Virus record (IMG/VR): IMGVR_UViG_3300042922_000542 | Span: 124,001 to 188,000 of that record | DNA: 64,000 nucleotides | Strand: one strand, 5' to 3' | Part shown: piece by piece, positions 1-64,000 of the stretch | How positions within the stretch are numbered: position 1 is the first letter of the stretch | Layout: each line of letters begins with the position of its first letter | Notes under the pieces: generated by a model | The model's input: the letters and a program-made list of their open reading frames with translations, nothing else | What the model was told of the DNA's origin: nothing | Database searches by the model: none | Translations under genes and position numbers: made by a program

Positions 1-52
1 CCTCATTAGAACCGAATTGACCATATTTGCTGCTCAACACAATTTTTTCCAT
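1..52 (-). CDS. 5' end of a hypothetical gene running off the window (MEKIVLSSKYGQFGSNE...)
   Basis: GGAGG RBS at 63-67 (minus), ATG at 52, early-type promoter motif at 92-101. Confidence 0.55.
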   Translation of the reverse strand, partial: MEKIVLSSKYGQFGSNE

Positions 53-91
53 TATTATATATCCTCCATTAATATTTTATCATATAATAAT

Positions 92-101
92 ATAATATAT
101 A
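92..101 (-). promoter_or_regulatory. early-type promoter motif TATATATTAT
   Basis: Same 10-mer recurs upstream of many non-structural genes in the window. Confidence 0.55.
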
Positions 102-181
102 ACTATATTCGATTTAGGCATGTATTTAAATCAATATAAATATAATAAAATTAATTTGTAATTTTATATTAAAAAAATAAT

Positions 182-213
182 AAATAGGAGTGGGGATCAC
201 CCCACCCCTATTT
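182..213. terminator. intrinsic terminator hairpin downstream of beta'-N gene
   Basis: AAATAGGAGTGGGG-atca-CCCCACCCCTATTT stem, T-tract on minus strand, 8 nt after stop at 221. Confidence 0.75.
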
Positions 214-220
214 ATTATAT

Positions 221-379
221 TTACATATCACTTAATAATGCAATTGAGATATTCTCAAGTGCAGATACATCTATTTTGATCTCATTGTTTACTCTGTTGA
301 TGATCATATTTTTAGGATTAAATCCTTCAAACATAAATTCTAATTCGTCTAACTCTCCAGCTAGTGAATTCAGTTCATC
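221..379 (-). CDS. rpoC: exon 2 of non-virion RNAP beta'-N subunit (DELNSLAG...LLSDM)
   Basis: Joining GAC GGT (exon 1) to GAT GAA CTG restores NADFDGD-ELN; 52 aa resembling the C-terminus of AR9-type beta'-N. Confidence 0.9.
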   Translation of the reverse strand, partial: DELNSLAGELDELEFMFEGFNPKNMIINRVNNEIKIDVSALENISIALLSDM

Positions 380-1225
380 CGTTCTATTCACATAAGTTCG
401 CAACACCTATGCAGTTCTCTTATGAACTTCCCTAACTTTCATTAGGATACTAGACTATATCTTTACTCTACTGAATTAGAGTACATCTCGTTTCCCATTA
501 CTCTACTATCTTGAAAATAGCAGCCTGTCATTGGCTTACAGGGGTACTCCCATTACTGGGATAGTCGTTGAGGCTGATTCATAATATTAATTGAATTTAT
601 AATAACTCTGGTAAATTATTATATCTTCGTAATTATTCTGGTAAATTACTATCTGCTTCCCCTAGCGATGTCCCATTCTAAATTGTTTACGTTGTTATTG
701 GTCTTGTTCCCGTCTATATGACGAACACAAATCCATCCTTCTGGATTAGGGATAAATGTTCTGGCTACTAATTGATGAACTCTGATCTTATGTATAACTC
801 CTTTGTGTTCAAGTATTACATACAAGGAACCATTTCGGTTGCTACATTGGTCTAATGACTTTCCTGTTATCTTGTCCTTTACATCACCATTTGTACTGAC
901 TCTATATTGGGATCTCTTACCCTGTAGGTATATATCCCTCCATGATGTTTTATTTTTACCCATTAAGCAATTTATCATTTCTATACCCTCATTTATATTT
1001 TTTACCAGATAATATTTAATATTAATATTATGAAGCTTGCCTGCGGATTTGCAATATATCCTTAACATTTTTACTATACCTTAGGAATTACCCCTTGCCA
1101 TTATAACATCACTGTTATTATTTAGTAGTTAAGGCTTTATGCATCCAATTATCAATTTATAATAATCAGATAGAGTTCAAGTAACTCTGGTCCCCGCATA
1201 TATGAGATGATCGGCGACTCATTCC
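380..1225 (-). mobile_element. group I self-splicing intron (846 nt) with homing endonuclease ORF
   Basis: 5' splice site after U (GACGGU) pairs with IGS GCCG(A)UC giving a U.G wobble; intron ends in G (AGAACG|GAT); P element UGCGGGGA, Q element AAUCCGCAG (1041-1049), R element UCAACGACUA (562-571), S element AAGAUAUAGUCU (452-463). Confidence 0.93.
649..978 (-). CDS. intron-encoded NUMOD4-HNH homing endonuclease
   Basis: WRDI..Y.VST.G.V (NUMOD4) plus VHQLVARTFIPNP..VRHIDGNKTNNNVNNLEW (HNH_3). ORF-track start 1068 overlaps the Q element; GAGGG RBS supports ATG at 978. Confidence 0.88.
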   Translation of the reverse strand: MINCLMGKNKTSWRDIYLQGKRSQYRVSTNGDVKDKITGKSLDQCSNRNGSLYVILEHKGVIHKIRVHQLVARTFIPNPEGWICVRHIDGNKTNNNVNNLEWDIARGSR

Positions 1226-2449
1226 ACCGTCAAAATCGGCATTCAGTCCAGGAAGTATACCAGATGGAATTGATAATGTCATATCATCGCTATCAATTTT
1301 GACATTACGAATTTTCATCTTTAATATACTACCAAACGTTATTGTCGGATTTCTATTAATTATTTTCCAAGGCTTATATTTTTTAAGTACTAATTGTATT
1401 ATCGAATATATGTATTCATCATATTGAAATTTAGATTTTAAATAATTATGGGCCTTTGTAATAGTCCATCCCCTATCATTCATTATCTCCCTGATGATTT
1501 TTCCTGAATATAAAACAATAAATGTTTTATATGACACATCAATTTCATCCAATTTGAGTGTCGGGTCTAGTACGATTACATTTCTGCCCGTATAGTTAAA
1601 CTGTCCACCTAATACGTTTGCTCTAGCCCATCCATGTTTACCATCGATGAGTGAGAAATTTAAATTCCATAATTCATTGACTCTTTGCTGAGCAGAGTAT
1701 AAGTATAATGGAACTTCTATAGGTGAAGCTGTTTTAAGATTTAATGTAATTGCTGTTAATGGATGCACGTGCTTGTCAATAGGACTGAAATAATATGATT
1801 CTGTAGTAATTCCCTGTGGACGTAATACTGTGCTATACACAGGTATTTTAGATGTCCATAGAGAATCTTTCTCCGCAATTAATGAATCAATTAAATCAGC
1901 CTTCATTTTTCTCTTCTGTCGATAATATAACATAATTTCTTCAAAGTTTTGATAGAACTCATTCAATCCAATATTATGATATTTTAACATTGATTTTTTA
2001 ACTTCGATATCATCACCGTACTTACGTATTACACCAGTAGATGTTATGATATTATCATTAGCGATTATATTCTCCAAATTCTTCTTACTTAAAGCGGATT
2101 GTAGTTTTTGATAATAATATGGATTTATTACTTTATACGGATAGAAGTTTAGCCATCCTGTATACAAAATATCCACATCGGTGTATTCTATCTTTGTATT
2201 ACACTCTGGACATATTTCACCCTCAAGTATAGCTCCGATGTAATGACCGCACTTGCATCTATACCTATCTGAAAATTCATTATTATCGCCATATGTAGTT
2301 CCATATAAGGGTGAGCGTGGCCCACCCATATTTCGTATAGATTTGTCGATATCACTAAACGGTTTATCCGTTATTAAGAAGCCTTTATCATTCATGATAT
2401 CATAGTAACATTCTGTCTCAAAGTTGATTCTTGAAAATTTCATTCGCAT
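1226..2449 (-). CDS. rpoC: exon 1 of non-virion RNAP beta'-N subunit (spliced product 460 aa)
   Basis: Zn motif RYRCKCG..CPECN, RP motif (STVLRP), GKHGWAR..VLG..NYTGRNVI, INRNPTI, GLNADFDG. Confidence 0.95.
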
Positions 2450-2505
2450 TGTTTACCATTCTCCTTGCCAAATCATTATTTATGTTTAATCGGTAATGAC
2501 TACAT

Positions 2506-3183
2506 TTATTTTCCATCAATCTTCATTTTATCAAGTTTCTCAAAACATTCTTTGATTATCATTGTATCAAAGAATGCATTGTGTTTTGATGATGAGAGTT
2601 CAGGTGTTGCAGATATATTGGTATCCATGATATCCTTGTCACCTGCTTTTATACCTGCAAATTCTTCTCTAGATATATCGGGATCAATATCATTAGCCCA
2701 TAACAAGGTCGATAAATCGATTGGAATATAATTTATAAACTTTGGCATACCCATTGCAGATTTATTAACACCATCATCTTTAGATAACAAATCCACAAAT
2801 AGTATCCAGTCATATGCATAACAATCAGTATAGATTTGTACCTGATCAGTATCTAATATTTCTGCTTCAGTTTCCAACCAATGATGCAATTCTTTTTTGA
2901 TATCTTCTCTGGTGCCAACCATTTCTATATTATATTGCTTCACACCACTATGATTATTAGATGCAAGGCTCTTCAATAAATATGAAAAATCTTCGATATT
3001 ACCATGGGAATGAATTAAATGTCCAATAACTTCTTTTTGAATCCAATCATTAACCTGATTTTTATCATAATCTGTAAATTCGGCGTAGAAATAATTACCC
3101 GATTCTGATATAAATGCTAAACTTATATAAGTACTATTGCGATGCAATCCCGTAAACTCGGAATCATGATAAATTCTATTCAT
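2506..3183 (-). CDS. DEDDh 3'-5' exonuclease, Rv2179c-like
   Basis: DSEFTG, SLAF, YFYAE, AYDWILF and HNAFFD motifs; GGAGG RBS favours ATG at 3183. Confidence 0.8.
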   Translation of the reverse strand: MNRIYHDSEFTGLHRNSTYISLAFISESGNYFYAEFTDYDKNQVNDWIQKEVIGHLIHSHGNIEDFSYLLKSLASNNHSGVKQYNIEMVGTREDIKKELHHWLETEAEILDTDQVQIYTDCYAYDWILFVDLLSKDDGVNKSAMGMPKFINYIPIDLSTLLWANDIDPDISREEFAGIKAGDKDIMDTNISATPELSSSKHNAFFDTMIIKECFEKLDKMKIDGK

Positions 3184-3216
3184 ATTAATATACCCTCCAA
3201 TTAGATCCAAATCTCA

Positions 3217-3402
3217 TCATTTATTATCATCAATCTCACCCGGACATGCATTATCATTATATCCATATGGGTTACAGTGGTGACAGAAACAAAATCCACA
3301 TATAATACATTTTGGTCCGTTACAACAACGTCCATCCTCTTCGACTTCATATGCAAAATCATCAATGTCGCCATCTTTATCCAATTGCCATGTATGTTTC
3401 AT
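3217..3402 (-). CDS. small Cys-rich (Zn-binding) hypothetical protein
   Basis: CCNGPKCIICGFCFCHHC; AAAGGA RBS; tightly packed in the operon. Confidence 0.65.
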   Translation of the reverse strand: MKHTWQLDKDGDIDDFAYEVEEDGRCCNGPKCIICGFCFCHHCNPYGYNDNACPGEIDDNK

Positions 3403-3417
3403 ATACGCGCATCCTTT

Positions 3418-5112
3418 CTATACGTTGATTCCAATATTTTGATTTGCTAGAATTAAAAATGTTATTAGCTCATCTATCAATTGCCTTTTATTGAATGTAA
3501 TTTCTTTATCATATATATCGGGATTTTCATATAGTACGAATTTATATTTACTATTAGCAAACGTTATTAAAAATTTCTTAATTATATCATCATTGATATT
3601 GATTATGTTAGAATAATATTTCTTTACCAATGCAACATAATCATCGTTATCCTTTAAATATTTCATATCTTTGATGTACATTTTTTCTCCAACTGGGCGT
3701 TCTTCTATATTGGCAGTTAATATTAAAGGAAGTGCTGAATCACAGAGCGTGTTTTTATCAACATTGAAACGTTTCATAATATCACATCTCATGATTAATA
3801 GCAGTTTATACCAATCGAGATTTCTTAATAGAGCAAATTCTTGAGATGAGCCTGTATAGTTGAAGAAATATATTTCGATCATTAATTGATGGAGTCTCCC
3901 GGGTTTCATATTTCGTCTATAGTATTCAACCTCAGCAATAGATATTTCCTTTTCGTATTTCTTATAGAGGCTTTCAACCAACTGCTTCATATCGAGACTG
4001 CATAATGTTACATATTCTTCATTTATCTTCATTTTAGATGCTCGATATCTATCATTTTTACTATTACCATCCGCATCTGGTATGATTGATGTTTCAATTA
4101 GATTACGACGGAATACTTGCATAATAAAGTTACTGATGTGGGTATTCACTATGGAACATAGAAAAGATAGCACTCGCTCCCTAGGTTGTTCTTTAATACC
4201 ATCCCACGTTTGTGGCATTTGAAACTTGATAAAATTATCAATAATAACATTTCTGCTCATTAATTGATTTATGATTATTGATTTATCTTTACCTTCAATT
4301 TCCTGCTGTTCAAATATTGACTTATTGAAGTTATATGATGAATTAACTTTATTTTCAATATACGCAAATATTTTATTGTATATATTGAAATCATGTTCGA
4401 ACACTTCAAACATGTCTATGTAGAATTTATGGAATAGGTCTATGTTTTTCTGAATATTGATACTACGCATAACTGCGAAGTGATTTATAATGAATGATAA
4501 TATTTTTATACCAAATGCTATTTCGAGCATGGCTTTCACATGTTCGTTTAAAAATTCAAGTGATTTCTTTTTACGTTGCATAATGGATAACATGTCTGGG
4601 TTCTTCATGTTATTGGTGTTTTCAGCTTCAATATCATCCATATAATTTTCTTCAACCATTTGAGTTATTTTAGCTTTAATTGAAGGCGTGAATATAGTTT
4701 TATAACATAAATCTTTAAATGCATCAAAGTTCTTCAATGTAAATGAAATGTTATCAACATCTATCAAATATTTTATTCTAAATAATGCTGCTATGAGTTC
4801 ACCTTCTTTATCATACATCGTTTCAAAGAAGTTCAATTCCTCACATAGTTTTGGAAGATATGTTGAGTATGATAGCTTAGTCACCTTCCATTCATTAAGA
4901 ACTGATATATTTTCATTTCCTAATTGATTTAATTCTTTATTGAATTTTATTATTAATATCTTTGGTAATGCGAAAAATCTAGCATCGTCCGGATATAATT
5001 TCCATTTAATCCAATATGATGATGCTCCATTAGGGAATGAGTGTTTCTTATAATCCCACCTAGGTAAGTCCTTTACTTTTTCAACCGGTTTTAGTGCATT
5101 AATTTGAAGCAT
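3418..5112 (-). CDS. sigma-like promoter-specificity subunit of non-virion RNAP (AR9 gp226 / phiKZ gp68 family)
   Basis: Colinear resemblance, from recall, to AR9 gp226: KFNKEL..ENISVLNEWKVTKLSY, LIAALFRIKY, ITQMVEENY, AMLEIAFGIKILSFII, C-terminal ITFNKRQLIDELITFL; lies in the operon leading to beta'-N. Confidence 0.75.
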   Translation of the reverse strand: MLQINALKPVEKVKDLPRWDYKKHSFPNGASSYWIKWKLYPDDARFFALPKILIIKFNKELNQLGNENISVLNEWKVTKLSYSTYLPKLCEELNFFETMYDKEGELIAALFRIKYLIDVDNISFTLKNFDAFKDLCYKTIFTPSIKAKITQMVEENYMDDIEAENTNNMKNPDMLSIMQRKKKSLEFLNEHVKAMLEIAFGIKILSFIINHFAVMRSINIQKNIDLFHKFYIDMFEVFEHDFNIYNKIFAYIENKVNSSYNFNKSIFEQQEIEGKDKSIIINQLMSRNVIIDNFIKFQMPQTWDGIKEQPRERVLSFLCSIVNTHISNFIMQVFRRNLIETSIIPDADGNSKNDRYRASKMKINEEYVTLCSLDMKQLVESLYKKYEKEISIAEVEYYRRNMKPGRLHQLMIEIYFFNYTGSSQEFALLRNLDWYKLLLIMRCDIMKRFNVDKNTLCDSALPLILTANIEERPVGEKMYIKDMKYLKDNDDYVALVKKYYSNIININDDIIKKFLITFANSKYKFVLYENPDIYDKEITFNKRQLIDELITFLILANQNIGINV

Positions 5113-5875
5113 ATTCCGTCAAGTCCTCCTTTTTATATGATGATAGTATTTTTTCTGTTTCAACAGCTAGGTTATGTAAATCAGCTGCAGAGAATGATTC
5201 AACACGTAATGTGAGATTATCTTTTGATATTTCATAGAGGTCATGCTTAAACGTCTTATTATTATCGATATAATTGTATCGATAATCATGTGCTAACAAA
5301 AGATGTGAATATGTTCCAACTAAAACATCTGATAGTTCTTTAAATAATTCAATATCAGATATTATATATGTGAAATTATGATCACAATGCTTGATTGCCG
5401 CTGTTAAGTCACCATAAACATATTTAACGGGTATTCCCCTGAATATATTCACAATGTCATCTTCTATATGCGGTTCATACTCTCTACTGTATATAAACAC
5501 TGGAAATGTCATATGTTGCTTCTTATACACTGATAATAGTTTACATATATTTAGTGACGGCGCCAGATCATATAGCGATTTATCAGTGTTTAATATTTCT
5601 AAAATCATTTTATCAAGATCTTCATGTTTATATTTATTGAGATAATCAATGCATATTAATGGATTCTGATATCGTCTCTTAACATACCATTCTACCATTG
5701 ATAATGATTTATTTTTCGATAAAATATTAATCGGTAAATTGTATTTATCTTCGTTTAATATCATTTTTAATGTAGCCCATAAATATACAGGCTTTACAAT
5801 ATCATGATATTGAATGAACATCCCAGCTCCACCTGAGAAGAATATATTTGTATCAAATTTATTATTAAAATCCAT
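5099..5875 (-). CDS. hypothetical protein, possibly degenerate HAD-like fold
   Basis: 258-aa ORF overlapping the sigma-like gene start; no intact DxD motif. Confidence 0.6.
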   Translation of the reverse strand: MDFNNKFDTNIFFSGGAGMFIQYHDIVKPVYLWATLKMILNEDKYNLPINILSKNKSLSMVEWYVKRRYQNPLICIDYLNKYKHEDLDKMILEILNTDKSLYDLAPSLNICKLLSVYKKQHMTFPVFIYSREYEPHIEDDIVNIFRGIPVKYVYGDLTAAIKHCDHNFTYIISDIELFKELSDVLVGTYSHLLLAHDYRYNYIDNNKTFKHDLYEISKDNLTLRVESFSAADLHNLAVETEKILSSYKKEDLTEYASN

Positions 5876-5906
5876 TTTAAAATATCACCTCAAGCCATAA
5901 GATTGA

Positions 5907-5929
5907 AAAGGATACTATCAGTATCCTTT
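5907..5929. terminator. hairpin between 5943 ORF and 5875 ORF
   Basis: AAAGGATACT-atc-AGTATCCTTT perfect 10-bp stem; weak U-tract. Confidence 0.5.
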
Positions 5930-5942
5930 CCATATAAAATTA

Positions 5943-6746
5943 TTATTCTTGGATACTATATGATCCCATTCCTATAGATTGTGATGGAGTATTATTAGCC
6001 CATGGTGCAGGTGCATTGTTATTTTGATTATTATTTTGATAATTGTTTTGGTATCCATTATTTTGATATGGTTTCTTGTAGTTGTTATAAGGCTTCTTCT
6101 GGTATCCATTATTTTGATATTTATTTTGATAGCCGCCTTGCTGTTGCTGCTGATTGCCATCACCTTGAGGTTGTTTATTTTCCTGAGCCTTTGCAAAATC
6201 TTCAGTTAATTTATTGAGGTGTCTATCGGCATTAATTCCAGTTAAATAACCTTCTATAATTTTTATAAATACCAGCAACCCACTTTCTATTATTTGAGAT
6301 ATGTTTTGGCCATTCTTGGTTATCTGAATGATTTTTGTATCAAATTTGAATAACACTGTTTCACCATTCTTTTCAATTGATAACCAGGTAGTCATTTGAT
6401 TGTTTTGATCAAGTTTACGCTCAAGTACTACTCGCACTCCATTATTGCATTCGACTGGTACTCTCATTGTATCAGTGTGATTTATATTTTTTATGATATC
6501 CATTGCAGCATATTGTAGTAATGCAGCACCTTCATAATTTATAGTAGTGGTAATTGATTTAGGCTCATTGTATTTATTCTTACCATTTGCATCTTTAGTC
6601 ATAAATGGTACAAATTTAAATGATAGATTTGTATTATAGAATGTAATCGTTAGGTACGATAAATTCTCTGAATATAGTGTACGGATATGTGTGCTAGTTC
6701 CTTTGCTAGCATTATTGTTATTATTAAACTCTGCCATGTGTGTCAT
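5943..6746 (-). CDS. putative ssDNA-binding protein with Q/N/Y-rich tail
   Basis: Beta-rich N-terminal 190 aa then a low-complexity GGYQNKYQNNGYQ..NNQNNN tail; downstream of DNA polymerase. SSB call is inference. Confidence 0.45.
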   Translation of the reverse strand: MTHMAEFNNNNNASKGTSTHIRTLYSENLSYLTITFYNTNLSFKFVPFMTKDANGKNKYNEPKSITTTINYEGAALLQYAAMDIIKNINHTDTMRVPVECNNGVRVVLERKLDQNNQMTTWLSIEKNGETVLFKFDTKIIQITKNGQNISQIIESGLLVFIKIIEGYLTGINADRHLNKLTEDFAKAQENKQPQGDGNQQQQQGGYQNKYQNNGYQKKPYNNYKKPYQNNGYQNNYQNNNQNNNAPAPWANNTPSQSIGMGSYSIQE

Positions 6747-6763
6747 CCTCCAAATTTATTTTT

Positions 6764-7567
6764 TTAATTTTCTTGACTTGATAAATTTAATTTCATATCT
6801 TCTTCAAATAATCTAATCATAGTTGTATAATTTATGATTTCCATAGAAAATACTTCATTCTGATATAGTTTAGGTGTATATTTTCGAAGAAAGTTTCCTA
6901 TGATTTGATTATTAGTAAATAAATCATATATTTCTTTATCCCCTGTTAACTGAATAAATTCAACTGGTGTCACCTTTTGAATTAATGGTGAAAATAGTTC
7001 CATTAATGTTTGAACTTGATTAAAATATGCATCATCATCAAGACCATCTTCAATCATACCATTGATTGATGATGCAATAACTGTCTTGAAATTATTCTTA
7101 GCATTCAATATAAAATATTCATATGCACGTTGAATCATGAATTGAAGATCTTCACGATTACTATTCTCAGCATCATTTATTGATATAAATAATCTAGTCT
7201 CGAATAAATGTAATATATTGTCAGTAAATACATCATATATTTTATCGAGACACACTTTAACTTCATGCGGATAATCTTCGCCTTCATTATCACATAATGC
7301 TTTATATGAATTTGCAAGTTGCTCATAAAATACATTTACATAATTTGCAGTGTCTTCCATATTGATATAATCATCAAATTGAACCTTAATACTTTCAATG
7401 ATAGTCTTAAATGAAATGTCACCAAGGAAGTGCACCTGCTGCATCAACTGATTATAATCTATGGGTTTATCGTCATAGTCATAATCATCCACTTCTTCCA
7501 AATCATCGTCAAGCGTGATATCATCCTGCTGAATTATTCCATTATTCATAATTAATCCACCTCTCAA
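6764..7567 (-). CDS. hypothetical protein (acidic N-terminus)
   Basis: 267-aa ORF, GAGAGGTG RBS. Confidence 0.7.
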   Translation of the reverse strand: MRGGLIMNNGIIQQDDITLDDDLEEVDDYDYDDKPIDYNQLMQQVHFLGDISFKTIIESIKVQFDDYINMEDTANYVNVFYEQLANSYKALCDNEGEDYPHEVKVCLDKIYDVFTDNILHLFETRLFISINDAENSNREDLQFMIQRAYEYFILNAKNNFKTVIASSINGMIEDGLDDDAYFNQVQTLMELFSPLIQKVTPVEFIQLTGDKEIYDLFTNNQIIGNFLRKYTPKLYQNEVFSMEIINYTTMIRLFEEDMKLNLSSQEN

Positions 7568-7601
7568 TTTTATTTATTTTTACATATGTTATGTTCAAGT
7601 A

Positions 7602-9629
7602 CTATAAAGATATTAAACTAGTTGTAATATTAGCTTTACCATTCGGGGTCTTAATTGGAATAGTTTCTAATTTGAATGCATCTAATACAGATCTAAAAGA
7701 ACTGCATACATCCGAGATGATTGTAGTGTAATCTATTAATTCTCTAATCCATTCAGGTGTTTCATGTATAGTTGACGGTATTGCGATAACTTTCATTCCA
7801 GCTTTAATTAATTCAGGATCCGATGATTTAAATATATTATTATAAATTAATTTATATTCTTCTGGATATTTATCTTTTATCTTATCTAGATCCTGTAAAC
7901 CTGTCACAACTGTCTTTACTAATTTAACTTTGTCCAATGAATATATTTTATTATTAGGATACATTGCATTCCATACTGCCACTGCTTTATATACTTGAAC
8001 CGACCATGGTTTCTTATAAGCATCTCCTGATTTATAACTCTGAGGTTTGAGATATTGAGTTCCACCTTGTTTTAGATCATGATATATTTCCTTCTCAAAT
8101 CTTTTTACCTCTCGCATCAACTCATGTAGTTGCAATTCCTCTGAGAACAAAATATATTTTTCTAGCATTTTTGTAAATACCTTAGTAACGTGATCGCTAA
8201 CACCGGCCTTTATAAAATCCAATCCTTTGATTTCAGTCTTATATGGAACCATAATGTGACCCTCACGTAATACAATGCTACTAGCATATCTCTTTTTCTT
8301 TTGCATCAATAAAAATCGTTTAAATAGGAATTCATTTTTCATTGTCATTTCTTTACGTGCATCCGCATTTGCATTATGTAAGATACCGTATGTGTCAAGT
8401 ATTTTTTTAACTGGGGTATCGAGTAGCGTTGCTAATATGTTAACTGTTATCATTTCATTATACAAACGATTTCTATTGAATGTTTCATCCTTACATATTG
8501 CATCAAGTATAAATGTTACAAATTCATTAGTATACAATACATTTGAATCAGTATCAACTAACAATACCCTATTTCGGAAATGATTATTCAATTTAATAAT
8601 ACTATCCGGAGTTAAATAATTCACAAAGCACATCTGTGTTACGATTTCAACTAATTTTGTCATTTCATTCTTTATAATATCTGGAATCGTATATGGGTCT
8701 AGGAACATTTCTCGAGATACCCAATCATTGTATTTATTGATCTCTGAAAATTTATTTTTGAATTCATCAGGTATTGTATCTTCAGATGCTTCATATAATG
8801 GGAGATTACTTAATACATCCCGAATTATATTTTTAACTTTATCATGTCTCTCAATAAACGTGTGCAAGTTATTTGCATAAAATATATAACATAGCTCACT
8901 ATCAGTACAATTATCGATATATGCATTAATTGTAACTGTATCTTTTATATCGAATGGCATGAAATGTGATATAATACGATGACGGATTTCATCTCTACTT
9001 GGAATTACAACCCATTTTGGAATCTCATCTTCTTTTGCACAAATATGATTTAACCAATCAATACATTCATTAATATGGAAAAATTTCATATTATCGCCAA
9101 TATATCCTTCAAAGAACGCTGCCATTGTGGTTATGATACTTTGCGCCATAAGAGTTGTTGCAGCGGGTGAATATTTTGTATAGAAAGCTGCAGTTGGAGC
9201 ACCAGATCCGCCATATTCAGCATTCATTACAACTTTAACATTACTTTGACCAAGATCCAACATAGCATATTTATCATCACTAGGTTTATATTTAAACATT
9301 TCACCCTTGATGCTTTTTCTTTCCTTCTTTAACGATCGGAGCATGTTTGACGTTGGAGACTGTAATACTTCAGGTTGAACATAGAAAGTAGCATTACCTG
9401 ATACAACCGGACACTTTGTATCAATCCAATGACATAAATCAACTAAATTTGTTACTAAATTTTCTTTTGTTACATTATTATCCATAATTATCGTCGGATT
9501 CGACATATCTTGTTTCATACTTTTTATAACAGTTTTTCTAACAAGTTCTGCATCTAAGGTTGGATCCATTTTCAAGATGGTGTCAACTGCTGTTTCTACA
9601 TATTTTGATTTAAAACTCATACTCATCAC
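7602..9629 (-). CDS. polB: family B DNA polymerase, phiKZ/AR9-type split catalytic subunit
   Basis: KVVMNAEYG (motif B), VDTDS (motif C), KKRYA, EIKGLDFIK; no exonuclease domain and no motif A in this ORF. Confidence 0.9.
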   Translation of the reverse strand: MMSMSFKSKYVETAVDTILKMDPTLDAELVRKTVIKSMKQDMSNPTIIMDNNVTKENLVTNLVDLCHWIDTKCPVVSGNATFYVQPEVLQSPTSNMLRSLKKERKSIKGEMFKYKPSDDKYAMLDLGQSNVKVVMNAEYGGSGAPTAAFYTKYSPAATTLMAQSIITTMAAFFEGYIGDNMKFFHINECIDWLNHICAKEDEIPKWVVIPSRDEIRHRIISHFMPFDIKDTVTINAYIDNCTDSELCYIFYANNLHTFIERHDKVKNIIRDVLSNLPLYEASEDTIPDEFKNKFSEINKYNDWVSREMFLDPYTIPDIIKNEMTKLVEIVTQMCFVNYLTPDSIIKLNNHFRNRVLLVDTDSNVLYTNEFVTFILDAICKDETFNRNRLYNEMITVNILATLLDTPVKKILDTYGILHNANADARKEMTMKNEFLFKRFLLMQKKKRYASSIVLREGHIMVPYKTEIKGLDFIKAGVSDHVTKVFTKMLEKYILFSEELQLHELMREVKRFEKEIYHDLKQGGTQYLKPQSYKSGDAYKKPWSVQVYKAVAVWNAMYPNNKIYSLDKVKLVKTVVTGLQDLDKIKDKYPEEYKLIYNNIFKSSDPELIKAGMKVIAIPSTIHETPEWIRELIDYTTIISDVCSSFRSVLDAFKLETIPIKTPNGKANITTSLISL

Positions 9630-9654
9630 CTTCTTTATTTCATTTATTAATTTT

Positions 9655-9664
9655 ATAATATATC
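9655..9664 (-). promoter_or_regulatory. early-type promoter motif GATATATTAT upstream of polB
   Basis: Recurrent motif about 25 nt upstream of the start. Confidence 0.55.
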
Positions 9665-9692
9665 ATTAATATTAAATATGTAAATTTAATAA

Positions 9693-9722
9693 TATATAGG
9701 AGTCGTTTCGGACTCCTATATA
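9693..9722. terminator. intrinsic terminator after 9736 ORF
   Basis: TATATAGGAGTC-gtttcg-GACTCCTATATA stem, T-tract on minus strand. Confidence 0.75.
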
Positions 9723-9735
9723 ATAAAAAAATATT

Positions 9736-10545
9736 TTATACTTTAGTTTTTAATATTGTGATAACTGCCTGATTGTATGGGCTGGTATTAATTCGATATA
9801 TCTGCTCGTCATCATCAAGTGTACCTGATGTAATAACAGTTGATGTTACGAATTTTAATAATTCCATAATACCACTATTATTAATTACTTGCTTATTAAA
9901 ATGAATTAATGATATCGCATTTTCATTCCCTATAGTGAGAAACGCATGACTATCATCAGGTATTATAATATCTGAATTATTTTCTATCATAGTGACAATT
10001 TTTTTTATTTTTGGTGTGATATTGAGCATGTGCAATATAGTTTGGTCGACGATATATTTTGTATATGATTTATTTAAATAAATTGACTGCCTTTGAAATA
10101 TATCGATCTCATTACTCTCAACGAATAATTGCACTTCAGGATTCCCAATTCCAAATTTATTAGCGATTGTGGATGTTATTACTCTTGACACATTCGGTAA
10201 TATATAAAGATCTGTGATGGCTTTTAGTATCTCAATATCTTCATTATTGAATAATGCAAAATCATCTATATTTGAAAATTCTCTAAATAATTCGTTTTTA
10301 ACTATATCATCAATCAAATTATTAGATAGATATACCATAAATTCTCCATCAGGATCCAATAACATTCTGACTTGTTGTAATTCTGGTATAAATACTTTGT
10401 GCACTGGTTTGTATACTTGTTTAAAATTTTTAATAAATTCTGAGAATATTAATCCAGCCAGTGATGATATAATTGATAATTGAAATAGTTCAACTTGAGC
10501 TTTGTTTTCTTTCAATATTTCTTTAATTCGATTTGAAATAGACAT
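9736..10545 (-). CDS. hypothetical protein
   Basis: 269-aa ORF with AAAGGTGG RBS. Confidence 0.7.
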   Translation of the reverse strand: MSISNRIKEILKENKAQVELFQLSIISSLAGLIFSEFIKNFKQVYKPVHKVFIPELQQVRMLLDPDGEFMVYLSNNLIDDIVKNELFREFSNIDDFALFNNEDIEILKAITDLYILPNVSRVITSTIANKFGIGNPEVQLFVESNEIDIFQRQSIYLNKSYTKYIVDQTILHMLNITPKIKKIVTMIENNSDIIIPDDSHAFLTIGNENAISLIHFNKQVINNSGIMELLKFVTSTVITSGTLDDDEQIYRINTSPYNQAVITILKTKV

Positions 10546-10605
10546 AGTATGTTAACCACCTTTTTAATATAATTTATTAAATATAATTGTAAAGGAGAAA
10601 TATAA

Positions 10606-12042
10606 ATGTATAATGATAATATGTTTTCATTAAATATTTTTGAAGAATCACAAAAGTCGGAATTTATCACCGAGGCAGTTTTTAAGGATGGTAAGAATAA
10701 AATTAAACCAATACAGGATTCCTTCGATAAACTAGCTAGAGTTTATTCAACAATGAAAAAAGGTTTGAACGGTTATAGTTCTACATATGATAATCATGTA
10801 AAATTTTATAAAGATGATGCTTGGAAAGAATTAGAGAAGAGTATGATAGAAATACTGGGAGTTAGAAGTATAGTATTTGATCATATGTCCATGCGATCAG
10901 GACATGCTGGTAAATATTGGTTGAATTGCTACACATATACAAATATGTATGATAGATTCCCGATTGATAGTTTAATATCAGATGCTGGATTTTACGACCA
11001 GTCTCATACATTAATGTGTGAAATGACAATATCACAACAGTTATTTGAAATATGTACACCTGAAGAAATCACTGCAATATTTTTACATGAGTTGGGGCAT
11101 AATATAGATCCAGCTTTAGTTGATATTAAATATTCAGGCGTCGATGTATTAATCGATTCAATGTTGGGTAGAACAACATCAGAATCCAAAATAGATAAAT
11201 TAAAATCAAAATTGGGTATTAAAAAGAAAGGTCTTGTCGAAGACGTAGTTTTTACAATATATGTATTATTCTTGATGATTATTACATTTGGTCCACTTGT
11301 TGCCATATTGATAGACACATTGATTAGAAGATTTGAATCTAAAGAGAAAAAAATGAATAAAATTAAGGAATTATTAAAAGAAGCCAATGAATTTAATAGA
11401 AAAAATAATACAGAAGCATACGCTGATAATATAGCTAGAATGTATGGATATGGTGCAGCTCTTATGACGGGTTTAGAAAAGGTCGGAAAACAGAATGAAG
11501 ATATTGCACTTTATTCATATAGAAAAAAAGCTAAACGTAGAGAAAAAGTAATATTAGATATGTATATTGATTCATTGAGAGATGTACATGGTACAGATGT
11601 TCAACGTATAGTTGCACTTATAAAAGAATACGAAACTGACCTTAAAGATCCATCAATCCCAGACGGCACTAAAAAGTGGATACGAGCAGATAAAGAAAAA
11701 TTAGAAGCAGTCTTAAATGCATATGTAAATAATAAAGACAAAGTTAAAGCTAACGTTAATAAGATGATTAAAACTGCAATGGACGGATTGGATTCAGAAA
11801 AAGATGGAGAAAATATTGTAGAAAGTGTTGAATTGTTTGAAGAGAAACATCGTGATGATTATCAATCATTAACTGCGGCTGAACGAGAAATCGCTAATGA
11901 GCGATTTGGTAAAATACAATGTAGTATCATGAAGGATAAGGATGGATATTTTGCTAGAACTCATAGGATGAGGAGCAAGTCTTATACATCCTTGGAAAAA
12001 CTCCCTATATCAGTGGTTGAACGTGTATCATCCTCCAGTTAA
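10606..12042 (+). CDS. zincin (HExxH) metallopeptidase with transmembrane helix, probably virion-associated
   Basis: FLHELGH, downstream EAYADN third-ligand motif, hydrophobic VVFTIYVLFLMIITFGPLVAILI segment; AAAGGAG RBS. Confidence 0.8.
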   Translation: MYNDNMFSLNIFEESQKSEFITEAVFKDGKNKIKPIQDSFDKLARVYSTMKKGLNGYSSTYDNHVKFYKDDAWKELEKSMIEILGVRSIVFDHMSMRSGHAGKYWLNCYTYTNMYDRFPIDSLISDAGFYDQSHTLMCEMTISQQLFEICTPEEITAIFLHELGHNIDPALVDIKYSGVDVLIDSMLGRTTSESKIDKLKSKLGIKKKGLVEDVVFTIYVLFLMIITFGPLVAILIDTLIRRFESKEKKMNKIKELLKEANEFNRKNNTEAYADNIARMYGYGAALMTGLEKVGKQNEDIALYSYRKKAKRREKVILDMYIDSLRDVHGTDVQRIVALIKEYETDLKDPSIPDGTKKWIRADKEKLEAVLNAYVNNKDKVKANVNKMIKTAMDGLDSEKDGENIVESVELFEEKHRDDYQSLTAAEREIANERFGKIQCSIMKDKDGYFARTHRMRSKSYTSLEKLPISVVERVSSSS

Positions 12043-12044
12043 AT

Positions 12045-12054
12045 TATATATTAT
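12045..12054 (+). promoter_or_regulatory. early-type promoter motif TATATATTAT
   Basis: 33 nt upstream of ATG 12087. Confidence 0.55.
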
Positions 12055-12086
12055 TAATATAATAAATATAAAAGGGAGAATAATAT

Positions 12087-12251
12087 ATGAGCGAGTTTGA
12101 TTGGTTTGGTCCAAAGAAAAAATCTAAACCCGTTAATGTTTTTGTCGAGGGTCCTATAACGAAAAAGATTATTAAAAAATTAAAACGTGATAAACCCGGT
12201 CGCACAATTATCATTAATGGAAAAATATATATCGATCCTGATACTGATTAA
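12087..12251 (+). CDS. 54-aa basic protein absent from the ORF track (MSEFDWFGPKKKSKPVNV...YIDPDTD)
   Basis: AAAGGGAG RBS, own promoter motif and downstream terminator. Confidence 0.7.
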   Translation: MSEFDWFGPKKKSKPVNVFVEGPITKKIIKKLKRDKPGRTIIINGKIYIDPDTD

Positions 12252-12285
12252 AAAATAGGAGGGAGTCAAACCCCTCCTATTTTTT
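12251..12285. terminator. bidirectional terminator
   Basis: AAAAATAGGAGGG..CCCTCCTATTTTT between convergent small genes. Confidence 0.8.
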
Positions 12286-12470
12286 TATTTATTATAGTCG
12301 TAATATGGTAATCTAAAGAATGCATCAAGTGGTCTATTTGGGAATATGCAATTATATGGAAAATATTTTTTTATATCTGATATCAATTGAAATTCCGCAA
12401 AACACGTATTGCAGAAATAATGATCACCTATTATTTTTATATCTTGAGAATCACATTTTGGACATTTCAT
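12285..12470 (-). CDS. small zinc-ribbon protein
   Basis: MKCPKC..YFCNTC; AAGGAG RBS. Confidence 0.7.
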   Translation of the reverse strand: MKCPKCDSQDIKIIGDHYFCNTCFAEFQLISDIKKYFPYNCIFPNRPLDAFFRLPYYDYNK

Positions 12471-12565
12471 ATATTTAATCCTCCTTAAACATATTATAAA
12501 CTTGTAAAGACGTTTGACATGGAGATAATAAAAATAATTAAAAATCAGAAAGGACTGGATTTACT

Positions 12566-15500
12566 ATGATTGATAATATAACCACTGGAATTGAATTAAG
12601 TAATTTAGACTATGATACATATGCTCTTACACAAGACGGTTCATTTTCAGAAGCATATAAATTTACATCAATTGAATTTAATCGAATATATACTTCAAAA
12701 GTTCGTTTACCAGATGGAAAGAGTAATATCATATATTTATTATCTGATACATTTGATAAAACAGTTGATTTATTAAATCACAATAGTATTAGTATACCAC
12801 CTACATATCGTAAAGTATATTATCCAATTGTGAAGCAAGGAACATTTCTCAATAGACGTTATCGTATGAATTTTCTTAAAGCTAAAGTTGAAAGGGATGC
12901 ATTCATAAAAACTCAAACAAATCGAAAAAGGATTGCATATCCAAGTAGAACCATTTCAGCAACATCTACTGATAATTTATTTTTCATTACATCTGATTTA
13001 TATAATGTAGTCTCACCTGTAATGAAAAATGTTTCGATTAATAAATTAATGAAAACATTTTTTAATGATTTTATTGATATACTGCAGTCAATGACACCTG
13101 CTAATCAGGAGGCTAAAGGTCCTGAATTTAGTAATAGAATCTTAATCGTCGATGCAGATGCATTTAGATTCTCGGGTGGATCGTTAACTGAAAATAAAAC
13201 AAATCTATTATTTTTATTATATCTATCATTTTTAAGAACTCGTGACAACTCAGCAACGGGTGCTGATATTGATATAGTTATATTAAGTAAAAATTTACTT
13301 ATGAAATTTAATCCTGCAAGAATAAATCCAAATAAATTTAATAAATTTAGAACAGCATTATTTAGAATAATGAAAACCAATTTGGATGATTATACTGCAA
13401 CATTAACTGAGGATGAACAAAAGGAACTTACGATATCATCTGATGATATAATTACGAAAAATATAGTAGATAAAAAGGTTGATGTTTATACAAAATACAG
13501 TTCACCTGCAGTACGTACTGCATTAGCAAGTGCTATTGATAGTGAATTACGTTCAAAACATATGCAATCAATGGCTCGTGAAGATATAACTAAATCTACG
13601 CAAAACGAAATATCTACTGGTAAAAAAATGACTGGTAAAGATTATGATAATATTAATCACTCGATCGAATATAAAATGTCTAAAACTGTAGTGAATGATT
13701 TGAGTAGAACGCCTAAGACTGTTAAAGACTCTCAAGATACAAGAAAGCGTGATTTATTTAAATCGGTTATCGGTGGCGGTTATGAACCTCTCGTTAGTGA
13801 AGAAGAAATTGATATGGGTGCAGTTGAGGATGATATTATCGGTAAACAGGATCCTGCGGAGTTGGATGATTATATCGATAATGTATCAGATGAAATTGAT
13901 AATATCATATTAAATGATAAAAGCATTGCTGAAGATATAATTGATGAAATACAAACTCGTACGATTCCTATGGGTAGTAAACGAAACTCCCCAGTTAATG
14001 GACCATTAGATGAGAAACTAAGGGAACAACAGAAAAAGGTTGTCGTTAGGGATTCTACAATAGAAGAAATTTTATCACGTGAAAATTCAGCAATACCTGT
14101 TCAAACCGATGATAAGTCCGCAAGTTTCAAAAGCTTAAATCCGAATGTTAAAACTATTACGTTTGCTAACTTTGATAAGACTTATATAGAGGAATTATAT
14201 AGTGCCGATTTAGTTGCAGTATTCAATTCACTACAGGATAAATCAACGCCGTTTTATATAACATCGATTGATATCACCGATGCTTCAACTGCGTTAGATC
14301 TTAAAGAAACATGGAAAGTACACCTAAAAGATGAAACTGGTAAGTCCCATACTATTACGGTAGATATACCAAAATTTTATCAAAATAAATTCTTATGGCT
14401 CGGCGGCAATAAGAAAATGATAATGAAACAAAATCTATATAATCCAATAGTAAAAGACACGGCAGATTCAGTTATAATAACAACTAACTACAATAAAGTC
14501 ACTGTAACTCGTAGAGCTACAAAATCATTTGCTCAAATTGAAAATTTATTTTCACTGGTTAAAAAAGTGGATGATGTCGAAATGTTTATTGCAGGTGATG
14601 CATCTAAAATAAACATGAAATATATATCGACATTAGAATATGATGAGATCGGTAAATCATTATTTAAATTTAAATCGGGTGATTGTGAATTATTCTTTAA
14701 TAGGGAATATATTAATAATAATATTAATACCACAGAGACTATTGGTAACAATGAATTTATTATAGGTTTCGAAGGTAAAACGCCTGTAATCATACATGAA
14801 GATACCGGTAAAGATAGAAATAATAGAACAATCATCGAAGTCATATATCAAAATCTATCTGATGAACATAAGGCTATATTTGATTCGACTAAGGCTAGAA
14901 AACAAGCTATGTATGCTGAAGGAAAATTATTAGGTCAATTTGTTCCAGTGATTGTGACATTGATAGTATGGAATGGAATAACTAAAACATTAGACGCGAT
15001 GGATATCCAATGGCAATTCCATAAAGATGTAAAACGATTACCAAAAATGAATTTTAATATGAGTTATATTAAATTTGAAGATGGAATCCTTGAATATGAA
15101 TCAAACCTATTTACCCAGCTCATATTAAATGGATTAAATAAGCTAGGACCTGAACACCTTACATTTGAATCATTAAATGATGAAAGTGGATATATTGAAT
15201 ATCTCCATTCAATATTCGGTACATATACAATCGTGACACAGTTCAGAACATTCTATGAATTTTTAGTAGATCCTGTAACAAAAGATATTTGCCGAGATAT
15301 GTTTTTACCACAGACACCTGAAGGCCTTATGATACATTCTGTAAAATTATTAGCAAATAATGCATATATTAATAAAGCATCAGATAAATCATATAGAATT
15401 AGATCTGTGGAAATAATACCCGCTATATTATATAATAAAATAGCTGCACAATACACGAAATATGTTACATCGGGTAGAAGAATACCATTTAGTTTACCAA

Positions 15501-17050
15501 AAGAAACTGTTATCAAAGAATTATTAGCAGTTAACACGGTTGAGGATTATTCAACTCTTAACCCAGCAATCGAAATTGGTAAATCATATGGAATATCAGC
15601 GAGAGGTTATAAAGGTTCTAATACCGATAGATCATATGATGAGGAAAAACGTTCATACGATGAATCATCAATTGGTAAACTAGCGATGTCATCTCCAAAT
15701 GATGCCAATATCGGTATAACTCGTGAGTTAGTTGTTGAGCCTACAATTACAAATGCAAGAGGGTGCCGCGCACCAGTAGAGGATCTCGACGACCTTAAGG
15801 ATGTTAATATATTTAGTCCTGTGGAGCTTTTGACACCCGGTACTGTAAGAATGGATGATCCAATACGTACTGCAATTGCAGGTAAACAAACTCGTCACTT
15901 GGTTCCTGTTGCAAATGCATCTCCTGCGTTAATATCTAATGGATTTGATGAGGCGATTCAATTTCATCTCTCATCGGACTTTGTTGTTAATGCGGAAGAA
16001 GATGGTGAAGTTGTAGAAGTAAATGAAGAAGTTGGTTTCATTATCGTTAAATATAAATCAGGTAATACACAGGCAATAAACATTAATCCTGAAATAGTAA
16101 AAAATGGCGGTGGAGGATTCTATCTATCAAATACTTTAAGAGCGACTGTTAAATTGCACGATAAATTTAAAAAAGATGATGTGTTGGCATATCATGATAA
16201 ATATTTTAAATTCTCAAAGAATAATGGATTGCGTTTTGCTATAGGTCCGCTTGTAAAATGCGCATTTATATCAACATATAATACCTATGAGGATGCTGGT
16301 ATATGTACAGAAAAATTGGCGGATATGATGAAAACATCCATCGTATATAAAGAGGTTGGTACGTTTAAACGAAATTCAAACGTAATTAATATGGTTAATG
16401 TAGGTGATCATGTTAATATTGGAGATTCATTAATTAAATATGATACATCGTTTGATGACACTGAAATTTCAAAACTCATGGCTCATCTGTCGGATGAAAA
16501 TAAAGAATTGATTGAAGAAACCTCCAAGAATGATGTTATAACGCAACATGCGGGTAAAGTTGTTGACATTAAGATATTTACTCTACATGATCCTTCTAAT
16601 CTATCACCAACTTTAGGTGATGTTGTTAAAAAATACTTTGATGTAGGATTATCTAGAAAAGAATTATTAACGAAATATGATTCATCTGAAGGAATTATAA
16701 AAGCTGGTTATCTATTAACAGAAACAATTGAGCCGGTTGTATCTAGATATAATGATATTAAAGGTATAAAGACTGATGTGTTAATAGAATTTTATATTGA
16801 ACATGGTGATGTTGCCGGCATCGGTGATAAAATAGTATTATACGGACCTAATAAGCAGATTATCTCTGAAGTAATTCCAAAAGGATATGAACCATACTCA
16901 GAATTACATCCGGATGAGGAGATATCAGTATTTACAAGTCCGGGTACTATAGCAAGGCGTATGACATCAAGTATTATTCCTATTTCTATGGGGATGAAAA
17001 TCATGGTCGAGCTAAAAAGAAAAATTAAAGATATTATAAAATATAAGTAA
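12566..17050 (+). CDS. rpoB: virion RNAP beta subunit, large N-terminal part (phiKZ gp178-like)
   Basis: GKLAMSSP.DANIGITREL, DDPIRTAIAGKQ.RH.VP, GDKIV.YGPNKQIISEVIP, SPGTIARRM; 1494 aa with a long N-terminal extension. Confidence 0.9.
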   Translation: MIDNITTGIELSNLDYDTYALTQDGSFSEAYKFTSIEFNRIYTSKVRLPDGKSNIIYLLSDTFDKTVDLLNHNSISIPPTYRKVYYPIVKQGTFLNRRYRMNFLKAKVERDAFIKTQTNRKRIAYPSRTISATSTDNLFFITSDLYNVVSPVMKNVSINKLMKTFFNDFIDILQSMTPANQEAKGPEFSNRILIVDADAFRFSGGSLTENKTNLLFLLYLSFLRTRDNSATGADIDIVILSKNLLMKFNPARINPNKFNKFRTALFRIMKTNLDDYTATLTEDEQKELTISSDDIITKNIVDKKVDVYTKYSSPAVRTALASAIDSELRSKHMQSMAREDITKSTQNEISTGKKMTGKDYDNINHSIEYKMSKTVVNDLSRTPKTVKDSQDTRKRDLFKSVIGGGYEPLVSEEEIDMGAVEDDIIGKQDPAELDDYIDNVSDEIDNIILNDKSIAEDIIDEIQTRTIPMGSKRNSPVNGPLDEKLREQQKKVVVRDSTIEEILSRENSAIPVQTDDKSASFKSLNPNVKTITFANFDKTYIEELYSADLVAVFNSLQDKSTPFYITSIDITDASTALDLKETWKVHLKDETGKSHTITVDIPKFYQNKFLWLGGNKKMIMKQNLYNPIVKDTADSVIITTNYNKVTVTRRATKSFAQIENLFSLVKKVDDVEMFIAGDASKINMKYISTLEYDEIGKSLFKFKSGDCELFFNREYINNNINTTETIGNNEFIIGFEGKTPVIIHEDTGKDRNNRTIIEVIYQNLSDEHKAIFDSTKARKQAMYAEGKLLGQFVPVIVTLIVWNGITKTLDAMDIQWQFHKDVKRLPKMNFNMSYIKFEDGILEYESNLFTQLILNGLNKLGPEHLTFESLNDESGYIEYLHSIFGTYTIVTQFRTFYEFLVDPVTKDICRDMFLPQTPEGLMIHSVKLLANNAYINKASDKSYRIRSVEIIPAILYNKIAAQYTKYVTSGRRIPFSLPKETVIKELLAVNTVEDYSTLNPAIEIGKSYGISARGYKGSNTDRSYDEEKRSYDESSIGKLAMSSPNDANIGITRELVVEPTITNARGCRAPVEDLDDLKDVNIFSPVELLTPGTVRMDDPIRTAIAGKQTRHLVPVANASPALISNGFDEAIQFHLSSDFVVNAEEDGEVVEVNEEVGFIIVKYKSGNTQAININPEIVKNGGGGFYLSNTLRATVKLHDKFKKDDVLAYHDKYFKFSKNNGLRFAIGPLVKCAFISTYNTYEDAGICTEKLADMMKTSIVYKEVGTFKRNSNVINMVNVGDHVNIGDSLIKYDTSFDDTEISKLMAHLSDENKELIEETSKNDVITQHAGKVVDIKIFTLHDPSNLSPTLGDVVKKYFDVGLSRKELLTKYDSSEGIIKAGYLLTETIEPVVSRYNDIKGIKTDVLIEFYIEHGDVAGIGDKIVLYGPNKQIISEVIPKGYEPYSELHPDEEISVFTSPGTIARRMTSSIIPISMGMKIMVELKRKIKDIIKYK

Positions 17051-17052
17051 AA

Positions 17053-17084
17053 AAAATAGTTGGGATTTAAATCCCAACTATTTT
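17053..17084. terminator. bidirectional terminator
   Basis: AAAATAGTTGGGAT-ttaa-ATCCCAACTATTTT perfect 14-bp stem between convergent genes. Confidence 0.85.
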
Positions 17085-17097
17085 ATATTTTATTTGT

Positions 17098-17415
17098 TTA
17101 ATCTTCTATTATTTGTAACTGCAATAAGCTGGCAATATCGGATATTCTAATTCTTAACATTTCTAGAATATCTGACAACTTCCGCGGTGCACCACTATTA
17201 ATATATATTTCATAATACCATGTATCTAATTTTTCAAGAAATTCAAATATATCGATAAAAGCATTTATATATGTTTTATTATCTAAATTTTTAGCAATAT
17301 GCTTGAAACAATTGATAGTATAAATACGTGATAAGAATTCAACTTTATCACCATCTTCCCAGAATTCAACTTCAAATAAATTATCATTAGTTTCATTTCT
17401 TAAATAAATGACCAT
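17098..17415 (-). CDS. hypothetical protein
   Basis: 105 aa, AGGAG RBS, small-gene cluster. Confidence 0.65.
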   Translation of the reverse strand: MVIYLRNETNDNLFEVEFWEDGDKVEFLSRIYTINCFKHIAKNLDNKTYINAFIDIFEFLEKLDTWYYEIYINSGAPRKLSDILEMLRIRISDIASLLQLQIIED

Positions 17416-17441
17416 AATAATTTCTCCTATTTATGATATTT

Positions 17442-17735
17442 TCACCTATCAACATTTTGACTGTTGCGTAATTCATCAATAATGCGTTGAGCCGATCCAC
17501 TACCATTATCTCTATCATATAGCCATTCTTCGAACTCTTCATCCGATTTCAAATCTATCTTCATCACTCTACCATTTAAATAGTCAAAATATGTGCTGCG
17601 TTTAAGCATTTCTTCAGCTTCATCTTCGGTAATCTGTTTTTGGAATGGTGCAAATATACCCATTCCTTGAACTTGTGCTTCATTATAAAGTGCAATTAAA
17701 ACTGTTGATTTTTTTAAACCTTTAATATTTACCAT
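17442..17735 (-). CDS. hypothetical protein of a phage-associated family (LIALYN..QGMG..YFDYLNGRVMKIDL..LYDRDNG)
   Basis: Recognisable conserved motif set of unknown function. Confidence 0.7.
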   Translation of the reverse strand: MVNIKGLKKSTVLIALYNEAQVQGMGIFAPFQKQITEDEAEEMLKRSTYFDYLNGRVMKIDLKSDEEFEEWLYDRDNGSGSAQRIIDELRNSQNVDR

Positions 17736-17765
17736 AATCGTTCACCCCTATAATATTGTATTTTT

Positions 17766-18035
17766 TTACCATCTTGATTTAGTTGCAAGAAGCACACCAC
17801 TCAGTACAATGCTAGTGTACCAAAACTCTGGGTAATCCCCTCCAAATGCTTCCTTAATTTTATCACAACGATCATTCCAATCTTTTTCAGATGTTGCCTT
17901 CGTCATAAATTCAACTAAATCGTCAGGTGTTTTAATGGTATCTCTACAGGTCGTTAATATTCTATTATCTGTTGTCTCATTTGAGGCTGTTGTTATAACA
18001 TCTTTTAATATTGAACACTTTTCAAAATCCTTCAT
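17766..18035 (-). CDS. hypothetical protein
   Basis: 89 aa, GAGG RBS, packed against neighbours. Confidence 0.65.
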   Translation of the reverse strand: MKDFEKCSILKDVITTASNETTDNRILTTCRDTIKTPDDLVEFMTKATSEKDWNDRCDKIKEAFGGDYPEFWYTSIVLSGVLLATKSRW

Positions 18036-18037
18036 TA

Positions 18038-18487
18038 TTATATCCTCATTTCATCCATATTGAGATTTGTTAATTTTAAAATTCGTATCAATTCATCATA
18101 TACTGTTTTTGTTATAGGCTGACCATTCAACGTTGCAACCTCAAACGCACGATTATCATACCATGTAAAGAAATAATTATCGAAGAACTCTCTATATCCT
18201 TCTCCATCATTTGATTCTCCATCAATTATTATATTTAAAAATAATTGCTTATCACCAGGTCTGATAAATGATATCATTACTGTTAAGGAATCATATTTAT
18301 CATTTTCTAATTCGATATCATCACATACCATGACCGATGTTTGATCACCATACCAAAACTCATTATGATATAATATTTTACGTAATTCATGAAAATCATT
18401 ATCTAGACTTAAAACATCAATTGTCGGTAATGTTTTTAATTCATCACATATTTTATTTGTTTCCAATTTAATATTATCTTTATTCAT
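18038..18487 (-). CDS. hypothetical protein
   Basis: 149 aa, GGAGG RBS. Confidence 0.7.
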   Translation of the reverse strand: MNKDNIKLETNKICDELKTLPTIDVLSLDNDFHELRKILYHNEFWYGDQTSVMVCDDIELENDKYDSLTVMISFIRPGDKQLFLNIIIDGESNDGEGYREFFDNYFFTWYDNRAFEVATLNGQPITKTVYDELIRILKLTNLNMDEMRI

Positions 18488-18515
18488 TTATTATACATAC
18501 CTCCTATTTTGCATA

Positions 18516-18788
18516 TTATATTATGCAGCAAACAAATTTGCATCCTTGTTTTTCATGTTGGGTTAAATCAATATATTTTTCCAACAAATGATAATCGTCT
18601 GGTAATATTTCGACGTAATCATCGCCACCTTTATTTTTCTTATATAAGGCCGCTCGTATATCATAAAATTCAATGAGTGGTCTTCTTTCCTCAAATATTA
18701 ATGGCGCATTTTTAAATTCGTCAACCCAGGGAAGTAATGTCGTATTAGTTTCTTCTTTTACTTGAAATATACTAAATTCAGTTGCCAT
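18516..18788 (-). CDS. hypothetical protein
   Basis: 90 aa, overlaps the upstream stop. Confidence 0.6.
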   Translation of the reverse strand: MATEFSIFQVKEETNTTLLPWVDEFKNAPLIFEERRPLIEFYDIRAALYKKNKGGDDYVEILPDDYHLLEKYIDLTQHEKQGCKFVCCII

Positions 18789-19218
18789 TTATAGACCCTC
18801 TCAATATATTCGATGTACACTTTTCCATATGATGCATATGAATTTCCGAAAGTTCATTCTTCATAGTGTATCCCACCTTTATTGCATATACCAATGCATC
18901 CTGAATCGGCATATTATCAGCAATCGCAACTTTAATCACCGCCCTAAAACAATTATCAGTTTCATATAATCGCAATAGTTCCGGATCATTTACGATAAAA
19001 TCTTCAATTGATGTATATCGATTAGTTTCACCTGTTGTTGTTACATGAATATGTTTAGAATTTTTTTCCATAAGATATTTTGCATCTGAATAATCACCAT
19101 GGGTTATTAAATTATTAACTACACTCATTAATTCAATATTATTATTTACCATATTTATGTCAGCGCATTGTTTCCTAAATTGATTATTATTAATAGCATT
19201 ATTGATTATTGAACACAT
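18778..19218 (-). CDS. hypothetical protein
   Basis: 146 aa, GGGGAG RBS. Confidence 0.65.
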   Translation of the reverse strand: MCSIINNAINNNQFRKQCADINMVNNNIELMSVVNNLITHGDYSDAKYLMEKNSKHIHVTTTGETNRYTSIEDFIVNDPELLRLYETDNCFRAVIKVAIADNMPIQDALVYAIKVGYTMKNELSEIHMHHMEKCTSNILRGSINGN

Positions 19219-19300
19219 TATTTATTTATCTCCCCGTTATAGTTATTAATTTATTCGTCAATCCTCTTTTATAAATTATAACATATTTCTCAATAATAAG

Positions 19301-19327
19301 ATGAGTAGGGTAATGAACCCTACTCAT
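19301..19327. terminator. terminator hairpin
   Basis: ATGAGTAGGGT-aatga-ACCCTACTCAT perfect 11-bp stem. Confidence 0.7.
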
Positions 19328-19388
19328 TATAAGATAATAATTTTATTTAGATAGTAATATTGTTAGTTATTTTAATTCCATATTTTCC

Positions 19389-19646
19389 TTAATCTGATAT
19401 TATAATCGGATCTCCATCGAAATCTCCTGGCAAGGTTACCCTTTCATGACGTTTACGTAGGAGATGTGCCAAATTAGTATTATCCATTTTACGTCTACGC
19501 TTAAATGGATATTTTGCCCTCCCCCTCCTCATTTTCTTACCATGCAGTCTCAACCAATTATTTGTATTACGATATGAATATAGCGACATCCTATACTCAT
19601 TTAACCAAATATCATCTTCGTCACAATTAGTTATTTTTATATCCAT
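19389..19646 (-). CDS. small basic hypothetical protein
   Basis: 85 aa, Arg/Lys-rich middle, GAGG RBS. Confidence 0.65.
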   Translation of the reverse strand: MDIKITNCDEDDIWLNEYRMSLYSYRNTNNWLRLHGKKMRRGRAKYPFKRRRKMDNTNLAHLLRKRHERVTLPGDFDGDPIIISD

Positions 19647-19673
19647 ACTATATCCTCATTTTCACCATTTTAA

Positions 19674-19880
19674 TTATAAACAAACTTTCGCAATGTATTC
19701 AGCATCCAATATTCTTTCTGAATTTAATACATGACCGCATTCACATTTTATCAATGGGTCGATATAAAATTCTCCATTTTTATCTTTATATATTGCACAT
19801 ATAGTAAAGTGTGCAACATATTCCTTATTACATTTCGCACACTTAATTTTTATTACTTTACCAAGCATATACCCATCCAC
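19674..19880 (-). CDS. small zinc-ribbon protein
   Basis: CAKC..C..KCECG; GAGGTGG RBS. Confidence 0.65.
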   Translation of the reverse strand: MDGYMLGKVIKIKCAKCNKEYVAHFTICAIYKDKNGEFYIDPLIKCECGHVLNSERILDAEYIAKVCL

Positions 19881-19900
19881 CTCTCGAATTAATATTTATT

Positions 19901-20290
19901 TTATATGGATAGTAATATAGTTAATGGATCCCTCTCATCTTTATGAATTTCATTAAGCCTAAAATTATATTCTGTTCGACCTGCCTTAAATTCCTCAAGT
20001 TTTATTTGTGATTTTTCAGCTGCTTCTTTATAACTATTGGCATGTACATAAATAGTCTTCATATGATCGCGGTGATCACAAAATCCATCACAATAGTTAT
20101 GAGTTATTTCGGTAAAGAAAATCATAGGTTGTTCTAATTCCATATCTTCTTCAACTATATAGTACTCAATCGTTCCATGTATTAACCTAACTGGAGAAAT
20201 ACATTCTTTACTTTCAGCCTCGACAAACTTGGTTGATAAGTATAATTTTCTAGATTTATCATGAAATATGTCTATTTTATATCTTGGCAT
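19901..20290 (-). CDS. hypothetical protein
   Basis: 129 aa overlapping the upstream gene end. Confidence 0.65.
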   Translation of the reverse strand: MPRYKIDIFHDKSRKLYLSTKFVEAESKECISPVRLIHGTIEYYIVEEDMELEQPMIFFTEITHNYCDGFCDHRDHMKTIYVHANSYKEAAEKSQIKLEEFKAGRTEYNFRLNEIHKDERDPLTILLSI

Positions 20291-21699
20291 ATTACCACCG
20301 TCCTATCACATTTTTGTTTAGCAACTAGAATTGGAATGTTTAGAATATTTGCTAAAATTATTAGGTCACCATTCATAACATACTCTTTATCATTAATATT
20401 AATATTGCTAAAATATTCACTAAGATCAATAAATGATAATTCATTTATTATTTTATCATTAATATATTCATTTTCATCATTTAGACATCTAGTGCGTTTC
20501 CAATAATTTTTCATTTTATATAATTTATCATCAGTTACGTCTTTTACATTTGGCATATAATCACTCAACTCAAATACCATTGCCGATGCAATGGTATTAA
20601 ATTCAACCTCAGCATACATCCACTTTTCTGCAATATCCGCACCTACAAATTCATCAACGATATTACATTCCAGAATACGCCCGTTTGGTAGCATGTATTT
20701 ATATCTAGTTTTTGTGATTAATGGTTTACTAATAAAGAATTTCAAATATTCATATAACATTTTACCAATAGATATTTCTAACTCTGCTCTTGAAATAGTT
20801 CCATCTGATTTACCTGTTATAAAATACTCAGGTCCGGCGTCAATTGACGTCACCTTTCTAATTCGAATTTCATTATCAAATGATTCCAAATAACCCTGTT
20901 CGATATTACATTTTGATATACATTTTAAATTGTCAGGGAGTGATTCTATCAAATATTTCTTTTCAATTTCTTTGTCAAAAACAGTTATTGGTGTACAATT
21001 ATAGATCATATCTATAGATCCATCAATAATATTATCTGATTTTTCAGGTTGATTTACATTAGATGTAGGGCGCCATGAAGTCACTAGCTTATATATATTG
21101 CCATTATTTTTTACATGAACTGCCGCATCTAAATATTTATCTATCTTTTCAACCCATTCATTGAATCCTAGTTCAGACATTGCATGTAATAATATATTGG
21201 CACTATTCTTACCAAAGTTTCTCATAGCTAATAAATCATATGCACTTAATCTAAGAAGATCTTGAATATATTTGACATGACCACGCATTAAACTGTTACG
21301 TGTCAATGTTGGTAGATTCAAAATGGATATACTGGATCTCATCAATTCATATTGTGTAGGTTGATCAATGAGTTTAGTGATATTACTTAAATGATAATTT
21401 AATAGACGGATTACCTTAGACTTAATTTGGCTAACTCTTGTAGATGTTCTATCAATTATTAAAGCAATTTCATTTGAATTATGTCGATCGTTTCCGTCTA
21501 AACCGTAATAAAGGTTTATTACACGTTGCTGTATTTCTGTTAATTTTTTAATGCCATCCATTAATACTAATGAAAGTTCTTCAGATTTATTATATTTTGA
21601 TAATAAATCTTTCAATGTATTTGGATCTTTTTTGAATATATCTTGTAACAATTTTCTTTCACGTTCATTAACGTTGTCAATACTTATACAATGTCCCAT
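20272..21699 (-). CDS. fusion protein: sigma70 region-4 HTH + RNAP alpha-CTD-like domain + CYTH (triphosphate tunnel) domain
   Basis: LTEIQQRVINLYYGL..NEIA..TRVSQIKSKVIRLL (sigma4); ISILNLPTLTRNSL..IQDLL..LLAMRNFGKNS (alphaCTD); EIEKKYL..IEQGYL..IRIRK..TGK..RAELE..KTRY..AEVEF..DVT (CYTH). Confidence 0.85.
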   Translation of the reverse strand: MGHCISIDNVNERERKLLQDIFKKDPNTLKDLLSKYNKSEELSLVLMDGIKKLTEIQQRVINLYYGLDGNDRHNSNEIALIIDRTSTRVSQIKSKVIRLLNYHLSNITKLIDQPTQYELMRSSISILNLPTLTRNSLMRGHVKYIQDLLRLSAYDLLAMRNFGKNSANILLHAMSELGFNEWVEKIDKYLDAAVHVKNNGNIYKLVTSWRPTSNVNQPEKSDNIIDGSIDMIYNCTPITVFDKEIEKKYLIESLPDNLKCISKCNIEQGYLESFDNEIRIRKVTSIDAGPEYFITGKSDGTISRAELEISIGKMLYEYLKFFISKPLITKTRYKYMLPNGRILECNIVDEFVGADIAEKWMYAEVEFNTIASAMVFELSDYMPNVKDVTDDKLYKMKNYWKRTRCLNDENEYINDKIINELSFIDLSEYFSNININDKEYVMNGDLIILANILNIPILVAKQKCDRTVVICQDIK

Positions 21700-21719
21700 T
21701 TCAAGTTCTCCCTTAAATT

Positions 21720-21923
21720 TTATGATTTGAAGTGACCAGGATAGTTATTATGATATAATTCCACTTTCATTAAATATATCGACTCACCCGTTTCAAGCGT
21801 TTTACTTAATTCATCCAATAATGTCTCCCCAGTTTCATTATTATCAGGATCGACAGACCTTATAGTATAGCTACCATCGATATGTTCTATAATTATTGCC
21901 CCATTTTCAAATTCATTATACAT
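21720..21923 (-). CDS. hypothetical protein
   Basis: 67 aa, AAGGAG RBS. Confidence 0.6.
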   Translation of the reverse strand: MYNEFENGAIIIEHIDGSYTIRSVDPDNNETGETLLDELSKTLETGESIYLMKVELYHNNYPGHFKS

Positions 21924-21926
21924 AAT

Positions 21927-22244
21927 CTAATTCTCCTTTATAATTTCAATGCCGCCATGATCTGATAAATGTTTAGTTAGATCATCAATTGATATTAGAT
22001 TATTACTATATTTTTCATACAATTCTAAACATTGATCTATGAAGATAGGAATTTTCTTTTCAGCAGTTTTAGGCCAGTAATTATCATGTAGAACTGATAC
22101 TGGAATTGATAGCATCATAATAAATACTTTTTCAGTTGCATCCTTAACTGCGTCTTCTTTAAGTTTTTCCATTTGGCTCTCTGTGAGTATATATGTAGTT
22201 TCCTTTTTGCTTTTTTCACTACGCCTGCGCTCTGATCTATTCAT
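21927..22244 (-). CDS. hypothetical protein (MNRSERRR.. family seen in Firmicutes phages)
   Basis: AAAGGTG RBS before ATG 22244; IPV.VLHD..W motif. Confidence 0.65.
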   Translation of the reverse strand: MNRSERRRSEKSKKETTYILTESQMEKLKEDAVKDATEKVFIMMLSIPVSVLHDNYWPKTAEKKIPIFIDQCLELYEKYSNNLISIDDLTKHLSDHGGIEIIKEN

Positions 22245-22256
22245 ATAAAACACCTT

Positions 22257-22592
22257 TCATTTGAGTGAATTGTCTTCACAAATAATATGTTTCATACTAG
22301 CATCATCTACGTTATATACACTACCATTGAATGCTAAGTATTGATACCCAGTATTTTTTGCGATTTCCCTACATTTATGGTAATCAGACGGCCAGACATT
22401 TTGACTATTAAATACATCCTTCCATAATAGCGAAAGGACCGTAGATGAGGCGGTCCCTTCATGTTTATCACATTCTATTTCAGTAGCCTCTGCATCTGGA
22501 TCTATTCCATTCATTCTGAAAAACATATCATCAAGTCCCATTCCCGCAGCTTTCTCATGTGCTTCCCTGTTTGTCATTATTGACACCTCCAT
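22257..22592 (-). CDS. hypothetical protein
   Basis: 111-aa ORF; internal ATG at 22577 has a GGAGG RBS. Confidence 0.65.
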   Translation of the reverse strand: MEVSIMTNREAHEKAAGMGLDDMFFRMNGIDPDAEATEIECDKHEGTASSTVLSLLWKDVFNSQNVWPSDYHKCREIAKNTGYQYLAFNGSVYNVDDASMKHIICEDNSLK

Positions 22593-22635
22593 AATTTATA
22601 AATTGCAATAATAGATATTTAATATCATAATACTT

Positions 22636-23148
22636 TTATCCAAAAACTATTTTACCTTTCTTTGTTGATATAATACCTGATAGCCAACCGAAACTATCCG
22701 CTTCACCAGGTCCTACATTAAAACCATTTTCTTTCATTATATTAATATTTTCCCAATTTGGGGTTCCTTCAGATGTTATAAGAAATATATTTGCCCATTC
22801 TTCAAGTTTGTCATTAGATATTATTTTCTCACCATCTGTTACTTTGCGACAGTAGTGACCAACTTCACCACTTGTTAAATCGGTAAATGTTTCACCTTCA
22901 TTTAGGTTATCCTCATCGGTTGTTAAATAAATATTGATACCTGGAATATCACCATCGACTTCTTCAATTGTCTTAAGAATCAATATAAAAGCATCGATGT
23001 TTTTGCACAATCGATCTTTAAGTCCTTCTTGTTTAAGTATAGGCTTTAATATTGTTACAGCAGTTTTAATATTCAATTCATTTACCTCCACAATTTTATT
23101 GTTTAATTCCACATGTATTAATAATATATCAATAATAATATAAAACAT
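22636..23148 (-). CDS. hypothetical protein (true start probably downstream of 23148)
   Basis: C-terminal GE.DSFGWL.G.I.T.KG..VFG motif; early promoter motif GATATATTAT at 23121-23130 lies inside the ORF-track 5' end. Confidence 0.65.
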   Translation of the reverse strand: MFYIIIDILLIHVELNNKIVEVNELNIKTAVTILKPILKQEGLKDRLCKNIDAFILILKTIEEVDGDIPGINIYLTTDEDNLNEGETFTDLTSGEVGHYCRKVTDGEKIISNDKLEEWANIFLITSEGTPNWENINIMKENGFNVGPGEADSFGWLSGIISTKKGKIVFG

Positions 23149-23181
23149 GCTATAAAAATATTTTTTATTTGACTATGAACA

Positions 23182-23206
23182 AACCCCTTTATAAAACACT
23201 ATATTG
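23182..23206 (+). promoter_or_regulatory. late-type promoter candidates AACC-N6-TA (23182-23193) and AACA-N6-TG (23195-23206)
   Basis: Match the AR9-type late consensus; directly upstream of a virion gene. Confidence 0.5.
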
Positions 23207-23224
23207 TAATATATTACGAAAGGA

Positions 23225-25510
23225 ATGATATTATATATGCCAACAATATTACCAAGTGGGGAAGAGGTGTTTGTAACACCTGAAGAAATATTAAAGTATT
23301 TAAACAGTGATGGACTACGTCAACTCCTACGTCAGGAGCGTCTTCATTGGAATTTAAAACCAAATAAGGATGCCGATTATTATAGTAAAGCAACTAACTA
23401 TAAATATAGTGGTGACCTTCATAACGAAGGAGATCATCAGAGAATGGAAGTTAGAACATTCCCTGATAATGGTGCAAACCCAGGATATGCTGGTGTAGCA
23501 GTCGATGGTGGAGAATTCGGTTTAACTCATAATAGAGAAAAATGGGATCATGCACTAAGCGATGAGTCTAAAGAAGCAATTAGTCAAAGAGTCGAGGTCG
23601 GAGTTTCCGGAGTTCGCGCAGATAAAATGGGATATGGTCTTGAGGGAGAAGTTGTCGAAAAGAATTCCCATAATAGAGAAGCCAGTATGATTTTTGATTC
23701 CGTTGATGGTAGGGCGTATTTATTATCAAATGATGAGCCGTTCTATGTTAATAATGAAGAACGTTCTCCTGAAACAAGATTACCATTAAGAACTGTAGCA
23801 AGAATTGCTGATATTCCAACTAGAATAACAGATCTTGGTAATGATTTCGATTTTATATCAGATTGGGATTATCATCACACTGATAATGATTTTACACATT
23901 CAAACAGATATGTTCTTGATAATTTAGATGATAGGACATTTGTATCACCAGAAATATCGAAAGATGCAAGTGGTAGTTATATAAGTAATAATTATGTCGG
24001 CCTTGCTGGATTGAGTAATTATGCTGAAGGTGACAGTACTGGATCTGATGGTGGTCGTGCATCAAACATTCAACCTGAAATAGGTTCTAATAATGATAGG
24101 CAAAATGCTGCGGTAAATAGTTATAATAAAAATAAAAATTTCAGTGGTAATAACTATTCAAACGGATATTTTCCTGGTGTATTCAAATCATTCGAGGAAT
24201 TAGAAAAGGTGGATATATTAAGACAAAAAAGAACTACATTAAATAGTGCAACGCCTGGCGGCAGACGAAGACAAAATTATTATGAATTCGATGGAATCTG
24301 GGCATATAATAGTTATGATAGAACTGCCAGTGATACAAGTTATCTATCTGAAAGTCATAATCCTACTAATATAGAAAATGCTATTGGATTTAAGCCGACT
24401 TCATTTAATAATTTAAATCAAGACACTACATTTAATTCTTCAATGTTATACCAATGGAGATACAATAGGGTTAGTGTTTATTGGGAATCTAAAAATATTA
24501 CTATATTAATTGCGGATCCTGGAGTTGATTATAAAGTTGGCGACTTGTTAAGATATACATACACTAATGAAATTATAACATATAAAGTCAATAGTGTTGG
24601 ACCTAATGGAGAAATACTAAGTGGTCAATATCTAACACCAGATATACCAGTCAGATTTGAACAAGACCCATCTACAAATGGAATTGGTGTCCCATTCACT
24701 GATTATGTTTCTGGTGGAAAAGGTGCAACTTTGATTATTGCATGTAAAGCATCAGTATATGTAAATGCAACTCAAATAAAAAATAATTTATATGCATATG
24801 TCGATGTTGTACCTACAGTGCGTAGTGACAATACATCTAAATGGTCAGATATTAATAATCCATCTACCGACAATGGTGTTGTTGTTCGTAGTACTGCACC
24901 ATCGCCAGCATACACTGGAGTTAATAGTGGTCGCGGAGGAGATGCCCCATCAAGTTTATCATCCGAACATGCATTCTATGAGCATGGTGGAAATGCTACA
25001 GCTGGGCCGCATATACACATATTCAAATATGTTATAAATACAACTGATCCAACATGGGAAATTGTGGACGGCGTAAAAGTATATACTGGTAAATGGGTTG
25101 ATTGCGGTCCTCTAGGTTTGGAAAGACCTGCTGATATCAAGGCGTTATTATTTTCCAATTCAGATTGTAATAACTTTAATAATTATTATAAATTTACTTT
25201 GGATATAATGTTAGATATGATGAATCGTAATCCTGATAGAGTTATATCCAACAATGAAACCGCTTTGAGTAATATGTATATACATATGGCGGAATCAGAT
25301 CCGGAACCTGATAAAAAATTCTATATTAAACGTATAAATCCAATAACATCTGCAATTGAAACAGTTGATATTACAAATAAAGTGTATTATATCAATATGG
25401 GTACAAGGGTTCCATTTGTATATAACGCCGGACCTAAAAATGACCCAACTTTCGGTTATGGAAATACTCCAATAGGCTGGGTATCACTTGTAGGAACAAT
25501 TGGTAATTAA
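23225..25510 (+). CDS. putative virion structural protein (baseplate/tail-associated)
   Basis: 761 aa, G/S/N-rich, ADPGVDYKVGD and GGKGATL fibre-type motifs; precedes the neck gene. Confidence 0.55.
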   Translation: MILYMPTILPSGEEVFVTPEEILKYLNSDGLRQLLRQERLHWNLKPNKDADYYSKATNYKYSGDLHNEGDHQRMEVRTFPDNGANPGYAGVAVDGGEFGLTHNREKWDHALSDESKEAISQRVEVGVSGVRADKMGYGLEGEVVEKNSHNREASMIFDSVDGRAYLLSNDEPFYVNNEERSPETRLPLRTVARIADIPTRITDLGNDFDFISDWDYHHTDNDFTHSNRYVLDNLDDRTFVSPEISKDASGSYISNNYVGLAGLSNYAEGDSTGSDGGRASNIQPEIGSNNDRQNAAVNSYNKNKNFSGNNYSNGYFPGVFKSFEELEKVDILRQKRTTLNSATPGGRRRQNYYEFDGIWAYNSYDRTASDTSYLSESHNPTNIENAIGFKPTSFNNLNQDTTFNSSMLYQWRYNRVSVYWESKNITILIADPGVDYKVGDLLRYTYTNEIITYKVNSVGPNGEILSGQYLTPDIPVRFEQDPSTNGIGVPFTDYVSGGKGATLIIACKASVYVNATQIKNNLYAYVDVVPTVRSDNTSKWSDINNPSTDNGVVVRSTAPSPAYTGVNSGRGGDAPSSLSSEHAFYEHGGNATAGPHIHIFKYVINTTDPTWEIVDGVKVYTGKWVDCGPLGLERPADIKALLFSNSDCNNFNNYYKFTLDIMLDMMNRNPDRVISNNETALSNMYIHMAESDPEPDKKFYIKRINPITSAIETVDITNKVYYINMGTRVPFVYNAGPKNDPTFGYGNTPIGWVSLVGTIGN

Positions 25511-25547
25511 TTATATAATTAAAAAATATTAAGGATGTGATGAAAAA

Positions 25548-26267
25548 GTGAATATAAGTCGATGTACATCATCATTAATACAACAACTCGGATTATATAA
25601 TGTTAATCTTCCATTCAAAGAACCAACCGAGAAGGTTATTCAAAACATATTAAAAACTACTACTATCCCAGAATACTCGGAATTTGTACCTTGGATAAAG
25701 CAAGACACTGTAGACATTAGAGCATTAAAATGTGTTAATCCAAACGAGCACATATACATATTGCCGGGTTCATTAACTATGACACCTGTGAAATATGTGT
25801 CAGACGTAGCTATACCATCAAATCAATTTAGAGGTTCATATGGTGCGGTTGCTCCTTCATATGGTATCACTCGTGCAGCTCAAGGTGTTGCTACAGGTCA
25901 GGCTGCAATGATGTTAGTCGGGCAGATGCGATCTGAGCCAACATTTGAATATTTAGGATATAATCAGATTAGATTGTATGCATTTCCGAAGAGCCTTGTT
26001 ACATTCAAAGTAGCTTGCGAACATTTGGAAAACGGTGAATCGATAGAACCAAGTTGTTATGATTCATTTATGCAGCTTGCATTATTAGACGTAAAGATGT
26101 TTCTATATAACAATCTGAAGTTGTATGATGGTATTACTACAGCATTTGGCACAATACAATTGAAAACAGATGAGTTTCAAAGTGCTGAATCTGATAGAAA
26201 TGCTTTACTTGAGGATTGGAGAAATACGTTTCATTTGGATAATATTGATTGGATCGAATGGATGTAA
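25548..26267 (+). CDS. head-tail neck/adaptor protein, T4 gp13-like
   Basis: LIQQLGLYNVNLP N-terminus and LALLDVKMFL..YDGITTAFGTIQL..RNALLEDW C-terminus parallel the gp13 pattern. Confidence 0.6.
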   Translation: MNISRCTSSLIQQLGLYNVNLPFKEPTEKVIQNILKTTTIPEYSEFVPWIKQDTVDIRALKCVNPNEHIYILPGSLTMTPVKYVSDVAIPSNQFRGSYGAVAPSYGITRAAQGVATGQAAMMLVGQMRSEPTFEYLGYNQIRLYAFPKSLVTFKVACEHLENGESIEPSCYDSFMQLALLDVKMFLYNNLKLYDGITTAFGTIQLKTDEFQSAESDRNALLEDWRNTFHLDNIDWIEWM

Positions 26268-26280
26268 AATTTAAACAAAA

Positions 26281-26313
26281 AAATAGATAGGGGATATAAT
26301 CCCCTATCTATTT
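26281..26313. terminator. bidirectional terminator
   Basis: AAATAGATAGGGGAT-ata-ATCCCCTATCTATTT perfect 15-bp stem between convergent genes. Confidence 0.85.
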
Positions 26314-26704
26314 AACTCTTTTTTATTTTTCCATATGGAGTCTTTTGTTCTGGAACAGTTGGATCTTTATATACGAATCCATCCATATATGGTTTTGGTA
26401 ATTTAGTCCAAGTAATAACATTATTCGTGCGGTCCTGTCCAATATCATCAAGTTTCTTACCACTATATCCAATGACATCGTATGTTTCACAGACATTTTT
26501 TCTAATGTTATCTATAAATCTCTCTGTAGATGGATACCAATATAAATTCATAATGTACCTTTGTTGATTCGGCACTTCAATGGTACATTGGTACCAATCC
26601 TGTTCTGTCGGTTTAACTTTGGGGAAGATATTCCATTTCGGATAGGTTAATTTACCAAATATTATCCCCCGTAAAAATTGATATATGTTGCGTAGTGTTT
26701 TCAT
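26312..26704 (-). CDS. DUF551-like hypothetical protein
   Basis: WNIFPKVKP..Y.CTIE and VITWTKLPKPY. Confidence 0.55.
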   Translation of the reverse strand: MKTLRNIYQFLRGIIFGKLTYPKWNIFPKVKPTEQDWYQCTIEVPNQQRYIMNLYWYPSTERFIDNIRKNVCETYDVIGYSGKKLDDIGQDRTNNVITWTKLPKPYMDGFVYKDPTVPEQKTPYGKIKKS

Positions 26705-26733
26705 AAATCAATGTAACCCCCTTATTTGTTATT

Positions 26734-26994
26734 TTATTTAAATGAAATATTTTCTATAGATATGTGATCATCATATTCATAGATATATGCAGTTACTGTT
26801 GCCGAACCTACTCTTATTTTACTAAATGTACAGATATCCTCAGTATTAATTATTTTTCTACCATTAATAAATTTAGATAATAAACCATTAGCACTGAGTT
26901 TATTGCTACATAATCCGTTAAATACATTTCGATTGAAAAATCCCATTTTTACAGGTTTACCATTCCAGTTTAATTGGTTTATATCATCGGGCAT
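26734..26994 (-). CDS. hypothetical protein
   Basis: 86 aa in a small-gene cluster. Confidence 0.6.
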   Translation of the reverse strand: MPDDINQLNWNGKPVKMGFFNRNVFNGLCSNKLSANGLLSKFINGRKIINTEDICTFSKIRVGSATVTAYIYEYDDHISIENISFK

Positions 26995-26997
26995 AGT

Positions 26998-27408
26998 TTA
27001 AAACTCCTCTTGAATTAGTTTATTGATGGGAACTCCCCTAATTAATTTTCGCCAACCTTTATGATTTAATACAACATTGAAGTGATTTCGACAATGATCG
27101 ATTAATTCAGCTATATCATATGTTGCACAATCACGACCCTCAATTCCGCCAACATAATTTGAATCAGGAGTTTCTTTATACCCACACCTGACCCAATATT
27201 TACCATCTAATTTATTTTTTCTAATCATGACAGTGAAGATCTTTCCATCAAATATTTCATATTCTCTGAATATTTCGTCATATGTATCACAAGATGTTTT
27301 TGCTGGCACCGCATACTCATTTTCATCTTTATGAAGACATAAAGATTCTTTACGTAATTCCTGGTCTAATTTATTACATACATTTGAAAGTGGCATATAA
27401 ACCTCCAT
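26998..27408 (-). CDS. hypothetical protein
   Basis: GGAGG RBS precedes ATG 27396; early motif at 27433-27442. Confidence 0.7.
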   Translation of the reverse strand: MEVYMPLSNVCNKLDQELRKESLCLHKDENEYAVPAKTSCDTYDEIFREYEIFDGKIFTVMIRKNKLDGKYWVRCGYKETPDSNYVGGIEGRDCATYDIAELIDHCRNHFNVVLNHKGWRKLIRGVPINKLIQEEF

Positions 27409-27432
27409 AAATTTTTATTCATATATGTATTA

Positions 27433-27442
27433 ATAATATATA
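27433..27442 (-). promoter_or_regulatory. early-type promoter motif TATATATTAT
   Basis: Recurrent motif. Confidence 0.55.
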
Positions 27443-27476
27443 ATACGTTATCGATTATATGCGGTATGCAATATGA

Positions 27477-27887
27477 TTAAACTATGTATGATAGTATAAA
27501 TAAAACGAATTCGTGTAATCTTTGATCTATGTTAATATGCATAAACCCGTATGTGTTATAATCATTAATTTGATCCCACGACATTCCTTTAAATCGCATA
27601 ATTAACTTAACTGGGATTCTAGTATCAATTATTACATGCGATATAAATAATGTTAATGACACAGTAGATACTTGAAAATCTGTTACTATAACACGTAACA
27701 GTACGAGAATAGTCAAAGTGAAGAATGCATAAACGTAACTATGTGAGACGAGTGCCCCAATTGCGTTTAAATAATTTCCTTTAATCCATTTACCCTTATT
27801 TATTGCTTGACACTCCCATTGTAATATCCAATCCACAAATAGACTTACAAAATAGGATATAACTAAAAATTGAACATTAATTCTCAT
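27477..27887 (-). CDS. DUF3307-family membrane protein
   Basis: Hydrophobic helices with SHS..Y, SHVIID and IDQRLH motifs. Confidence 0.75.
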   Translation of the reverse strand: MRINVQFLVISYFVSLFVDWILQWECQAINKGKWIKGNYLNAIGALVSHSYVYAFFTLTILVLLRVIVTDFQVSTVSLTLFISHVIIDTRIPVKLIMRFKGMSWDQINDYNTYGFMHINIDQRLHEFVLFILSYIV

Positions 27888-27893
27888 TATACA

Positions 27894-28214
27894 TCATTCC
27901 TTTTCTTTATATTGGTTTAAGTTGCTTGGTATGCTACACGTTTCTTTCAAATCATCTTTATCAATTAGATTTAATAAAGCAATACCTAGTGCAGTATTCT
28001 GGAGGATTCTCTTTCGTAATTCAATCTTAGCATGGGGATTCATAGGATCGATATCATCAATTTTTACGATACGTTTTTTGAACATTAATTTCCATTCTTC
28101 CAAATCCCATTGTTTATTATATTCTCCCCATAAGAATTCTTGTACCTTTCTGGCGCTCATAATTGCTTCAAATAAATATTTTTCTTCTTCAGTTAATATA
28201 TCAAAATTGTTCAT
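27894..28214 (-). CDS. hypothetical protein
   Basis: 106 aa, overlaps the upstream stop. Confidence 0.65.
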   Translation of the reverse strand: MNNFDILTEEEKYLFEAIMSARKVQEFLWGEYNKQWDLEEWKLMFKKRIVKIDDIDPMNPHAKIELRKRILQNTALGIALLNLIDKDDLKETCSIPSNLNQYKEKE

Positions 28215-28551
28215 TTAACAATTCCCATAGAGGATCTTCGAATGGTTTGATTATAATTTTAGCGCCAATAAATTTTTTCACAGCTTCTTCTACGGCATCA
28301 TCATATATGAATCTAATATCTCTAAAGAATATAATTTCTTCAATAATATTATCTTCATTTACTTTAATACCTCCTCGTGTTGCACCCGGAAACCTTAATG
28401 CATAGCATCCATGTTCGTTAGGCTTACCTTCATAGATGTATGTACAAACGTAGTCTGGATAATTTCCTATGAGGTGCTTATCAATTTCTTTTGTTAGATC
28501 ATTTACATAATCATTATCATTCCTATATTTCGGTGTAGTAATTAGATCCAT
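28201..28551 (-). CDS. hypothetical protein (LRFPGATRGGI motif)
   Basis: 116 aa, AAGGAG RBS. Confidence 0.65.
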   Translation of the reverse strand: MDLITTPKYRNDNDYVNDLTKEIDKHLIGNYPDYVCTYIYEGKPNEHGCYALRFPGATRGGIKVNEDNIIEEIIFFRDIRFIYDDAVEEAVKKFIGAKIIIKPFEDPLWELLNEQF

Positions 28552-28589
28552 TTGATATCTCCTTATTCCTATTTTATTTTATAAAATAT

Positions 28590-28823
28590 TTACCATTTAT
28601 AACTCCATCCGCTAGTGCATTTAAGATCTTCCCCGTCATAAGGATTAGATGAATTATAATATTTACCTCTATCACAAGTGGCACCTTTTACATAATTAAC
28701 TAATAAAATTACCCGACGATCTAATCTCTGTCTAAGTTTATATTCAACAACATCTCTTGCTTTAGAGGTATTATCGGTATCTATATTATAAGTTGTGCCA
28801 TCCTTTAAAACCACTATACACAT
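28590..28823 (-). CDS. hypothetical protein
   Basis: 77 aa, GAGGGAG RBS. Confidence 0.6.
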   Translation of the reverse strand: MCIVVLKDGTTYNIDTDNTSKARDVVEYKLRQRLDRRVILLVNYVKGATCDRGKYYNSSNPYDGEDLKCTSGWSYKW

Positions 28824-28842
28824 TTTATCAATCTCCCTCGTA

Positions 28843-29295
28843 TTATACGATATTAAATTTCCTTTTTAATTCATCTTTTATGTCATATAGCTTATGTATA
28901 CTACCTGTAAATGGACAATTAATAAAACTGTCTACACAGTTGTGTTTTTGAAGTTCTTCCATAGCCCCAATACTTATACCATCTTCGATCCAAATGAACC
29001 TCCTATTCCAATCTTTTATTCCGGAGGCTTTATCAATTGGACCATGCTCCCAATTCGCAGTTTTAAATCTAGATGCGATTTTATCACCATATATCAATTT
29101 TAAGACATCATTGAAACCTGAACCCCATGATGATAACCAATAACAGTTTTCAAAATTATTAACTAAGAAATGAAGAAATCCTAGCGCACCATCTCTCAAC
29201 TCGAGTATTCCATTTTCGCGACAAAATAGAACACCATCGACATCTAGGTATATATCGACATCAATCAATAATAACAACCCCCATTCCATTTGCAT
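28843..29295 (-). CDS. HAD-superfamily phosphatase (HAD_SAK-like)
   Basis: YLDVDGVL motif I, WLSSW, FIWIEDG; early motif at 29305-29314. Confidence 0.7.
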   Translation of the reverse strand: MQMEWGLLLLIDVDIYLDVDGVLFCRENGILELRDGALGFLHFLVNNFENCYWLSSWGSGFNDVLKLIYGDKIASRFKTANWEHGPIDKASGIKDWNRRFIWIEDGISIGAMEELQKHNCVDSFINCPFTGSIHKLYDIKDELKRKFNIV

Positions 29296-29304
29296 ATTAT
29301 TATG

Positions 29305-29314
29305 ATAATATATA
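29305..29314 (-). promoter_or_regulatory. early-type promoter motif TATATATTAT
   Basis: Recurrent motif heading the 26312-29295 cluster. Confidence 0.55.
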
Positions 29315-29405
29315 ATTTTTAAATAGTATTCGTAATGTTTTCTATTATGATGCCAACAACCCCAATAATAAAAAAATACTTAACGATTGGATGTGAATTA
29401 ATAAA

Positions 29406-29948
29406 ATGGCTGGAAATAAAAAATATTATTTAGGTCTATCAGATAGACCAAACGAGTACCGTATTTGCTATTTGTTAGAAGGTAGCATGATTTATCTACG
29501 TAGATACAATGACTCAGTTATTGCAGTAAGTGATTTAGACAGATATAACTTAATTGGCACTAGTGATGTAATAGGTTCATCTATACTCAACCAGTTGGTT
29601 ATATATGTATATGGTGATATAGATGTGCGCGATTTCATACTCTCGATGTTTGATATTTTTAAATATTCGGGTACAGTTGAATTACAACAACTGATCGAAA
29701 TATTAAATTTAATTGACAAGGATTTAGATCCATATGTTTATGAGAGTTATTTAGATCACTATTCAGAATGCTTATATCCCGATAATGTTGAATTAAAAAT
29801 ATATGTATCTATATACAAGCTGCTAAGATCAATAGAATCAACACTAAATATAGATACTTTGTATGATCCTAGGGTGGAAACAATTTCATTATTCATAAAT
29901 AACATAATGATATTATTTGGATATGAAGCTGTTGAAATTACAGAATAG
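29406..29948 (+). CDS. hypothetical protein
   Basis: 180-aa ORF. Confidence 0.65.
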   Translation: MAGNKKYYLGLSDRPNEYRICYLLEGSMIYLRRYNDSVIAVSDLDRYNLIGTSDVIGSSILNQLVIYVYGDIDVRDFILSMFDIFKYSGTVELQQLIEILNLIDKDLDPYVYESYLDHYSECLYPDNVELKIYVSIYKLLRSIESTLNIDTLYDPRVETISLFINNIMILFGYEAVEITE

Positions 29949-30036
29949 TGTGAAATCGCATATTCCCTGGATTTAGTTGTATATTATACAAATATCAAAG
30001 AATAATTCTTGTATAAAATAGGGAGGTTGAATCATA

Positions 30037-30656
30037 TGATTCCAACATTTAGTTTGAGACAAATAGATTTTTCAGCATTGAATGGAAAATACACAGGTAT
30101 ATTAAATTTTACACACATTATGCATGATGCCTATAAGAGTGAGAACAGATTACACGGATCAATTGAAATTGACGGAAAGCCCCAGCCATTATATGCTACA
30201 TTTGAATATTTTGTCGATAACAAAAGTATTCGATTTGTTGGTAAAAATGATGGCGACAAAAGTCCATTTACAATCAGTATTAAGCCGGTAATAAAATTTG
30301 GTAAAGTATATTTAAATATTGATGGGATATATGGTAATAAAAATTTATCTCATATAGTAGAACCTGAATTTACTAAAATTAAAATTGCAGGATCTGCAGT
30401 ATTTAATGATAAAGAATATCCTGTAAATTTTGTAATAAGTGGAAGTATGACTGGAAACGGGTTTAAGATAACAGGTGTCAATAACCTAGATAGAAAGTTA
30501 TTTATACTTTCAGTAACACCAAAAATGGGAATAGGTGGAAAGTGTAAGATTGAAGGTAGTTATGGAGCTAAAGTAATTCCTGCTTTATTAATACCGATGG
30601 ATGCCACTGCATTACCGCAAATAATAAGGACGTTAAAACAATTTGTAATTAAATAA
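30037..30656 (+). CDS. hypothetical protein made of two tandem beta-rich repeats; start probably ATG near 30037
   Basis: GGGAGG RBS; internal duplication GS..I.GK..P..F / I.G.YG.K. Confidence 0.6.
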
Positions 30657-30806
30657 TCAATTAATACGTAATACATAATGTAATTATATAAGTAAATATG
30701 AATTATCGCATATTATCATAATTTACTTATATATTCTTCAATTATCAAAGAATAAAAATTTATTCAAAAAAATATTATAATATAAAAAAATGAGGAGGAC
30801 ATTGAC

Positions 30807-31292
30807 ATGTCATACAAAAAAGATTTAGAAGGATTTATAGCAAGAGGAACAATAACACCAGAAGAGGCAATAGCATTTGTAATCGGGAAAAAACATTTAA
30901 GACTTCCTAAGCTAACAGAAGTAAATCAATTATGTGATATATTAAACACTGAATCAGAAGATGCTGATAGCGCAATTGATTTTGAAACTGTAAAAGGTAG
31001 CAATAAAGCTGCTATGGAAAATTTACAAGCAATCATCAGAAATGTAACTTTAACAAAGAAGAATTTACTTCAACTTTGGTATCTTGCAAAAGATAAAAGA
31101 AAGAGACAATATATGATAGCTTTAATTGGTATTGGATCTGTAGCTGCAATCGGTGGAATCGCATATGGTATAAAAACAGTAATGGATAAGAGGAATAACA
31201 AAGATCAAGGTACTGATACTACTGGCGATATCTTAGAAGATACATACAGAGATGATATTCCACAAGTAGAAATGGAAGAAGTAGAAATCTAA
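30807..31292 (+). CDS. small membrane-anchored protein with acidic tail
   Basis: GAGGAGG RBS; TM segment MIALIGIGSVAAIGGIAYGI; own terminator. Confidence 0.7.
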   Translation: MSYKKDLEGFIARGTITPEEAIAFVIGKKHLRLPKLTEVNQLCDILNTESEDADSAIDFETVKGSNKAAMENLQAIIRNVTLTKKNLLQLWYLAKDKRKRQYMIALIGIGSVAAIGGIAYGIKTVMDKRNNKDQGTDTTGDILEDTYRDDIPQVEMEEVEI

Positions 31293-31299
31293 AACTTTG

Positions 31300-31326
31300 G
31301 AGCTATTTGAATTATTCAAATAGCTC
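31300..31326 (+). terminator. intrinsic terminator
   Basis: GAGCTATTTGAA-tta-TTCAAATAGCTC followed by a T-tract. Confidence 0.85.
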
Positions 31327-31337
31327 TTTATTTTTTT

Positions 31338-31349
31338 AACCTGTTTATA
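31338..31349 (+). promoter_or_regulatory. late-type promoter AACCTGTTTATA
   Basis: Identical 12-mer at 58248-58259 (minus) upstream of another virion operon; follows a terminator. Confidence 0.6.
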
Positions 31350-31402
31350 AATGTTTTATGTACAATTGATCATAATGAATACACGGAGAGGTGATATAAA
31401 TT

Positions 31403-31852
31403 ATGTATAACAATATAGGATATGATTGTACTTTTGAAATGAATGATTTTAATGAACCACGATTACGTGAAGAAGCTGAGCTAATAAAAAATGTTGTGTT
31501 ATTAATATTATTTATGAAGCCTGGTCAGTACCCATCAATTCCTCATCTAGGTATGAATATACAAGATAGATTATATTCATATTATGATGAGATCGATGAA
31601 TCTGCCTTTGCGAGAGAATTAATGGATCAATGTCAAATACTGGGAACATACATCCAACAGGGATCCATAGTAATTAAGAAAATGATTTATAGAAATATGC
31701 CATCGTTGATCATTTACATAACAACCGCAACCGATGATGATAGAATTGTCGATTATAATCGAACTAGAAATAAGATTAATGAATTCTATATAGGCATATC
31801 GGTGAATGAATTAAATAAATTATTGTATAATGTAAATGCTAGGGCATCATAG
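31403..31852 (+). CDS. baseplate wedge protein, gp25-like
   Basis: IKNVVLLILFMKPGQYPSIPHLG motif. Confidence 0.75.
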   Translation: MYNNIGYDCTFEMNDFNEPRLREEAELIKNVVLLILFMKPGQYPSIPHLGMNIQDRLYSYYDEIDESAFARELMDQCQILGTYIQQGSIVIKKMIYRNMPSLIIYITTATDDDRIVDYNRTRNKINEFYIGISVNELNKLLYNVNARAS

Positions 31853-31873
31853 AGAGGAGGTTTATTTTTTTAT

Positions 31874-32593
31874 ATGGTTACTAATCGTAAAGAAATTGAA
31901 AAGCTAATATACGACGTATTTGATGCAATTGATCCCAGTGGAAATAATACTGCAAAATATAGAGGTATGTATGAACCAATGAGTGACGCACAGTTCGAGA
32001 AGCATATGAAATCATTTCTATCAAGCGATGATGAAAACTTTATATTAGACATAGTTGAGTTTGAGCATGATCTTAATTTCAATCAATGTGAGGCTGCGGC
32101 AAAGGTTTTAAATATTCCATTAGCAGAATATGTATTTATGCCACATTTAACAATGGATAAATCTCGAGTGGTAGTATCAAAAGAAAAATGTTTAGTTGGG
32201 TGGATGAATGTAAAACGTCCACAGCAATTACTCCATAAGAAAAATGGGTTGGCAATGTCTGATGAAAAAATTTCACCTATAACAGGTCAAGTCGTTGGTG
32301 AAGATAAAGGTGCTAGAGATAGTGATATCGAGGCTGCCATGTTAGTATCACTAGGCGCTGAAAAGATATTACAAGAATTGCACGGTCCTAGAGCCGATGA
32401 TATTGTAATGAAGCGACAAATGACTCAAGATATTACTACCAAAGGATATGTTTTGTTAGATGAATTAGAAAATGATGTTACAAATAAAACATCATTACGA
32501 GCATTGGATTCGTATTTAATCAGTATGGGAGTTAAAAGCGATCTCATAACAGAAACTTATATTTTACGGAATACAGCTGAAAATGCATTCTAA
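31874..32593 (+). CDS. rpoB: virion RNAP beta subunit, C-terminal part (phiKZ gp149-like)
   Basis: RKEIEKLI..DP.G.N..KY, VG...VKRPQQLL.KKN, TGQV.G.DKG, ELHGPRADD, YL..MG. Confidence 0.85.
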   Translation: MVTNRKEIEKLIYDVFDAIDPSGNNTAKYRGMYEPMSDAQFEKHMKSFLSSDDENFILDIVEFEHDLNFNQCEAAAKVLNIPLAEYVFMPHLTMDKSRVVVSKEKCLVGWMNVKRPQQLLHKKNGLAMSDEKISPITGQVVGEDKGARDSDIEAAMLVSLGAEKILQELHGPRADDIVMKRQMTQDITTKGYVLLDELENDVTNKTSLRALDSYLISMGVKSDLITETYILRNTAENAF

Positions 32594-32631
32594 ATAAAAA
32601 ATAATATAAATGAAAGGAAGGTACATATAAT

Positions 32632-33264
32632 ATGTTACCAATTATTTGTAAAGGAAAGGGGTTAATACCGAGAGTTGGTATGATCGCTCCAATATTAGTA
32701 CCATTTAAAGTAGATATTCAAACATTAACGATTATAATAAAAACACCTGGTTCAGTTTTAAAGCCTCATTTTGTTGATCCTGTAACAGCTAAAGAAGTAT
32801 TATTAACTAATACTAATTATAAAGATATTTATAATGAATATCAAAATAGAACTCCTGCAGCTATAGTACAGAAAGAAAAAGAGATTATTATAACGCCACC
32901 TACAGGTGGTTCAGTTACCGAAGATGATTCTGATTCAAAACCGAATATTTCATCAGAAGATGAGAATACTGTAATAAACATTATAACTAAACCTGCGGAT
33001 GATTATAATGCAGATGAGGTAATTGTAGATAATATAGCAAATACTGCAGAAAAAACTGAAATCGATAATATACATTCTGTAAATGCTGATGTGTCAATCC
33101 CAGTCATCACAAAAATTGACGATCCAACAACTTCAGTTAATGAAAATGCTGATACTAGATCAATTCCAGTTATTACGAAAGCTATTGATAATAACGGCGG
33201 CAACAATAATAGGCATAATAACAATAATAGACATAATAACAATAATAGATATAATAACAAATAA
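32632..33264 (+). CDS. hypothetical protein with acidic linker and Asn-rich tail
   Basis: AAAGGAAGG RBS; internal repeat SIPVITK x2. Confidence 0.7.
   Translation: MLPIICKGKGLIPRVGMIAPILVPFKVDIQTLTIIIKTPGSVLKPHFVDPVTAKEVLLTNTNYKDIYNEYQNRTPAAIVQKEKEIIITPPTGGSVTEDDSDSKPNISSEDENTVINIITKPADDYNADEVIVDNIANTAEKTEIDNIHSVNADVSIPVITKIDDPTTSVNENADTRSIPVITKAIDNNGGNNNRHNNNNRHNNNNRYNNK
33202..33255 (+). repeat. 3 x 18-bp tandem repeat (AACAATAATAGRYATAAT) encoding NNNR(H/Y)N
   Basis: Read directly from the sequence. Confidence 0.85.
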
Positions 33265-33270
33265 CATGCA

Positions 33271-33300
33271 ATATCATCGTGACTTCGGTCACGATGATAT
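33271..33300. terminator. 13-bp perfect hairpin with C(UUCG)G loop; terminator or RNA stabiliser
   Basis: ATATCATCGTGAC-ttcg-GTCACGATGATAT; no immediate U-tract. Confidence 0.55.
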
Positions 33301-33352
33301 AAATTTTATAATTATATATTTTCAATATATCGTAGGGTTTAAATAATTAAAA

Positions 33353-33931
33353 TTGAAAGGGAATAATAAAATGGAATCAGATAAAGAAATAATAAATGAA
33401 AATGCAACGGATGAAGAAATAATTAATCGGTTAGTGGCCGATGCTGTGGTTTCTATGACAGAAAATATGCTTAAACAAACTTGTCAGATGCATACTGAAA
33501 ATATGGATGAATTATTTAATATTACAAATAAAATGATACTTGTGACAGTTGATACTTTAATTGATAAAATTAAAGAAATTCAGATGGATAATATGAGAAA
33601 CATGGATTTTATAAAGGCCGTATTATTCACGCAGAATTTATCAAATAATGAATGTTATGCAAACTATGTCAATGAATGGAATCGACTTAATGCAAATAAA
33701 TTCAAAAAAGTAATTGATCCTGCAGTTGATCCAACTGTATATAAAAGTATTGATGCTAAATCGCATGTATGTGATCATGAAAAATCTTATACAGCGTTAC
33801 CAATAATACCAGCAGGAATAACCCTTCAATGGAAATGTATAAAATGCGGAAAGGAAGGATTGGAGCGCGTTAATAATTCGGAGAGTGAGACTACTGATGC
33901 ATCAATTAAAACGAGAGTTGATAATAATTGA
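33353..33931 (+). CDS. hypothetical protein with C-terminal Zn-ribbon
   Basis: HVCDH..WKCIKCG; likely ATG start at 33371. Confidence 0.65.
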   Translation: MKGNNKMESDKEIINENATDEEIINRLVADAVVSMTENMLKQTCQMHTENMDELFNITNKMILVTVDTLIDKIKEIQMDNMRNMDFIKAVLFTQNLSNNECYANYVNEWNRLNANKFKKVIDPAVDPTVYKSIDAKSHVCDHEKSYTALPIIPAGITLQWKCIKCGKEGLERVNNSESETTDASIKTRVDNN

Positions 33932-34012
33932 TATTACATATTTTATTTAATAACTATTTTGAGCATAACAATACAATATCAAAATTATATATGAAATGGG
34001 GCTGGTGATATT

Positions 34013-36154
34013 ATGTACGTTCTACCACATATACGAACAATACATGACTGTGAGAGGGAGTTTGGGGATGTTATAATCATTTCTCATTATAATACCTATG
34101 AAAAATTTGATGAATTATATTGGAAAGTATATTATGCAATTTGCGCATGTTATGAAATTTCAGAGTGCGTTAAATATAAAATACGTTTCAAATTTTACGA
34201 TTCCGATAGTAAGACCTATGAGCTATCTATGGTTAAATTTCTTTTAAATATAAACGCATGGAGACCACTAATTGAATTATATCAATTGCAAAAATATTAT
34301 CATTATAAATTAGAAGTATTGGATGAAAGCTTCATCATTAACAGAATGATGAGTGATACATTAAGAATAGGATTGGAATCTAAAGTATTGAAGACATTAG
34401 ATGATTATGGTATCTCATTTGAAAGATCATCTGATCTAATAAAGACTGTTATCGAAAGATATCAAGAGATATCGATCGAGTTTTCGTTGTTAGCTCCAGC
34501 CGGAATATTTACTCTTGAGAATTGTTTCCTAAACGATTATATGAATAATGAAAAGATTCGAGAGTTAAATAATACTGTAATATCACAAAATATTCAAACT
34601 GCCGATGTTGAGGAATTATTAAAAGAGAAGTATAATGAGCTTGTCGTAGAGTTAGGTAAAACTAAGAACCCGATATGGTATGTTAGTAAAGCAGGTAATC
34701 ACATCAAAGCTAAACAGGTACAAGAATTATTTATTTCGTACGGTCAGGTTCCGAATGTTGATGGTAATGTAATTCCTTATACGATGGAAGGTAATGGATT
34801 CAGTACTGGGTTTAATAGCCCATCTGCATATTATGTTGCCGCAACTGGTGCTAGATTATCGGCTATCATGAATAAAACTAAAATGGGTGAAGCGGGTTAT
34901 CTATCTCGTAATTTAATTTTATTGAGTAGAACAATGCATCTCTCTACAACTACATTTGATTGTGGTACTAAACACATGCTTGAATTATTTGTATCAAGTT
35001 CAACTATGTTGAGGAGATTGGAGAATCGTTGGTTTTGTGAATATTTGGGGGATCCATTACAATGCATTCATTATGAAACCCATAAACATTTAATTGGTAA
35101 GAAAATTTATGTGAGGTCTTTGTTAACATGTGCAGGTGGTGATGAGGTATGTCATGTATGTTACGGACGAGATAGTCACCTTGTTGCAAATATGCCAGGT
35201 ATGGCAATATTTAATACGGAAGTTTATTCAGAACCAGTATCGCAAAATATATTATCCACTAAACATTTATTGTTTACAGCCGCCAATAAATTGACATTCA
35301 GCGATTCGTTTGATAAATATTTTAAATTTAATGCAGGGGATATTTATTTGAAGGATCAAGATGAATGGAATAATGAGTTACCATTTGAATATTTAAGCAT
35401 AAGAATTGAAGAAAGCAATGTGCTATCCGTTAATGAACAGGATATAATTGAATATAGTACATTCGGTAATAATATAGAATCCCCATTCTTTATATATAAT
35501 AAAAAGACCGGCGAATATGATAAAATAGAAATAATAAATGCTGAATCCATGTTTATAGATGCGACATCTATGAAATTATTCAAAACAGTTATTGATAAGA
35601 AGCATGCGAATAGTAAGTTTTATGAACTTCCGCTACATACAATAGCTACTGAATTAGAGGGTCGTTTAATGTCAGTTGATATTAAAAATAATGGATTAAC
35701 CGATAACCTCTATATGATAATGGACTTATTAAATAAAAATGCATCTAAATATGATGATTATAATCAACTTGCACAATACTTCTTTGAAATGTTAATTAAT
35801 GTTGGAATCCGTTGCAGAAATATTCAAGCAGAAATTATATTAAATCGATTGATACGCGATAATAATGATATATATGCTAGACCTGATTTTTCTAAATTCA
35901 AAGCGCCTGAATATAAAATATTGACATTGAATCAAGCATTGATAAATACCAAAGCACCTACAATAGGTTTATCATATCAAGAAATCAAACGTCAATTACT
36001 CAGCGATGATCTTTATGCCAGTAAGAATGGAGCATCATATTTAGATCCTATGTATGCGACATCAATCAGTACTGATCGTTTAAAAGAAATACATAATAAG
36101 TTAAGAAATAAATTAAAGGAGAAAAAGGAAAATGAGCAATCAGAACATAAATAA
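34013..36154 (+). CDS. rpoC: non-virion RNAP beta'-C subunit (AR9 gp154 / phiKZ gp74-like)
   Basis: KQVQELFISYG..P, GARLSAIMNK..GEAGYLSR (bridge helix), DCG, LTC..VCHVCYG Zn site, EPVSQNILSTKHLL (trigger loop). Confidence 0.92.
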   Translation: MYVLPHIRTIHDCEREFGDVIIISHYNTYEKFDELYWKVYYAICACYEISECVKYKIRFKFYDSDSKTYELSMVKFLLNINAWRPLIELYQLQKYYHYKLEVLDESFIINRMMSDTLRIGLESKVLKTLDDYGISFERSSDLIKTVIERYQEISIEFSLLAPAGIFTLENCFLNDYMNNEKIRELNNTVISQNIQTADVEELLKEKYNELVVELGKTKNPIWYVSKAGNHIKAKQVQELFISYGQVPNVDGNVIPYTMEGNGFSTGFNSPSAYYVAATGARLSAIMNKTKMGEAGYLSRNLILLSRTMHLSTTTFDCGTKHMLELFVSSSTMLRRLENRWFCEYLGDPLQCIHYETHKHLIGKKIYVRSLLTCAGGDEVCHVCYGRDSHLVANMPGMAIFNTEVYSEPVSQNILSTKHLLFTAANKLTFSDSFDKYFKFNAGDIYLKDQDEWNNELPFEYLSIRIEESNVLSVNEQDIIEYSTFGNNIESPFFIYNKKTGEYDKIEIINAESMFIDATSMKLFKTVIDKKHANSKFYELPLHTIATELEGRLMSVDIKNNGLTDNLYMIMDLLNKNASKYDDYNQLAQYFFEMLINVGIRCRNIQAEIILNRLIRDNNDIYARPDFSKFKAPEYKILTLNQALINTKAPTIGLSYQEIKRQLLSDDLYASKNGASYLDPMYATSISTDRLKEIHNKLRNKLKEKKENEQSEHK

Positions 36155-36617
36155 TTCAAATATATCAATATTGAATCAACATGCTTTTGAAGAGGCTGCA
36201 GTAGAAATTAAGCAATTGCAAGATAAGATCGATGACAAATTAAAGGAAAAATGCCCAGATGAATTAGAATCTCATGAGAATTTATTATTTAAAGAAATCA
36301 GCTCTACTATAATTAAAATACTCACAGACACTTCTACTCAAGAGGCATTCAGAGAGTTGCAGAATAAAATAGGAACTGATATTTCGAAGGAATTAGTTGA
36401 ACTGATCTCAACTGTAACAACATTTGCAACATATAATGCAATTGCATTTTATGATATGACTGTTAAAGAACAAATTTCAGAAAATTTTACAGAGTGGGGA
36501 AAAACTATTATGAAACATGATAGTGATATAAATGTCATGGCTGCTAAAATTGGAGATATCGAAAAGAAATCAATTGTTTCTAAATTGCAAAATATTGTTG
36601 ATAATGATGTAATATAG
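36132..36617 (+). CDS. hypothetical helical protein
   Basis: 161 aa overlapping the beta'-C stop. Confidence 0.65.
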   Translation: MSNQNINNSNISILNQHAFEEAAVEIKQLQDKIDDKLKEKCPDELESHENLLFKEISSTIIKILTDTSTQEAFRELQNKIGTDISKELVELISTVTTFATYNAIAFYDMTVKEQISENFTEWGKTIMKHDSDINVMAAKIGDIEKKSIVSKLQNIVDNDVI

Positions 36618-36647
36618 ATACATATTATACAAAAGCAATTAGTTTAA

Positions 36648-36684
36648 ATATGAGAGGGGATGGGCGGCCATCCTCCTTCATATT
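36648..36684 (+). terminator. intrinsic terminator
   Basis: AATATGA.GAGGGGATGG-gcgg-CCATCCTCCT.TCATATT then T-rich run. Confidence 0.7.
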
Positions 36685-36698
36685 CTTATTTTTTTATT

Positions 36699-36708
36699 TA
36701 TATATTAT
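36699..36708 (+). promoter_or_regulatory. early-type promoter motif TATATATTAT upstream of ppk1
   Basis: Recurrent motif immediately after a terminator. Confidence 0.6.
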
Positions 36709-36753
36709 AATTATATAATAATTGAATAACAAAATAAAGTGAGGGTTTATGAT

Positions 36754-38571
36754 ATGTCAAAAATATCTGCAATTAAAAGTCTTATTATGTTTAATCAAAG
36801 AGTCTTATCACTAGGCGAAGTAATAGATGGTAAAACATATACAATGAATGAATTAAAAAAGACATTATCATTCAATCAAATATTCATTAATAATATGAAT
36901 GAAATTTTCAAAAATCAGAAGAAGTTCACTGAGTGCATTGATGAGTATAATGCCGACCTAAAGAAAGTTCATTTAAATTTATATAACATTATTAACAAAA
37001 TAATGGAGATTGATAAATCGATCATGATAGAGTTGGATGACAGATATCAGTTCGAATGTAGATTTGCAATATTGGATTTTATTAAGAATGGACTGATGAT
37101 TGATGTTATTAATAAAACTGAATTAGAAACATACCATTTTGATGAAGGTTTAATCTATTATATAATATCCGCGGGCAGTAGTTATATCATTTATCATATG
37201 GATTCTAAATGCAAATTATATCAATGCTTAATATCATATAAATTTAATGATTATATTAGATATTGGAAAACTGATGCAGCGATGTTATCATATCTTAAAA
37301 ATAATCACAAAGATGATAGTAATGATATATATGGAATTGTAATGAAAGTTACGAAATCATCAGACAGCCATGATCTGGTTAAGGTCGACATGTATGGAGA
37401 AACCGATGATATGCAGTCAATATATAATGATATGGTGACACATTCAAATTGGCATGATAAGTTCATTATAAAAAATCAATTCATGTATATGAGTGATATT
37501 GAACAAATCATTACATCGTCTAAGCTATATCAAAATATACCCGCCCATACTAATGTATTTGCATCAGATAATGATAAAGAATCGTTCTTACTATCAGATA
37601 TATTTGATAAAGATATATTAGTTGAATACCCTAATGATTCATTTGATTCATATTTACGATTATTACATCTTGCATCAATCGATAATAGGGTTGAATCGAT
37701 ATCCGTAACATTATATAGAATAGGTAATAATCCTATTATATATTATATTCTTAGAGACGCTGTAAGGAGAGGTGTTCAAGTGCATGTAAATTTAGAACTT
37801 AGAGCATCTGAAGAAAAGATTAATAAATTCTGGGCAAGTGAGATGAAGGCAGTTGGTATAGATGTGGCGCATTATGCGGATGGATATTTAAAGGTCCATT
37901 GCAAATTGACATTAATAAAATTCAAAGATAATAAAATGATAGCCCAGATCGGTACGGGTAATTATCATTCTCAAACCACATCGCAATATACAGATTTTTC
38001 ACTCATGACTACAGATAAAAAAATGACGTCACAAATATCAGATCTATTTGATGTTATATTTAATAGAGCGACAAAAGTTAAATTTAATAAAGACTTATTG
38101 GTCACTCAATATAATATGAGGGATACTCTTAAAGAGCTAATATTGAATCAAACAAATCTAGGTCCTAAAGGGTTAATTCAAATTAAATGCAATGCTCTTG
38201 ATGACGACGAAATGATAAAATATTTGGATTCAGCTGCATTAGCTGGATGTAAGATGCAATTAATAATAAGAGGTGTATGCACATGGATTCCACCTGAAAA
38301 TACACTTAATAAAAATGTGACAATCAAATCTATAGTATGGGATAAATTGGAACATTCCAGGGTATACTGTTTTGGAAATATTAACCCTAATGTATATTTA
38401 GGATCGCTAGACTTAATAACACGAAAATTAGATAATCGAATCGAAACATTGGTTCGAATAACTAATAAACATACACTAGTTGAGTTATGCAATTATATGA
38501 CTAGATATAATAATTTTAGCGGGGCTTGGAGTATGATTTATGATGGTGGAAATATTAAATATGTAAAATAA
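36754..38571 (+). CDS. ppk1: polyphosphate kinase 1
   Basis: MFNQRVL, F..IF.NNMNEIF, DILVEYP.DSF, TLYR, ELRA, LKVHCKL (phospho-His site), IGTGNY, YTDFSL, IKCNAL, IIRGVC, LEHSRVY, SLDLITRKLDNRIE; GAGGG RBS supports ATG 36754. Confidence 0.92.
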   Translation: MSKISAIKSLIMFNQRVLSLGEVIDGKTYTMNELKKTLSFNQIFINNMNEIFKNQKKFTECIDEYNADLKKVHLNLYNIINKIMEIDKSIMIELDDRYQFECRFAILDFIKNGLMIDVINKTELETYHFDEGLIYYIISAGSSYIIYHMDSKCKLYQCLISYKFNDYIRYWKTDAAMLSYLKNNHKDDSNDIYGIVMKVTKSSDSHDLVKVDMYGETDDMQSIYNDMVTHSNWHDKFIIKNQFMYMSDIEQIITSSKLYQNIPAHTNVFASDNDKESFLLSDIFDKDILVEYPNDSFDSYLRLLHLASIDNRVESISVTLYRIGNNPIIYYILRDAVRRGVQVHVNLELRASEEKINKFWASEMKAVGIDVAHYADGYLKVHCKLTLIKFKDNKMIAQIGTGNYHSQTTSQYTDFSLMTTDKKMTSQISDLFDVIFNRATKVKFNKDLLVTQYNMRDTLKELILNQTNLGPKGLIQIKCNALDDDEMIKYLDSAALAGCKMQLIIRGVCTWIPPENTLNKNVTIKSIVWDKLEHSRVYCFGNINPNVYLGSLDLITRKLDNRIETLVRITNKHTLVELCNYMTRYNNFSGAWSMIYDGGNIKYVK

Positions 38572-38578
38572 CTGAGAG

Positions 38579-39304
38579 GTGACGTTAATGTATACTCCTA
38601 ATATGAGTATTTGGTTAAATCCTAATTTAGAATATCTATTCAATACAGAGATAATCGAATATGATATGAAGGAAGCAGGATTTAGCTTAATAAAGCAATT
38701 TCATTTATTATCTGACGATGAAATTCATAAATTAAATATGATTGAAAAGTCTGAAAGGACGATAGCTATTGGCAAACTGCAACGTGATAAGATTTTATCA
38801 AGTTCTGCATTATCTGATAAATTCACAGAAATGCGAGCTGCATTTATCGAAGCTAATAAAATAACAGATAATGATATTATATCTGTTAAAAAAGATGCTA
38901 TATTTACTATAGGTAAATGTAAAAGGCAGAAATTTGGCGGTATTGAATTTGTAGAAAAGCATAATTATTCATCATATATTAGATTTGTGAATAATTCTAA
39001 TATTGAAATATTTTATAATGATGGGGATGGTTTAGAAATAAAAGGTATTGGTGATATAGGAATTAATAGACACAGATTGTACTTAATCCCATTCCTTGAA
39101 AAAATAATTAAATATATTGAGTTAAAGAATCCATCGGTAAAACGACAGATTAGAACATTTATAGATGATTATAAGGCTATGAAATTGGATGAGGGGTACT
39201 ATATTGAATTCAATAATAAGAGTGCATCAGTAGATCCGATGTACAATTATCAGAAATTATTAATACCCCTAGTTCAATTAGTTGTGGAGGAACTTAACAA
39301 ATGA
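38579..39304 (+). CDS. minimal palm-domain DNA-polymerase-like protein
   Basis: IIEYDMKEAGFS (motif A-like Asp), ISVKKDAIF (motif C-like Asp), LEIKGIG (PolB KG-like); only 241 aa. Confidence 0.55.
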   Translation: MTLMYTPNMSIWLNPNLEYLFNTEIIEYDMKEAGFSLIKQFHLLSDDEIHKLNMIEKSERTIAIGKLQRDKILSSSALSDKFTEMRAAFIEANKITDNDIISVKKDAIFTIGKCKRQKFGGIEFVEKHNYSSYIRFVNNSNIEIFYNDGDGLEIKGIGDIGINRHRLYLIPFLEKIIKYIELKNPSVKRQIRTFIDDYKAMKLDEGYYIEFNNKSASVDPMYNYQKLLIPLVQLVVEELNK

Positions 39305-39948
39305 AATATGATGATGCAGAAGATCAAGTATATTATCTTGTATATAAAACATCCGATGATCGACATGGTGGAATCGAGGATCTATATGGATGGTCACATA
39401 GTAAATCAGTTGTAAATGCATTTCTGAAGCAACGGAATCCAAAAAAATATGTTATTGATAAAATGGTAATAACTGCAGACAAAAGTGGGGCATATAGTAA
39501 GAGAGGTTTAGTTGACACAAGATATCTAGATTTGAGTGATCCAATTATGTTAAATATACTCCCATTAAAATCATGCAACACTGGTGAAACCGTTAAATTA
39601 TTTACAACAAGTGATGAACAAATTAGGATAGTTAGCGACATCGATTCAATGTTTGATCAACTTAGATCATTTGACAGAGTCGAAGATACATCCATAGCTC
39701 ATCTCGTTAATATATATAAATCAATTAAACCAAAATATATTAATGCACTTGAATGGATTGGATATAACCCCACAGAGATATCATATTTATATGACACAGT
39801 GGATGATATATATAATGAAATAAACTTTGGTCAAGATTATATCGATGAATCTGATGATGAAATCGATAAAGGTGGATTGAATTTAATTAAGGCGATGTTT
39901 TATTCACTAGAGTCTGTAATTAAAGTTTTGAAGGATGAGTTGATTTAG
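39301..39948 (+). CDS. hypothetical protein, paralogue A
   Basis: ATGA overlap with the upstream stop; shares motifs with the next gene. Confidence 0.7.
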   Translation: MKYDDAEDQVYYLVYKTSDDRHGGIEDLYGWSHSKSVVNAFLKQRNPKKYVIDKMVITADKSGAYSKRGLVDTRYLDLSDPIMLNILPLKSCNTGETVKLFTTSDEQIRIVSDIDSMFDQLRSFDRVEDTSIAHLVNIYKSIKPKYINALEWIGYNPTEISYLYDTVDDIYNEINFGQDYIDESDDEIDKGGLNLIKAMFYSLESVIKVLKDELI

Positions 39949-39963
39949 GAGGATCAGGTAACT

Positions 39964-40488
39964 ATGAAGAATTATGAAAGAGAAGATAATGTCACATTCT
40001 ATTTCGTTTTGTCTAAACGTGCATCAGGCGGTAATGATATTAAAGCTTGGAGTGATGATAAATGCTGCGTAGAGTTTTATGTGAAATTTCACAATTGCCC
40101 AAATCATCATATACGCAAAGTTAGTAAAAAGATGAGAGATATATCATCAATACTAAATGAGAATCATAATGACGAGATTGAAATTATGAATATTATAACC
40201 AGGGATAAAAATAATCGACCTAAAATTATACAGATTCCAATGACTACAACAGAACGAAGTGTAGTTGATGATGCATCTAAAACATTCTGTTCTGCAATGG
40301 TTGATTATTCGGCATTAAATGATCATGTGGGTATATTAAAACCAAAATATCAAAAATCTTTAGAAAGAATTGGAATGATGGATATCATTCGTTCGACGAT
40401 ATATAATAAGTCTACAAAATTTATATCTGAAATTGAAATCGACCAACTGCGCCTACTAGCACGATTATTCAAAGGTGATTTCAATTAA
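39964..40488 (+). CDS. hypothetical protein, paralogue B
   Basis: GGAGG RBS; DIKAWS..K vs DLYGWS..K and LKPKYQKSLERIG vs IKPKYINALEWIG. Confidence 0.7.
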   Translation: MKNYEREDNVTFYFVLSKRASGGNDIKAWSDDKCCVEFYVKFHNCPNHHIRKVSKKMRDISSILNENHNDEIEIMNIITRDKNNRPKIIQIPMTTTERSVVDDASKTFCSAMVDYSALNDHVGILKPKYQKSLERIGMMDIIRSTIYNKSTKFISEIEIDQLRLLARLFKGDFN

Positions 40489-40491
40489 GAT

Positions 40492-40501
40492 TATATATTA
40501 T
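40492..40501 (+). promoter_or_regulatory. early-type promoter motif TATATATTAT upstream of the kinase
   Basis: Recurrent motif. Confidence 0.55.
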
Positions 40502-40544
40502 TGATATATAGTAATATGGAACAAAATATTATCGAGAGGAGATT

Positions 40545-41405
40545 GTGAATACATACATGCAGAAAGTATTAAGATCAACAATATGTGAATTATTTCCGTT
40601 TGATCTTCGTGTGGAGTTGGAATTATTATCAAAACGAAGAGATATATCTAATAAAGAAAAACAAACGGAATTATTTAACTTATTTAGAAAATATGATATA
40701 GAGGCAGTTCCTCTTGGACCCGGAACTAATCGTTATGCATTTAAATTGAATTCATATGCGATCAAGTTTGCAACCAATAATGACGGTAAGATAGATAATC
40801 TTAAAGAGTTTAAAATGGCTAAAAGATTATATCCCAACGTTATTAAAGTATATGAAGTAAGTATGAATGGAACAATTCTAGTTACAGAGTATATACAACC
40901 ATTTGAAAGTTTTTCAGAGATGTTGTCTCATGAGAAAGAAATCAAAAAAATATTAAGCGACATGTCATCAGTATATATGTTTGGTGATGTAGGGGTAATA
41001 GAAAAGAATTATGCCAATTGGGGTATTAGAATTGGAACGACCGAGCCAGTCTGTTTAGATTTTGCATATGTATATGATGTTAGCAGTGATATATTTATAT
41101 GCCATGCTTGTCATAATGATGCAATGTTATCATTAACATCTGACTTCGCTTCATTAAAATGTCCCAGTTGTGGTAAAGTTTATAAGTTCGAAGAGATTCG
41201 AAGAAGAATCGGTAATGATATACACAATCATGAAATCGGTGATTTAACAACAGAAGGATACGTATTAGAGACATCTAATGTGCCAGTAACATTAGATGAG
41301 AATCGAAGTCCGTATTTAAAGAAGAAAGCATCTAAAATTAAAAATAATGAAATAAAAGTAGTTATAACAGAAGAGCCAATCGACACCTTTATTATGCCAT
41401 CATAA
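40545..41405 (+). CDS. protein-kinase-like fold enzyme with C-terminal Zn-ribbon
   Basis: LGPGTNRYAF (Gly loop), YAIKFA (VAIK Lys), NLKEF (helix C Glu), GDV...NYANWG (catalytic D..N), LDFA (DFG-like), CHAC..CPSC. Confidence 0.8.
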   Translation: MNTYMQKVLRSTICELFPFDLRVELELLSKRRDISNKEKQTELFNLFRKYDIEAVPLGPGTNRYAFKLNSYAIKFATNNDGKIDNLKEFKMAKRLYPNVIKVYEVSMNGTILVTEYIQPFESFSEMLSHEKEIKKILSDMSSVYMFGDVGVIEKNYANWGIRIGTTEPVCLDFAYVYDVSSDIFICHACHNDAMLSLTSDFASLKCPSCGKVYKFEEIRRRIGNDIHNHEIGDLTTEGYVLETSNVPVTLDENRSPYLKKKASKIKNNEIKVVITEEPIDTFIMPS

Positions 41406-41448
41406 AATTATTTAATATATTAAATCAAAATCTTAGGAGGATTTATCC

Positions 41449-43410
41449 ATGGTAAACATTATTAGAAATCAAGGTACAGTGAAAGTTATTCAGCAGAATA
41501 ACAATACCCAACATGAAGACAATTTCGTATTACAGACACCTATTAAAGAAACTTTAGCTGTGCCTGTTACAAAATTTGTATTTGAGGGTGACATTGATAG
41601 TTCAATCGAATCGCAATCATATAATAATATTTCACAAAAATCAAATACTAACATCAATGCAAATGATAGATATGATGATTTCGTTTTAGCTAAACCTGGT
41701 AATGAACAATTAGTAGATGGGGTTACTAAGAAAACTATGAATTCCCAAGAACCTCATAAAATCAATAGATTTGATAATCCTGAAAGTATACCATCCATTG
41801 TAGATGTGACTAGATCGATATCAAAGATAGCTAACATGATTAGGGAATCATTAAAACGAAATGACGTTTATGGTAAAATAACTTATGACAAAATGAAAGA
41901 ATCTGAATTTTACTATAAATTGAGCAATCCTATCTGGAAAAGTTTATTGCAAATATGCAATATTGAACAACTACCAGGTGAGAATCAATTTAATATCCCA
42001 AAGGTAGATATGAATACACCTTATCTAGAAACTTGGAGATTTTTCGATAGGATGTATCATGATACAAGGGTTAGTTTCGACAAAGATCCTATTATAGCAA
42101 TCACTAATTATAAGAATATATTCCAGGTTAATGGCGGAATCACTAGTAAATTAATACCAGTACTATTTTCGAAAATAGGGGAAAAATTAAATGGTATATC
42201 ACCATCAGATCTAAATATTATAGTGAATAACATTGGTGGTGTATGGTGTTATCGTGACCCATCTTATATCGAATCCATTGGAGTCGACAGTCCAATGCCA
42301 CCACGCATGACACTGTTTGATCCATTTGCACATAATGATACTGATGAAGAATTCTCTATCGGTAATGAAGTGCAGGTGCATATTCCAATAGCACAGATGG
42401 ATAAAGTGAATAAAAATAATAATATATATCAAACTGATGATAATGATGATTACGAAGATGATTGCGATGATGAATCTGATTATGATGAGGATTGTGATGA
42501 TTATGACGACTGCTGCGATGAATATGAAGATGAGGATCATGATGATGAGGTATTAACTATCGATATACAGAATGATACAGATGTTAATGAAGCCATTATT
42601 TCTATATCAGCATGGAATGGTACTACAACGGCATTATATGAAGTATTAGAAGTTAAACCAGAAACTGAAGAATCATTAGATTGGTCTTGGTTACGTCATT
42701 TTATACCAAATGCTGTAATTGTTACAGAAGAACCAGATGCATATTTAGAATACAATGAAATGTTGGATTGTATTAGATTTGCACAGTTGGCAAAATCTAA
42801 AGATGTAACTGAAGAGCCGAATGATAGTGCTACGATAATAGGTTTATACTATATTGATGAAGAAGTTGAAAATATGGAAGATAACTTATTGCACACTATT
42901 GGTAATATCGTTGAGCAAAATATGTCGGTTGCACCAAATTTAAGCCATCTAGTAAGAACCCTTCAGATGGATAGATTAATAGTTGATGAAATATCACTTT
43001 TAAAATGCATTGGTCAAATTGATGATGATGATAATGGAAATTATGCTAATCCAGATGCCGATGAATGTGAAGACGAAGATGAAGAATATGAATCAACATT
43101 AGCATTTGCAGCTTCATTAATATCGGGCAATAATGACATGGAAGCACCAACGCCTACAGAAATTATTGAAGAAGATGATTATGAGGATGATAATCAAGAA
43201 GTGATGGAAGAACCAGATGCAGAAGCCGAGGTAAATGAAGAGATATATGAGGTATATGAAGAAGAGGAAGAAATAGTAGAGTCAGATACTTCTGATAATT
43301 GTGAAAATACAATCGGCGATTACATCCGTAATAAATATGGTGATGCGGATGGTCTAGTATTACAACCAATCGTAAAAGGTCGAAATAGTAAATATCAAGA
43401 CGTTGAGTAA
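41449..43410 (+). CDS. large, highly acidic protein
   Basis: 653 aa with DDYEDDCDDESDYDEDCDD and EEDDYEDD..EEEEE tracts; GGAGG RBS. Confidence 0.8.
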   Translation: MVNIIRNQGTVKVIQQNNNTQHEDNFVLQTPIKETLAVPVTKFVFEGDIDSSIESQSYNNISQKSNTNINANDRYDDFVLAKPGNEQLVDGVTKKTMNSQEPHKINRFDNPESIPSIVDVTRSISKIANMIRESLKRNDVYGKITYDKMKESEFYYKLSNPIWKSLLQICNIEQLPGENQFNIPKVDMNTPYLETWRFFDRMYHDTRVSFDKDPIIAITNYKNIFQVNGGITSKLIPVLFSKIGEKLNGISPSDLNIIVNNIGGVWCYRDPSYIESIGVDSPMPPRMTLFDPFAHNDTDEEFSIGNEVQVHIPIAQMDKVNKNNNIYQTDDNDDYEDDCDDESDYDEDCDDYDDCCDEYEDEDHDDEVLTIDIQNDTDVNEAIISISAWNGTTTALYEVLEVKPETEESLDWSWLRHFIPNAVIVTEEPDAYLEYNEMLDCIRFAQLAKSKDVTEEPNDSATIIGLYYIDEEVENMEDNLLHTIGNIVEQNMSVAPNLSHLVRTLQMDRLIVDEISLLKCIGQIDDDDNGNYANPDADECEDEDEEYESTLAFAASLISGNNDMEAPTPTEIIEEDDYEDDNQEVMEEPDAEAEVNEEIYEVYEEEEEIVESDTSDNCENTIGDYIRNKYGDADGLVLQPIVKGRNSKYQDVE

Positions 43411-43421
43411 AAACATTAATG

Positions 43422-43453
43422 TACACAGGGTTCTATTACCAGAACCCTGTGTA
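43422..43453 (+). terminator. intrinsic terminator
   Basis: TACACAGGGTTCT-attacc-AGAACCCTGTGTA followed by a T-rich run. Confidence 0.8.
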
Positions 43454-43489
43454 AATTATTATTTTTTGAAAGGGGAAGTGACATTATAT

Positions 43490-44152
43490 ATGTTATTTAG
43501 GATTAACCATGAAAACTTTATATATCATATGATTGATTATTTTACTAGAGAAGAAATAACAAATTTATCATATATGATAATAAGTGCTTCCATTCGTAAT
43601 CAAGGTACACAGCCAAACATTGTTAAATGTAATGATTTATATCCTTCTAGTGATGATGCAATATCGAATTATATTCAACTTGAGGATAAAAAATTATTTC
43701 ATAAAACATATTATAGGGAATTAAAGCAGACTGAAAATATAATATATCAGGCAATTATTGATCCTATATTGAAGCATCGACATAATATTGTATTAATATG
43801 TGCTGAGCGTGAAGATATGTATATTGACGTCCTATGCGACTTTTTAAAACAAGAATTCGCTTTAAAGACCGTCGATCTAAATAAATTATTCGATGAGGGT
43901 GAAACTGATATATTTGTTATAGATAAAACCGAAGTTAACAACAAATCCATAGAAATAAAACGTAATGCAGTGCGTGAAAGTATCAGAAGTAGAGAACAAA
44001 CCCCAGATGGTCGTGCACATTTATTGTCATTAATGGCAAAAGAAGATAAATTGAAGAAATTAAAATCACTCGGCATTAAAGTGGATAAATCAATGAAAGA
44101 TTCAGAATTAACTGAATTATTGAAAGATGAGTGGGTGGCATCTGGGGAATAG
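43490..44152 (+). CDS. hypothetical protein
   Basis: In-frame ATG after the terminator and AGGGG RBS; ORF-track start 43403 overlaps the terminator. Confidence 0.65.
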   Translation: MLFRINHENFIYHMIDYFTREEITNLSYMIISASIRNQGTQPNIVKCNDLYPSSDDAISNYIQLEDKKLFHKTYYRELKQTENIIYQAIIDPILKHRHNIVLICAEREDMYIDVLCDFLKQEFALKTVDLNKLFDEGETDIFVIDKTEVNNKSIEIKRNAVRESIRSREQTPDGRAHLLSLMAKEDKLKKLKSLGIKVDKSMKDSELTELLKDEWVASGE

Positions 44153-44219
44153 ATAATATTCCTCGGATCCATCTTTTTTTTGTATTTATTACCTGAAACA
44201 GAAGCATAATGAATATGTA

Positions 44220-44231
44220 AACATAACACTA
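44220..44231 (+). promoter_or_regulatory. late-type promoter AACA-TAACAC-TA
   Basis: Exact AACA-N6-TA upstream of the head operon, after a hairpin/T-tract at 44141-44181. Confidence 0.55.
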
Positions 44232-44268
44232 AAAAATATTTTTTATAAAGATAAGGAGAGATAATCAT

Positions 44269-46125
44269 ATGATTACTGTAAATTCTAAAACAAATAAAAA
44301 CCCGTCATCAGGTGATGAAAATTTTAATGAATTTAAATTACCAGAAGCAATGCAAGTTAAAAATGATGGGCTTGAAAAAATGGATAAACATGCAGAGCAA
44401 ATTCAAAAGGATATTAAACCTGTGGGGGATTGGGCGGATTTATTGAATACAACAACCGACAGCGTTACCAATGCAATAAATTCTGCTACAACTGATCGTC
44501 GTTCAATTATAGCCAGAGCTAAAAATTCAATAATACAATTTCCAATATACATAGTTGACAATGTTAATATTAGTGCAGCTCATATAGTCGCTAAAGCATT
44601 TGAACGTGTATATGCTTCATTTGTACAAACGGTATTATCACAGTATCCGGTAGTAGACGAAAATTCTATAAATGACTTAGCATTTTTAAAACAATTCCAT
44701 ACAAATATAAGAGAATCTGCAAATTCATTATTCAATGAATATTATCAACCAATTGATGATTTTGATGAAATTATGCAGGAAAGTATATCTAATACAGTAT
44801 TATGCGAAGATGGTATTATGGCAAATTTCAATGTCGCTCCATGCACCAATAGTTATCTTATTGCCGAAAATGCAAGACTACTAAATGAGCCATTACAGGG
44901 ATTTGAAAATTACTTCATCGAAGCTAAAATGAATGATGCTGCTAACCTTAAGAAACTAGATTCTGATAGACAGGATGTTAGATCGACACATGATCCACAG
45001 GGTGATATAATAGCGGGTATGAACGAGCAAGATGTTCTTGCATTATTCGATCAGAAGGAACCCGTAGAACCGAAGGAACCTACAAAAAATACACTTCCTC
45101 CAGAACCCAAATTTTTTATTAGAGATGGTGAAGAGAAGTCAGAGGCTCAAATTAGACATGCTAAAGATCTTGCTGAATATAATGCAATTGTTGATGAAAA
45201 AATGGGTGAATATGAAGATGCGGTTATTGCCTATAAAGATGCATTAGAAAAGTATGGTGCTGATAAGGAAATATTCCTTCAAAGTATAAAAGATGGCGTA
45301 AAGGTTGTATATAATAAAGATGGTGCACCAGTATTATATAATAAGGAAAAAGATCAATTCTATGTTATTAAACCTGGCGTACACAAAATCACTACATCTT
45401 CACGACAAGTATCTGCTGAATTTAAAGCACCTGCTATGTTAAGAGACTCAGATATTAAAAAGATAAATGGTATGTTGCCATATACATTTGATGCTAGTTT
45501 TACAATAAAGAGTAAAACTACTCCTATCAACAATATAGTGCATTATATAATTGGAGTGAAGTCTGTTCTTCATCTAATTAAGGCGAATGATCTTAGTGAA
45601 GAACTTCAAGGTCTAGTTACCGGGGATATCAAGAATTTACAAAAGGTTCGTTATAAAACTGGCGAAATTGCATTCTGGAAAGATTACATATTCAGAAAAG
45701 GTGAACTTAAGAGAGATGCATCTAAACAATTAGATAGCGGCAAGAGATGGATAAATACTCTTAAACAATTATCGCAATATAATAAAGAATATGGTAGCTT
45801 ACTAGATAAACCTGCCTCTCTATTGGCCGGTGGAGATATTCCAATTCCTAATGCCACATTAATTTTAACACAACCTGTTGTACAAAAAATGAAAAATGAA
45901 ACTGGTATTAATTTGGAAGATGTTGCTATGGCTAAAAAATTAGCAAAAAATTTATTCTTGATATCGATTGTAATTCTTGACTCATCTGCAGGTAATATGA
46001 AAGTACTATTTACTGATACAAATAATGCCTGGGACATTCAATCGTTAGCATCTATAGAAACAGAAATTGCTAAGACTGATAATAGCAATTTGATAAAAGA
46101 GCTCAATCAGATTATAAATAAATAA
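44269..46125 (+). CDS. putative head/inner-head structural protein
   Basis: First gene of the operon containing the prohead protease; several hydrophobic-X-E-(S/A/D/N) sites. Confidence 0.5.
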   Translation: MITVNSKTNKNPSSGDENFNEFKLPEAMQVKNDGLEKMDKHAEQIQKDIKPVGDWADLLNTTTDSVTNAINSATTDRRSIIARAKNSIIQFPIYIVDNVNISAAHIVAKAFERVYASFVQTVLSQYPVVDENSINDLAFLKQFHTNIRESANSLFNEYYQPIDDFDEIMQESISNTVLCEDGIMANFNVAPCTNSYLIAENARLLNEPLQGFENYFIEAKMNDAANLKKLDSDRQDVRSTHDPQGDIIAGMNEQDVLALFDQKEPVEPKEPTKNTLPPEPKFFIRDGEEKSEAQIRHAKDLAEYNAIVDEKMGEYEDAVIAYKDALEKYGADKEIFLQSIKDGVKVVYNKDGAPVLYNKEKDQFYVIKPGVHKITTSSRQVSAEFKAPAMLRDSDIKKINGMLPYTFDASFTIKSKTTPINNIVHYIIGVKSVLHLIKANDLSEELQGLVTGDIKNLQKVRYKTGEIAFWKDYIFRKGELKRDASKQLDSGKRWINTLKQLSQYNKEYGSLLDKPASLLAGGDIPIPNATLILTQPVVQKMKNETGINLEDVAMAKKLAKNLFLISIVILDSSAGNMKVLFTDTNNAWDIQSLASIETEIAKTDNSNLIKELNQIINK

Positions 46126-46149
46126 AAAATTCATGCTAGGAGAATTATT

Positions 46150-47202
46150 ATGAATAACGAATATAAAATATCAAATGATTTTTATGAAATCATTTCTGGT
46201 ACCAATAATAAAACATTACCAGTATATACTGAAGCTGTTAATGCAACAGAATCTGATGATAAAAAATCTTTATTATTCATCAAAAAATTTTTAAGATCAA
46301 TTGGTAGGGTTGCACCTGATGGAAGAATAAAAAATACAGATATATCTAAAAGTAAAGGAAATATTAAAACATTCAATAAATATAAAGAGCTGGATGAATC
46401 GTTCAAATTACTTGAAAAATATATTCCAAAAAATGCCGAATTTAAATCATTAAAAAATATAAAGGCTAAATTAGAAGAAAATGCAGAATACTATATAGAA
46501 TCATATAGAAGAAATATAGATATTCTAATTATGGAATATGAAGCATCAATGTATTTATTGACTGAAGGTTTAGGATTTGTCATCGTAACATATATTACCG
46601 TAGAAAATACTAAGCTCGGTTTGACAATAAAACCTAATGCATCTGCAGCAATGAACAGAGGTATTATATTTAAATTGATTACCGATTTAGATAAAGAATT
46701 ATCCAGTGCAAATCATACTAACTATATCAAAGAATTTATTAATATGGATAAAACCGGTGTAGTTAAAGAGGCTGCAGGTGATGCTACAGTAGCAACAATT
46801 GAATTGATCACAACAATCTTCAATCAAAGTGCAAACATATTTAAACGAGGGAAATATGCAATTAAAGTATTCATTAAATCTATTTTTGGTATACTTCCTC
46901 TTATAAGATCTATTATATATTTACATTACAAACGCAAGGCGGATCAGATTAACTCATTAGAAGTAAATGCTCAGTTTATACAATTGAATATTGAAATGCT
47001 TAAAAATAGGACCAATATAGATCCTAATAAGAAAGCAGAAATAATTAAGAAACAGGAAGCTAAAGTATCAGCATATTTAAAGAGAGCTGAAAAATTGAGA
47101 GCTGAACTTGTTGACACGGAAAAAGACACTGCTGCATCACTGGAGGATGATAATAAAATTATGTCTAAACCTTCGAATGATGATGATTTCATTTTAGATT
47201 AA
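46150..47202 (+). CDS. putative head/inner-head protein
   Basis: Same operon; VYTEA, ATES and VKEA motifs. Confidence 0.5.
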   Translation: MNNEYKISNDFYEIISGTNNKTLPVYTEAVNATESDDKKSLLFIKKFLRSIGRVAPDGRIKNTDISKSKGNIKTFNKYKELDESFKLLEKYIPKNAEFKSLKNIKAKLEENAEYYIESYRRNIDILIMEYEASMYLLTEGLGFVIVTYITVENTKLGLTIKPNASAAMNRGIIFKLITDLDKELSSANHTNYIKEFINMDKTGVVKEAAGDATVATIELITTIFNQSANIFKRGKYAIKVFIKSIFGILPLIRSIIYLHYKRKADQINSLEVNAQFIQLNIEMLKNRTNIDPNKKAEIIKKQEAKVSAYLKRAEKLRAELVDTEKDTAASLEDDNKIMSKPSNDDDFILD

Positions 47203-47221
47203 AAGAAAGGAAGTAGATTAT

Positions 47222-48085
47222 ATGACAGGAAATTTATCAACTCTTTGTTATATAAGCGAGCAAACATCTTTCGCTGAAGATTACAAAGATTTTGGATATA
47301 AAGTACATGATCGTGGCAACCGATTCTTTTTAACATTCGATGCTACATTACAATCATTCGGTATAAAAAATCGTAATAAGAGAGTATATGAATCGGCTAA
47401 TATTTTAAATAGGATTGAACAAGATGATTTTATACAATCTATGCTAAAACAGCAATCATGGATAGGCGAGATCGATCATCCAGGATCAACAATTGAAGGA
47501 CAAGATTTAACTCAGAACCGTATTGGAAATCCTGATCCAAAAATGTCTTCTCATTTTATCAGAAAACCTTGGCTAGTCGGAAATTTATTGAAAGCTCCGA
47601 TTCAAACGGATTCTTCAAATGAGCATGGAATGAATATGGCAATCAAGATTGTCGATGGAAAGATAGTGCCAGCATTTAGTGCAAGGGTATTTGGTGAATT
47701 AATTAATAAATTGGGTGTTCCTACTGTTATCGTTAAAAGATTAATAACATATGATTGGGTAATGTACCCATCTCACCCAGAAGCACTCGCAGATATTAAA
47801 CCTGGTATATTAACTGAATCTACCAATATGATTGAGGGTGCTATGAATGGAACGATAATATTCATAAAAGAATTGGCGAAAATGGCCGCAAACAATTCTA
47901 AAGAAACTGAATGGTTGTGCGAATCATTCGGATTGACGATTGATAATATCATTGGTATTAATGATACTGGCGATTCTATTATTATTCAAGAAAATAAGAA
48001 TATATACGCCCAGCCGATATCTGATAAATTCATACGTGAAAAGACCAAAAATCAATTATCTGACTTTTTAGGAAGGAGAGTTTAA
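47222..48085 (+). CDS. prohead maturation protease, T4 gp21 / phiKZ gp175 type
   Basis: LQSF..KNRNKRVY, WIGEIDHP (His), PAFSAR (Ser), ITYDWV.YPS. Confidence 0.88.
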   Translation: MTGNLSTLCYISEQTSFAEDYKDFGYKVHDRGNRFFLTFDATLQSFGIKNRNKRVYESANILNRIEQDDFIQSMLKQQSWIGEIDHPGSTIEGQDLTQNRIGNPDPKMSSHFIRKPWLVGNLLKAPIQTDSSNEHGMNMAIKIVDGKIVPAFSARVFGELINKLGVPTVIVKRLITYDWVMYPSHPEALADIKPGILTESTNMIEGAMNGTIIFIKELAKMAANNSKETEWLCESFGLTIDNIIGINDTGDSIIIQENKNIYAQPISDKFIREKTKNQLSDFLGRRV

Positions 48086-48087
48086 AC

Positions 48088-48651
48088 ATGATTATAGATA
48101 AAGCCCTTCAGACATTTAAGGAAACATATGATAGAGAAGCTATTGAATCAATAGTTCAATTATCTGAGGATAGATCTTTGTATAAATCGTCATTCAAAGG
48201 ATTTAATATTCAAGAAGCTGTTAATAAATTTATAACATATTTAAATGGATATGCTGAATATCGTATTGAAAATGTTGATAAAACGGAAGTCATGGATAAT
48301 AATACCATTACGGAACATACAAAATCTTTCATTAAGAATAAATCAAATGATAATATTTTATTTGAAGAAGCAGTGATCCCATTTAATGATTCAACAAAAT
48401 TTATTCAAGAGTATTTTGAATGTATTGGACTATTAATTGAATCTGTTAATAAAAATCAGACGATTCTGATGGAATCAATAGATGATTCTGAAAGCAGTGG
48501 CTGCATATTAAAATTCACAGAAATGTTCTTGGAAGACGTTAATGAACGAATTCATCCAATAATGGAATACTTACTTCAAAGCAGTGGATATTATTCTAGA
48601 AAACGTTTACGTGCACCATCCGTAAAAAAGGAACAAAATTTTTTCTTATAA
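48088..48651 (+). CDS. hypothetical (probable head-associated) protein
   Basis: Last gene of the protease operon. Confidence 0.6.
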   Translation: MIIDKALQTFKETYDREAIESIVQLSEDRSLYKSSFKGFNIQEAVNKFITYLNGYAEYRIENVDKTEVMDNNTITEHTKSFIKNKSNDNILFEEAVIPFNDSTKFIQEYFECIGLLIESVNKNQTILMESIDDSESSGCILKFTEMFLEDVNERIHPIMEYLLQSSGYYSRKRLRAPSVKKEQNFFL

Positions 48652-48658
48652 AAGATAA

Positions 48659-48694
48659 AATAATAGGATGGGGCTTTAACCCCATCCTATTATT
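48659..48694. terminator. intrinsic terminator
   Basis: AATAATAGGATGGGG-ctttaa-CCCCATCCTATTATT perfect 15-bp stem. Confidence 0.85.
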
Positions 48695-48866
48695 TATTAA
48701 AACAACTATACTCGTTTCAAATGATTATTGATGGAACCAAATTCATAATGAATATTATTCACATAATGATAGATTGATATTTTTTAGTAATGACAATAAT
48801 ATATTTATATCATACTTATCAATTGTAAGTTACATTGTTCTAAATAAAAATAAATATGGGAGTTGA

Positions 48867-50711
48867 ATGCATATGGCAAATATAAATCAACCCACATTAA
48901 TACTATTTGAAGATATTAGAAGGGAGTTGGATTATACACCTCCTGCTAATAGCAATGAAGTATTTAGCGTGGGATCCGGAAATATTGTTTTACAAACATT
49001 ACGAGATAATCAAGATGATTATAGATTTGATATAAGAATACAGAATAGGTCTGTCGATACTGGCATTGGTGAATTTTATATATCAGGAGAATGTAATAAC
49101 AAGCTTAGACCATATCGTCGAATGTATATTAATTCTGCTGCAACCTTTAATGTTACCGAACGATTAAGTGTATCAAATACATCAAATGATATATCATTGA
49201 ATCCTCTTATAACGAACGATGGTACGATGGTATTCAAGAGTAATTCTATAATAAATATTGGCAATGGTGTAGAAGTTGTTAATACAAGCATAGGAATATT
49301 AAATATTGAAGATAATGTAAAAATAATTATCGGAAATAATAATGCCTCATTTAAAATATATGGAACTATTAATATTTCATATTCCAGCGTTCGAAATTTA
49401 TTAGCTAATCCTAAAATAATTATTGATAATAGTACAATCGTAAATATACTAGGATTGCCTACCGGACGATTATTTAGCTTAACGGATTACATTGCTGATT
49501 TAAGAAAGAAATATCAAAATCAAAATACAATTGGTAGTAGATATATATCTGATTCATCCAGGGTGACATATTATTGGAAAGCCGGGGACCCACTACAACC
49601 GTCAGATGTATTATCACTGGTTGTAGAAACAGGCACTTCTATATTAGGAGATTTTACAGTACCATTAGTCGGAATGCCTGAGCATATTGAACAATTTATG
49701 CAAACATTAAGTGATCTAACGATAAGTAGATTTGCAACATTATACATTGGAGATAGCTATAATGGATCGACATATATAAGTCCATTGTTATATATTACAG
49801 AGATACCAGGAAATTCAGCTAATACTGGATTCTGCAATGTTGATGGTACTATTATTGTGGATGGACAATTATCATCAATTAATGTCGATAGAGGTGCGTA
49901 TATTCGGATTAAGGAAACTGGTAAAATTATATTGACAAATGGTGGCAAAATAATAAATAGTAACAATAGCGATGAATCATCATTATATATTAATGGATCA
50001 CTTATAATAGACGATATATCTCAGCTAGAAGGATTTGATCCAAAGAATATTGAATTTGGAATAAACGGTAAATTGATAATATTAAATACAAATAATACCG
50101 ACGATAAAAAGATATTATTTTCTACTCCAAATGGTATTTTAACATCCGAATTGTATAGATTATTCAAAGATAGACTCATTCATATTGAATATCACATTCA
50201 AAATAATGATGGTATACGTATTGATGAATTTAATAATGGTTATGAGCTATCAAATTGGTATGGTGGTATGAGACTTGAAAAGGCTGTAAAGCTCGGATAT
50301 ATAATATGGCACGATGGTGCATATATAGAATTAGATAAATCTATAGTACCGTGGGTTGATGATGATTCAACATTATCCAAAGTAGGACGATTATTTAATG
50401 TATTCGGCGATACCGATCAAAAAAAACTACAGAGTGCAATTGAGCGTTTAATATATGCAGGATTTGATAATATCGTATTCAGATTTATATCTGGTAATAA
50501 TGTTAAAGATATAACATTAACACTTGAAAGCTGCTATATCAAAACTGCGTTATATAATAATAGTAATAAAAGATATAAAATATCTGCAACAAATTCAGGT
50601 TCAATGTTTATTAGAAATAACATTAACTCTGCGGATACTGACGATATCATCAATACGGCATCAAAGGTTTATAATATTAATAATCCTGAAAAAACGGAGT
50701 TTTTATTATAA
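48867..50711 (+). CDS. putative virion protein with beta-helix-like segments
   Basis: 614 aa, I/N/G-rich periodic segments; upstream of the fibre gene. Confidence 0.5.
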   Translation: MHMANINQPTLILFEDIRRELDYTPPANSNEVFSVGSGNIVLQTLRDNQDDYRFDIRIQNRSVDTGIGEFYISGECNNKLRPYRRMYINSAATFNVTERLSVSNTSNDISLNPLITNDGTMVFKSNSIINIGNGVEVVNTSIGILNIEDNVKIIIGNNNASFKIYGTINISYSSVRNLLANPKIIIDNSTIVNILGLPTGRLFSLTDYIADLRKKYQNQNTIGSRYISDSSRVTYYWKAGDPLQPSDVLSLVVETGTSILGDFTVPLVGMPEHIEQFMQTLSDLTISRFATLYIGDSYNGSTYISPLLYITEIPGNSANTGFCNVDGTIIVDGQLSSINVDRGAYIRIKETGKIILTNGGKIINSNNSDESSLYINGSLIIDDISQLEGFDPKNIEFGINGKLIILNTNNTDDKKILFSTPNGILTSELYRLFKDRLIHIEYHIQNNDGIRIDEFNNGYELSNWYGGMRLEKAVKLGYIIWHDGAYIELDKSIVPWVDDDSTLSKVGRLFNVFGDTDQKKLQSAIERLIYAGFDNIVFRFISGNNVKDITLTLESCYIKTALYNNSNKRYKISATNSGSMFIRNNINSADTDDIINTASKVYNINNPEKTEFLL

Positions 50712-50740
50712 TTACAAAATAATATGAAAGGAATGATAAT

Positions 50741-53341
50741 ATGGCTCATCAGAATATTACGATACAAACTAAATCAAAACAATCAGACCAATACGCATGG
50801 GATGATGGTATGGTTAAGACAACGGCAAGTCAGGTAATTGAAGAACCTGATAAAAAATTTATTAATGCTGCTGAAAAAATTAAGATCCATAATATACCTT
50901 CTGCAATGGATGGTATTTCATTAAATGGACAAGGTAATCTAATTCATTTATATATGACTGGAGATTCCAGTGAAACTGTAACAAAAACTATTACGTATAT
51001 TAATGAATTGCATAACACAGAACCTGCAACTGAAGATGGTACTAACATTTATATTTTATTTATAAATGGTCATTCACGACCTTCGATGATCCTAAAATTT
51101 GAAGGCGGCACATCTTATCCTGTAAAATATTTTGGTAATACTAATTCTTTACTATTTGAACGCATCGTTGCCAATACAATTATTGAATTTCAATTTCATA
51201 ATAATGCATGGAATATTATAGGTGCATTAGATGCGATATCCTTGATAAATGAGAAAGTATTATCGAATGCTCCTATAGTACCTGGCAGTGGTGCTAAAAT
51301 ATCTTATGACGCAAAGGGATTGGTAATAGGAAGCGAACAATTAGTAGAAGCAGACATCCCTATGATCCCAATCAGCAAAGTTTCAGGATTAGTACAGGTC
51401 ATCGATGAATTAAAAGATACTACAGTTATTGATAATATTATCACTCAATTAAATACGAAAATAACGGCAAATGGAAATATTGAAGCTAAAACGGCTACAA
51501 AAATATCATATGATAATAAAGGTCTGGTAACAGGAGGAAGCGATTTAATAGAATCAGATATACCCATTATACCTATATCAAAAGTTCAAAATTTACAAGA
51601 ATCATTAAATACAAAAATTAATAAGAGAACCCCGATTGATCCTGGAGTTGGTACCAAAATTGTATATAATAGTGATGGACTTGTTACCGGAAAATATGAC
51701 TTATTAGCAACAGATATACCGCTATTAGATATAAATAAGATTGTTAATCTTCAAACGATATTAGATAATAAAGTTACCGCTAATGCAAATATTATTGCTA
51801 AAACTGCTGCAAAAATATCTTATGACGCAAAAGGATTGGTAACAGGCGGTCAGGATTTAAATATAGACGATATTCCTACATTACCTACATCAAAGATAAC
51901 TGGATTGGATAATGCGTTAGCTAATGTTGCATCAGCTAGTACTGTAACTGAATTGCAGTCGCAAATGATAGATAAATTAGATAAAAATGTTGACATTATT
52001 GCTGGCACTGCCACAAAGATAACCTATGATGTTAAAGGTTTAATAACTGGCGGTAGTGCACTATCCATCATAGATATACCCGAAATACCGATATCGAAGG
52101 TAACAGGACTTATAGCTGCATTAGACGCTGCCGGTTCTGAATCATCAATTGAAGATATCCGAACTCAATTAAATAATAAATTAGATAAGAATATAGATAT
52201 CATGTCAGGAACCGGTACTAAGCTTAGTTATGACAGTAAAGGTTTAATAACGGGTAAATCCGATTTAGTAGTAACAGATATCCCTCAATTGTCTATTGAT
52301 AAAATTAGTAATCTTCAAGATATAATAGATACTAAACTGAACAGAAATAATGAAATATCATCAGGTACTGCTACTAAAATCACTTATGATGTCAATGGTT
52401 TAATAACTAACGGATCATTATTAACTGCTGCTGATATTCCGACTATTGAGATTATTCAGGTAAATCAATTGCAGGATATACTAAACCAAAAAGCACTAGA
52501 TTCGGCATTAACTGATTTAGACACAAGAGTAACTGACTCACTAAGTACAATGGACATTTCATTATCACAGAAAATGACTGGTAATGTTGCTATAACTCCG
52601 GGAACTGCTACTAAGCTTACTTATGATGAAAAAGGTTTGATTGTTGAAGGTTTATTATTAACTGCAGATGATATACCATCTTTACCTATTTTAAAAATAA
52701 ATACACTACAAGATGCATTAGATAGTAAAGCACCCATGTCACATGCAATATCAGATGATAGATATGGTATTGCAACAGCTTTTGTTTACGGTCATGTCAG
52801 GGCGGGAGATGTAATTTTAGCTCCCGGTGAACCATCTACCGGAACTGATAATGGAAGATATGCTAGAGCCGACCACGTACATCCACTTCAAGTAAATATT
52901 ACTGGTGATGCTGCAACTGTGAATGGATTTACAATAGACCAAAATCTACAAACAACCGATACCCCATCATTTAATTCTATTAATGTTGGTAGTGAAATCA
53001 ATATTGGAAGTAATGGTGGTGTATTTAGTCGCAATCTTACCGATATCCCGGTATCGATGATAAATATGGTTGGGGATAATGTACAAGTTGGATCCGGTGA
53101 CGCCGATTTAATATTGAATGGTAATGGGGTTAAATTGAAGAGTGGTCAACAAGTTGCTACGATAGATCAAATCCCTGCAGAACTTACGGGTACTGTAACT
53201 TCACATAGGCATGATTTAGATATACCGAACATGACTATTATAAATGCGACAATAGCTAATACAACACTTAAATTACAATTATCAATGACTGAACCAAGTG
53301 GTGTAATCGCTGCAAATACATTATATGGTGTATATGCTTAG
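50741..53341 (+). CDS. tail fibre protein with eight ~34-aa repeats
   Basis: 8 x (A/G)TKI.YD.KGL.TGG.DL...DIP.LPISKI..L, plus the fibre motif ARADHVHP. Confidence 0.8.
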   Translation: MAHQNITIQTKSKQSDQYAWDDGMVKTTASQVIEEPDKKFINAAEKIKIHNIPSAMDGISLNGQGNLIHLYMTGDSSETVTKTITYINELHNTEPATEDGTNIYILFINGHSRPSMILKFEGGTSYPVKYFGNTNSLLFERIVANTIIEFQFHNNAWNIIGALDAISLINEKVLSNAPIVPGSGAKISYDAKGLVIGSEQLVEADIPMIPISKVSGLVQVIDELKDTTVIDNIITQLNTKITANGNIEAKTATKISYDNKGLVTGGSDLIESDIPIIPISKVQNLQESLNTKINKRTPIDPGVGTKIVYNSDGLVTGKYDLLATDIPLLDINKIVNLQTILDNKVTANANIIAKTAAKISYDAKGLVTGGQDLNIDDIPTLPTSKITGLDNALANVASASTVTELQSQMIDKLDKNVDIIAGTATKITYDVKGLITGGSALSIIDIPEIPISKVTGLIAALDAAGSESSIEDIRTQLNNKLDKNIDIMSGTGTKLSYDSKGLITGKSDLVVTDIPQLSIDKISNLQDIIDTKLNRNNEISSGTATKITYDVNGLITNGSLLTAADIPTIEIIQVNQLQDILNQKALDSALTDLDTRVTDSLSTMDISLSQKMTGNVAITPGTATKLTYDEKGLIVEGLLLTADDIPSLPILKINTLQDALDSKAPMSHAISDDRYGIATAFVYGHVRAGDVILAPGEPSTGTDNGRYARADHVHPLQVNITGDAATVNGFTIDQNLQTTDTPSFNSINVGSEINIGSNGGVFSRNLTDIPVSMINMVGDNVQVGSGDADLILNGNGVKLKSGQQVATIDQIPAELTGTVTSHRHDLDIPNMTIINATIANTTLKLQLSMTEPSGVIAANTLYGVYA

Positions 53342-53358
53342 GGGAAGGTGGTAACGAT

Positions 53359-54390
53359 ATGTCAATATATAGTTCAGTAGGTGGCGTTAATAAAGAAATT
53401 ATAAAACTATATGGTCTTTCGGGTGGGGTTAACCGAGAAATTAAAAACTTATTCGGTGTAGATGGCGGTGCTAATAGAGAAATATTTGGCTCAATTTTAC
53501 CAGGTACTATATGGACTGAGCGTAGTGTGGTATTTGGAACTTTCATATATTGTTATTATGCTAACGGATTATGGGTAGCTTGTAGCGATATGGGTTTACA
53601 TTATTCAATCGATGGTATCGAATGGTATATGAGTAATATAATAACTGGAATTTTTAATAATTGCAATTATGGTAATAATACATGGGTAGCTTGTGGTATT
53701 AATAATGGTCTATATTATTCAACTGATGGTACAGAATGGACTCAGAGTAATATAACAATTGGAAGTTTTAAATATTGTTATTATAGTAATAATACATGGA
53801 TTGCTTGTAGTGATAATAGTGGGTTACGTTATTCAACTGATGGTATAACATGGACTCTGAGTACAGGTGGAAATTTTTATCATTGTTATTATGGTAATAA
53901 TAAATGGGTAGCTGCTGGAGCTAGTGGGTTACGTTATTCAACTGATGGTATAACATGGACTATGAGTAATATTGAATCAACTGTATTTTATCATTGTTAT
54001 TATGGTAATAATATATGGGTAACTTGTAATAATAGTAATTATGGTTTATGGTATTCAACTGATGGTATAACATGGTCTCAAAGTAATATAACGACTGGAA
54101 TTTTTAATAATTGCAATTATGGTAATAATACATGGGTAGCTTGTGGTAATAGTGGTCTATATTATTCAACTGATGGTATAACATGGAATCTGAGTACAGG
54201 TGGAAATTTTAAATATTGTTATTATGCTAACAGATTATGGGTTGCATGTAGTGCTAATGGTTTATGGTATTCAACTGATGGTATAACATGGTCTCAAAGT
54301 AATATAACGACTGGAATTTTTAATAATTGCAATTATGGTAATAATACATGGGTAGCTTGTGGTAATAACAATTTATATTATTCAAAATAA
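53359..54390 (+). CDS. 8-bladed beta-propeller (BNR-like repeat) putative receptor-binding protein
   Basis: 8 x C.Y.N..WVAC...GL.YSTDG..W; N-terminal GGVN.EI repeats. Confidence 0.75.
   Translation: MSIYSSVGGVNKEIIKLYGLSGGVNREIKNLFGVDGGANREIFGSILPGTIWTERSVVFGTFIYCYYANGLWVACSDMGLHYSIDGIEWYMSNIITGIFNNCNYGNNTWVACGINNGLYYSTDGTEWTQSNITIGSFKYCYYSNNTWIACSDNSGLRYSTDGITWTLSTGGNFYHCYYGNNKWVAAGASGLRYSTDGITWTMSNIESTVFYHCYYGNNIWVTCNNSNYGLWYSTDGITWSQSNITTGIFNNCNYGNNTWVACGNSGLYYSTDGITWNLSTGGNFKYCYYANRLWVACSANGLWYSTDGITWSQSNITTGIFNNCNYGNNTWVACGNNNLYYSK
54041..54367 (+). repeat. two identical 111-bp direct repeats (54041-54151 and 54257-54367); 55-bp third copy at 53644-53698
   Basis: Base-by-base comparison. 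Confidence 0.85.
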
Positions 54391-54410
54391 AAATAAAGGA
54401 GAATTAAATT

Positions 54411-55394
54411 ATGGCTATGGAAAGAACACCCCATTGGGGTAATGATTATTATGATGCATTAGTTAAATCGGGGATGCAATTAGATCCGCAGAATATGGAA
54501 GATCAGGTAACATGGGCTGAATTGTATGCATTTACATGTAAATTGAAAGGTATTCAAGTAACGCCGAGTGGAATAGTTACTCCAGTTCCTCCGACGCCTG
54601 TGATTCAGACAAATAGTATATTTGAAACGAAATCGAATAAAGGTATCATATACGAATTTAAAAATAAATCTAATATAAAATCAACATATGGTACAGATCC
54701 TAACAATGAATCGGTTCGTTTCATAAAGATTCATCCTGATAATTTTGCTATATGGGAAGCAGAATCTGCTAATAATCCGGAAAATATATTACACAAGAAA
54801 GCATTCAATATTGAACAAGTTAATGGTTATGGTATGAATGCTATATTCTTTGGAACCGGATCTGCTATAATCAATGGTAAAAAAACAACAATATGGGCAC
54901 ACGATGGTATATTTGGTGTAGAAAATAAAGTACTATGTGATCATGCATGTCATGCAAAACCATGGAATGATCCAAAGACATGGTATCCGCAAAGTTGCAT
55001 AATCTACTATAAGGATGGAACTTTTGGAATAGAAGTAGTTAAAAATATAAAAGAAATAACAAAACCATATTTCTGGGTATTATCAGGTATTGGTTTGACA
55101 AACTGGAACCCTGCTAGAGAAGGATTTATTGGTGCTATGACTGGACCACTTAGATTTACAGACCATACGTCTATAGGTATTACTGAAGATAATTATATAA
55201 TACTAGCTAGAAGTTATCAATGTAATAGAATTGATACAATACAACATATGAAAAAACTAGGATGTAAGATGGCAGTAGGTTTGGATGGCGGAGGTAGTAC
55301 ACAATATAGAGTTCCTGGAGCACAGAGACCTTCATCCTCATCAAGCATGAGATTAGTTCCATCGATGGTATTTGCAAGAGACTTAATGATATAA
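54411..55394 (+). CDS. phosphodiester glycosidase family (NAGPA/DUF2233-like) protein
   Basis: MNAIFF, R..HTSIGITED, MKKLGCKMAVGLDGGGST. Confidence 0.8.
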   Translation: MAMERTPHWGNDYYDALVKSGMQLDPQNMEDQVTWAELYAFTCKLKGIQVTPSGIVTPVPPTPVIQTNSIFETKSNKGIIYEFKNKSNIKSTYGTDPNNESVRFIKIHPDNFAIWEAESANNPENILHKKAFNIEQVNGYGMNAIFFGTGSAIINGKKTTIWAHDGIFGVENKVLCDHACHAKPWNDPKTWYPQSCIIYYKDGTFGIEVVKNIKEITKPYFWVLSGIGLTNWNPAREGFIGAMTGPLRFTDHTSIGITEDNYIILARSYQCNRIDTIQHMKKLGCKMAVGLDGGGSTQYRVPGAQRPSSSSSMRLVPSMVFARDLMI

Positions 55395-55399
55395 ACATA

Positions 55400-55432
55400 A
55401 ATAAGGTGCGGGAATTACTCCCGCACCTTATT
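55400..55432. terminator. bidirectional terminator
   Basis: AATAAGGTGCGGGA-attac-TCCCGCACCTTATT between convergent virion operons. Confidence 0.85.
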
Positions 55433-55443
55433 ATATTATTTTG

Positions 55444-55839
55444 TTACCCTTCAACCGGTGGTGTCAGTGCTTCAACAGCTGCTTCCAGTGCAGCTATCCT
55501 AGTTTCATAATCAATAATAGCTGCTTTATCTTCTTTACTCATAGCACCATCTGCAAGTTCAGTTGCCAGTGTCAATGTTAATACACCATCAACGCCTATA
55601 GATAGTCCACCACCAGTAATTTTAACACCGCCTAAAACAGTATCTGTTGCAACAGGCATTTCATATAATACTGCTTCATTACTCAATCCGGCCAATTTCG
55701 TCTTTTCAGCTGTAGAAAAATCATTTGTTGATAAGACCTTACCTTCAACTTTATCTACCTTTTTTTCTAAAAATTTTAAAGTTAAAGATGTAGCTAAAGC
55801 ATTATTCGTTTTGGACATATTTTTATCTCCTTCTATCAA
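55444..55839 (-). CDS. small fibre/decoration-type virion protein
   Basis: KVDKVEGKVLSTNDFSTAEKTKLAGL, LPVAT..LGGVK-like and ADGAMSKEDK fibre motifs. Confidence 0.7.
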   Translation of the reverse strand: MIEGDKNMSKTNNALATSLTLKFLEKKVDKVEGKVLSTNDFSTAEKTKLAGLSNEAVLYEMPVATDTVLGGVKITGGGLSIGVDGVLTLTLATELADGAMSKEDKAAIIDYETRIAALEAAVEALTPPVEG

Positions 55840-55901
55840 ATATTTAGTATAATAATTATATTTTTAATTATACTATTATAAAATGGTAGGATTTTTCAAC
55901 A

Positions 55902-57119
55902 CTATGACAATTGTAATATTTTTCTCATAATATAAATTATGATAGGAGTATATAGAAATACATCTAATGTTTTACTACTCGATATCAATGAATCTGCAGT
56001 ATATAATGATATATCTTGAACTGACGTTATGCTACCTTGAATAAATTTCTTAATTAACATTTCATATTCGTTATCTTTTACTAAATGTTCATCTTTAAAA
56101 AAATCAACCTGCTCTTGAGTAAAAAATGTGGCACCAATTTGATCTTGACAATCTTGCATTGGTGGTATCAAGATGCGTACATCATCTTCACTCCACATGA
56201 TAAATGATGATTCCGGATAATAGTCAGCATCTACCAATTTAAATCGAAATTGTTCAATAAATCTTAAAGGAGCATCGATGTCAATCCAATGATATACACT
56301 TCTATTATATCGTGATGGTAATAATAAGTCATTTAGTTTCTGTTGTAATAAAATAACATTTGTAGAATTTTCATAATTCATAATAGAATGTTTTGCAATA
56401 AATTCGTTACCGCATAAATCAAACCACCTAGTCGATGTCTCAGTATCCCGATATAAAAAACAATTATGTTTTTCATTATAAAATAATGCACGGTATGATG
56501 TAATCATATCATTTATCATTTTTTCAATTTGAGATTTCCTAACGAAATCATCATATCTGATGATAGGATTTTTATCAGTGCCAATTGCTGTCATATCACA
56601 TTTATAATGATTTACTGTTTGTGCCTTTAGATTTTCCGATGTTTCACTTGATGTACTTAGTAATCTATATCTAATTTTATAAAATCCTTCAACCCTCATT
56701 GAATCATATGTTACTTCAGTAACTTGGAAGAATGCTTTCATCTTAAGGTGATTTATTGTGAAAATATCATACTGTTTTGGCACTATCATTGATGGTAAAA
56801 TTATGCAATCACCTTCAACAACAATGTCTTCGACCTGCTGCTCGTCCGTGTTATTAGGATTGGCACTATCAAAACCATAGAGTGGTAAATTATCAATTTG
56901 ATTATATCTTATGGGAGATTGTTTTCCAAATATTTGCTCAATATCTTTTAATCCTCTATCAACAGTTGTTGCATCCTCATTGATATTGTAATATGTTGTA
57001 AGTATTGCGCCACTTTCAATATATTTATTAGTAGCACTTTTTAAACGTTGTTCATATTTAAAAATATTATTCGTTAATAGTGATTCTTCATTAAATTGTA
57101 ATCCGTTTATAATAATCAA
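55902..57119 (-). CDS. putative virion structural protein
   Basis: 405 aa in a late operon; SPIRYN.I.NLPLYG motif. Confidence 0.55.
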   Translation of the reverse strand: MIIINGLQFNEESLLTNNIFKYEQRLKSATNKYIESGAILTTYYNINEDATTVDRGLKDIEQIFGKQSPIRYNQIDNLPLYGFDSANPNNTDEQQVEDIVVEGDCIILPSMIVPKQYDIFTINHLKMKAFFQVTEVTYDSMRVEGFYKIRYRLLSTSSETSENLKAQTVNHYKCDMTAIGTDKNPIIRYDDFVRKSQIEKMINDMITSYRALFYNEKHNCFLYRDTETSTRWFDLCGNEFIAKHSIMNYENSTNVILLQQKLNDLLLPSRYNRSVYHWIDIDAPLRFIEQFRFKLVDADYYPESSFIMWSEDDVRILIPPMQDCQDQIGATFFTQEQVDFFKDEHLVKDNEYEMLIKKFIQGSITSVQDISLYTADSLISSSKTLDVFLYTPIIIYIMRKILQLS

Positions 57120-57134
57120 CTCCTCATTTATATT

Positions 57135-58220
57135 TTATTTAGAATAACGCATGCCATTAGTACTAAAACCACATATTACCCACATTCCATTATCGTACTG
57201 ACACGATACAAAAGAACCTCCCGTAGTATTACCTCGTAACCAGGTAATACCATCTGTAGAATAATACATACCAGTATTACTATTACTGCATGCTACCCAT
57301 ATACCATTTGCATAATTGCAATTATTAAAACTTCCTGAAGATATACTACTTTGAACCCAAGACATTCCATCTATAGAGTAATATAAACCCTTAGAACTGG
57401 TGCCGCTAGTTATCACCCATATACCGTTGTCATAGTGGCAATCATTGAAATATGATCCTGTCATATTGCTTTGTATCCAGAACATACCATCGGTGGAGTA
57501 AAGAATGCCAGGACAACTAGAACTAGCTCCAGCAGCTACCCAAAGATCATTCGCATAATAACAATCATTACAAAAACCAGCAGTTTTATTACTGCGAGTC
57601 CATGTCATACCATCTGTTGAATACCATAATCCACCAGCGGAGTTACCGACCCATATATTATTCGCATAATAACATTTATAAAAATTAAGATTCGTCACAT
57701 TACTTTGAGTCCATGTAACACCATCTATCGAGTAATATAATCCTTTAGTACTAAAACTACATGCAATCCAAATACCATTTGCGTAATAACAATAAGAAAA
57801 ATTACCAGTTGTTACATCACTTTGAGACCAAGACATTCCATCTATAGAGTAATGTAAACCTGTACCATTATAACTACATGCTACCCAAATACCATTTGCG
57901 TAATAGCAAGATCTGAATTCACCGCTTGTTCTATTACTTTGAGTCCAGTTCATACCATCTATGGAATAATATAAACCCTTAGCAGTAGTACCACTACAAG
58001 CAACCCATATACCATTTCCGTAGTAACATGATCTGAAAGAACCTGTTGTTATATTACTTTGTTTCCAATTTATACCAGGTAAAATGTTACCATATACTTT
58101 TCGATTTATACCATCGTTAACTGTATATATTTCAATAACATTTCTATTTATACCCTCATCCACTATATTATGACCTATAAATTTTTGGTTAACACCTTCC
58201 ACTGATTTATATATCGACAT
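57135..58220 (-). CDS. second 8-bladed beta-propeller putative receptor-binding protein
   Basis: 8 x C.Y.NG.WVAC..GLYYS.DG..W; same N-terminal pattern and terminal YSK as 53359-54390. Confidence 0.75.
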   Translation of the reverse strand: MSIYKSVEGVNQKFIGHNIVDEGINRNVIEIYTVNDGINRKVYGNILPGINWKQSNITTGSFRSCYYGNGIWVACSGTTAKGLYYSIDGMNWTQSNRTSGEFRSCYYANGIWVACSYNGTGLHYSIDGMSWSQSDVTTGNFSYCYYANGIWIACSFSTKGLYYSIDGVTWTQSNVTNLNFYKCYYANNIWVGNSAGGLWYSTDGMTWTRSNKTAGFCNDCYYANDLWVAAGASSSCPGILYSTDGMFWIQSNMTGSYFNDCHYDNGIWVITSGTSSKGLYYSIDGMSWVQSSISSGSFNNCNYANGIWVACSNSNTGMYYSTDGITWLRGNTTGGSFVSCQYDNGMWVICGFSTNGMRYSK

Positions 58221-58247
58221 ATTTTACTCTCCTTACGTGTTATAACT

Positions 58248-58259
58248 TATAAACAGGTT
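58248..58259 (-). promoter_or_regulatory. late-type promoter AACCTGTTTATA
   Basis: Identical to 31338-31349; follows the terminator at 58287-58316. Confidence 0.6.
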
Positions 58260-58286
58260 TATTAATCATAAAAATGAATAAAAAAA

Positions 58287-58316
58287 ATAAGTTGCCTGAA
58301 TGACCAGGCAACTTAT
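58287..58316 (-). terminator. intrinsic terminator
   Basis: ATAAGTTGCCTG-aatgac-CAGGCAACTTAT with a T7 tract on the minus strand. Confidence 0.85.
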
Positions 58317-58321
58317 ATGTG

Positions 58322-58837
58322 TTAATTGAGAAATTCTCTTAAAATTAATGATTCAAAGAACATTTTAAGTCTTGAGTCATCAATAATATTATTCTTACTT
58401 GAAAATACAATTTTTAAGAAACCTGGAAAATTTTGTGTACGCATTTCATCATTGAATTTATACCAATTATTTGATATGAATTTAACAAAGTCTTCTGAAC
58501 TACCACGTCTCTCCAATCTCTCGATCCAATCATTCTTTAATGTTCGATCTGGATATATTAATATTGTTTTGATATTATTTTCAGCAAGCGCCCCTCTAAC
58601 AATATCATGACTGCTAACAAATATTACATCAACTTCACCAATATTTGATTTAATATGTTCTATGTAGTTATTTGGAAACTCTGGATTCCTTTCTTTGGTA
58701 TTATTGCCATCTTTATCTTTAATCCAACTAAACTCGCTGCTGTCACTATCAATCATCTTAAAGAGATCTCCATATTTTTTACAACAATAACTTTTTCCTA
58801 CTCCAGGAAATCCAGATATTACAAATGTTCTACGCAT
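58322..58837 (-). CDS. P-loop nucleotide kinase-like protein
   Basis: ISGFPGVGKS Walker A, IDSDSS, IFVSSH, RGS lid motif. Confidence 0.75.
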   Translation of the reverse strand: MRRTFVISGFPGVGKSYCCKKYGDLFKMIDSDSSEFSWIKDKDGNNTKERNPEFPNNYIEHIKSNIGEVDVIFVSSHDIVRGALAENNIKTILIYPDRTLKNDWIERLERRGSSEDFVKFISNNWYKFNDEMRTQNFPGFLKIVFSSKNNIIDDSRLKMFFESLILREFLN

Positions 58838-58888
58838 GATTTATTATCCCCCACTAAATTTATTATTTTATGTAATTTATTTTATTGA

Positions 58889-59923
58889 TTAAATATTGAA
58901 AACATTACTTGTTATTTTACCTAAAAATTGATCTTCAAGAGTCATAATATTTTGTAATAATATATTTGCTACATCATCAGATAAATCTTTTCTGATAAAT
59001 TTATCCAACCCTACTATCATTGCCAATACTTTTCTCTTAGTAGTTTCACTCTTGTTATCAACATCATTGAACACTATGAGATTCATAAAATACATGAGCA
59101 GCAAATTACTCTGTGTATGATATTTCTCTTCTAAATATAGCTTTTCAAATTGAGCTATTTCCAAAATGAATTTTTCAGAAATCTTCAGCCTGCTTAATTC
59201 ATTACGCGTTCTTTCAATTATGTATTGAATTTTGCGCGCATCATTGAATGTATTTACGATATGACCCATATTCTTTTCATCGACAGCTTCTTTCAAAAAG
59301 TCCAAATATTTGAAATAAAAGTGATCGTACAGCTGCTTTTCCATAGATGCTTTCTTTTCTGCATCCGTTTCTTGTTCAATAGCAGCTTTTAATTGTTCTA
59401 TACTTAATTTTTCTCTATCTTCAATTATTTGAGAATATTGTTTAGATAGATTATTGAAATCAAACAATGCACGCATATAATTGTAGAATGCTTGAGCTGC
59501 CCATTTAACTCTATCGACAGTCTGAGCCTGATCTACTCCAAATATCTCAGCGTCTTCACCGAATATTTCAATCAATTTTTCTTCGGATATATTATTAATT
59601 CCATTTACGAAATCAAAATCTTCTGGATATGTACTAGGATCATCTAAGTCTATTCCCTCTGGAACAATTCTGTTAGCTTCATTATAATCAATGATTATTC
59701 TCATTTGATTACTATTAACATTAAACTCAGATTGAGTTTGTTGCCAAATTGATTCCTGATAAGATAGCATTTCCTTTACAGTATGCATTAAAGATTGTAA
59801 TTCCTGCATTGATGGCATACTTTGATTTTCAACAGGTTCCGGTGTTTCTACCTCAGTTACAGCGTCAGCTTCACCTACAACTGTTGGTTGTATTTCCATT
59901 ACTTCATCGTGATTATTTTCCAT
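58889..59923 (-). CDS. hypothetical helical protein
   Basis: 344 aa, GAGAGGT RBS. Confidence 0.7.
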   Translation of the reverse strand: MENNHDEVMEIQPTVVGEADAVTEVETPEPVENQSMPSMQELQSLMHTVKEMLSYQESIWQQTQSEFNVNSNQMRIIIDYNEANRIVPEGIDLDDPSTYPEDFDFVNGINNISEEKLIEIFGEDAEIFGVDQAQTVDRVKWAAQAFYNYMRALFDFNNLSKQYSQIIEDREKLSIEQLKAAIEQETDAEKKASMEKQLYDHFYFKYLDFLKEAVDEKNMGHIVNTFNDARKIQYIIERTRNELSRLKISEKFILEIAQFEKLYLEEKYHTQSNLLLMYFMNLIVFNDVDNKSETTKRKVLAMIVGLDKFIRKDLSDDVANILLQNIMTLEDQFLGKITSNVFNI

Positions 59924-59945
59924 ATTAATATACCTCTCTCTTTTT

Positions 59946-60413
59946 TTAATTTATAATAGTAATATCTTCAATTGCTCCATCCATTAGTTTATCGATTGTA
60001 ACAATTGCTATATCACTGATATATTTCATATAATATTTTTCTGTTAATAAATTATATCGATCCTTTAAAGGGTCGGTATCTTTAAATGACTCAAATACTT
60101 CAGTTGATATTTGACCTATTAATTGTTGTATTACAGTTCGACTTAATTTAGTCATATCATTATTCATCTTAAATTTCTGAAACTCAATAACTGTAGTTTC
60201 GATTATTAAGAATTTTAGAAATTGATGAAATTCTTTGGTACGAATTGATAGTGTTGATATATTACATACATCATCAACATGTTGCGACTGCAAAACACGA
60301 ATTCTAGATTTTAATAATGATAATATTTTTAATCCAAATATTATCAATACTAAATATATACCAAGATTAGATATGATGTTATATATAATATATCTTAGTG
60401 TAGGTTCAAACAT
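59946..60413 (-). CDS. hypothetical protein with N-terminal TM helix
   Basis: IISNLGIYLVLIIFGLKIL; AAAGGAGG RBS. Confidence 0.65.
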   Translation of the reverse strand: MFEPTLRYIIYNIISNLGIYLVLIIFGLKILSLLKSRIRVLQSQHVDDVCNISTLSIRTKEFHQFLKFLIIETTVIEFQKFKMNNDMTKLSRTVIQQLIGQISTEVFESFKDTDPLKDRYNLLTEKYYMKYISDIAIVTIDKLMDGAIEDITIIN

Positions 60414-60935
60414 TTAATGTTCCTCCTTTCTTGATAATTCAGCAACGAACTCATCATGATATGTAATATCGGCTCTATTTCCATAAACAATAGGATTTTT
60501 AATAATATTTACCATTTTATTTAGTGAGTCTGACTCTAATAACATTATGCTATTATCGGGATTTTTATATTTCCATTGTGTTGCAAAATCTCTTATTTCT
60601 AGAATTGATTGCATATCTTTAGAATCAGTTGCGCTAACAATAAAGAACGGTAATTCATACTTCGATGCTAACGCTTCAACTTCAAGACAAAATTGTTTAG
60701 CTTTATTTATATCGTGTGCTCGTGCCTTAATTGTTTCGATAGCATTCGGGATACCTATATTTCTATTCATTAATGGAAATGTCATCGGACCTTCTAATAA
60801 TATCTTAGGTATTCCTGCATTTTCACATATTTGATCTTGTAATGTTTCTACAAGTGTTTTTGGATTCGGCGGTGCAGGTATTTCAAGAATTGAATTCTTT
60901 AATTCAGGACTTATATCATTTAATTTATTATCCAT
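60414..60935 (-). CDS. hypothetical protein
   Basis: 173 aa, AAGGAGG RBS. Confidence 0.65.
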   Translation of the reverse strand: MDNKLNDISPELKNSILEIPAPPNPKTLVETLQDQICENAGIPKILLEGPMTFPLMNRNIGIPNAIETIKARAHDINKAKQFCLEVEALASKYELPFFIVSATDSKDMQSILEIRDFATQWKYKNPDNSIMLLESDSLNKMVNIIKNPIVYGNRADITYHDEFVAELSRKEEH

Positions 60936-61077
60936 ATTAACCTCCTTTATTATTTTTTAGAATGTAATGGGATATATGTATGTCCTTGATTGTCTGAAAA
61001 ATAAATTTTATTATCAAACATAATAAGTACTAATGTCTGATTATTTATTACTTCAATTTTACATGTCATTGATGGCA

Positions 61078-63396
61078 TTATATTGTTAATACCTCCAAGT
61101 TACGTTTAAATATATTGATGATATCATCTGTTAAATGTTTCTTCTTAAATGGTAAATTCTCCATCACATAATCCCAGACCTCATCAAAGTCATTGATCAT
61201 ATTAGGATTATCTTTAATATACCTCTTATACATTTTTGACAATTTCTTTACATGATACATTTCATTATTAGTGCAGAATATTACTCTATTCTTGACTGTA
61301 TATGCAATAATTTCTTTGTCGTCGATTTCATCATCTATATATTCATCTTCATCATGAATTGATTCAATTTTAACACCTAATGACTTTAAGTACACCTGGA
61401 GTATTTCTGCAGATCTTGAAGTAAACTTATCTGGTATATTATATTCACCGTCTTCTGATATAATAGCTTCATACATGAATCGTCTACCATCAATAGATGA
61501 GCGATACAGTGCAGTTATTAAAGCAAAATCTTCAGGACGTGTAATTATCATAAAATTAGGTGTTTCATATTCACCGAATCGAATAGGCGTTTCTGAATGC
61601 CATAACTTTCCAATTTTATTTTCATTGCTCTTTTCAGGTAAACTCTCATCAGATATGGCTCCTGCTGATCTAACACTGAATCCTTTTTCACCGCTTTGTT
61701 TTAGTAATAAAATATATTGATATCCAATATGATATTTTCCGACAAATATGTCCCTGCCCCAATTTGGCTTTGGTATAAATAGATTGTACGGTTTAACTAT
61801 ATCATCAAATTCCTTATAAATTCTAATAACTGCATCTCTTATCATATTATCATCATCAAATGGTTCGACTTTTATGTATATACCTTTATTAATTGCAGAT
61901 TTAATAAACTCCCTCTGCTCTCTTTCACTCATTGAATTATATAATTTTTCAGTGTCTTTGGCCTCTTTAGTATTAAATATTTTTATAACATCAAACATTA
62001 TTTTCTTCTTATCATTTATACTATCCAATGTGGCCATATATTCTCTTACACGTTCTAATATAAATGTTTTACTAGCCTCGAATAATGCCATAGGTATACC
62101 TCTATTTATAAAGGCTAATGGATTTGTTATTAATTCAATACGTTTCTTTTCTCCTTTTGGATGGACTGCACCATATTCATCGACATATGAATCTACTGTT
62201 ATGTATGGCATTTCCTCGTCTGGTACAATTTTACTAACAACAGTTTTATTACCATAACGCCCAGTAATTTTACGCCCAATTCTAATTGGCTCTTTTCGTC
62301 TAATTAGTATTTCAACCATCATATTAGAAAATATATTATCGTTAAATGCCCACTTAGCATCCTCATCTAAATAATTCATAGCTTTACGCATCCAGTGGTT
62401 TATTTCACGATCAATTGATTTTGATCCGCTATTAATTATTTTTTTGCATATACGATAAACTTCAGTATAGAATACCTTGGCATCATTATAGTATTGAAAC
62501 AATTGCCTATTTAAATTGTTAGGTTTTAGTTTATGATTATTACAGTATACATTTATATCTATTACTTCACCATCACCATAAAATATTTGATCCGATGAAA
62601 AGTTTATTGTTGTTAGTGATATATCACGAAGATCACTAAACATCCTAGTTTCTTTTATTGTTCGAGTTGCGGCTAGTATACCATTGGTAACAGTATCGCC
62701 GATATTTGGTAAACATTGATAATTATTATCATCACCATATAGATTAATAAATACTGTATTATCATTCACTGGAATTGTGGTAGTGCTAATTTTATTACTC
62801 ATCATTCTTTTAGCAAATGATTCTGATATCTTTATAGCGTCATCCTGAACATATGGATCTACAGCATATAATATTCTACCATTAACACCTATACTCACAT
62901 TCATATCGTCATCATATGAAGTAGATGTATATAGTACAGTATTTGTTGGTATTGTATCGCCAATATTTGAATTATCTAAATAATCATTTTTATAGTCAAA
63001 TCCAAATTTTTCAGTTAAATCTTCACATTCTTTTCTTTCTATTAATCTATAAGAATCGTCATCTTTACAATATAGAAAATATAATGCGCTATATGTTTTC
63101 CCTTTTAATAATTCATTATATTTTTTAACAATGTTTATAACTTTATAGGTCTTATTAGTTCTATAATAGAAAGATGAATTTGCACCAATGAGGTTTTCAT
63201 TACCATTATATATGAATGGAAACTCTGGTTTATCTATTGTCAAATGTTGATTATGATGTTTAATATTCATGGTGGTACGCATCAATGCAGATTTACCTGG
63301 AAAATCCCCTTGTCCTACCATTGATAATTTCTTCTTACCGACTAATTCTTCATTCTTCTTTCTCAGTTCGTTTATTAAATTAAATTTTTCCTTCAT
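61078..63396 (-). CDS. rpoB: non-virion RNAP beta-C subunit (AR9 gp089 / phiKZ gp71-73-like)
   Basis: SALMRTTM..KH, QDDAIKISES, IGRKITGRYGNKTVVSKIVPDEEMP, ITNPLAFINR, PIRFGEYET. Confidence 0.93.
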   Translation of the reverse strand: MKEKFNLINELRKKNEELVGKKKLSMVGQGDFPGKSALMRTTMNIKHHNQHLTIDKPEFPFIYNGNENLIGANSSFYYRTNKTYKVINIVKKYNELLKGKTYSALYFLYCKDDDSYRLIERKECEDLTEKFGFDYKNDYLDNSNIGDTIPTNTVLYTSTSYDDDMNVSIGVNGRILYAVDPYVQDDAIKISESFAKRMMSNKISTTTIPVNDNTVFINLYGDDNNYQCLPNIGDTVTNGILAATRTIKETRMFSDLRDISLTTINFSSDQIFYGDGEVIDINVYCNNHKLKPNNLNRQLFQYYNDAKVFYTEVYRICKKIINSGSKSIDREINHWMRKAMNYLDEDAKWAFNDNIFSNMMVEILIRRKEPIRIGRKITGRYGNKTVVSKIVPDEEMPYITVDSYVDEYGAVHPKGEKKRIELITNPLAFINRGIPMALFEASKTFILERVREYMATLDSINDKKKIMFDVIKIFNTKEAKDTEKLYNSMSEREQREFIKSAINKGIYIKVEPFDDDNMIRDAVIRIYKEFDDIVKPYNLFIPKPNWGRDIFVGKYHIGYQYILLLKQSGEKGFSVRSAGAISDESLPEKSNENKIGKLWHSETPIRFGEYETPNFMIITRPEDFALITALYRSSIDGRRFMYEAIISEDGEYNIPDKFTSRSAEILQVYLKSLGVKIESIHDEDEYIDDEIDDKEIIAYTVKNRVIFCTNNEMYHVKKLSKMYKRYIKDNPNMINDFDEVWDYVMENLPFKKKHLTDDIINIFKRNLEVLTI

Positions 63397-63761
63397 ATAA
63401 TTATCCCTCCCACCTGTTTTATTATATTATGTAAATATAGAATATCATTCTCATCAAATAATAATCCAAATGGGCATTTCCATTGAAACTCAATAGATAT
63501 TAAATCTAAACCCGCTAAGAACCTCATCCAATTCTCCCATAATATCATATGAAAATCATTATTCTCAATATCTAACCCAAATGATTCATTGATCGATGCT
63601 TCATATCTATCATTATAAATAAATAACCCATCAGTATTAAATTTATTGAATAATTCAATGCTCTTTAATATTTCTTTAGCAATAAGATCTACACTAAAAT
63701 CAGAAACAAGTAGAACTTCTTTATCACTGTAGGTTTTAACAGCATCACTTAAATCGAACAT
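63393..63761 (-). CDS. hypothetical protein
   Basis: 122 aa, GAGGAGG RBS. Confidence 0.65.
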   Translation of the reverse strand: MFDLSDAVKTYSDKEVLLVSDFSVDLIAKEILKSIELFNKFNTDGLFIYNDRYEASINESFGLDIENNDFHMILWENWMRFLAGLDLISIEFQWKCPFGLLFDENDILYLHNIIKQVGGIII

Positions 63762-63773
63762 ACGAATACCTCC

Positions 63774-64000
63774 TCATATAAATTTGGTGATTTTATTTAA
63801 ATCTTGATATATGACAAGTGTCGTTAATCCATTTAACTCATCTTTATATGAGCAATCAGGCAACTCATTATAAACAAATATCTTTTTATCCTGTCTAAAT
63901 GCTTCATACATCTCTAACATGGTTGCTCCACCTATATATCCTTCTTGTCTAATAGGTAAATCAAGATTGAGAACTAATACAGCATCGCATTCTTGGATTT
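63774..64000 (-). CDS. 3' end of a nucleoside 2-deoxyribosyltransferase-like protein (partial)
   Basis: Translated by hand: IQECDAVLVLN..GYIGGATMLEMYEAF..KKIFVYN. Confidence 0.6.
   Translation of the reverse strand, partial: IQECDAVLVLNLDLPIRQEGYIGGATMLEMYEAFRQDKKIFVYNELPDCSYKDELNGLTTLVIYQDLNKITKFI

What the first reader, a model, noticed from the sequence alone, without database searches (positions are those of the whole stretch)
36754..38571. Phage-encoded full-length polyphosphate kinase 1 under an early promoter
Seen: all PPK1 hallmark blocks in order, including the autophosphorylated His (KVHCK), the second PLD-like His (LEHSR), R in IIRG and the N-terminal FNQRVL. The head domain is divergent, HHPY becomes VEYP, and RFDEE is shortened. 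The gene has phage-like composition and a phage-type promoter. Known: PPK1 reversibly converts ATP to polyP, and polyP buffers energy and phosphate, activates Lon and organises nucleoid condensates. To my knowledge PPK1 is rarely described in phages. Inference: the phage either mines host polyP for NTP supply or makes polyP to remodel the cell.
Basis: partly seen in the sequence, partly recalled or inferred. Interest (0 to 1): 0.8.

Follow-up and report, generated by a model that had tools for sequence, protein, structure and literature searches.

The report
Reduced polyphosphate kinase of jumbo phages
A giant bacterial virus carries its own slimmed-down, strongly diverged version of the bacterial enzyme that makes polyphosphate, kept at the same genome position behind the same early-type promoter in many related uncultured giant phages, which suggests that these viruses manipulate the cell's phosphate and energy store soon after infection.

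Summary
Window 36754-38571 (+) is an intact 605-aa ORF. Profile comparison and predicted structure place it in the PPK1 family along its whole length (N, head, C1, C2), and the phospho-histidine, the second histidine and most ATP ligands are invariant.

It is not an ordinary PPK1:
- It fails NCBI's PPK1 equivalog cut-off (254 vs 465.85 bits) and both Pfam N/middle-domain models.
- Its head domain and C-terminus are shortened.
- It lacks the ATP-phosphate ligand Arg405.

It belongs to a deep, phage-only clade: about 50 clusters at 50% identity, and none in 185,579 species-representative bacterial and archaeal genomes. In 14 related jumbo-phage contigs (distant AR9/PBS1 relatives) the gene sits directly after an RNA-polymerase beta' gene. 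Each copy is preceded by a terminator and an invariant TATATATT[A/C]T element that matches the AR9 early-promoter consensus.

Published M. tuberculosis PPK1 mutants suggest the clade's changes spare polyP synthesis and weaken NTP regeneration. My best reading is therefore an early-expressed polyP synthase. No activity or transcript data exist.

PPK1 is rare in cultured phages but common on metagenomic jumbo-phage contigs. Verdict: new variant of a known kind, moderately interesting.

The parts
36647..36684 (+). Intrinsic terminator hairpin ending the upstream gene (36132-36617), followed by a U-rich run up to about 36695
   Evidence: RNA fold -20.9 kcal/mol, z -3.85 against shuffles. The terminator scan finds 36656-36675. 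A GC-rich hairpin plus T-run stands at the same place in the orthologous loci.
36696..36708 (+). Promoter element ATTTATATATTAT. By analogy with AR9 the transcript would start about 36715 (6 nt downstream, an A), giving a 5' UTR of about 39 nt.
   Evidence: Sequence. It matches 11 of 13 positions of the AR9 virion-RNAP early consensus AAATATATATTAT-(6N)-G (PMC5312081). The core TATATATT[A/C]T is invariant in all 14 orthologous upstream regions, although the proteins are only 33-43% identical. The same motif lies 18-68 nt upstream of four other genes in the window, including the DNA polymerase, and 520 nt upstream of a fifth. The start site itself is inferred, not observed.
36741..36745 (+). 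Ribosome-binding site GAGGG, 8 nt before the ATG
   Evidence: Sequence.
36754..38571 (+). Coding sequence of the reduced PPK1-family protein (605 aa plus stop)
   Evidence: ORF list; identical product P0001 in the protein collection; Pfam, PDB, HHalign and structure matches.
36754..37038 (+). N domain (about aa 1-95): three long helices with FNQRVL and NNMNE (N47 corresponds to the E. coli adenine ligand N45). About 24 residues shorter than in E. coli.
   Evidence: Alignment and residue map; HHalign covers it; helices 6-19, 31-54 and 58-86 in both models.
37039..37578 (+). Reduced head domain plus linker (about aa 96-275). It is the least conserved part, and an approximately 23-residue segment holding the canonical R254 is missing.
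   Evidence: Within-clade identity is 29%, and only 4 of 180 columns are at least 90% conserved. Deletions are seen. The domain is absent from the 450-470 aa clade members. The structure still aligns with the PPK1 head.
37579..38073 (+). C1 domain (about aa 276-440). It holds R322, S352 (in place of R405), K380-V-H382-C-K384 (the phospho-histidine, codon 37897-37899), Q398 (in place of H454), N403, Y412 and D414.
   Evidence: Pfam PP_kinase_C_1 residues 280-438, 1.2e-38; residue map; invariant columns in 94 clade sequences.
38074..38568 (+). C2 domain (about aa 441-605). It holds R506, the clade motif W529-D-K-L-E-H534-S-R536 (second histidine, codon 38353-38355), S551, D553, K558 (in place of N617), R562 and E564. 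The C-terminal tail with Q674 is absent.
   Evidence: Pfam PP_kinase_C residues 448-594, 1.2e-32.
34013..36154 (+). Context: RNA polymerase beta'-like subunit gene, the conserved upstream anchor of the locus
   Evidence: PHROG 3015, 2e-53. Its best cultured match is the AR9/PBS1 beta' subunit at 27%. It is 66-74% identical in most orthologous loci (60% in L004).
38579..39304 (+). Context: homologue of AR9 g239 (phrog_21037), the conserved downstream neighbour
   Evidence: PHROG 21037, 4e-30; 50-57% identical in the orthologous loci. In AR9 and Staphylococcus phage SA1 the homologue follows a guanylate kinase gene; in AR9 this is an early operon with annotated early promoters.

Best explanation
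The gene encodes a catalytically competent but reduced member of the PPK1 family. It belongs to a clade found only in phages. It is transcribed as its own unit from an AR9-type early promoter, presumably read by the injected virion RNA polymerase, so the enzyme would be made soon after infection.

Proposed mechanism: ATP binds between the N domain (N47) and C1/C2 (Y412, R322, R506, R536, R562). His382, oriented by Glu564, takes the gamma-phosphate. His534, oriented by Asp414, assists. The phosphate is then passed to the end of a growing polyphosphate chain.

The clade has lost Arg405 and carries Gln at the His454 position. In M. tuberculosis PPK1 these changes leave polyP synthesis near wild type but cut NTP synthesis from polyP. 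PPK1 enzymes in general favour synthesis. I therefore propose that the phage enzyme works mainly in the forward direction, converting host ATP into polyP early in infection, as a phosphate and energy store or as a way to remodel the host cell.

Shown: the gene, its family, its conserved residues, its conservation and synteny in phages, and the conserved promoter element. Inferred: activity, direction, timing and physiological purpose.
For: Family and architecture:
- HHalign of 94 clade sequences against 34 canonical PPK1 gives one alignment over 562 columns (query 9-585, template 25-670), probability 100%, E 3e-91.
- The AlphaFold model (pLDDT 92.6, pTM 0.89) aligns over residues 1-605 with P. 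gingivalis and E. coli PPK1 at Z 42 (577-581 residues). The next folds (PLD3, F13) cover only the C-terminal half at Z 27.
- A second model from a clade-only alignment has the same secondary-structure elements, apart from one short helix, at pLDDT 92.7.

Catalytic residues:
- The counterparts of E. coli N45, E48, R375, K433, H435, K437, N459, Y468, D470, R564, H592, R594, R621 and E623 are invariant or nearly so in 94 clade sequences that are only 33-47% identical to the window protein.
- The roles of H435/E623 and H592/D470 are described in PMC3163519.

Selection and residence in phages:
- The clade is monophyletic (SH-aLRT 100).
- It comprises about 50 clusters at 50% identity.
- It is absent from 185,579 species genomes.
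- It sits in the same gene order in 14 loci.
- dN is well below dS; the closest pair has dN 0.23 and dS 1.8.

Early promoter.

Direction:
- In M. tuberculosis PPK1, H510Q (E. coli H454Q) keeps 84% of polyP-synthesis efficiency and 61% of ATP-synthesis efficiency.
- R461A (E. coli R405A) is among the mutants that abolish only NTP synthesis (PMC3215733).
- PPK1s preferentially synthesise polyP, whereas PPK2s consume it (PMC8776046).

Against: - There is no biochemical or expression evidence. No RNA run that holds this DNA was listed.
- The protein fails the curated PPK1 equivalog threshold (254 vs 465.85 bits) and the Pfam N and middle-domain models.
- Several residues that are 85-100% conserved in canonical PPK1 are changed or deleted: R53, R254, S380, R405-F406-D407, P507, G587-R588, N617, and Q674 with the C-terminal tail. 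From memory, and not verified here, S380, P507 and Q674 were reported as essential in E. coli PPK.
- The head domain mediates dimerisation in E. coli, and only the dimer of the M. tuberculosis enzyme is active. Here the head is minimal, and some clade members lack it.
- The authors of the M. tuberculosis study note that some of their mutants behave differently from the E. coli counterparts, so transferring the direction argument to this protein is uncertain.
- The gene evolves faster than its neighbours: 33-43% identity against 66-74% for the RNAP gene.
- One relative lacks it at this locus.
- In cultured relatives the downstream neighbour's homologue follows a guanylate kinase. That hints at a nucleotide-phosphorylation role rather than polyP storage.
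Confidence: 0.5

Rival explanations
1. The enzyme runs mainly in reverse. It uses the host's polyP granules as phosphate donor to turn (d)NDPs into (d)NTPs (the nucleoside-diphosphate-kinase activity of PPK1), feeding the phage's own RNA polymerases and DNA replication early in infection.
For: - PPK1 from M. tuberculosis makes nearly all NTPs and dNTPs from polyP, and ATP synthesis is kinetically far faster than polyP synthesis (kcat/Km 5743 vs 34.7 mM^-1 s^-1; discussion).
- The gene is early-type and sits among transcription and replication genes.
- In AR9 and Staphylococcus phage SA1 the homologue of the downstream neighbour follows a guanylate kinase, so here PPK occupies a 'nucleotide kinase slot'.
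- No guanylate kinase homologue was found in the window or the orthologous loci.
Against: - The clade has lost R405. In M. tuberculosis PPK1 the equivalent mutation selectively destroys NTP synthesis, and Gln at the H454 position lowers it.
- PPK2, not PPK1, is the family specialised for polyP-driven nucleotide phosphorylation.
- This role depends on hosts holding polyP at the time of infection.
- The positional analogy rests on two or three cultured phages.
Confidence: 0.2
2. The protein keeps the phospho-histidine chemistry but has been retargeted. The phosphate is passed to, or taken from, a substrate other than long-chain polyP, such as a nucleotide (for example ppppG-type products), a nucleic-acid end or a protein. 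The reduced head and the rebuilt surroundings of the active site would reflect this change.
For: - Nine or more positions that are 85-100% conserved in canonical PPK1 are systematically replaced in the clade. The replacements include clade-invariant new residues: W529-D-K before the second His, K558 for N617, and C499.
- The head domain is dispensable in some members.
- The protein fails the equivalog threshold.
- It evolves faster than its neighbours.
- The C1/C2 fold is the versatile PLD fold shared with nucleases and lipid enzymes.
Against: - All ATP-binding and His-activating residues, and the N-domain adenine ligand, are kept. That is not expected for a nuclease- or lipase-like PLD enzyme.
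- Several of the replacements only shift a basic residue by one position: R588 to K531, and R616/N617 to K558.
- No alternative substrate is suggested by any neighbouring gene.
Confidence: 0.17
3. The protein is catalytically dead, or only a polyP/nucleotide-binding or structural component such as a partner of the phage RNA polymerase. It would then be a decaying remnant of a captured PPK1.
For: The divergence is fast, the head domain and C-terminus are reduced, and a relative lacks the gene at this locus. The gene lies next to RNA polymerase genes.
Against: Thirty-five columns are invariant across 94 sequences, and they include every residue of the catalytic His network. The ORFs are intact in all loci. 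dN is well below dS. The gene has its own conserved promoter.
Confidence: 0.06
4. The gene is bacterial: an assembly chimera, or a recently captured host auxiliary gene.
For: PPK1 is overwhelmingly a bacterial enzyme. Many 'phage' PPK hits in GenBank phage records are short unannotated faecal contigs or MAG-like records.
Against: - The same gene order recurs in independent contigs from different samples.
- Composition and codon usage match the phage.
- A second assembly of the run covers the stretch without a break, though it may come from the same sample.
- No clade member is found in 185,579 species genomes. The best bacterial matches are 30-38% identical over the C-terminal half only.
- A phage promoter lies upstream.
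Confidence: 0.01

Closest known systems
Bacterial polyphosphate kinase 1 (E. coli Ppk, PDB 1XDO/1XDP; P. gingivalis 2O8R; Pfam PF13089-PF02503-PF17941-PF13090; TIGR03705)
   Same: The domain order N-H-C1-C2 and the fold are the same (Z 42 over about 580 residues; HHalign E 3e-91). The phospho-histidine sits in a K-x-H-x-K motif, as in E. coli. The second histidine and its Asp/Glu partners, and most ATP ligands, are kept.
   Different: - Only 24-27% identical overall.
- About 80 residues shorter, through deletions in the N domain, head, linker and C-terminus.
- R405 becomes S, H454 becomes Q, S380 becomes P, P507 is variable, G587-R588 becomes W-D, N617 becomes K, and R254 and Q674 are missing.
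- It fails the TIGR03705 cut-off and both N-terminal Pfam models.
- It is found only on phage contigs.
Canonical PPK1 genes of other large phages: Vibrio phages vB_VcorM_GR7B/GR11A (annotated 'polyphosphate kinase') and a clade of about 34 IMG/VR contigs of 200-290 kb
   Same: These are also PPK1-family genes carried by jumbo-sized phage genomes.
   Different: They are 650-730 aa with all four Pfam domains and pass the PPK1 equivalog cut-off. They form separate branches of the tree: the GR7B enzyme is about 40% identical to bacterial PPK1. Their gene neighbourhoods are unrelated. They are therefore independent acquisitions, not the same clade.
Virus-encoded ppk1/ppk2 'auxiliary metabolic genes' reported in metagenome surveys (PMC13188868; Li et al. 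2025, Water Res 268:122678, cited there)
   Same: Viral contigs carrying polyphosphate kinase genes, interpreted as boosting polyP accumulation.
   Different: Those reports list host-like genes found by annotation pipelines. The present clade is phage-only, structurally reduced, syntenic next to RNA polymerase genes and driven by a phage promoter. Two jumbo-phage overviews do not mention polyphosphate at all.
AR9/PBS1 early (virion RNA polymerase) promoters, consensus AAATATATATTAT-(6N)-G
   Same: ATTTATATATTAT lies 45 nt upstream of the start codon, directly after a terminator. Its core is invariant across 14 orthologous loci. The window's RNAP subunits are most similar to those of AR9/PBS1, Staphylococcus S6-like phages, Listeria LPJP1 and Yersinia phiR1-37.
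   Different: Two of the 13 positions differ. The base at the predicted start is mostly A, not G. Recognition by a virion RNAP and early timing are not tested. The RNAP subunits are only 27-31% identical to AR9's.

Membership tests
PPK1 (polyphosphate kinase 1) | Four-domain architecture N - head - C1 - C2 | tested here: met
   VIA-align aligns model residues 1-605 with 2o8r_A (Z 42.2, 577 aligned) and 1xdo_A residues 5-662 (Z 41.7, 581 aligned). HHalign covers columns 9-585 against canonical 25-670. The head is shortened and is missing in some clade members.
PPK1 (polyphosphate kinase 1) | Autophosphorylated histidine (E. coli H435) with its orienting glutamate (E623) | tested here: met
   H382 in KVHCK and E564 are invariant in 94 clade sequences. 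Their roles are described in PMC3163519 and PMC3215733.
PPK1 (polyphosphate kinase 1) | Second PLD-type histidine (H592) with its orienting aspartate (D470) | tested here: met
   H534 in LEHSR and D414 are invariant.
PPK1 (polyphosphate kinase 1) | Full set of conserved ATP ligands (N45, R375, R405, N459, Y468, R564, R594, R621) | tested here: not met
   Seven of the eight are invariant. R405 is S352 here, and S/T/F/Y in most of the clade, within a motif that is one residue shorter and holds no conserved basic residue. The basal intermediates P0154 and P0156 still have R405.
PPK1 (polyphosphate kinase 1) | Curated sequence-model thresholds | tested here: not met
   TIGR03705 (PPK1 equivalog) scores 254.2 bits against a cut-off of 465.85, and all NF0039xx models score below their cut-offs. 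A canonical viral PPK1 (L045) scores 593 and E. coli 853. The Pfam C1 and C2 models pass (132.7 and 113.2 bits), while PP_kinase_N and PP_kinase (middle) are not hit.
PPK1 (polyphosphate kinase 1) | Reversible ATP/polyP phosphotransfer activity | not testable with these tools
   Needs the purified protein or complementation.
PPK1 (polyphosphate kinase 1) | Active as a dimer/tetramer through head-domain contacts | not tested
   Only a monomer was modelled. The head is reduced, with 4 of 180 columns conserved, and is absent in the 450-470 aa variants.
Host-derived auxiliary metabolic gene | Close homologues in bacterial genomes (recent capture) | tested here: not met
   No clade member is found in 185,579 species genomes. 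Bacterial PPK1 match at 30-38% identity over the C-terminal half only, and scores drop from 295 to 179 bits between the clade and bacteria. The clade is monophyletic.
AR9-type early (virion RNAP) promoter | Extended AT-rich consensus AAATATATATTAT followed 6 nt later by the start purine | tested here: met
   ATTTATATATTAT-AATTAT-A lies at 36696-36715, an 11 of 13 match. The core is invariant in 14 orthologous loci. The motif recurs upstream of other genes.
AR9-type early (virion RNAP) promoter | Transcription start and early timing observed | not testable with these tools
   No RNA run was listed.

The most novel reading that the evidence does not exclude
A lineage of uncultured AR9-like jumbo phages has kept, over a very long time, its own minimal PPK1, with some members reduced to N+C1+C2 and no head domain. 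The active site has been retuned (R405 lost, Gln for His454, new W-D-K and Lys558 motifs) into an essentially one-way polyP synthase, or into a phosphotransferase with a new acceptor. The phage would fire it from an early virion-RNAP promoter as a takeover tool: draining host ATP and phosphate into polyP, or building polyP condensates that reorganise the infected cell.
Probability: 0.25. Interest if true: 0.8.

Novelty: new variant of a known kind. Interest (0 to 1): 0.58.

Why it matters
PolyP is a central and still poorly understood regulator of bacterial energy, phosphate, stress and nucleoid state. How lytic phages deal with it is almost unexplored.

This finding matters for three reasons:
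- A phage-only PPK1 lineage, conserved next to the phage transcription genes and driven by an early promoter, would make polyP manipulation part of the core takeover programme of a whole group of jumbo phages. It would not be an occasional borrowed metabolic gene.
- The clade is a natural deletion series: short head, no head, no C-terminal tail, no R405. It could show which parts of PPK1 are needed for synthesis, for reversal and for oligomerisation.
- It offers compact PPK1 variants for biotechnology.

The question is directly testable with recombinant protein.

Tried and rejected
- Near-identical DNA in GenBank phages: none, so no annotated close relative exists.
- tRNA and Rfam scans of the window: nothing. 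The stretches without long ORFs are filled with small ORFs, so there is no sign of an alternative genetic code.
- RNA evidence: only one DNA run, a soil metagenome that is probably the source sample, holds the stretch, and no RNA run was listed. Laying its contigs showed only an unbroken 35-kb contig with no differences, which is not independent support.
- The sigma-70 promoter scan is uninformative in this AT-rich DNA: 74 hits found against 70 expected.
- An AR9-type late promoter (AACA-N6-TA/G) upstream of the gene: no conserved match.
- dN/dS: synonymous sites are saturated in all pairs, so it shows only that dN is well below dS.
- The primary E. coli PPK structure paper and Li et al. 2007 are not held. 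No paper was found for the 2026 ATP- and polyP-bound PPK1 structures. Residue roles therefore come from PMC3163519 and PMC3215733. The statements about S380, P507 and Q674 being essential rest on my memory only.
- A single-protein scan with the RNAP beta' gene found only four loci, too few to measure how universal the PPK gene is.
- Host chimera and recent host capture were considered and rejected (see rival explanations).
- Guanylate kinase elsewhere in the window or the loci: not found.
Full report
**What is there**

The window is part of a jumbo phage genome.
- It carries several split multisubunit RNA polymerase beta/beta' genes (12566-17050, 34013-36154, 61078-63396, 1166-2449), a DNA polymerase (7602-9629), a phiKZ/T4-type prohead protease (47222-48085) and virion and tail proteins. 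Most other ORFs have no known family.
- It is IMG/VR contig UViG_3300042922_000542 of 246,147 bp.
- GC is about 30% throughout.
- The closest cultured relatives of its RNAP subunits are the uracil-DNA jumbo phages AR9/PBS1, Staphylococcus S6-like phages, Listeria LPJP1 and Yersinia phiR1-37, at only 27-31% identity.

The finding's ORF is intact. An ATG at 36754 lies 8 nt after GAGGG, and the stop is at 38569-38571, giving 605 aa.

**Checking the observation**

- Pfam recognises the two catalytic domains strongly: PP_kinase_C_1 at 1e-38 and PP_kinase_C at 1e-32.
- Pfam does not recognise the N or middle (head) domains, even when the N-terminal half is scanned alone at E<=10.
- The protein is nevertheless full length. 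A profile of 94 clade members aligns with a profile of 34 canonical PPK1 in one piece over 562 columns, including the N and head domains (probability 100%, E 3e-91).
- An AlphaFold model (pLDDT 92.6) aligns over residues 1-605 with the P. gingivalis and E. coli PPK1 crystal structures at Z about 42. The next-best folds, PLD3 and poxvirus F13, cover only the C-terminal half.
- A model built from the clade alone, without any canonical sequence, has the same secondary-structure elements, apart from one short helix.

**How it differs from PPK1**

- The protein scores 254 bits on NCBI's PPK1 equivalog model, against a cut-off of 465.85. A canonical viral PPK1 scores 593 and E. coli 853.
- It is about 80 residues shorter than E. 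coli PPK, through deletions in the N domain, the head, the linker and the C-terminus.
- I compared 42 clade sequences with 96 canonical ones. Positions that are 85-100% conserved in canonical PPK1 but replaced in the clade are R53, R254 (deleted), S380 (to P), R405-F406-D407 (to S-G-gap), P507, V557 (to C), G587-R588 (to W-D) and N617 (to K in all).
- H454 is Q in every one of the 15 clade members mapped, and at least 90% conserved across all 94. The tail with Q674 is missing.
- The catalytic network is untouched. The counterparts of N45, E48, R375, K433, H435, K437, N459, Y468, D470, R564, H592, R594, R621 and E623 are invariant or nearly so across 94 sequences that are only 33-47% identical to the window protein.
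- Within the clade the C1 and C2 domains are 52-55% identical, the N domain 38% and the head 29%. Only 4 of 180 head columns are conserved.
- Several clade members of 450-470 aa have lost the head altogether.

**Where the clade lives**

- The word-indexed search found about 85 full-length relatives at 34-47% identity, on contigs of up to 300 kb. There is then a score gap (295 to 179 bits) to bacterial PPK1, which match only the C-terminal half.
- The exhaustive search of representatives gives about 50 clusters at 50% identity before canonical PPK1 begins.
- A scan of 185,579 species-representative bacterial and archaeal genomes with clade-specific motifs found no clade member.
- In a tree of 140 sequences the clade, together with a few longer intermediates that also sit on phage-like contigs, is monophyletic with SH-aLRT 100. 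This was a quick search with a long stem branch, so I name no donor lineage.
- In 14 loci from independent samples the gene order is the same: RNAP beta' subunit, a small variable protein, the PPK-like gene, a homologue of AR9 g239, and three further conserved genes.
- The neighbours are much better conserved than the PPK-like gene: RNAP beta' at 66-74% and the others at 50-69%, against 33-43%.
- One relative with a 70%-identical RNAP gene lacks the whole downstream block.
- The gene is therefore old, phage-resident, fast-evolving and widely but not universally kept.
- A host chimera is excluded by this synteny and by composition and codon usage.

**Promoter**

- The upstream gene ends in a strong hairpin (36647-36684, -20.9 kcal/mol, z -3.85) followed by a U-run.
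- ATTTATATATTAT follows directly at 36696-36708.
- The early promoters of AR9, read by the injected virion RNA polymerase, have the consensus AAATATATATTAT-(6N)-G (PMC5312081).
- Thirteen of the 14 orthologous loci show a visible hairpin and T-run, and all 14 show the core TATATATT[A/C]T at the same place. This holds across genomes whose GC ranges from 26% to 42% and whose proteins have diverged to 33-43% identity.
- The motif also lies 18-68 nt upstream of the DNA polymerase gene and three other genes in the window, and 520 nt upstream of a fifth.
- No conserved AR9-type late promoter is seen.
No transcript data could be found.

**How it most likely works**

The conserved residues imply ordinary PPK1 chemistry. 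ATP is bound by N47, Y412 and the arginines. His382 is phosphorylated. The phosphate is then transferred to a polyP chain.

For the direction I rely on published mutagenesis of M. tuberculosis PPK1.
- Gln at the H454-equivalent position leaves polyP synthesis at 84% and ATP synthesis at 61% of wild-type efficiency.
- Ala at the R405-equivalent position is among the changes that abolish only NTP synthesis (PMC3215733).
- PPK1s in general prefer synthesis and PPK2s prefer consumption (PMC8776046).

I therefore favour an early-expressed polyP synthase that turns host ATP into polyP (confidence 0.5). Its purpose is inference: a phosphate or energy reserve, Lon activation, nucleoid or condensate remodelling, or ATP drain. 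[quoted passage not shown]

**Rivals**

- Reverse operation as a polyP-driven NDP kinase (0.2). This is helped by the observation that in AR9 and Staphylococcus phage SA1 the g239 homologue follows a guanylate kinase; in AR9 this is an early operon. It is weakened by the loss of R405.
- A retargeted phosphotransferase (0.17), suggested by the many clade-specific replacements and the dispensable head.
- A dead or structural protein (0.06), argued against by 35 invariant columns that include the catalytic network.
- Bacterial contamination or recent capture (0.01).

**Comparison with what is known**

- PPK1 is rare in cultured phages. In 50,697 GenBank phage records only Vibrio phages GR7B and GR11A carry a credible one, and it is a canonical enzyme about 40% identical to bacterial PPK1.
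- The BFVD library of viral structures holds no full-length PPK1.
- Two jumbo-phage overviews do not mention polyphosphate.
- In IMG/VR, however, a second and separate clade of about 34 canonical four-domain PPK1 sits on viral contigs of 200-290 kb, in unrelated neighbourhoods.
- Viral ppk1/ppk2 have been reported as auxiliary genes in environmental surveys (PMC13188868).
- The presence of PPK1 in large phages is thus not new in itself. What I could not find described is this phage-only, reduced, active-site-modified clade with its fixed position and conserved early promoter.

**Verdict**

The finding is a new variant of a known kind, with interest of about 0.58. The decisive work is biochemical: forward and reverse kinetics, the H382A and S352R mutants, the headless variants and complementation. 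It is straightforward to do.

Noticed in passing
L020-L066 (IMG/VR viral contigs, many of 200-290 kb): A second, separate clade of about 34 canonical four-domain PPK1 genes (650-730 aa, passing the PPK1 equivalog cut-off) sits on huge viral contigs with low GC. The neighbouring genes are unrelated to those in the window, and the clade is monophyletic in the tree.
   Followed up: partly
L014:5989-7401 (= L015), and P0065, P0066, P0072, P0081, P0082, P0130, P0134, P0146: These are 'headless' members of the window's clade, 450-470 aa long. The N domain is joined almost directly to C1, with nearly the whole head domain deleted and the catalytic residues intact.
   Followed up: partly
L124 (IMGVR_UViG_3300035498_000877, 289 kb), 7100-12088: This relative has a 70%-identical RNAP beta' gene and the small downstream gene, but no PPK-like gene and none of the following conserved block. 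Small ORFs stand there instead.
   Followed up: partly
window 38579-39304; L126 (AR9 g237-g239), L127 (Staphylococcus phage SA1), L129 (BpSp): The homologue of the window's downstream neighbour (AR9 g239, phrog_21037) lies just after a guanylate kinase gene in AR9 and SA1 (annotated early promoters in AR9), with RNase H and dCMP deaminase nearby. In the window's clade the PPK-like gene occupies that slot.
   Followed up: partly
window 9663(-), 9697(-), 12046(+), 27441(-), 29313(-), 40493(+): Further intergenic copies of the AR9-early-like motif (T)TATATATTAT lie in the right orientation 18-68 nt upstream of gene starts: the DNA polymerase at 9629, and the genes at 27408, 29295 and 40545. One more lies 520 nt upstream of the large RNAP beta gene.
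   Followed up: partly
window 20272-21699 (-): A 474-aa protein matches both Sigma70_r4 (2e-07) and the RNA polymerase alpha C-terminal domain (9e-09). This is an unusual combination in a phage that has its own multisubunit RNA polymerases.
   Followed up: no
window 41449-43410 (+): A 653-aa protein has long, extremely acidic D/E-rich stretches and Cys-Asp repeats. It has no family match and only patchy conservation in relatives.
   Followed up: no
window 53359-54390 (+): The codon usage of this 343-aa ORF correlates much less with the pooled + strand genes (r = 0.70) than that of any other gene tested (0.88-0.97).
   Followed up: no
L002 1561-2991 (-); unnamed 292-kb JGI contig of P0025: A related phage has a topoisomerase IV/gyrase A-like gene interrupted by an intein. 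Another relative carries RtcB (RNA ligase) and RF-1-domain genes a few kb upstream of the PPK locus.
   Followed up: no
P0064 (NCBI protein, 423 aa, contig of 12.7 kb): One clade member is filed in NCBI as 'MAG: phospholipase D-like domain-containing protein, partial [Ruminococcus flavefaciens]'. It is probably a phage contig binned with a bacterium, which makes it a weak hint at a host for that relative.
   Followed up: no

What the first reader, a model, noticed from the sequence alone, without database searches (positions are those of the whole stretch)
38579..39304. Palm-only polymerase-like protein translationally coupled to ppk1
Seen: 241 aa with a motif A-like YD, a motif C-like KKDAI and an EIKG, but no fingers K..N.YG motif and no exonuclease. 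It starts 7 nt after ppk1 stops, although the phage has a separate replicative PolB. Inference: a primer-synthesising, template-independent or protein/polyP-primed nucleotidyltransferase.
Basis: partly seen in the sequence, partly recalled or inferred. Interest (0 to 1): 0.6.

Follow-up and report, generated by a model that had tools for sequence, protein, structure and literature searches.

The report
Miniature standalone family-B polymerase core
A 238-residue jumbo-phage protein, always annotated "hypothetical", folds like the catalytic half of a family B DNA polymerase with its key acidic and basic residues conserved, so it is probably a very small extra polymerase working beside the phage's main split replicase.

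Summary
The ORF is real; its likely start is ATG 38588 (238 aa), not GTG 38579. It belongs to a large family of standalone phage proteins of about 230-275 aa (1,008 clusters at 50% identity) with no Pfam, NCBIfam or PDB sequence match and only phrog_21037 (unknown function). A confident AlphaFold model (pLDDT 84) matches family B DNA polymerases across palm, fingers and thumb (RB69 gp43 Z 8.9; ESM Atlas PolB clusters TM 0.69), so it is not palm-only. It has stubby fingers and a short thumb, but no N-terminal or exonuclease domain. D26 (motif A position), D103 (motif C position), K124/Y127 and K152-G153 are 94-100% conserved across members sharing 26-46% identity with this protein. A Gly sits where PolBs carry the steric-gate Tyr. 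The phage separately encodes a complete split PolB, a DnaQ-like exonuclease, a DnaG-like primase and RNase H. The PPK1-like → mini-PolB → ~220 aa → ~180 aa gene order is conserved. The AR9 homologue g239 is transcribed from 5 min, like replication genes. Most likely it is an active, non-proofreading, low-processivity auxiliary polymerase that may accept ribonucleotides. Activity and role are untested. PolyP or protein priming has no support.

The parts
38588..39304 (+).
   Evidence: ORF list and translation. Homologues start at this Met. AF2 model pLDDT 84, pTM 0.78. PolB fold matches.
38574..38579 (+). Shine-Dalgarno-like GAGAGG, 8 nt before ATG 38588
   Evidence: Read directly from the sequence.
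38651..38692 (+). Motif A-like segment I22-I35 (IEYDMKEAGFSLIK): E24, D26 (codon 38663-38665), G31 at the steric-gate position
   Evidence: It ends palm strand 1 (E14-27). It lines up without gaps with the phage's own DNAP-N motif A, IDFDMGAFYPSIK. E24 and D26 are 99% and G31 88% conserved.
38675..38857 (+). Reduced helical fingers insert (about residues 30-90) with conserved K54, G62, R83, F86, N90; no canonical motif B
   Evidence: Helices H30-38, H43-50, H54-66 and H72-89 lie between palm strands 1 and 2. Conservation.
38876..38905 (+). Motif C-like segment IISVKKDAIF; D103 (codon 38894-38896) at the beta-hairpin turn
   Evidence: It lies between strands E97-100 and E104-108. D103 and A104 are 100% conserved. 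By eye it matches DNAP-C LLVDTDSNV with D103 on the second Asp.
38957..38977 (+). KxxY segment (K124 H N Y127 S S Y130), counterpart of PolB KKRY
   Evidence: K124 is 97% and Y127 94% conserved. AR9 has EKNRY here. The family HMM aligns it to DNAP-C KKKRY, but the score is not significant.
39032..39046 (+). LEIKG: K152-G153 (39041-39046), counterpart of the PolB palm-thumb 'KG' motif
   Evidence: K152 is 99% and G153 98% conserved. It aligns to DNAP-C TEIKG in hmmsearch and hhalign; neither alignment is significant.
39065..39301 (+). Short helical thumb (about residues 160-238)
   Evidence: Helices H166-178, H183-196, H202-209 and H219-237. They are included in the alignments to PolB thumbs (model 5-236 against RB69 gp43 399-890).
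36739..38571 (+). Divergent PPK1-like protein (610 aa), directly upstream in the same transcription unit
   Evidence: Pfam PP_kinase_C_1 and PP_kinase_C. TIGR03705 scores 254 bits, below the 466-bit equivalog cut-off, and the first ~190 aa are unmatched. The adjacency is conserved in relatives.
39301..39948 (+). 215-aa protein of unknown function; its ATG overlaps the mini-PolB stop (ATGA)
   Evidence: Sequence. A ~220-aa gene overlaps or abuts the mini-PolB gene in L007, L009 and L011. Family alignment A2. Poor model and no fold match.
39964..40488 (+). 174-aa protein of unknown function; a ~180-aa gene sits at this position in the relatives' operons
   Evidence: ORF list. Genes of 178-180 aa at the same position in L007, L009 and L011; their homology to this ORF was not tested. 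No family hit.
36656..36675 (+). Terminator-like hairpin upstream of the PPK-like gene (probable 5' limit of the unit)
   Evidence: Consensus scan. No plus-strand terminator-like site lies between 36739 and 43410.
43422..43453 (.). Strong bidirectional terminator-like hairpin (probable 3' limit of the unit)
   Evidence: Consensus scan, 13-14 bp stem on both strands.
7602..9629 (-). DNAP-C half of the phage's split replicative PolB (context, not part of the feature)
   Evidence: PF20286 divDNApol 6.7e-41 and PF00136 2.4e-17. Motifs KVVMNAEYG, VDTDS and KKKRY. Best cultured-phage hit is AR9 gp152. The PhiKZ split architecture is described in PMC13648687.
2506..3210 (-). DnaQ-like 3'-5' exonuclease homologue of AR9 g131 (context)
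   Evidence: tblastn, 38% identity, E 2.7e-42.

Best explanation
The gene encodes a miniaturised, standalone family-B-type polymerase core: an RRM-like palm, a stubby helical fingers insert and a short helical thumb, with no N-terminal domain and no proofreading exonuclease. Shown here: the fold, and the near-invariance of exactly the positions that PolBs use for catalysis. These are D26 at the end of palm strand 1 (motif A position), D103 at the strand 2-3 hairpin (motif C position), K124/Y127 (KxY position), K152-G153 (palm-thumb KG motif), and basic or polar finger residues K54, R83 and N90. Inferred: it is an active two-metal nucleotidyltransferase that adds nucleotides to a nucleic-acid 3'-OH, in short distributive stretches because the thumb and fingers are small, and without proofreading. 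The steric-gate Tyr of PolBs is replaced by a conserved Gly. T7 RNA polymerase has a Gly at the equivalent position five residues after its motif A Asp (textbook knowledge, not tested here), so the enzyme probably tolerates or prefers ribonucleotides. It acts as an auxiliary polymerase, for example in primer making or extension, gap filling or lesion bypass. It works beside the phage's split replicative PolB (DNAP-N plus DNAP-C), DnaQ-like exonuclease, DnaG-like primase and RNase H. It is co-transcribed with a nucleotide-phosphate-handling enzyme (PPK1-like here, guanylate-kinase-like in AR9 and Machias), which most simply reflects a shared replication and nucleotide-supply expression module.
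For: Fold. AF2 pLDDT 84, pTM 0.78. All 50 top Foldseek PDB hits are PolBs or the PolB-derived HSV UL8, best E 3.3e-4, mostly at probability 0.97-1.00. In the Foldseek-independent search, 16 of the top 18 chains are PolBs, led by RB69 gp43 (Z 8.9, 214 residues, model 5-236 against 399-890) and HSV Pol (Z 8.7). ESM Atlas PolB clusters give TM 0.69 and 0.66 by query. Language-model features name DNA_pol_B_2 and DNA_pol_B as the nearest annotated clusters. Active-site pattern: E24 99%, D26 99%, K54 94%, N90 99%, D103 100%, K124 97%, Y127 94%, K152 99%, G153 98% in 139 sequences sharing 26-46% identity with the query. The core of this set is also invariant in AR9, phiR1-37 and Machias. The motif order A, fingers, C, KxxY, KG, thumb equals PolB order and mirrors the phage's own DNAP-N and DNAP-C motifs. 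The family is always standalone, with no fusions among the top 150 of 1,008 clusters. AR9 g239 FPKM is 61, 309 and 1533 at 5, 20 and 40 min, already on early like replication genes and unlike virion genes. It is not flagged as a structural protein in phiR1-37.
Against: There is no statistically significant sequence similarity to any PolB profile (Pfam, NCBIfam and PDB give none; hhalign against DNAP-C P = 0.12). The PolB assignment therefore rests on a predicted structure plus motif order. Canonical motif B (KxxxNSxYG) and the DxD signature of motif C are absent. No biochemical data exist for any member. The phage already has a full replicase and a primase, so no obvious function is missing. 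Family pI is near neutral (median 7.05), which is not clearly that of a DNA-binding protein.
Confidence: 0.55

Rival explanations
1. It is a catalytically inert, PolB-derived accessory or scaffold subunit of the replisome. The analogue is herpesvirus UL8, an inactivated PolB that serves the helicase-primase. It could bridge the DnaB-like helicase, DnaG-like primase or split PolB, or substitute for the Rhc clamp domain, which the short RNase H genes of AR9-type phages are too small to carry.
For: HSV UL8 is among the best structural matches (Z 8.3), and several UL8 homologues score in BFVD. Motif B and the DxD signature are lost. The RNase H genes of AR9 and of this phage are short (177 and 211 aa), whereas PhiKZ Rhc carries an extra C-terminal clamp-like domain that boosts the polymerase (PMC13648687). 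The phage already has a complete polymerase.
Against: The residues that an inactivated PolB would be free to lose are the most conserved ones here: D26 99%, D103 100%, K152 99% across sequences sharing 26-46% identity with the query. No interaction data exist.
Confidence: 0.2
2. It is a dedicated primer-independent (de novo) polymerase or primase of PolB origin, analogous in activity to the piPolBs of pipolins, that makes RNA or mixed primers for the split PolB.
For: Gly at the steric-gate position (88% conserved) would admit rNTPs. The small thumb and fingers suit short products. Iyer et al. raised primpol-like priming for group 1 jumbo phages because they saw no primase (PMC7824862). Early-onset expression in AR9.
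Against: This phage and AR9 encode a Zn-ribbon plus Toprim (DnaG-type) primase homologue. The family was not found in any PhiKZ-like phage record, which are the phages that lack a primase: 21 records carry the mini-PolB against 223 with DNAP-C. piPolBs are full-length enzymes with an exonuclease domain.
Confidence: 0.13
3. It is a palm-domain nucleotidyltransferase that does not copy nucleic acids. It would make a small nucleotide product, or add nucleotides to a protein or to polyphosphate supplied by the neighbouring PPK1-like enzyme, which is the reader's polyP or protein-primed idea.
For: Conserved tight linkage with a PPK1-like gene in the metagenomic clade, and with a guanylate-kinase-like gene in AR9 and Machias. 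Weak structural echoes of minimal palm enzymes such as mCpol, Z 4.0.
Against: The match includes the PolB thumb and the KxY and KG primer-binding positions, which a small-molecule synthase would not need. The upstream partner is not constant, and phiR1-37 g276 stands alone. The matches to cyclase and mCpol-type palms are far weaker than those to PolBs.
Confidence: 0.08
4. The PolB resemblance is a modelling coincidence, and the protein has an unrelated fold and function.
For: No significant sequence link to PolBs. The operators' note says that Z below about 8 is common for unrelated models.
Against: Three methods that differ in principle (Foldseek, VIA-align and the Atlas shape search), all run on the one AF2 model, agree, with near-complete coverage of the model. 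A sequence-feature search that does not use the model names PolB families as the nearest annotated clusters, though its scores are only leads. The conserved residues fall exactly on PolB catalytic positions.
Confidence: 0.05

Closest known systems
Family B DNA polymerases, polymerase half (RB69 gp43, E. coli Pol II, phi29, HSV UL30)
   Same: Same order of elements: palm strand 1, fingers insert, palm hairpin, thumb. An Asp at the motif A position and an Asp at the motif C position. KxY-like and KG motifs. Best structural matches.
   Different: About a quarter to a third of their size. No N-terminal or exonuclease domain. Fingers about 60 aa and thumb about 80 aa. Motif B absent. K-K-D instead of D-T-D. 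Gly instead of the steric-gate Tyr. No detectable sequence similarity.
Split divergent PolB of PhiKZ/AR9-type jumbo phages (DNAP-N plus DNAP-C; Pfam PF20286; PMC13648687)
   Same: Encoded in the same genomes. Motif A (IDFDM against IEYDM), KKRY and EIKG resemble the mini protein's motifs by eye.
   Different: The replicase is two interdigitated chains totalling about 1,300 aa with an exonuclease and a large palm insertion. The mini protein has both catalytic Asp positions in one 238-aa chain. Profile-profile similarity is not significant (P = 0.12). DNAP-C occurs in 223 phage records and the mini protein in only 21.
Herpesvirus UL8 (helicase-primase accessory subunit, an inactivated PolB)
   Same: A PolB-derived protein encoded alongside an active viral PolB. 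Strong structural match (Z 8.3; BFVD hits).
   Different: UL8 is about 750 aa and is regarded as catalytically inactive (my background knowledge). The mini protein keeps near-invariant Asp at both catalytic positions.
Primer-independent PolB (piPolB) of pipolins
   Same: A PolB lineage with a non-canonical activity (de novo synthesis), which is a possible functional analogy.
   Different: piPolBs are full-length enzymes with an exonuclease domain and their own motif variants (my background knowledge plus the PMC11551731 abstract). No sequence or size resemblance was tested or seen.

Membership tests
Family B DNA polymerase (PF00136 and relatives) | Right-hand polymerase fold with PolB topology (palm strand 1, fingers, palm hairpin, C-terminal thumb) | tested here: met
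   RB69 gp43 Z 8.9 over 214 of 238 residues. 16 of the top 18 VIA chains are PolBs. The top 50 Foldseek hits are all PolB or UL8. Atlas TM 0.69.
Family B DNA polymerase (PF00136 and relatives) | Motif A catalytic Asp at the end of palm strand 1 | tested here: met
   D26 ends strand E14-27 and is 99% conserved. It aligns without gaps with the DNAP-N motif IDFDMGAFYPS.
Family B DNA polymerase (PF00136 and relatives) | Steric-gate Tyr in motif A (SLYPS) | tested here: not met
   The position is G31 (Gly 88%, otherwise Asn, Asp or Ser).
Family B DNA polymerase (PF00136 and relatives) | Motif B KxxxNSxYG in the fingers | tested here: not met
   Absent. Only K54, R83, F86 and N90 are conserved in the finger helices. 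The phage's own DNAP-C has KVVMNAEYG.
Family B DNA polymerase (PF00136 and relatives) | Motif C DxD (DTDS) in the strand 2-3 hairpin | tested here: inconclusive
   A single Asp, D103 (100% conserved), sits at the hairpin turn in K-K-D-A. The DxD signature that Iyer et al. use to define PolBs is not present.
Family B DNA polymerase (PF00136 and relatives) | 3'-5' exonuclease and N-terminal domains | tested here: not met
   The protein starts about 13 residues before palm strand 1. No family member is fused to such domains.
Family B DNA polymerase (PF00136 and relatives) | Significant sequence similarity to PolB profiles | tested here: not met
   Pfam gives none, even at E <= 10, for 37 members. 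PDB profile search gives none at E <= 10. NCBIfam gives none. hhalign against DNAP-C gives P = 0.12.
Family B DNA polymerase (PF00136 and relatives) | Template-directed nucleotide polymerisation | not testable with these tools
   Needs biochemistry.
Divergent family B DNA polymerase of jumbo phages (PF20286) | Match to the PF20286 profile, including the large palm insertion | tested here: not met
   No Pfam hit. There is no room for the insertion in 238 aa. The genuine member in this window is at 7602-9629 on the minus strand.
Inactivated PolB accessory proteins (herpesvirus UL8 type) | PolB fold with loss of the catalytic carboxylates | tested here: not met
   The fold is shared (Z 8.3), but D26 and D103 are 99-100% conserved.
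Minimal palm nucleotide cyclases and mCpol / GGDEF-type palms ('palm-only') | An isolated palm domain without a polymerase thumb, best matched by cyclase-type palms | tested here: not met
   mCpol scores only Z 4.0 over 91 residues, against PolBs at Z 7-9 over more than 200 residues that include the thumb.
PPK1 (upstream neighbour, window 36739-38571) | Full-length match to the PPK1 equivalog model, including the N-terminal and head domains | tested here: not met
   The C1 and C2 domains are clear. TIGR03705 scores 254 bits against a 466-bit cut-off, and residues 1 to about 190 are unmatched. It is PPK1-related, but equivalence is unproven.

The most novel reading that the evidence does not exclude
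This family is the smallest natural family-B-type polymerase (about 240 aa, a single chain, no exonuclease). It is catalytically active and, because it lacks a steric gate, it synthesises or extends RNA or mixed primers. That would make it a previously unrecognised third polymerase activity in the replication of AR9-type jumbo phages, possibly fed by the co-transcribed PPK1-like NTP-regenerating enzyme.
Probability: 0.25. Interest if true: 0.8.

Novelty: new variant of a known kind. Interest (0 to 1): 0.62.

Why it matters
If the protein is active, it would define the minimal functional core of a family B polymerase, well under half the size of phi29 polymerase. That bears on how polymerases evolved and on enzyme engineering. 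It would also add an unrecognised component to the unusual replication machinery of AR9/PBS1-type jumbo phages, whose split PolB was only characterised structurally in 2026 (in PhiKZ). If it is inactive, it would be a bacterial-virus counterpart of herpesvirus UL8. In both cases, a family of more than 1,000 sequence clusters now labelled 'hypothetical' (phrog_21037) gains a testable assignment.

Tried and rejected
- **Sequence-family searches on the target.** Pfam, NCBIfam and a PDB profile search gave no hit. PHROGs gave only phrog_21037, function unknown.
- **Profile-profile comparison with the phage's own DNAP-C.** It was not significant (hhalign P = 0.12; hmmsearch E 0.7). I use it only to show that the best register agrees with the fold.
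- **Is the target one half of the split PolB?** Rejected. The genome has separate DNAP-N and DNAP-C homologues, and the target carries both the motif A and the motif C positions.
- **Is it a uracil-DNA-specific function?** All cultured carriers are dU-DNA or suspected dU-DNA phages. Rejected, because this phage encodes a ThyA-family enzyme (E 3.7e-89) and a dUTPase.
- **Does it replace a missing primase?** Weakened. A Zn-ribbon plus Toprim primase homologue is present.
- **Downstream 215-aa partner.** No phage tblastn hit, no Atlas lead, a poor model (pLDDT 59) and no meaningful fold match (best Z 5.3, helical bundles).
- **Complex prediction of mini-PolB with the 215-aa protein.** No verdict (score 0.00, controls not run). 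This is evidence neither for nor against binding.
- **RNA evidence for this locus.** Only one DNA run, a soil metagenome that is probably the source, holds it, and no RNA run does.
- **AR9 genome paper (PMC13189113).** Not held in the library.
- **D26-D103 distance.** Model coordinates are not exposed, so I could not compute it.

Full report
**The observation.**
The frame 38579-39304 (+) is open and gives 241 aa from GTG. The GTG is the last base of a GAGAGG Shine-Dalgarno sequence (38574-38579). An in-frame ATG follows at 38588. Homologues and the database record start at that Met, which gives 238 aa.

The upstream gene (36739-38571, stop TAA 38569-38571) is PPK1-related. The gap is 16 nt from the ATG, or 7 nt from the GTG. 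The gene that truly overlaps the target is the downstream 215-aa ORF (ATGA at 39301-39304).

On the plus strand, a terminator-like hairpin lies before the PPK-like gene (36656-36675) and a strong bidirectional one lies after 43410 (43422-43453), with none between. One transcription unit from 36739 to 43410 is therefore plausible.

**The genome.**
The window is bases 124001-188000 of a complete 246,147-bp virus record with terminal repeats, about 30% G+C. It encodes multisubunit RNA-polymerase pieces.

It also has a divergent family B polymerase of the PhiKZ/AR9 type (PF20286; window 7602-9629, minus strand). In PhiKZ this enzyme is a 1:1 complex of two chains. DNAP-N carries the N-terminal domain, the exonuclease and motif A. 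DNAP-C carries the fingers, motif C and the thumb (PMC13648687).

Using AR9 proteins as probes, I found these homologues in this genome:
- DNAP-N at genome 87050-88945, with motif A IDFDMGAFYPS
- DNAP-C
- a DnaQ-like exonuclease at window 2506-3210, minus strand
- a Zn-ribbon plus Toprim primase
- an RNase H

The target is therefore a third PolB-like gene and not a piece of the replicase.

**The family.**
Pfam, NCBIfam and PDB sequence searches find nothing. PHROGs gives phrog_21037, function unknown.

Among 50,697 phage records, only 21 carry a homologue. All are AR9/PBS1-like Bacillus phages, Staphylococcus jumbo phages (S6, Machias and others), Listeria LPJP1 and Yersinia phiR1-37, and all are annotated as hypothetical. 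DNAP-C occurs in 223 records.

The word search finds 427 relatives. The exhaustive profile search finds 1,008 clusters at 50% identity. The top 150 are all standalone: most are about 230-275 aa, the shorter ones appear truncated, and none is fused to another domain.

**The fold.**
With a 37-sequence alignment, AlphaFold2 gives pLDDT 84 and pTM 0.78. The element order is a long strand (14-27), four helices (30-89), a beta-hairpin (97-100 and 104-108), three more strands, then four helices (166-237).

| Search | Result |
|---|---|
| Foldseek vs PDB | Top 50 hits are all family B polymerases or the PolB-derived HSV UL8; best E 3.3e-4 |
| VIA-align, Foldseek-independent | RB69 gp43 Z 8.9 (214 residues; model 5-236 against 399-890), HSV Pol Z 8.7, UL8 Z 8.3; then Pol alpha, Pol II, Sulfolobus PolB1, phi29, Pol delta; PolBs fill 16 of the top 18 rows; family A and Y polymerases and mCpol score only about Z 4 |
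| BFVD | The family's own members first, then UL8 homologues and viral PolBs |
| ESM Atlas shape search | PF00136/PF03104 clusters at TM 0.69 and 0.66 by query |
| Language-model features | Nearest annotated clusters are DNA_pol_B_2 and DNA_pol_B (0.86 and 0.85; leads only) |

The protein is a PolB polymerase half with shrunken fingers and thumb. It is not palm-only.

**The active site.**
Iyer et al. (PMC7824862) state that palm polymerases chelate the two Mg ions with residues at the end of strand 1 and in the hairpin of strands 2 and 3, with the fingers inserted after strand 1. Here D26 ends strand 1 and D103 sits at the hairpin turn.

Conservation in 139 family members sharing 26-46% identity with the query:

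| Residue | Conservation |
|---|---|
| E24 | 99% |
| D26 | 99% |
| G31 | 88% |
| K54 | 94% |
| G62 | 100% |
| N90 | 99% |
| K101 | 91% |
| D103 | 100% |
| A104 | 100% |
| K124 | 97% |
| Y127 | 94% |
| K152 | 99% |
| G153 | 98% |

The core of this set is also invariant in AR9 g239, phiR1-37 g276 and Machias gp201.

Compared by eye with the phage's own replicase:
- IEYDMKEAGFS parallels the DNAP-N motif A IDFDMGAFYPS with no gap. This puts G31 on the steric-gate Tyr.
- SVKKDAIF parallels VDTDSNV, with D103 on the second Asp.
- EKHNY (EKNRY in AR9) parallels KKKRY.
- LEIKG parallels TEIKG.

An unbiased HMM alignment and hhalign both choose this same register. Neither is statistically significant (E 0.7 and P 0.12).

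I could not measure the D26-D103 distance because model coordinates are not exposed. Their co-location is an inference from the fold topology.

**Context and expression.**
In metagenomic relatives at 53-56% identity, the gene order is conserved: RNAP beta-like, ~160 aa, PPK1-like, mini-PolB, ~220 aa, ~180 aa, ~1000 aa. The gaps around the mini-PolB are 4-5 nt or overlaps.

In AR9 and Machias the upstream gene is instead guanylate-kinase-like. In phiR1-37 the gene stands alone between an annotated promoter and terminator, and unlike its neighbours it is not flagged as a virion protein.

AR9 g239 has FPKM of 60.7, 308.8 and 1533.0 at 5, 20 and 40 min. This resembles DNAP-N (14, 122, 292) and RNase H (323, 725, 1580), and differs from late virion genes, which are near zero at 5 min.

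The PPK-like protein scores below the PPK1 equivalog cut-off, and its first ~190 residues are unmatched.

This phage has a ThyA-family enzyme and a dUTPase. The family is therefore not tied to uracil-DNA, even though all its cultured carriers are dU-DNA or suspected dU-DNA phages.

**Interpretation.**
The most economical reading is an active, exonuclease-free, low-processivity polymerase of PolB ancestry. The conserved residues are the catalytic and primer-binding ones.

The steric gate is replaced by Gly. T7 RNA polymerase has a Gly at the equivalent position five residues after its motif A Asp (textbook knowledge, not tested here). Ribonucleotide use is therefore plausible.

Its role is inferred only, and may be primer synthesis or extension, gap filling or lesion bypass.

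The main rival is an inert UL8-like accessory subunit. The conservation of the carboxylates argues against it.

A dedicated primase role is weakened by the DnaG-type primase and by the family's absence from PhiKZ-like phage records, which are the phages that lack a primase.

**Dead ends.**
The coupled 215-aa protein could not be characterised. The complex test gave no verdict. No RNA run holds the locus, so I did not use read laying.

**Novelty.**
I found no paper describing a standalone PolB-derived protein of about 240 aa in phages. The comparative jumbo-phage survey does not mention it.

The sequences are known (a PHROG, many metagenomic ORFs), but the assignment appears to be new. It is a new, drastically reduced variant of a known enzyme kind.

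Noticed in passing
window 36739-38571 (+): A phage-encoded divergent PPK1-like protein. The C1 and C2 domains are clear, but it scores 254 bits against a 466-bit equivalog cut-off and its first ~190 residues match nothing. It is conserved next to the mini-PolB in the metagenomic relatives and is absent from AR9-type cultured phages. Similar phage PPKs occur in Vibrio and Acinetobacter phage records and in unnamed 'Bacteriophage sp.' fragments from human faeces.
   Followed up: partly
window 20272-21699 (-): A 475-aa protein with both a Sigma-70 region 4 hit (2.2e-7) and an RNA polymerase alpha C-terminal domain hit (9e-9). This is an unusual combination in a phage that has its own multisubunit RNA polymerases.
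   Followed up: no
genome C1:25316-26062 (-) and C1:33879-34328 (+), outside the window: A ThyA-family thymidylate synthase (E 3.7e-89) and a dUTPase. Unlike its cultured relatives AR9, PBS1 and phiR1-37, this phage probably does not have uracil-DNA. I did not check whether the ThyA-like enzyme is a hydroxymethylase.
   Followed up: partly
window 39301-39948 (+) and 39964-40488 (+): Two proteins of unknown function (215 and 174 aa). The first overlaps the mini-PolB stop. It has an acidic linker and a near-invariant C-terminal helix, YSLESxIKVLKDEL. No fold or family could be assigned.
   Followed up: partly
genome C1:239745-240377 (+); AR9 g241 in L001:7279-7812: The RNase H genes of this phage (211-aa open frame) and of AR9 (177 aa) are short, whereas PhiKZ Rhc has an extra C-terminal clamp-like domain. 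The processivity factor of AR9-type split PolBs is therefore unidentified. In AR9 the RNase H gene lies two genes from g239.
   Followed up: no
window 34013-36154 (+) and 1166-2449 (-): Multisubunit RNA-polymerase pieces: a beta-like protein (phrog_3015, 2e-53) just upstream of the operon, and a beta-prime-like fragment (Rpb1 domain 2).
   Followed up: no
window 44269-55394 (+): A structural and morphogenesis block: a virion protein (phrog_23804), a head maturation protease (Peptidase_S80/S77), a tail-fibre-like 866-aa protein, and a 327-aa protein with a phosphodiester glycosidase (NAGPA) domain.
   Followed up: no
window 43422-43453: A perfect 13-14 bp bidirectional terminator-like hairpin. 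It lies inside the 5' end of the TTG-started ORF 43403-44152, which suggests that this ORF's start is miscalled or that the hairpin marks the end of the operon.
   Followed up: no
window 12566-17050 (+): A 1,494-aa ORF, the largest in the window. I did not examine it.
   Followed up: no
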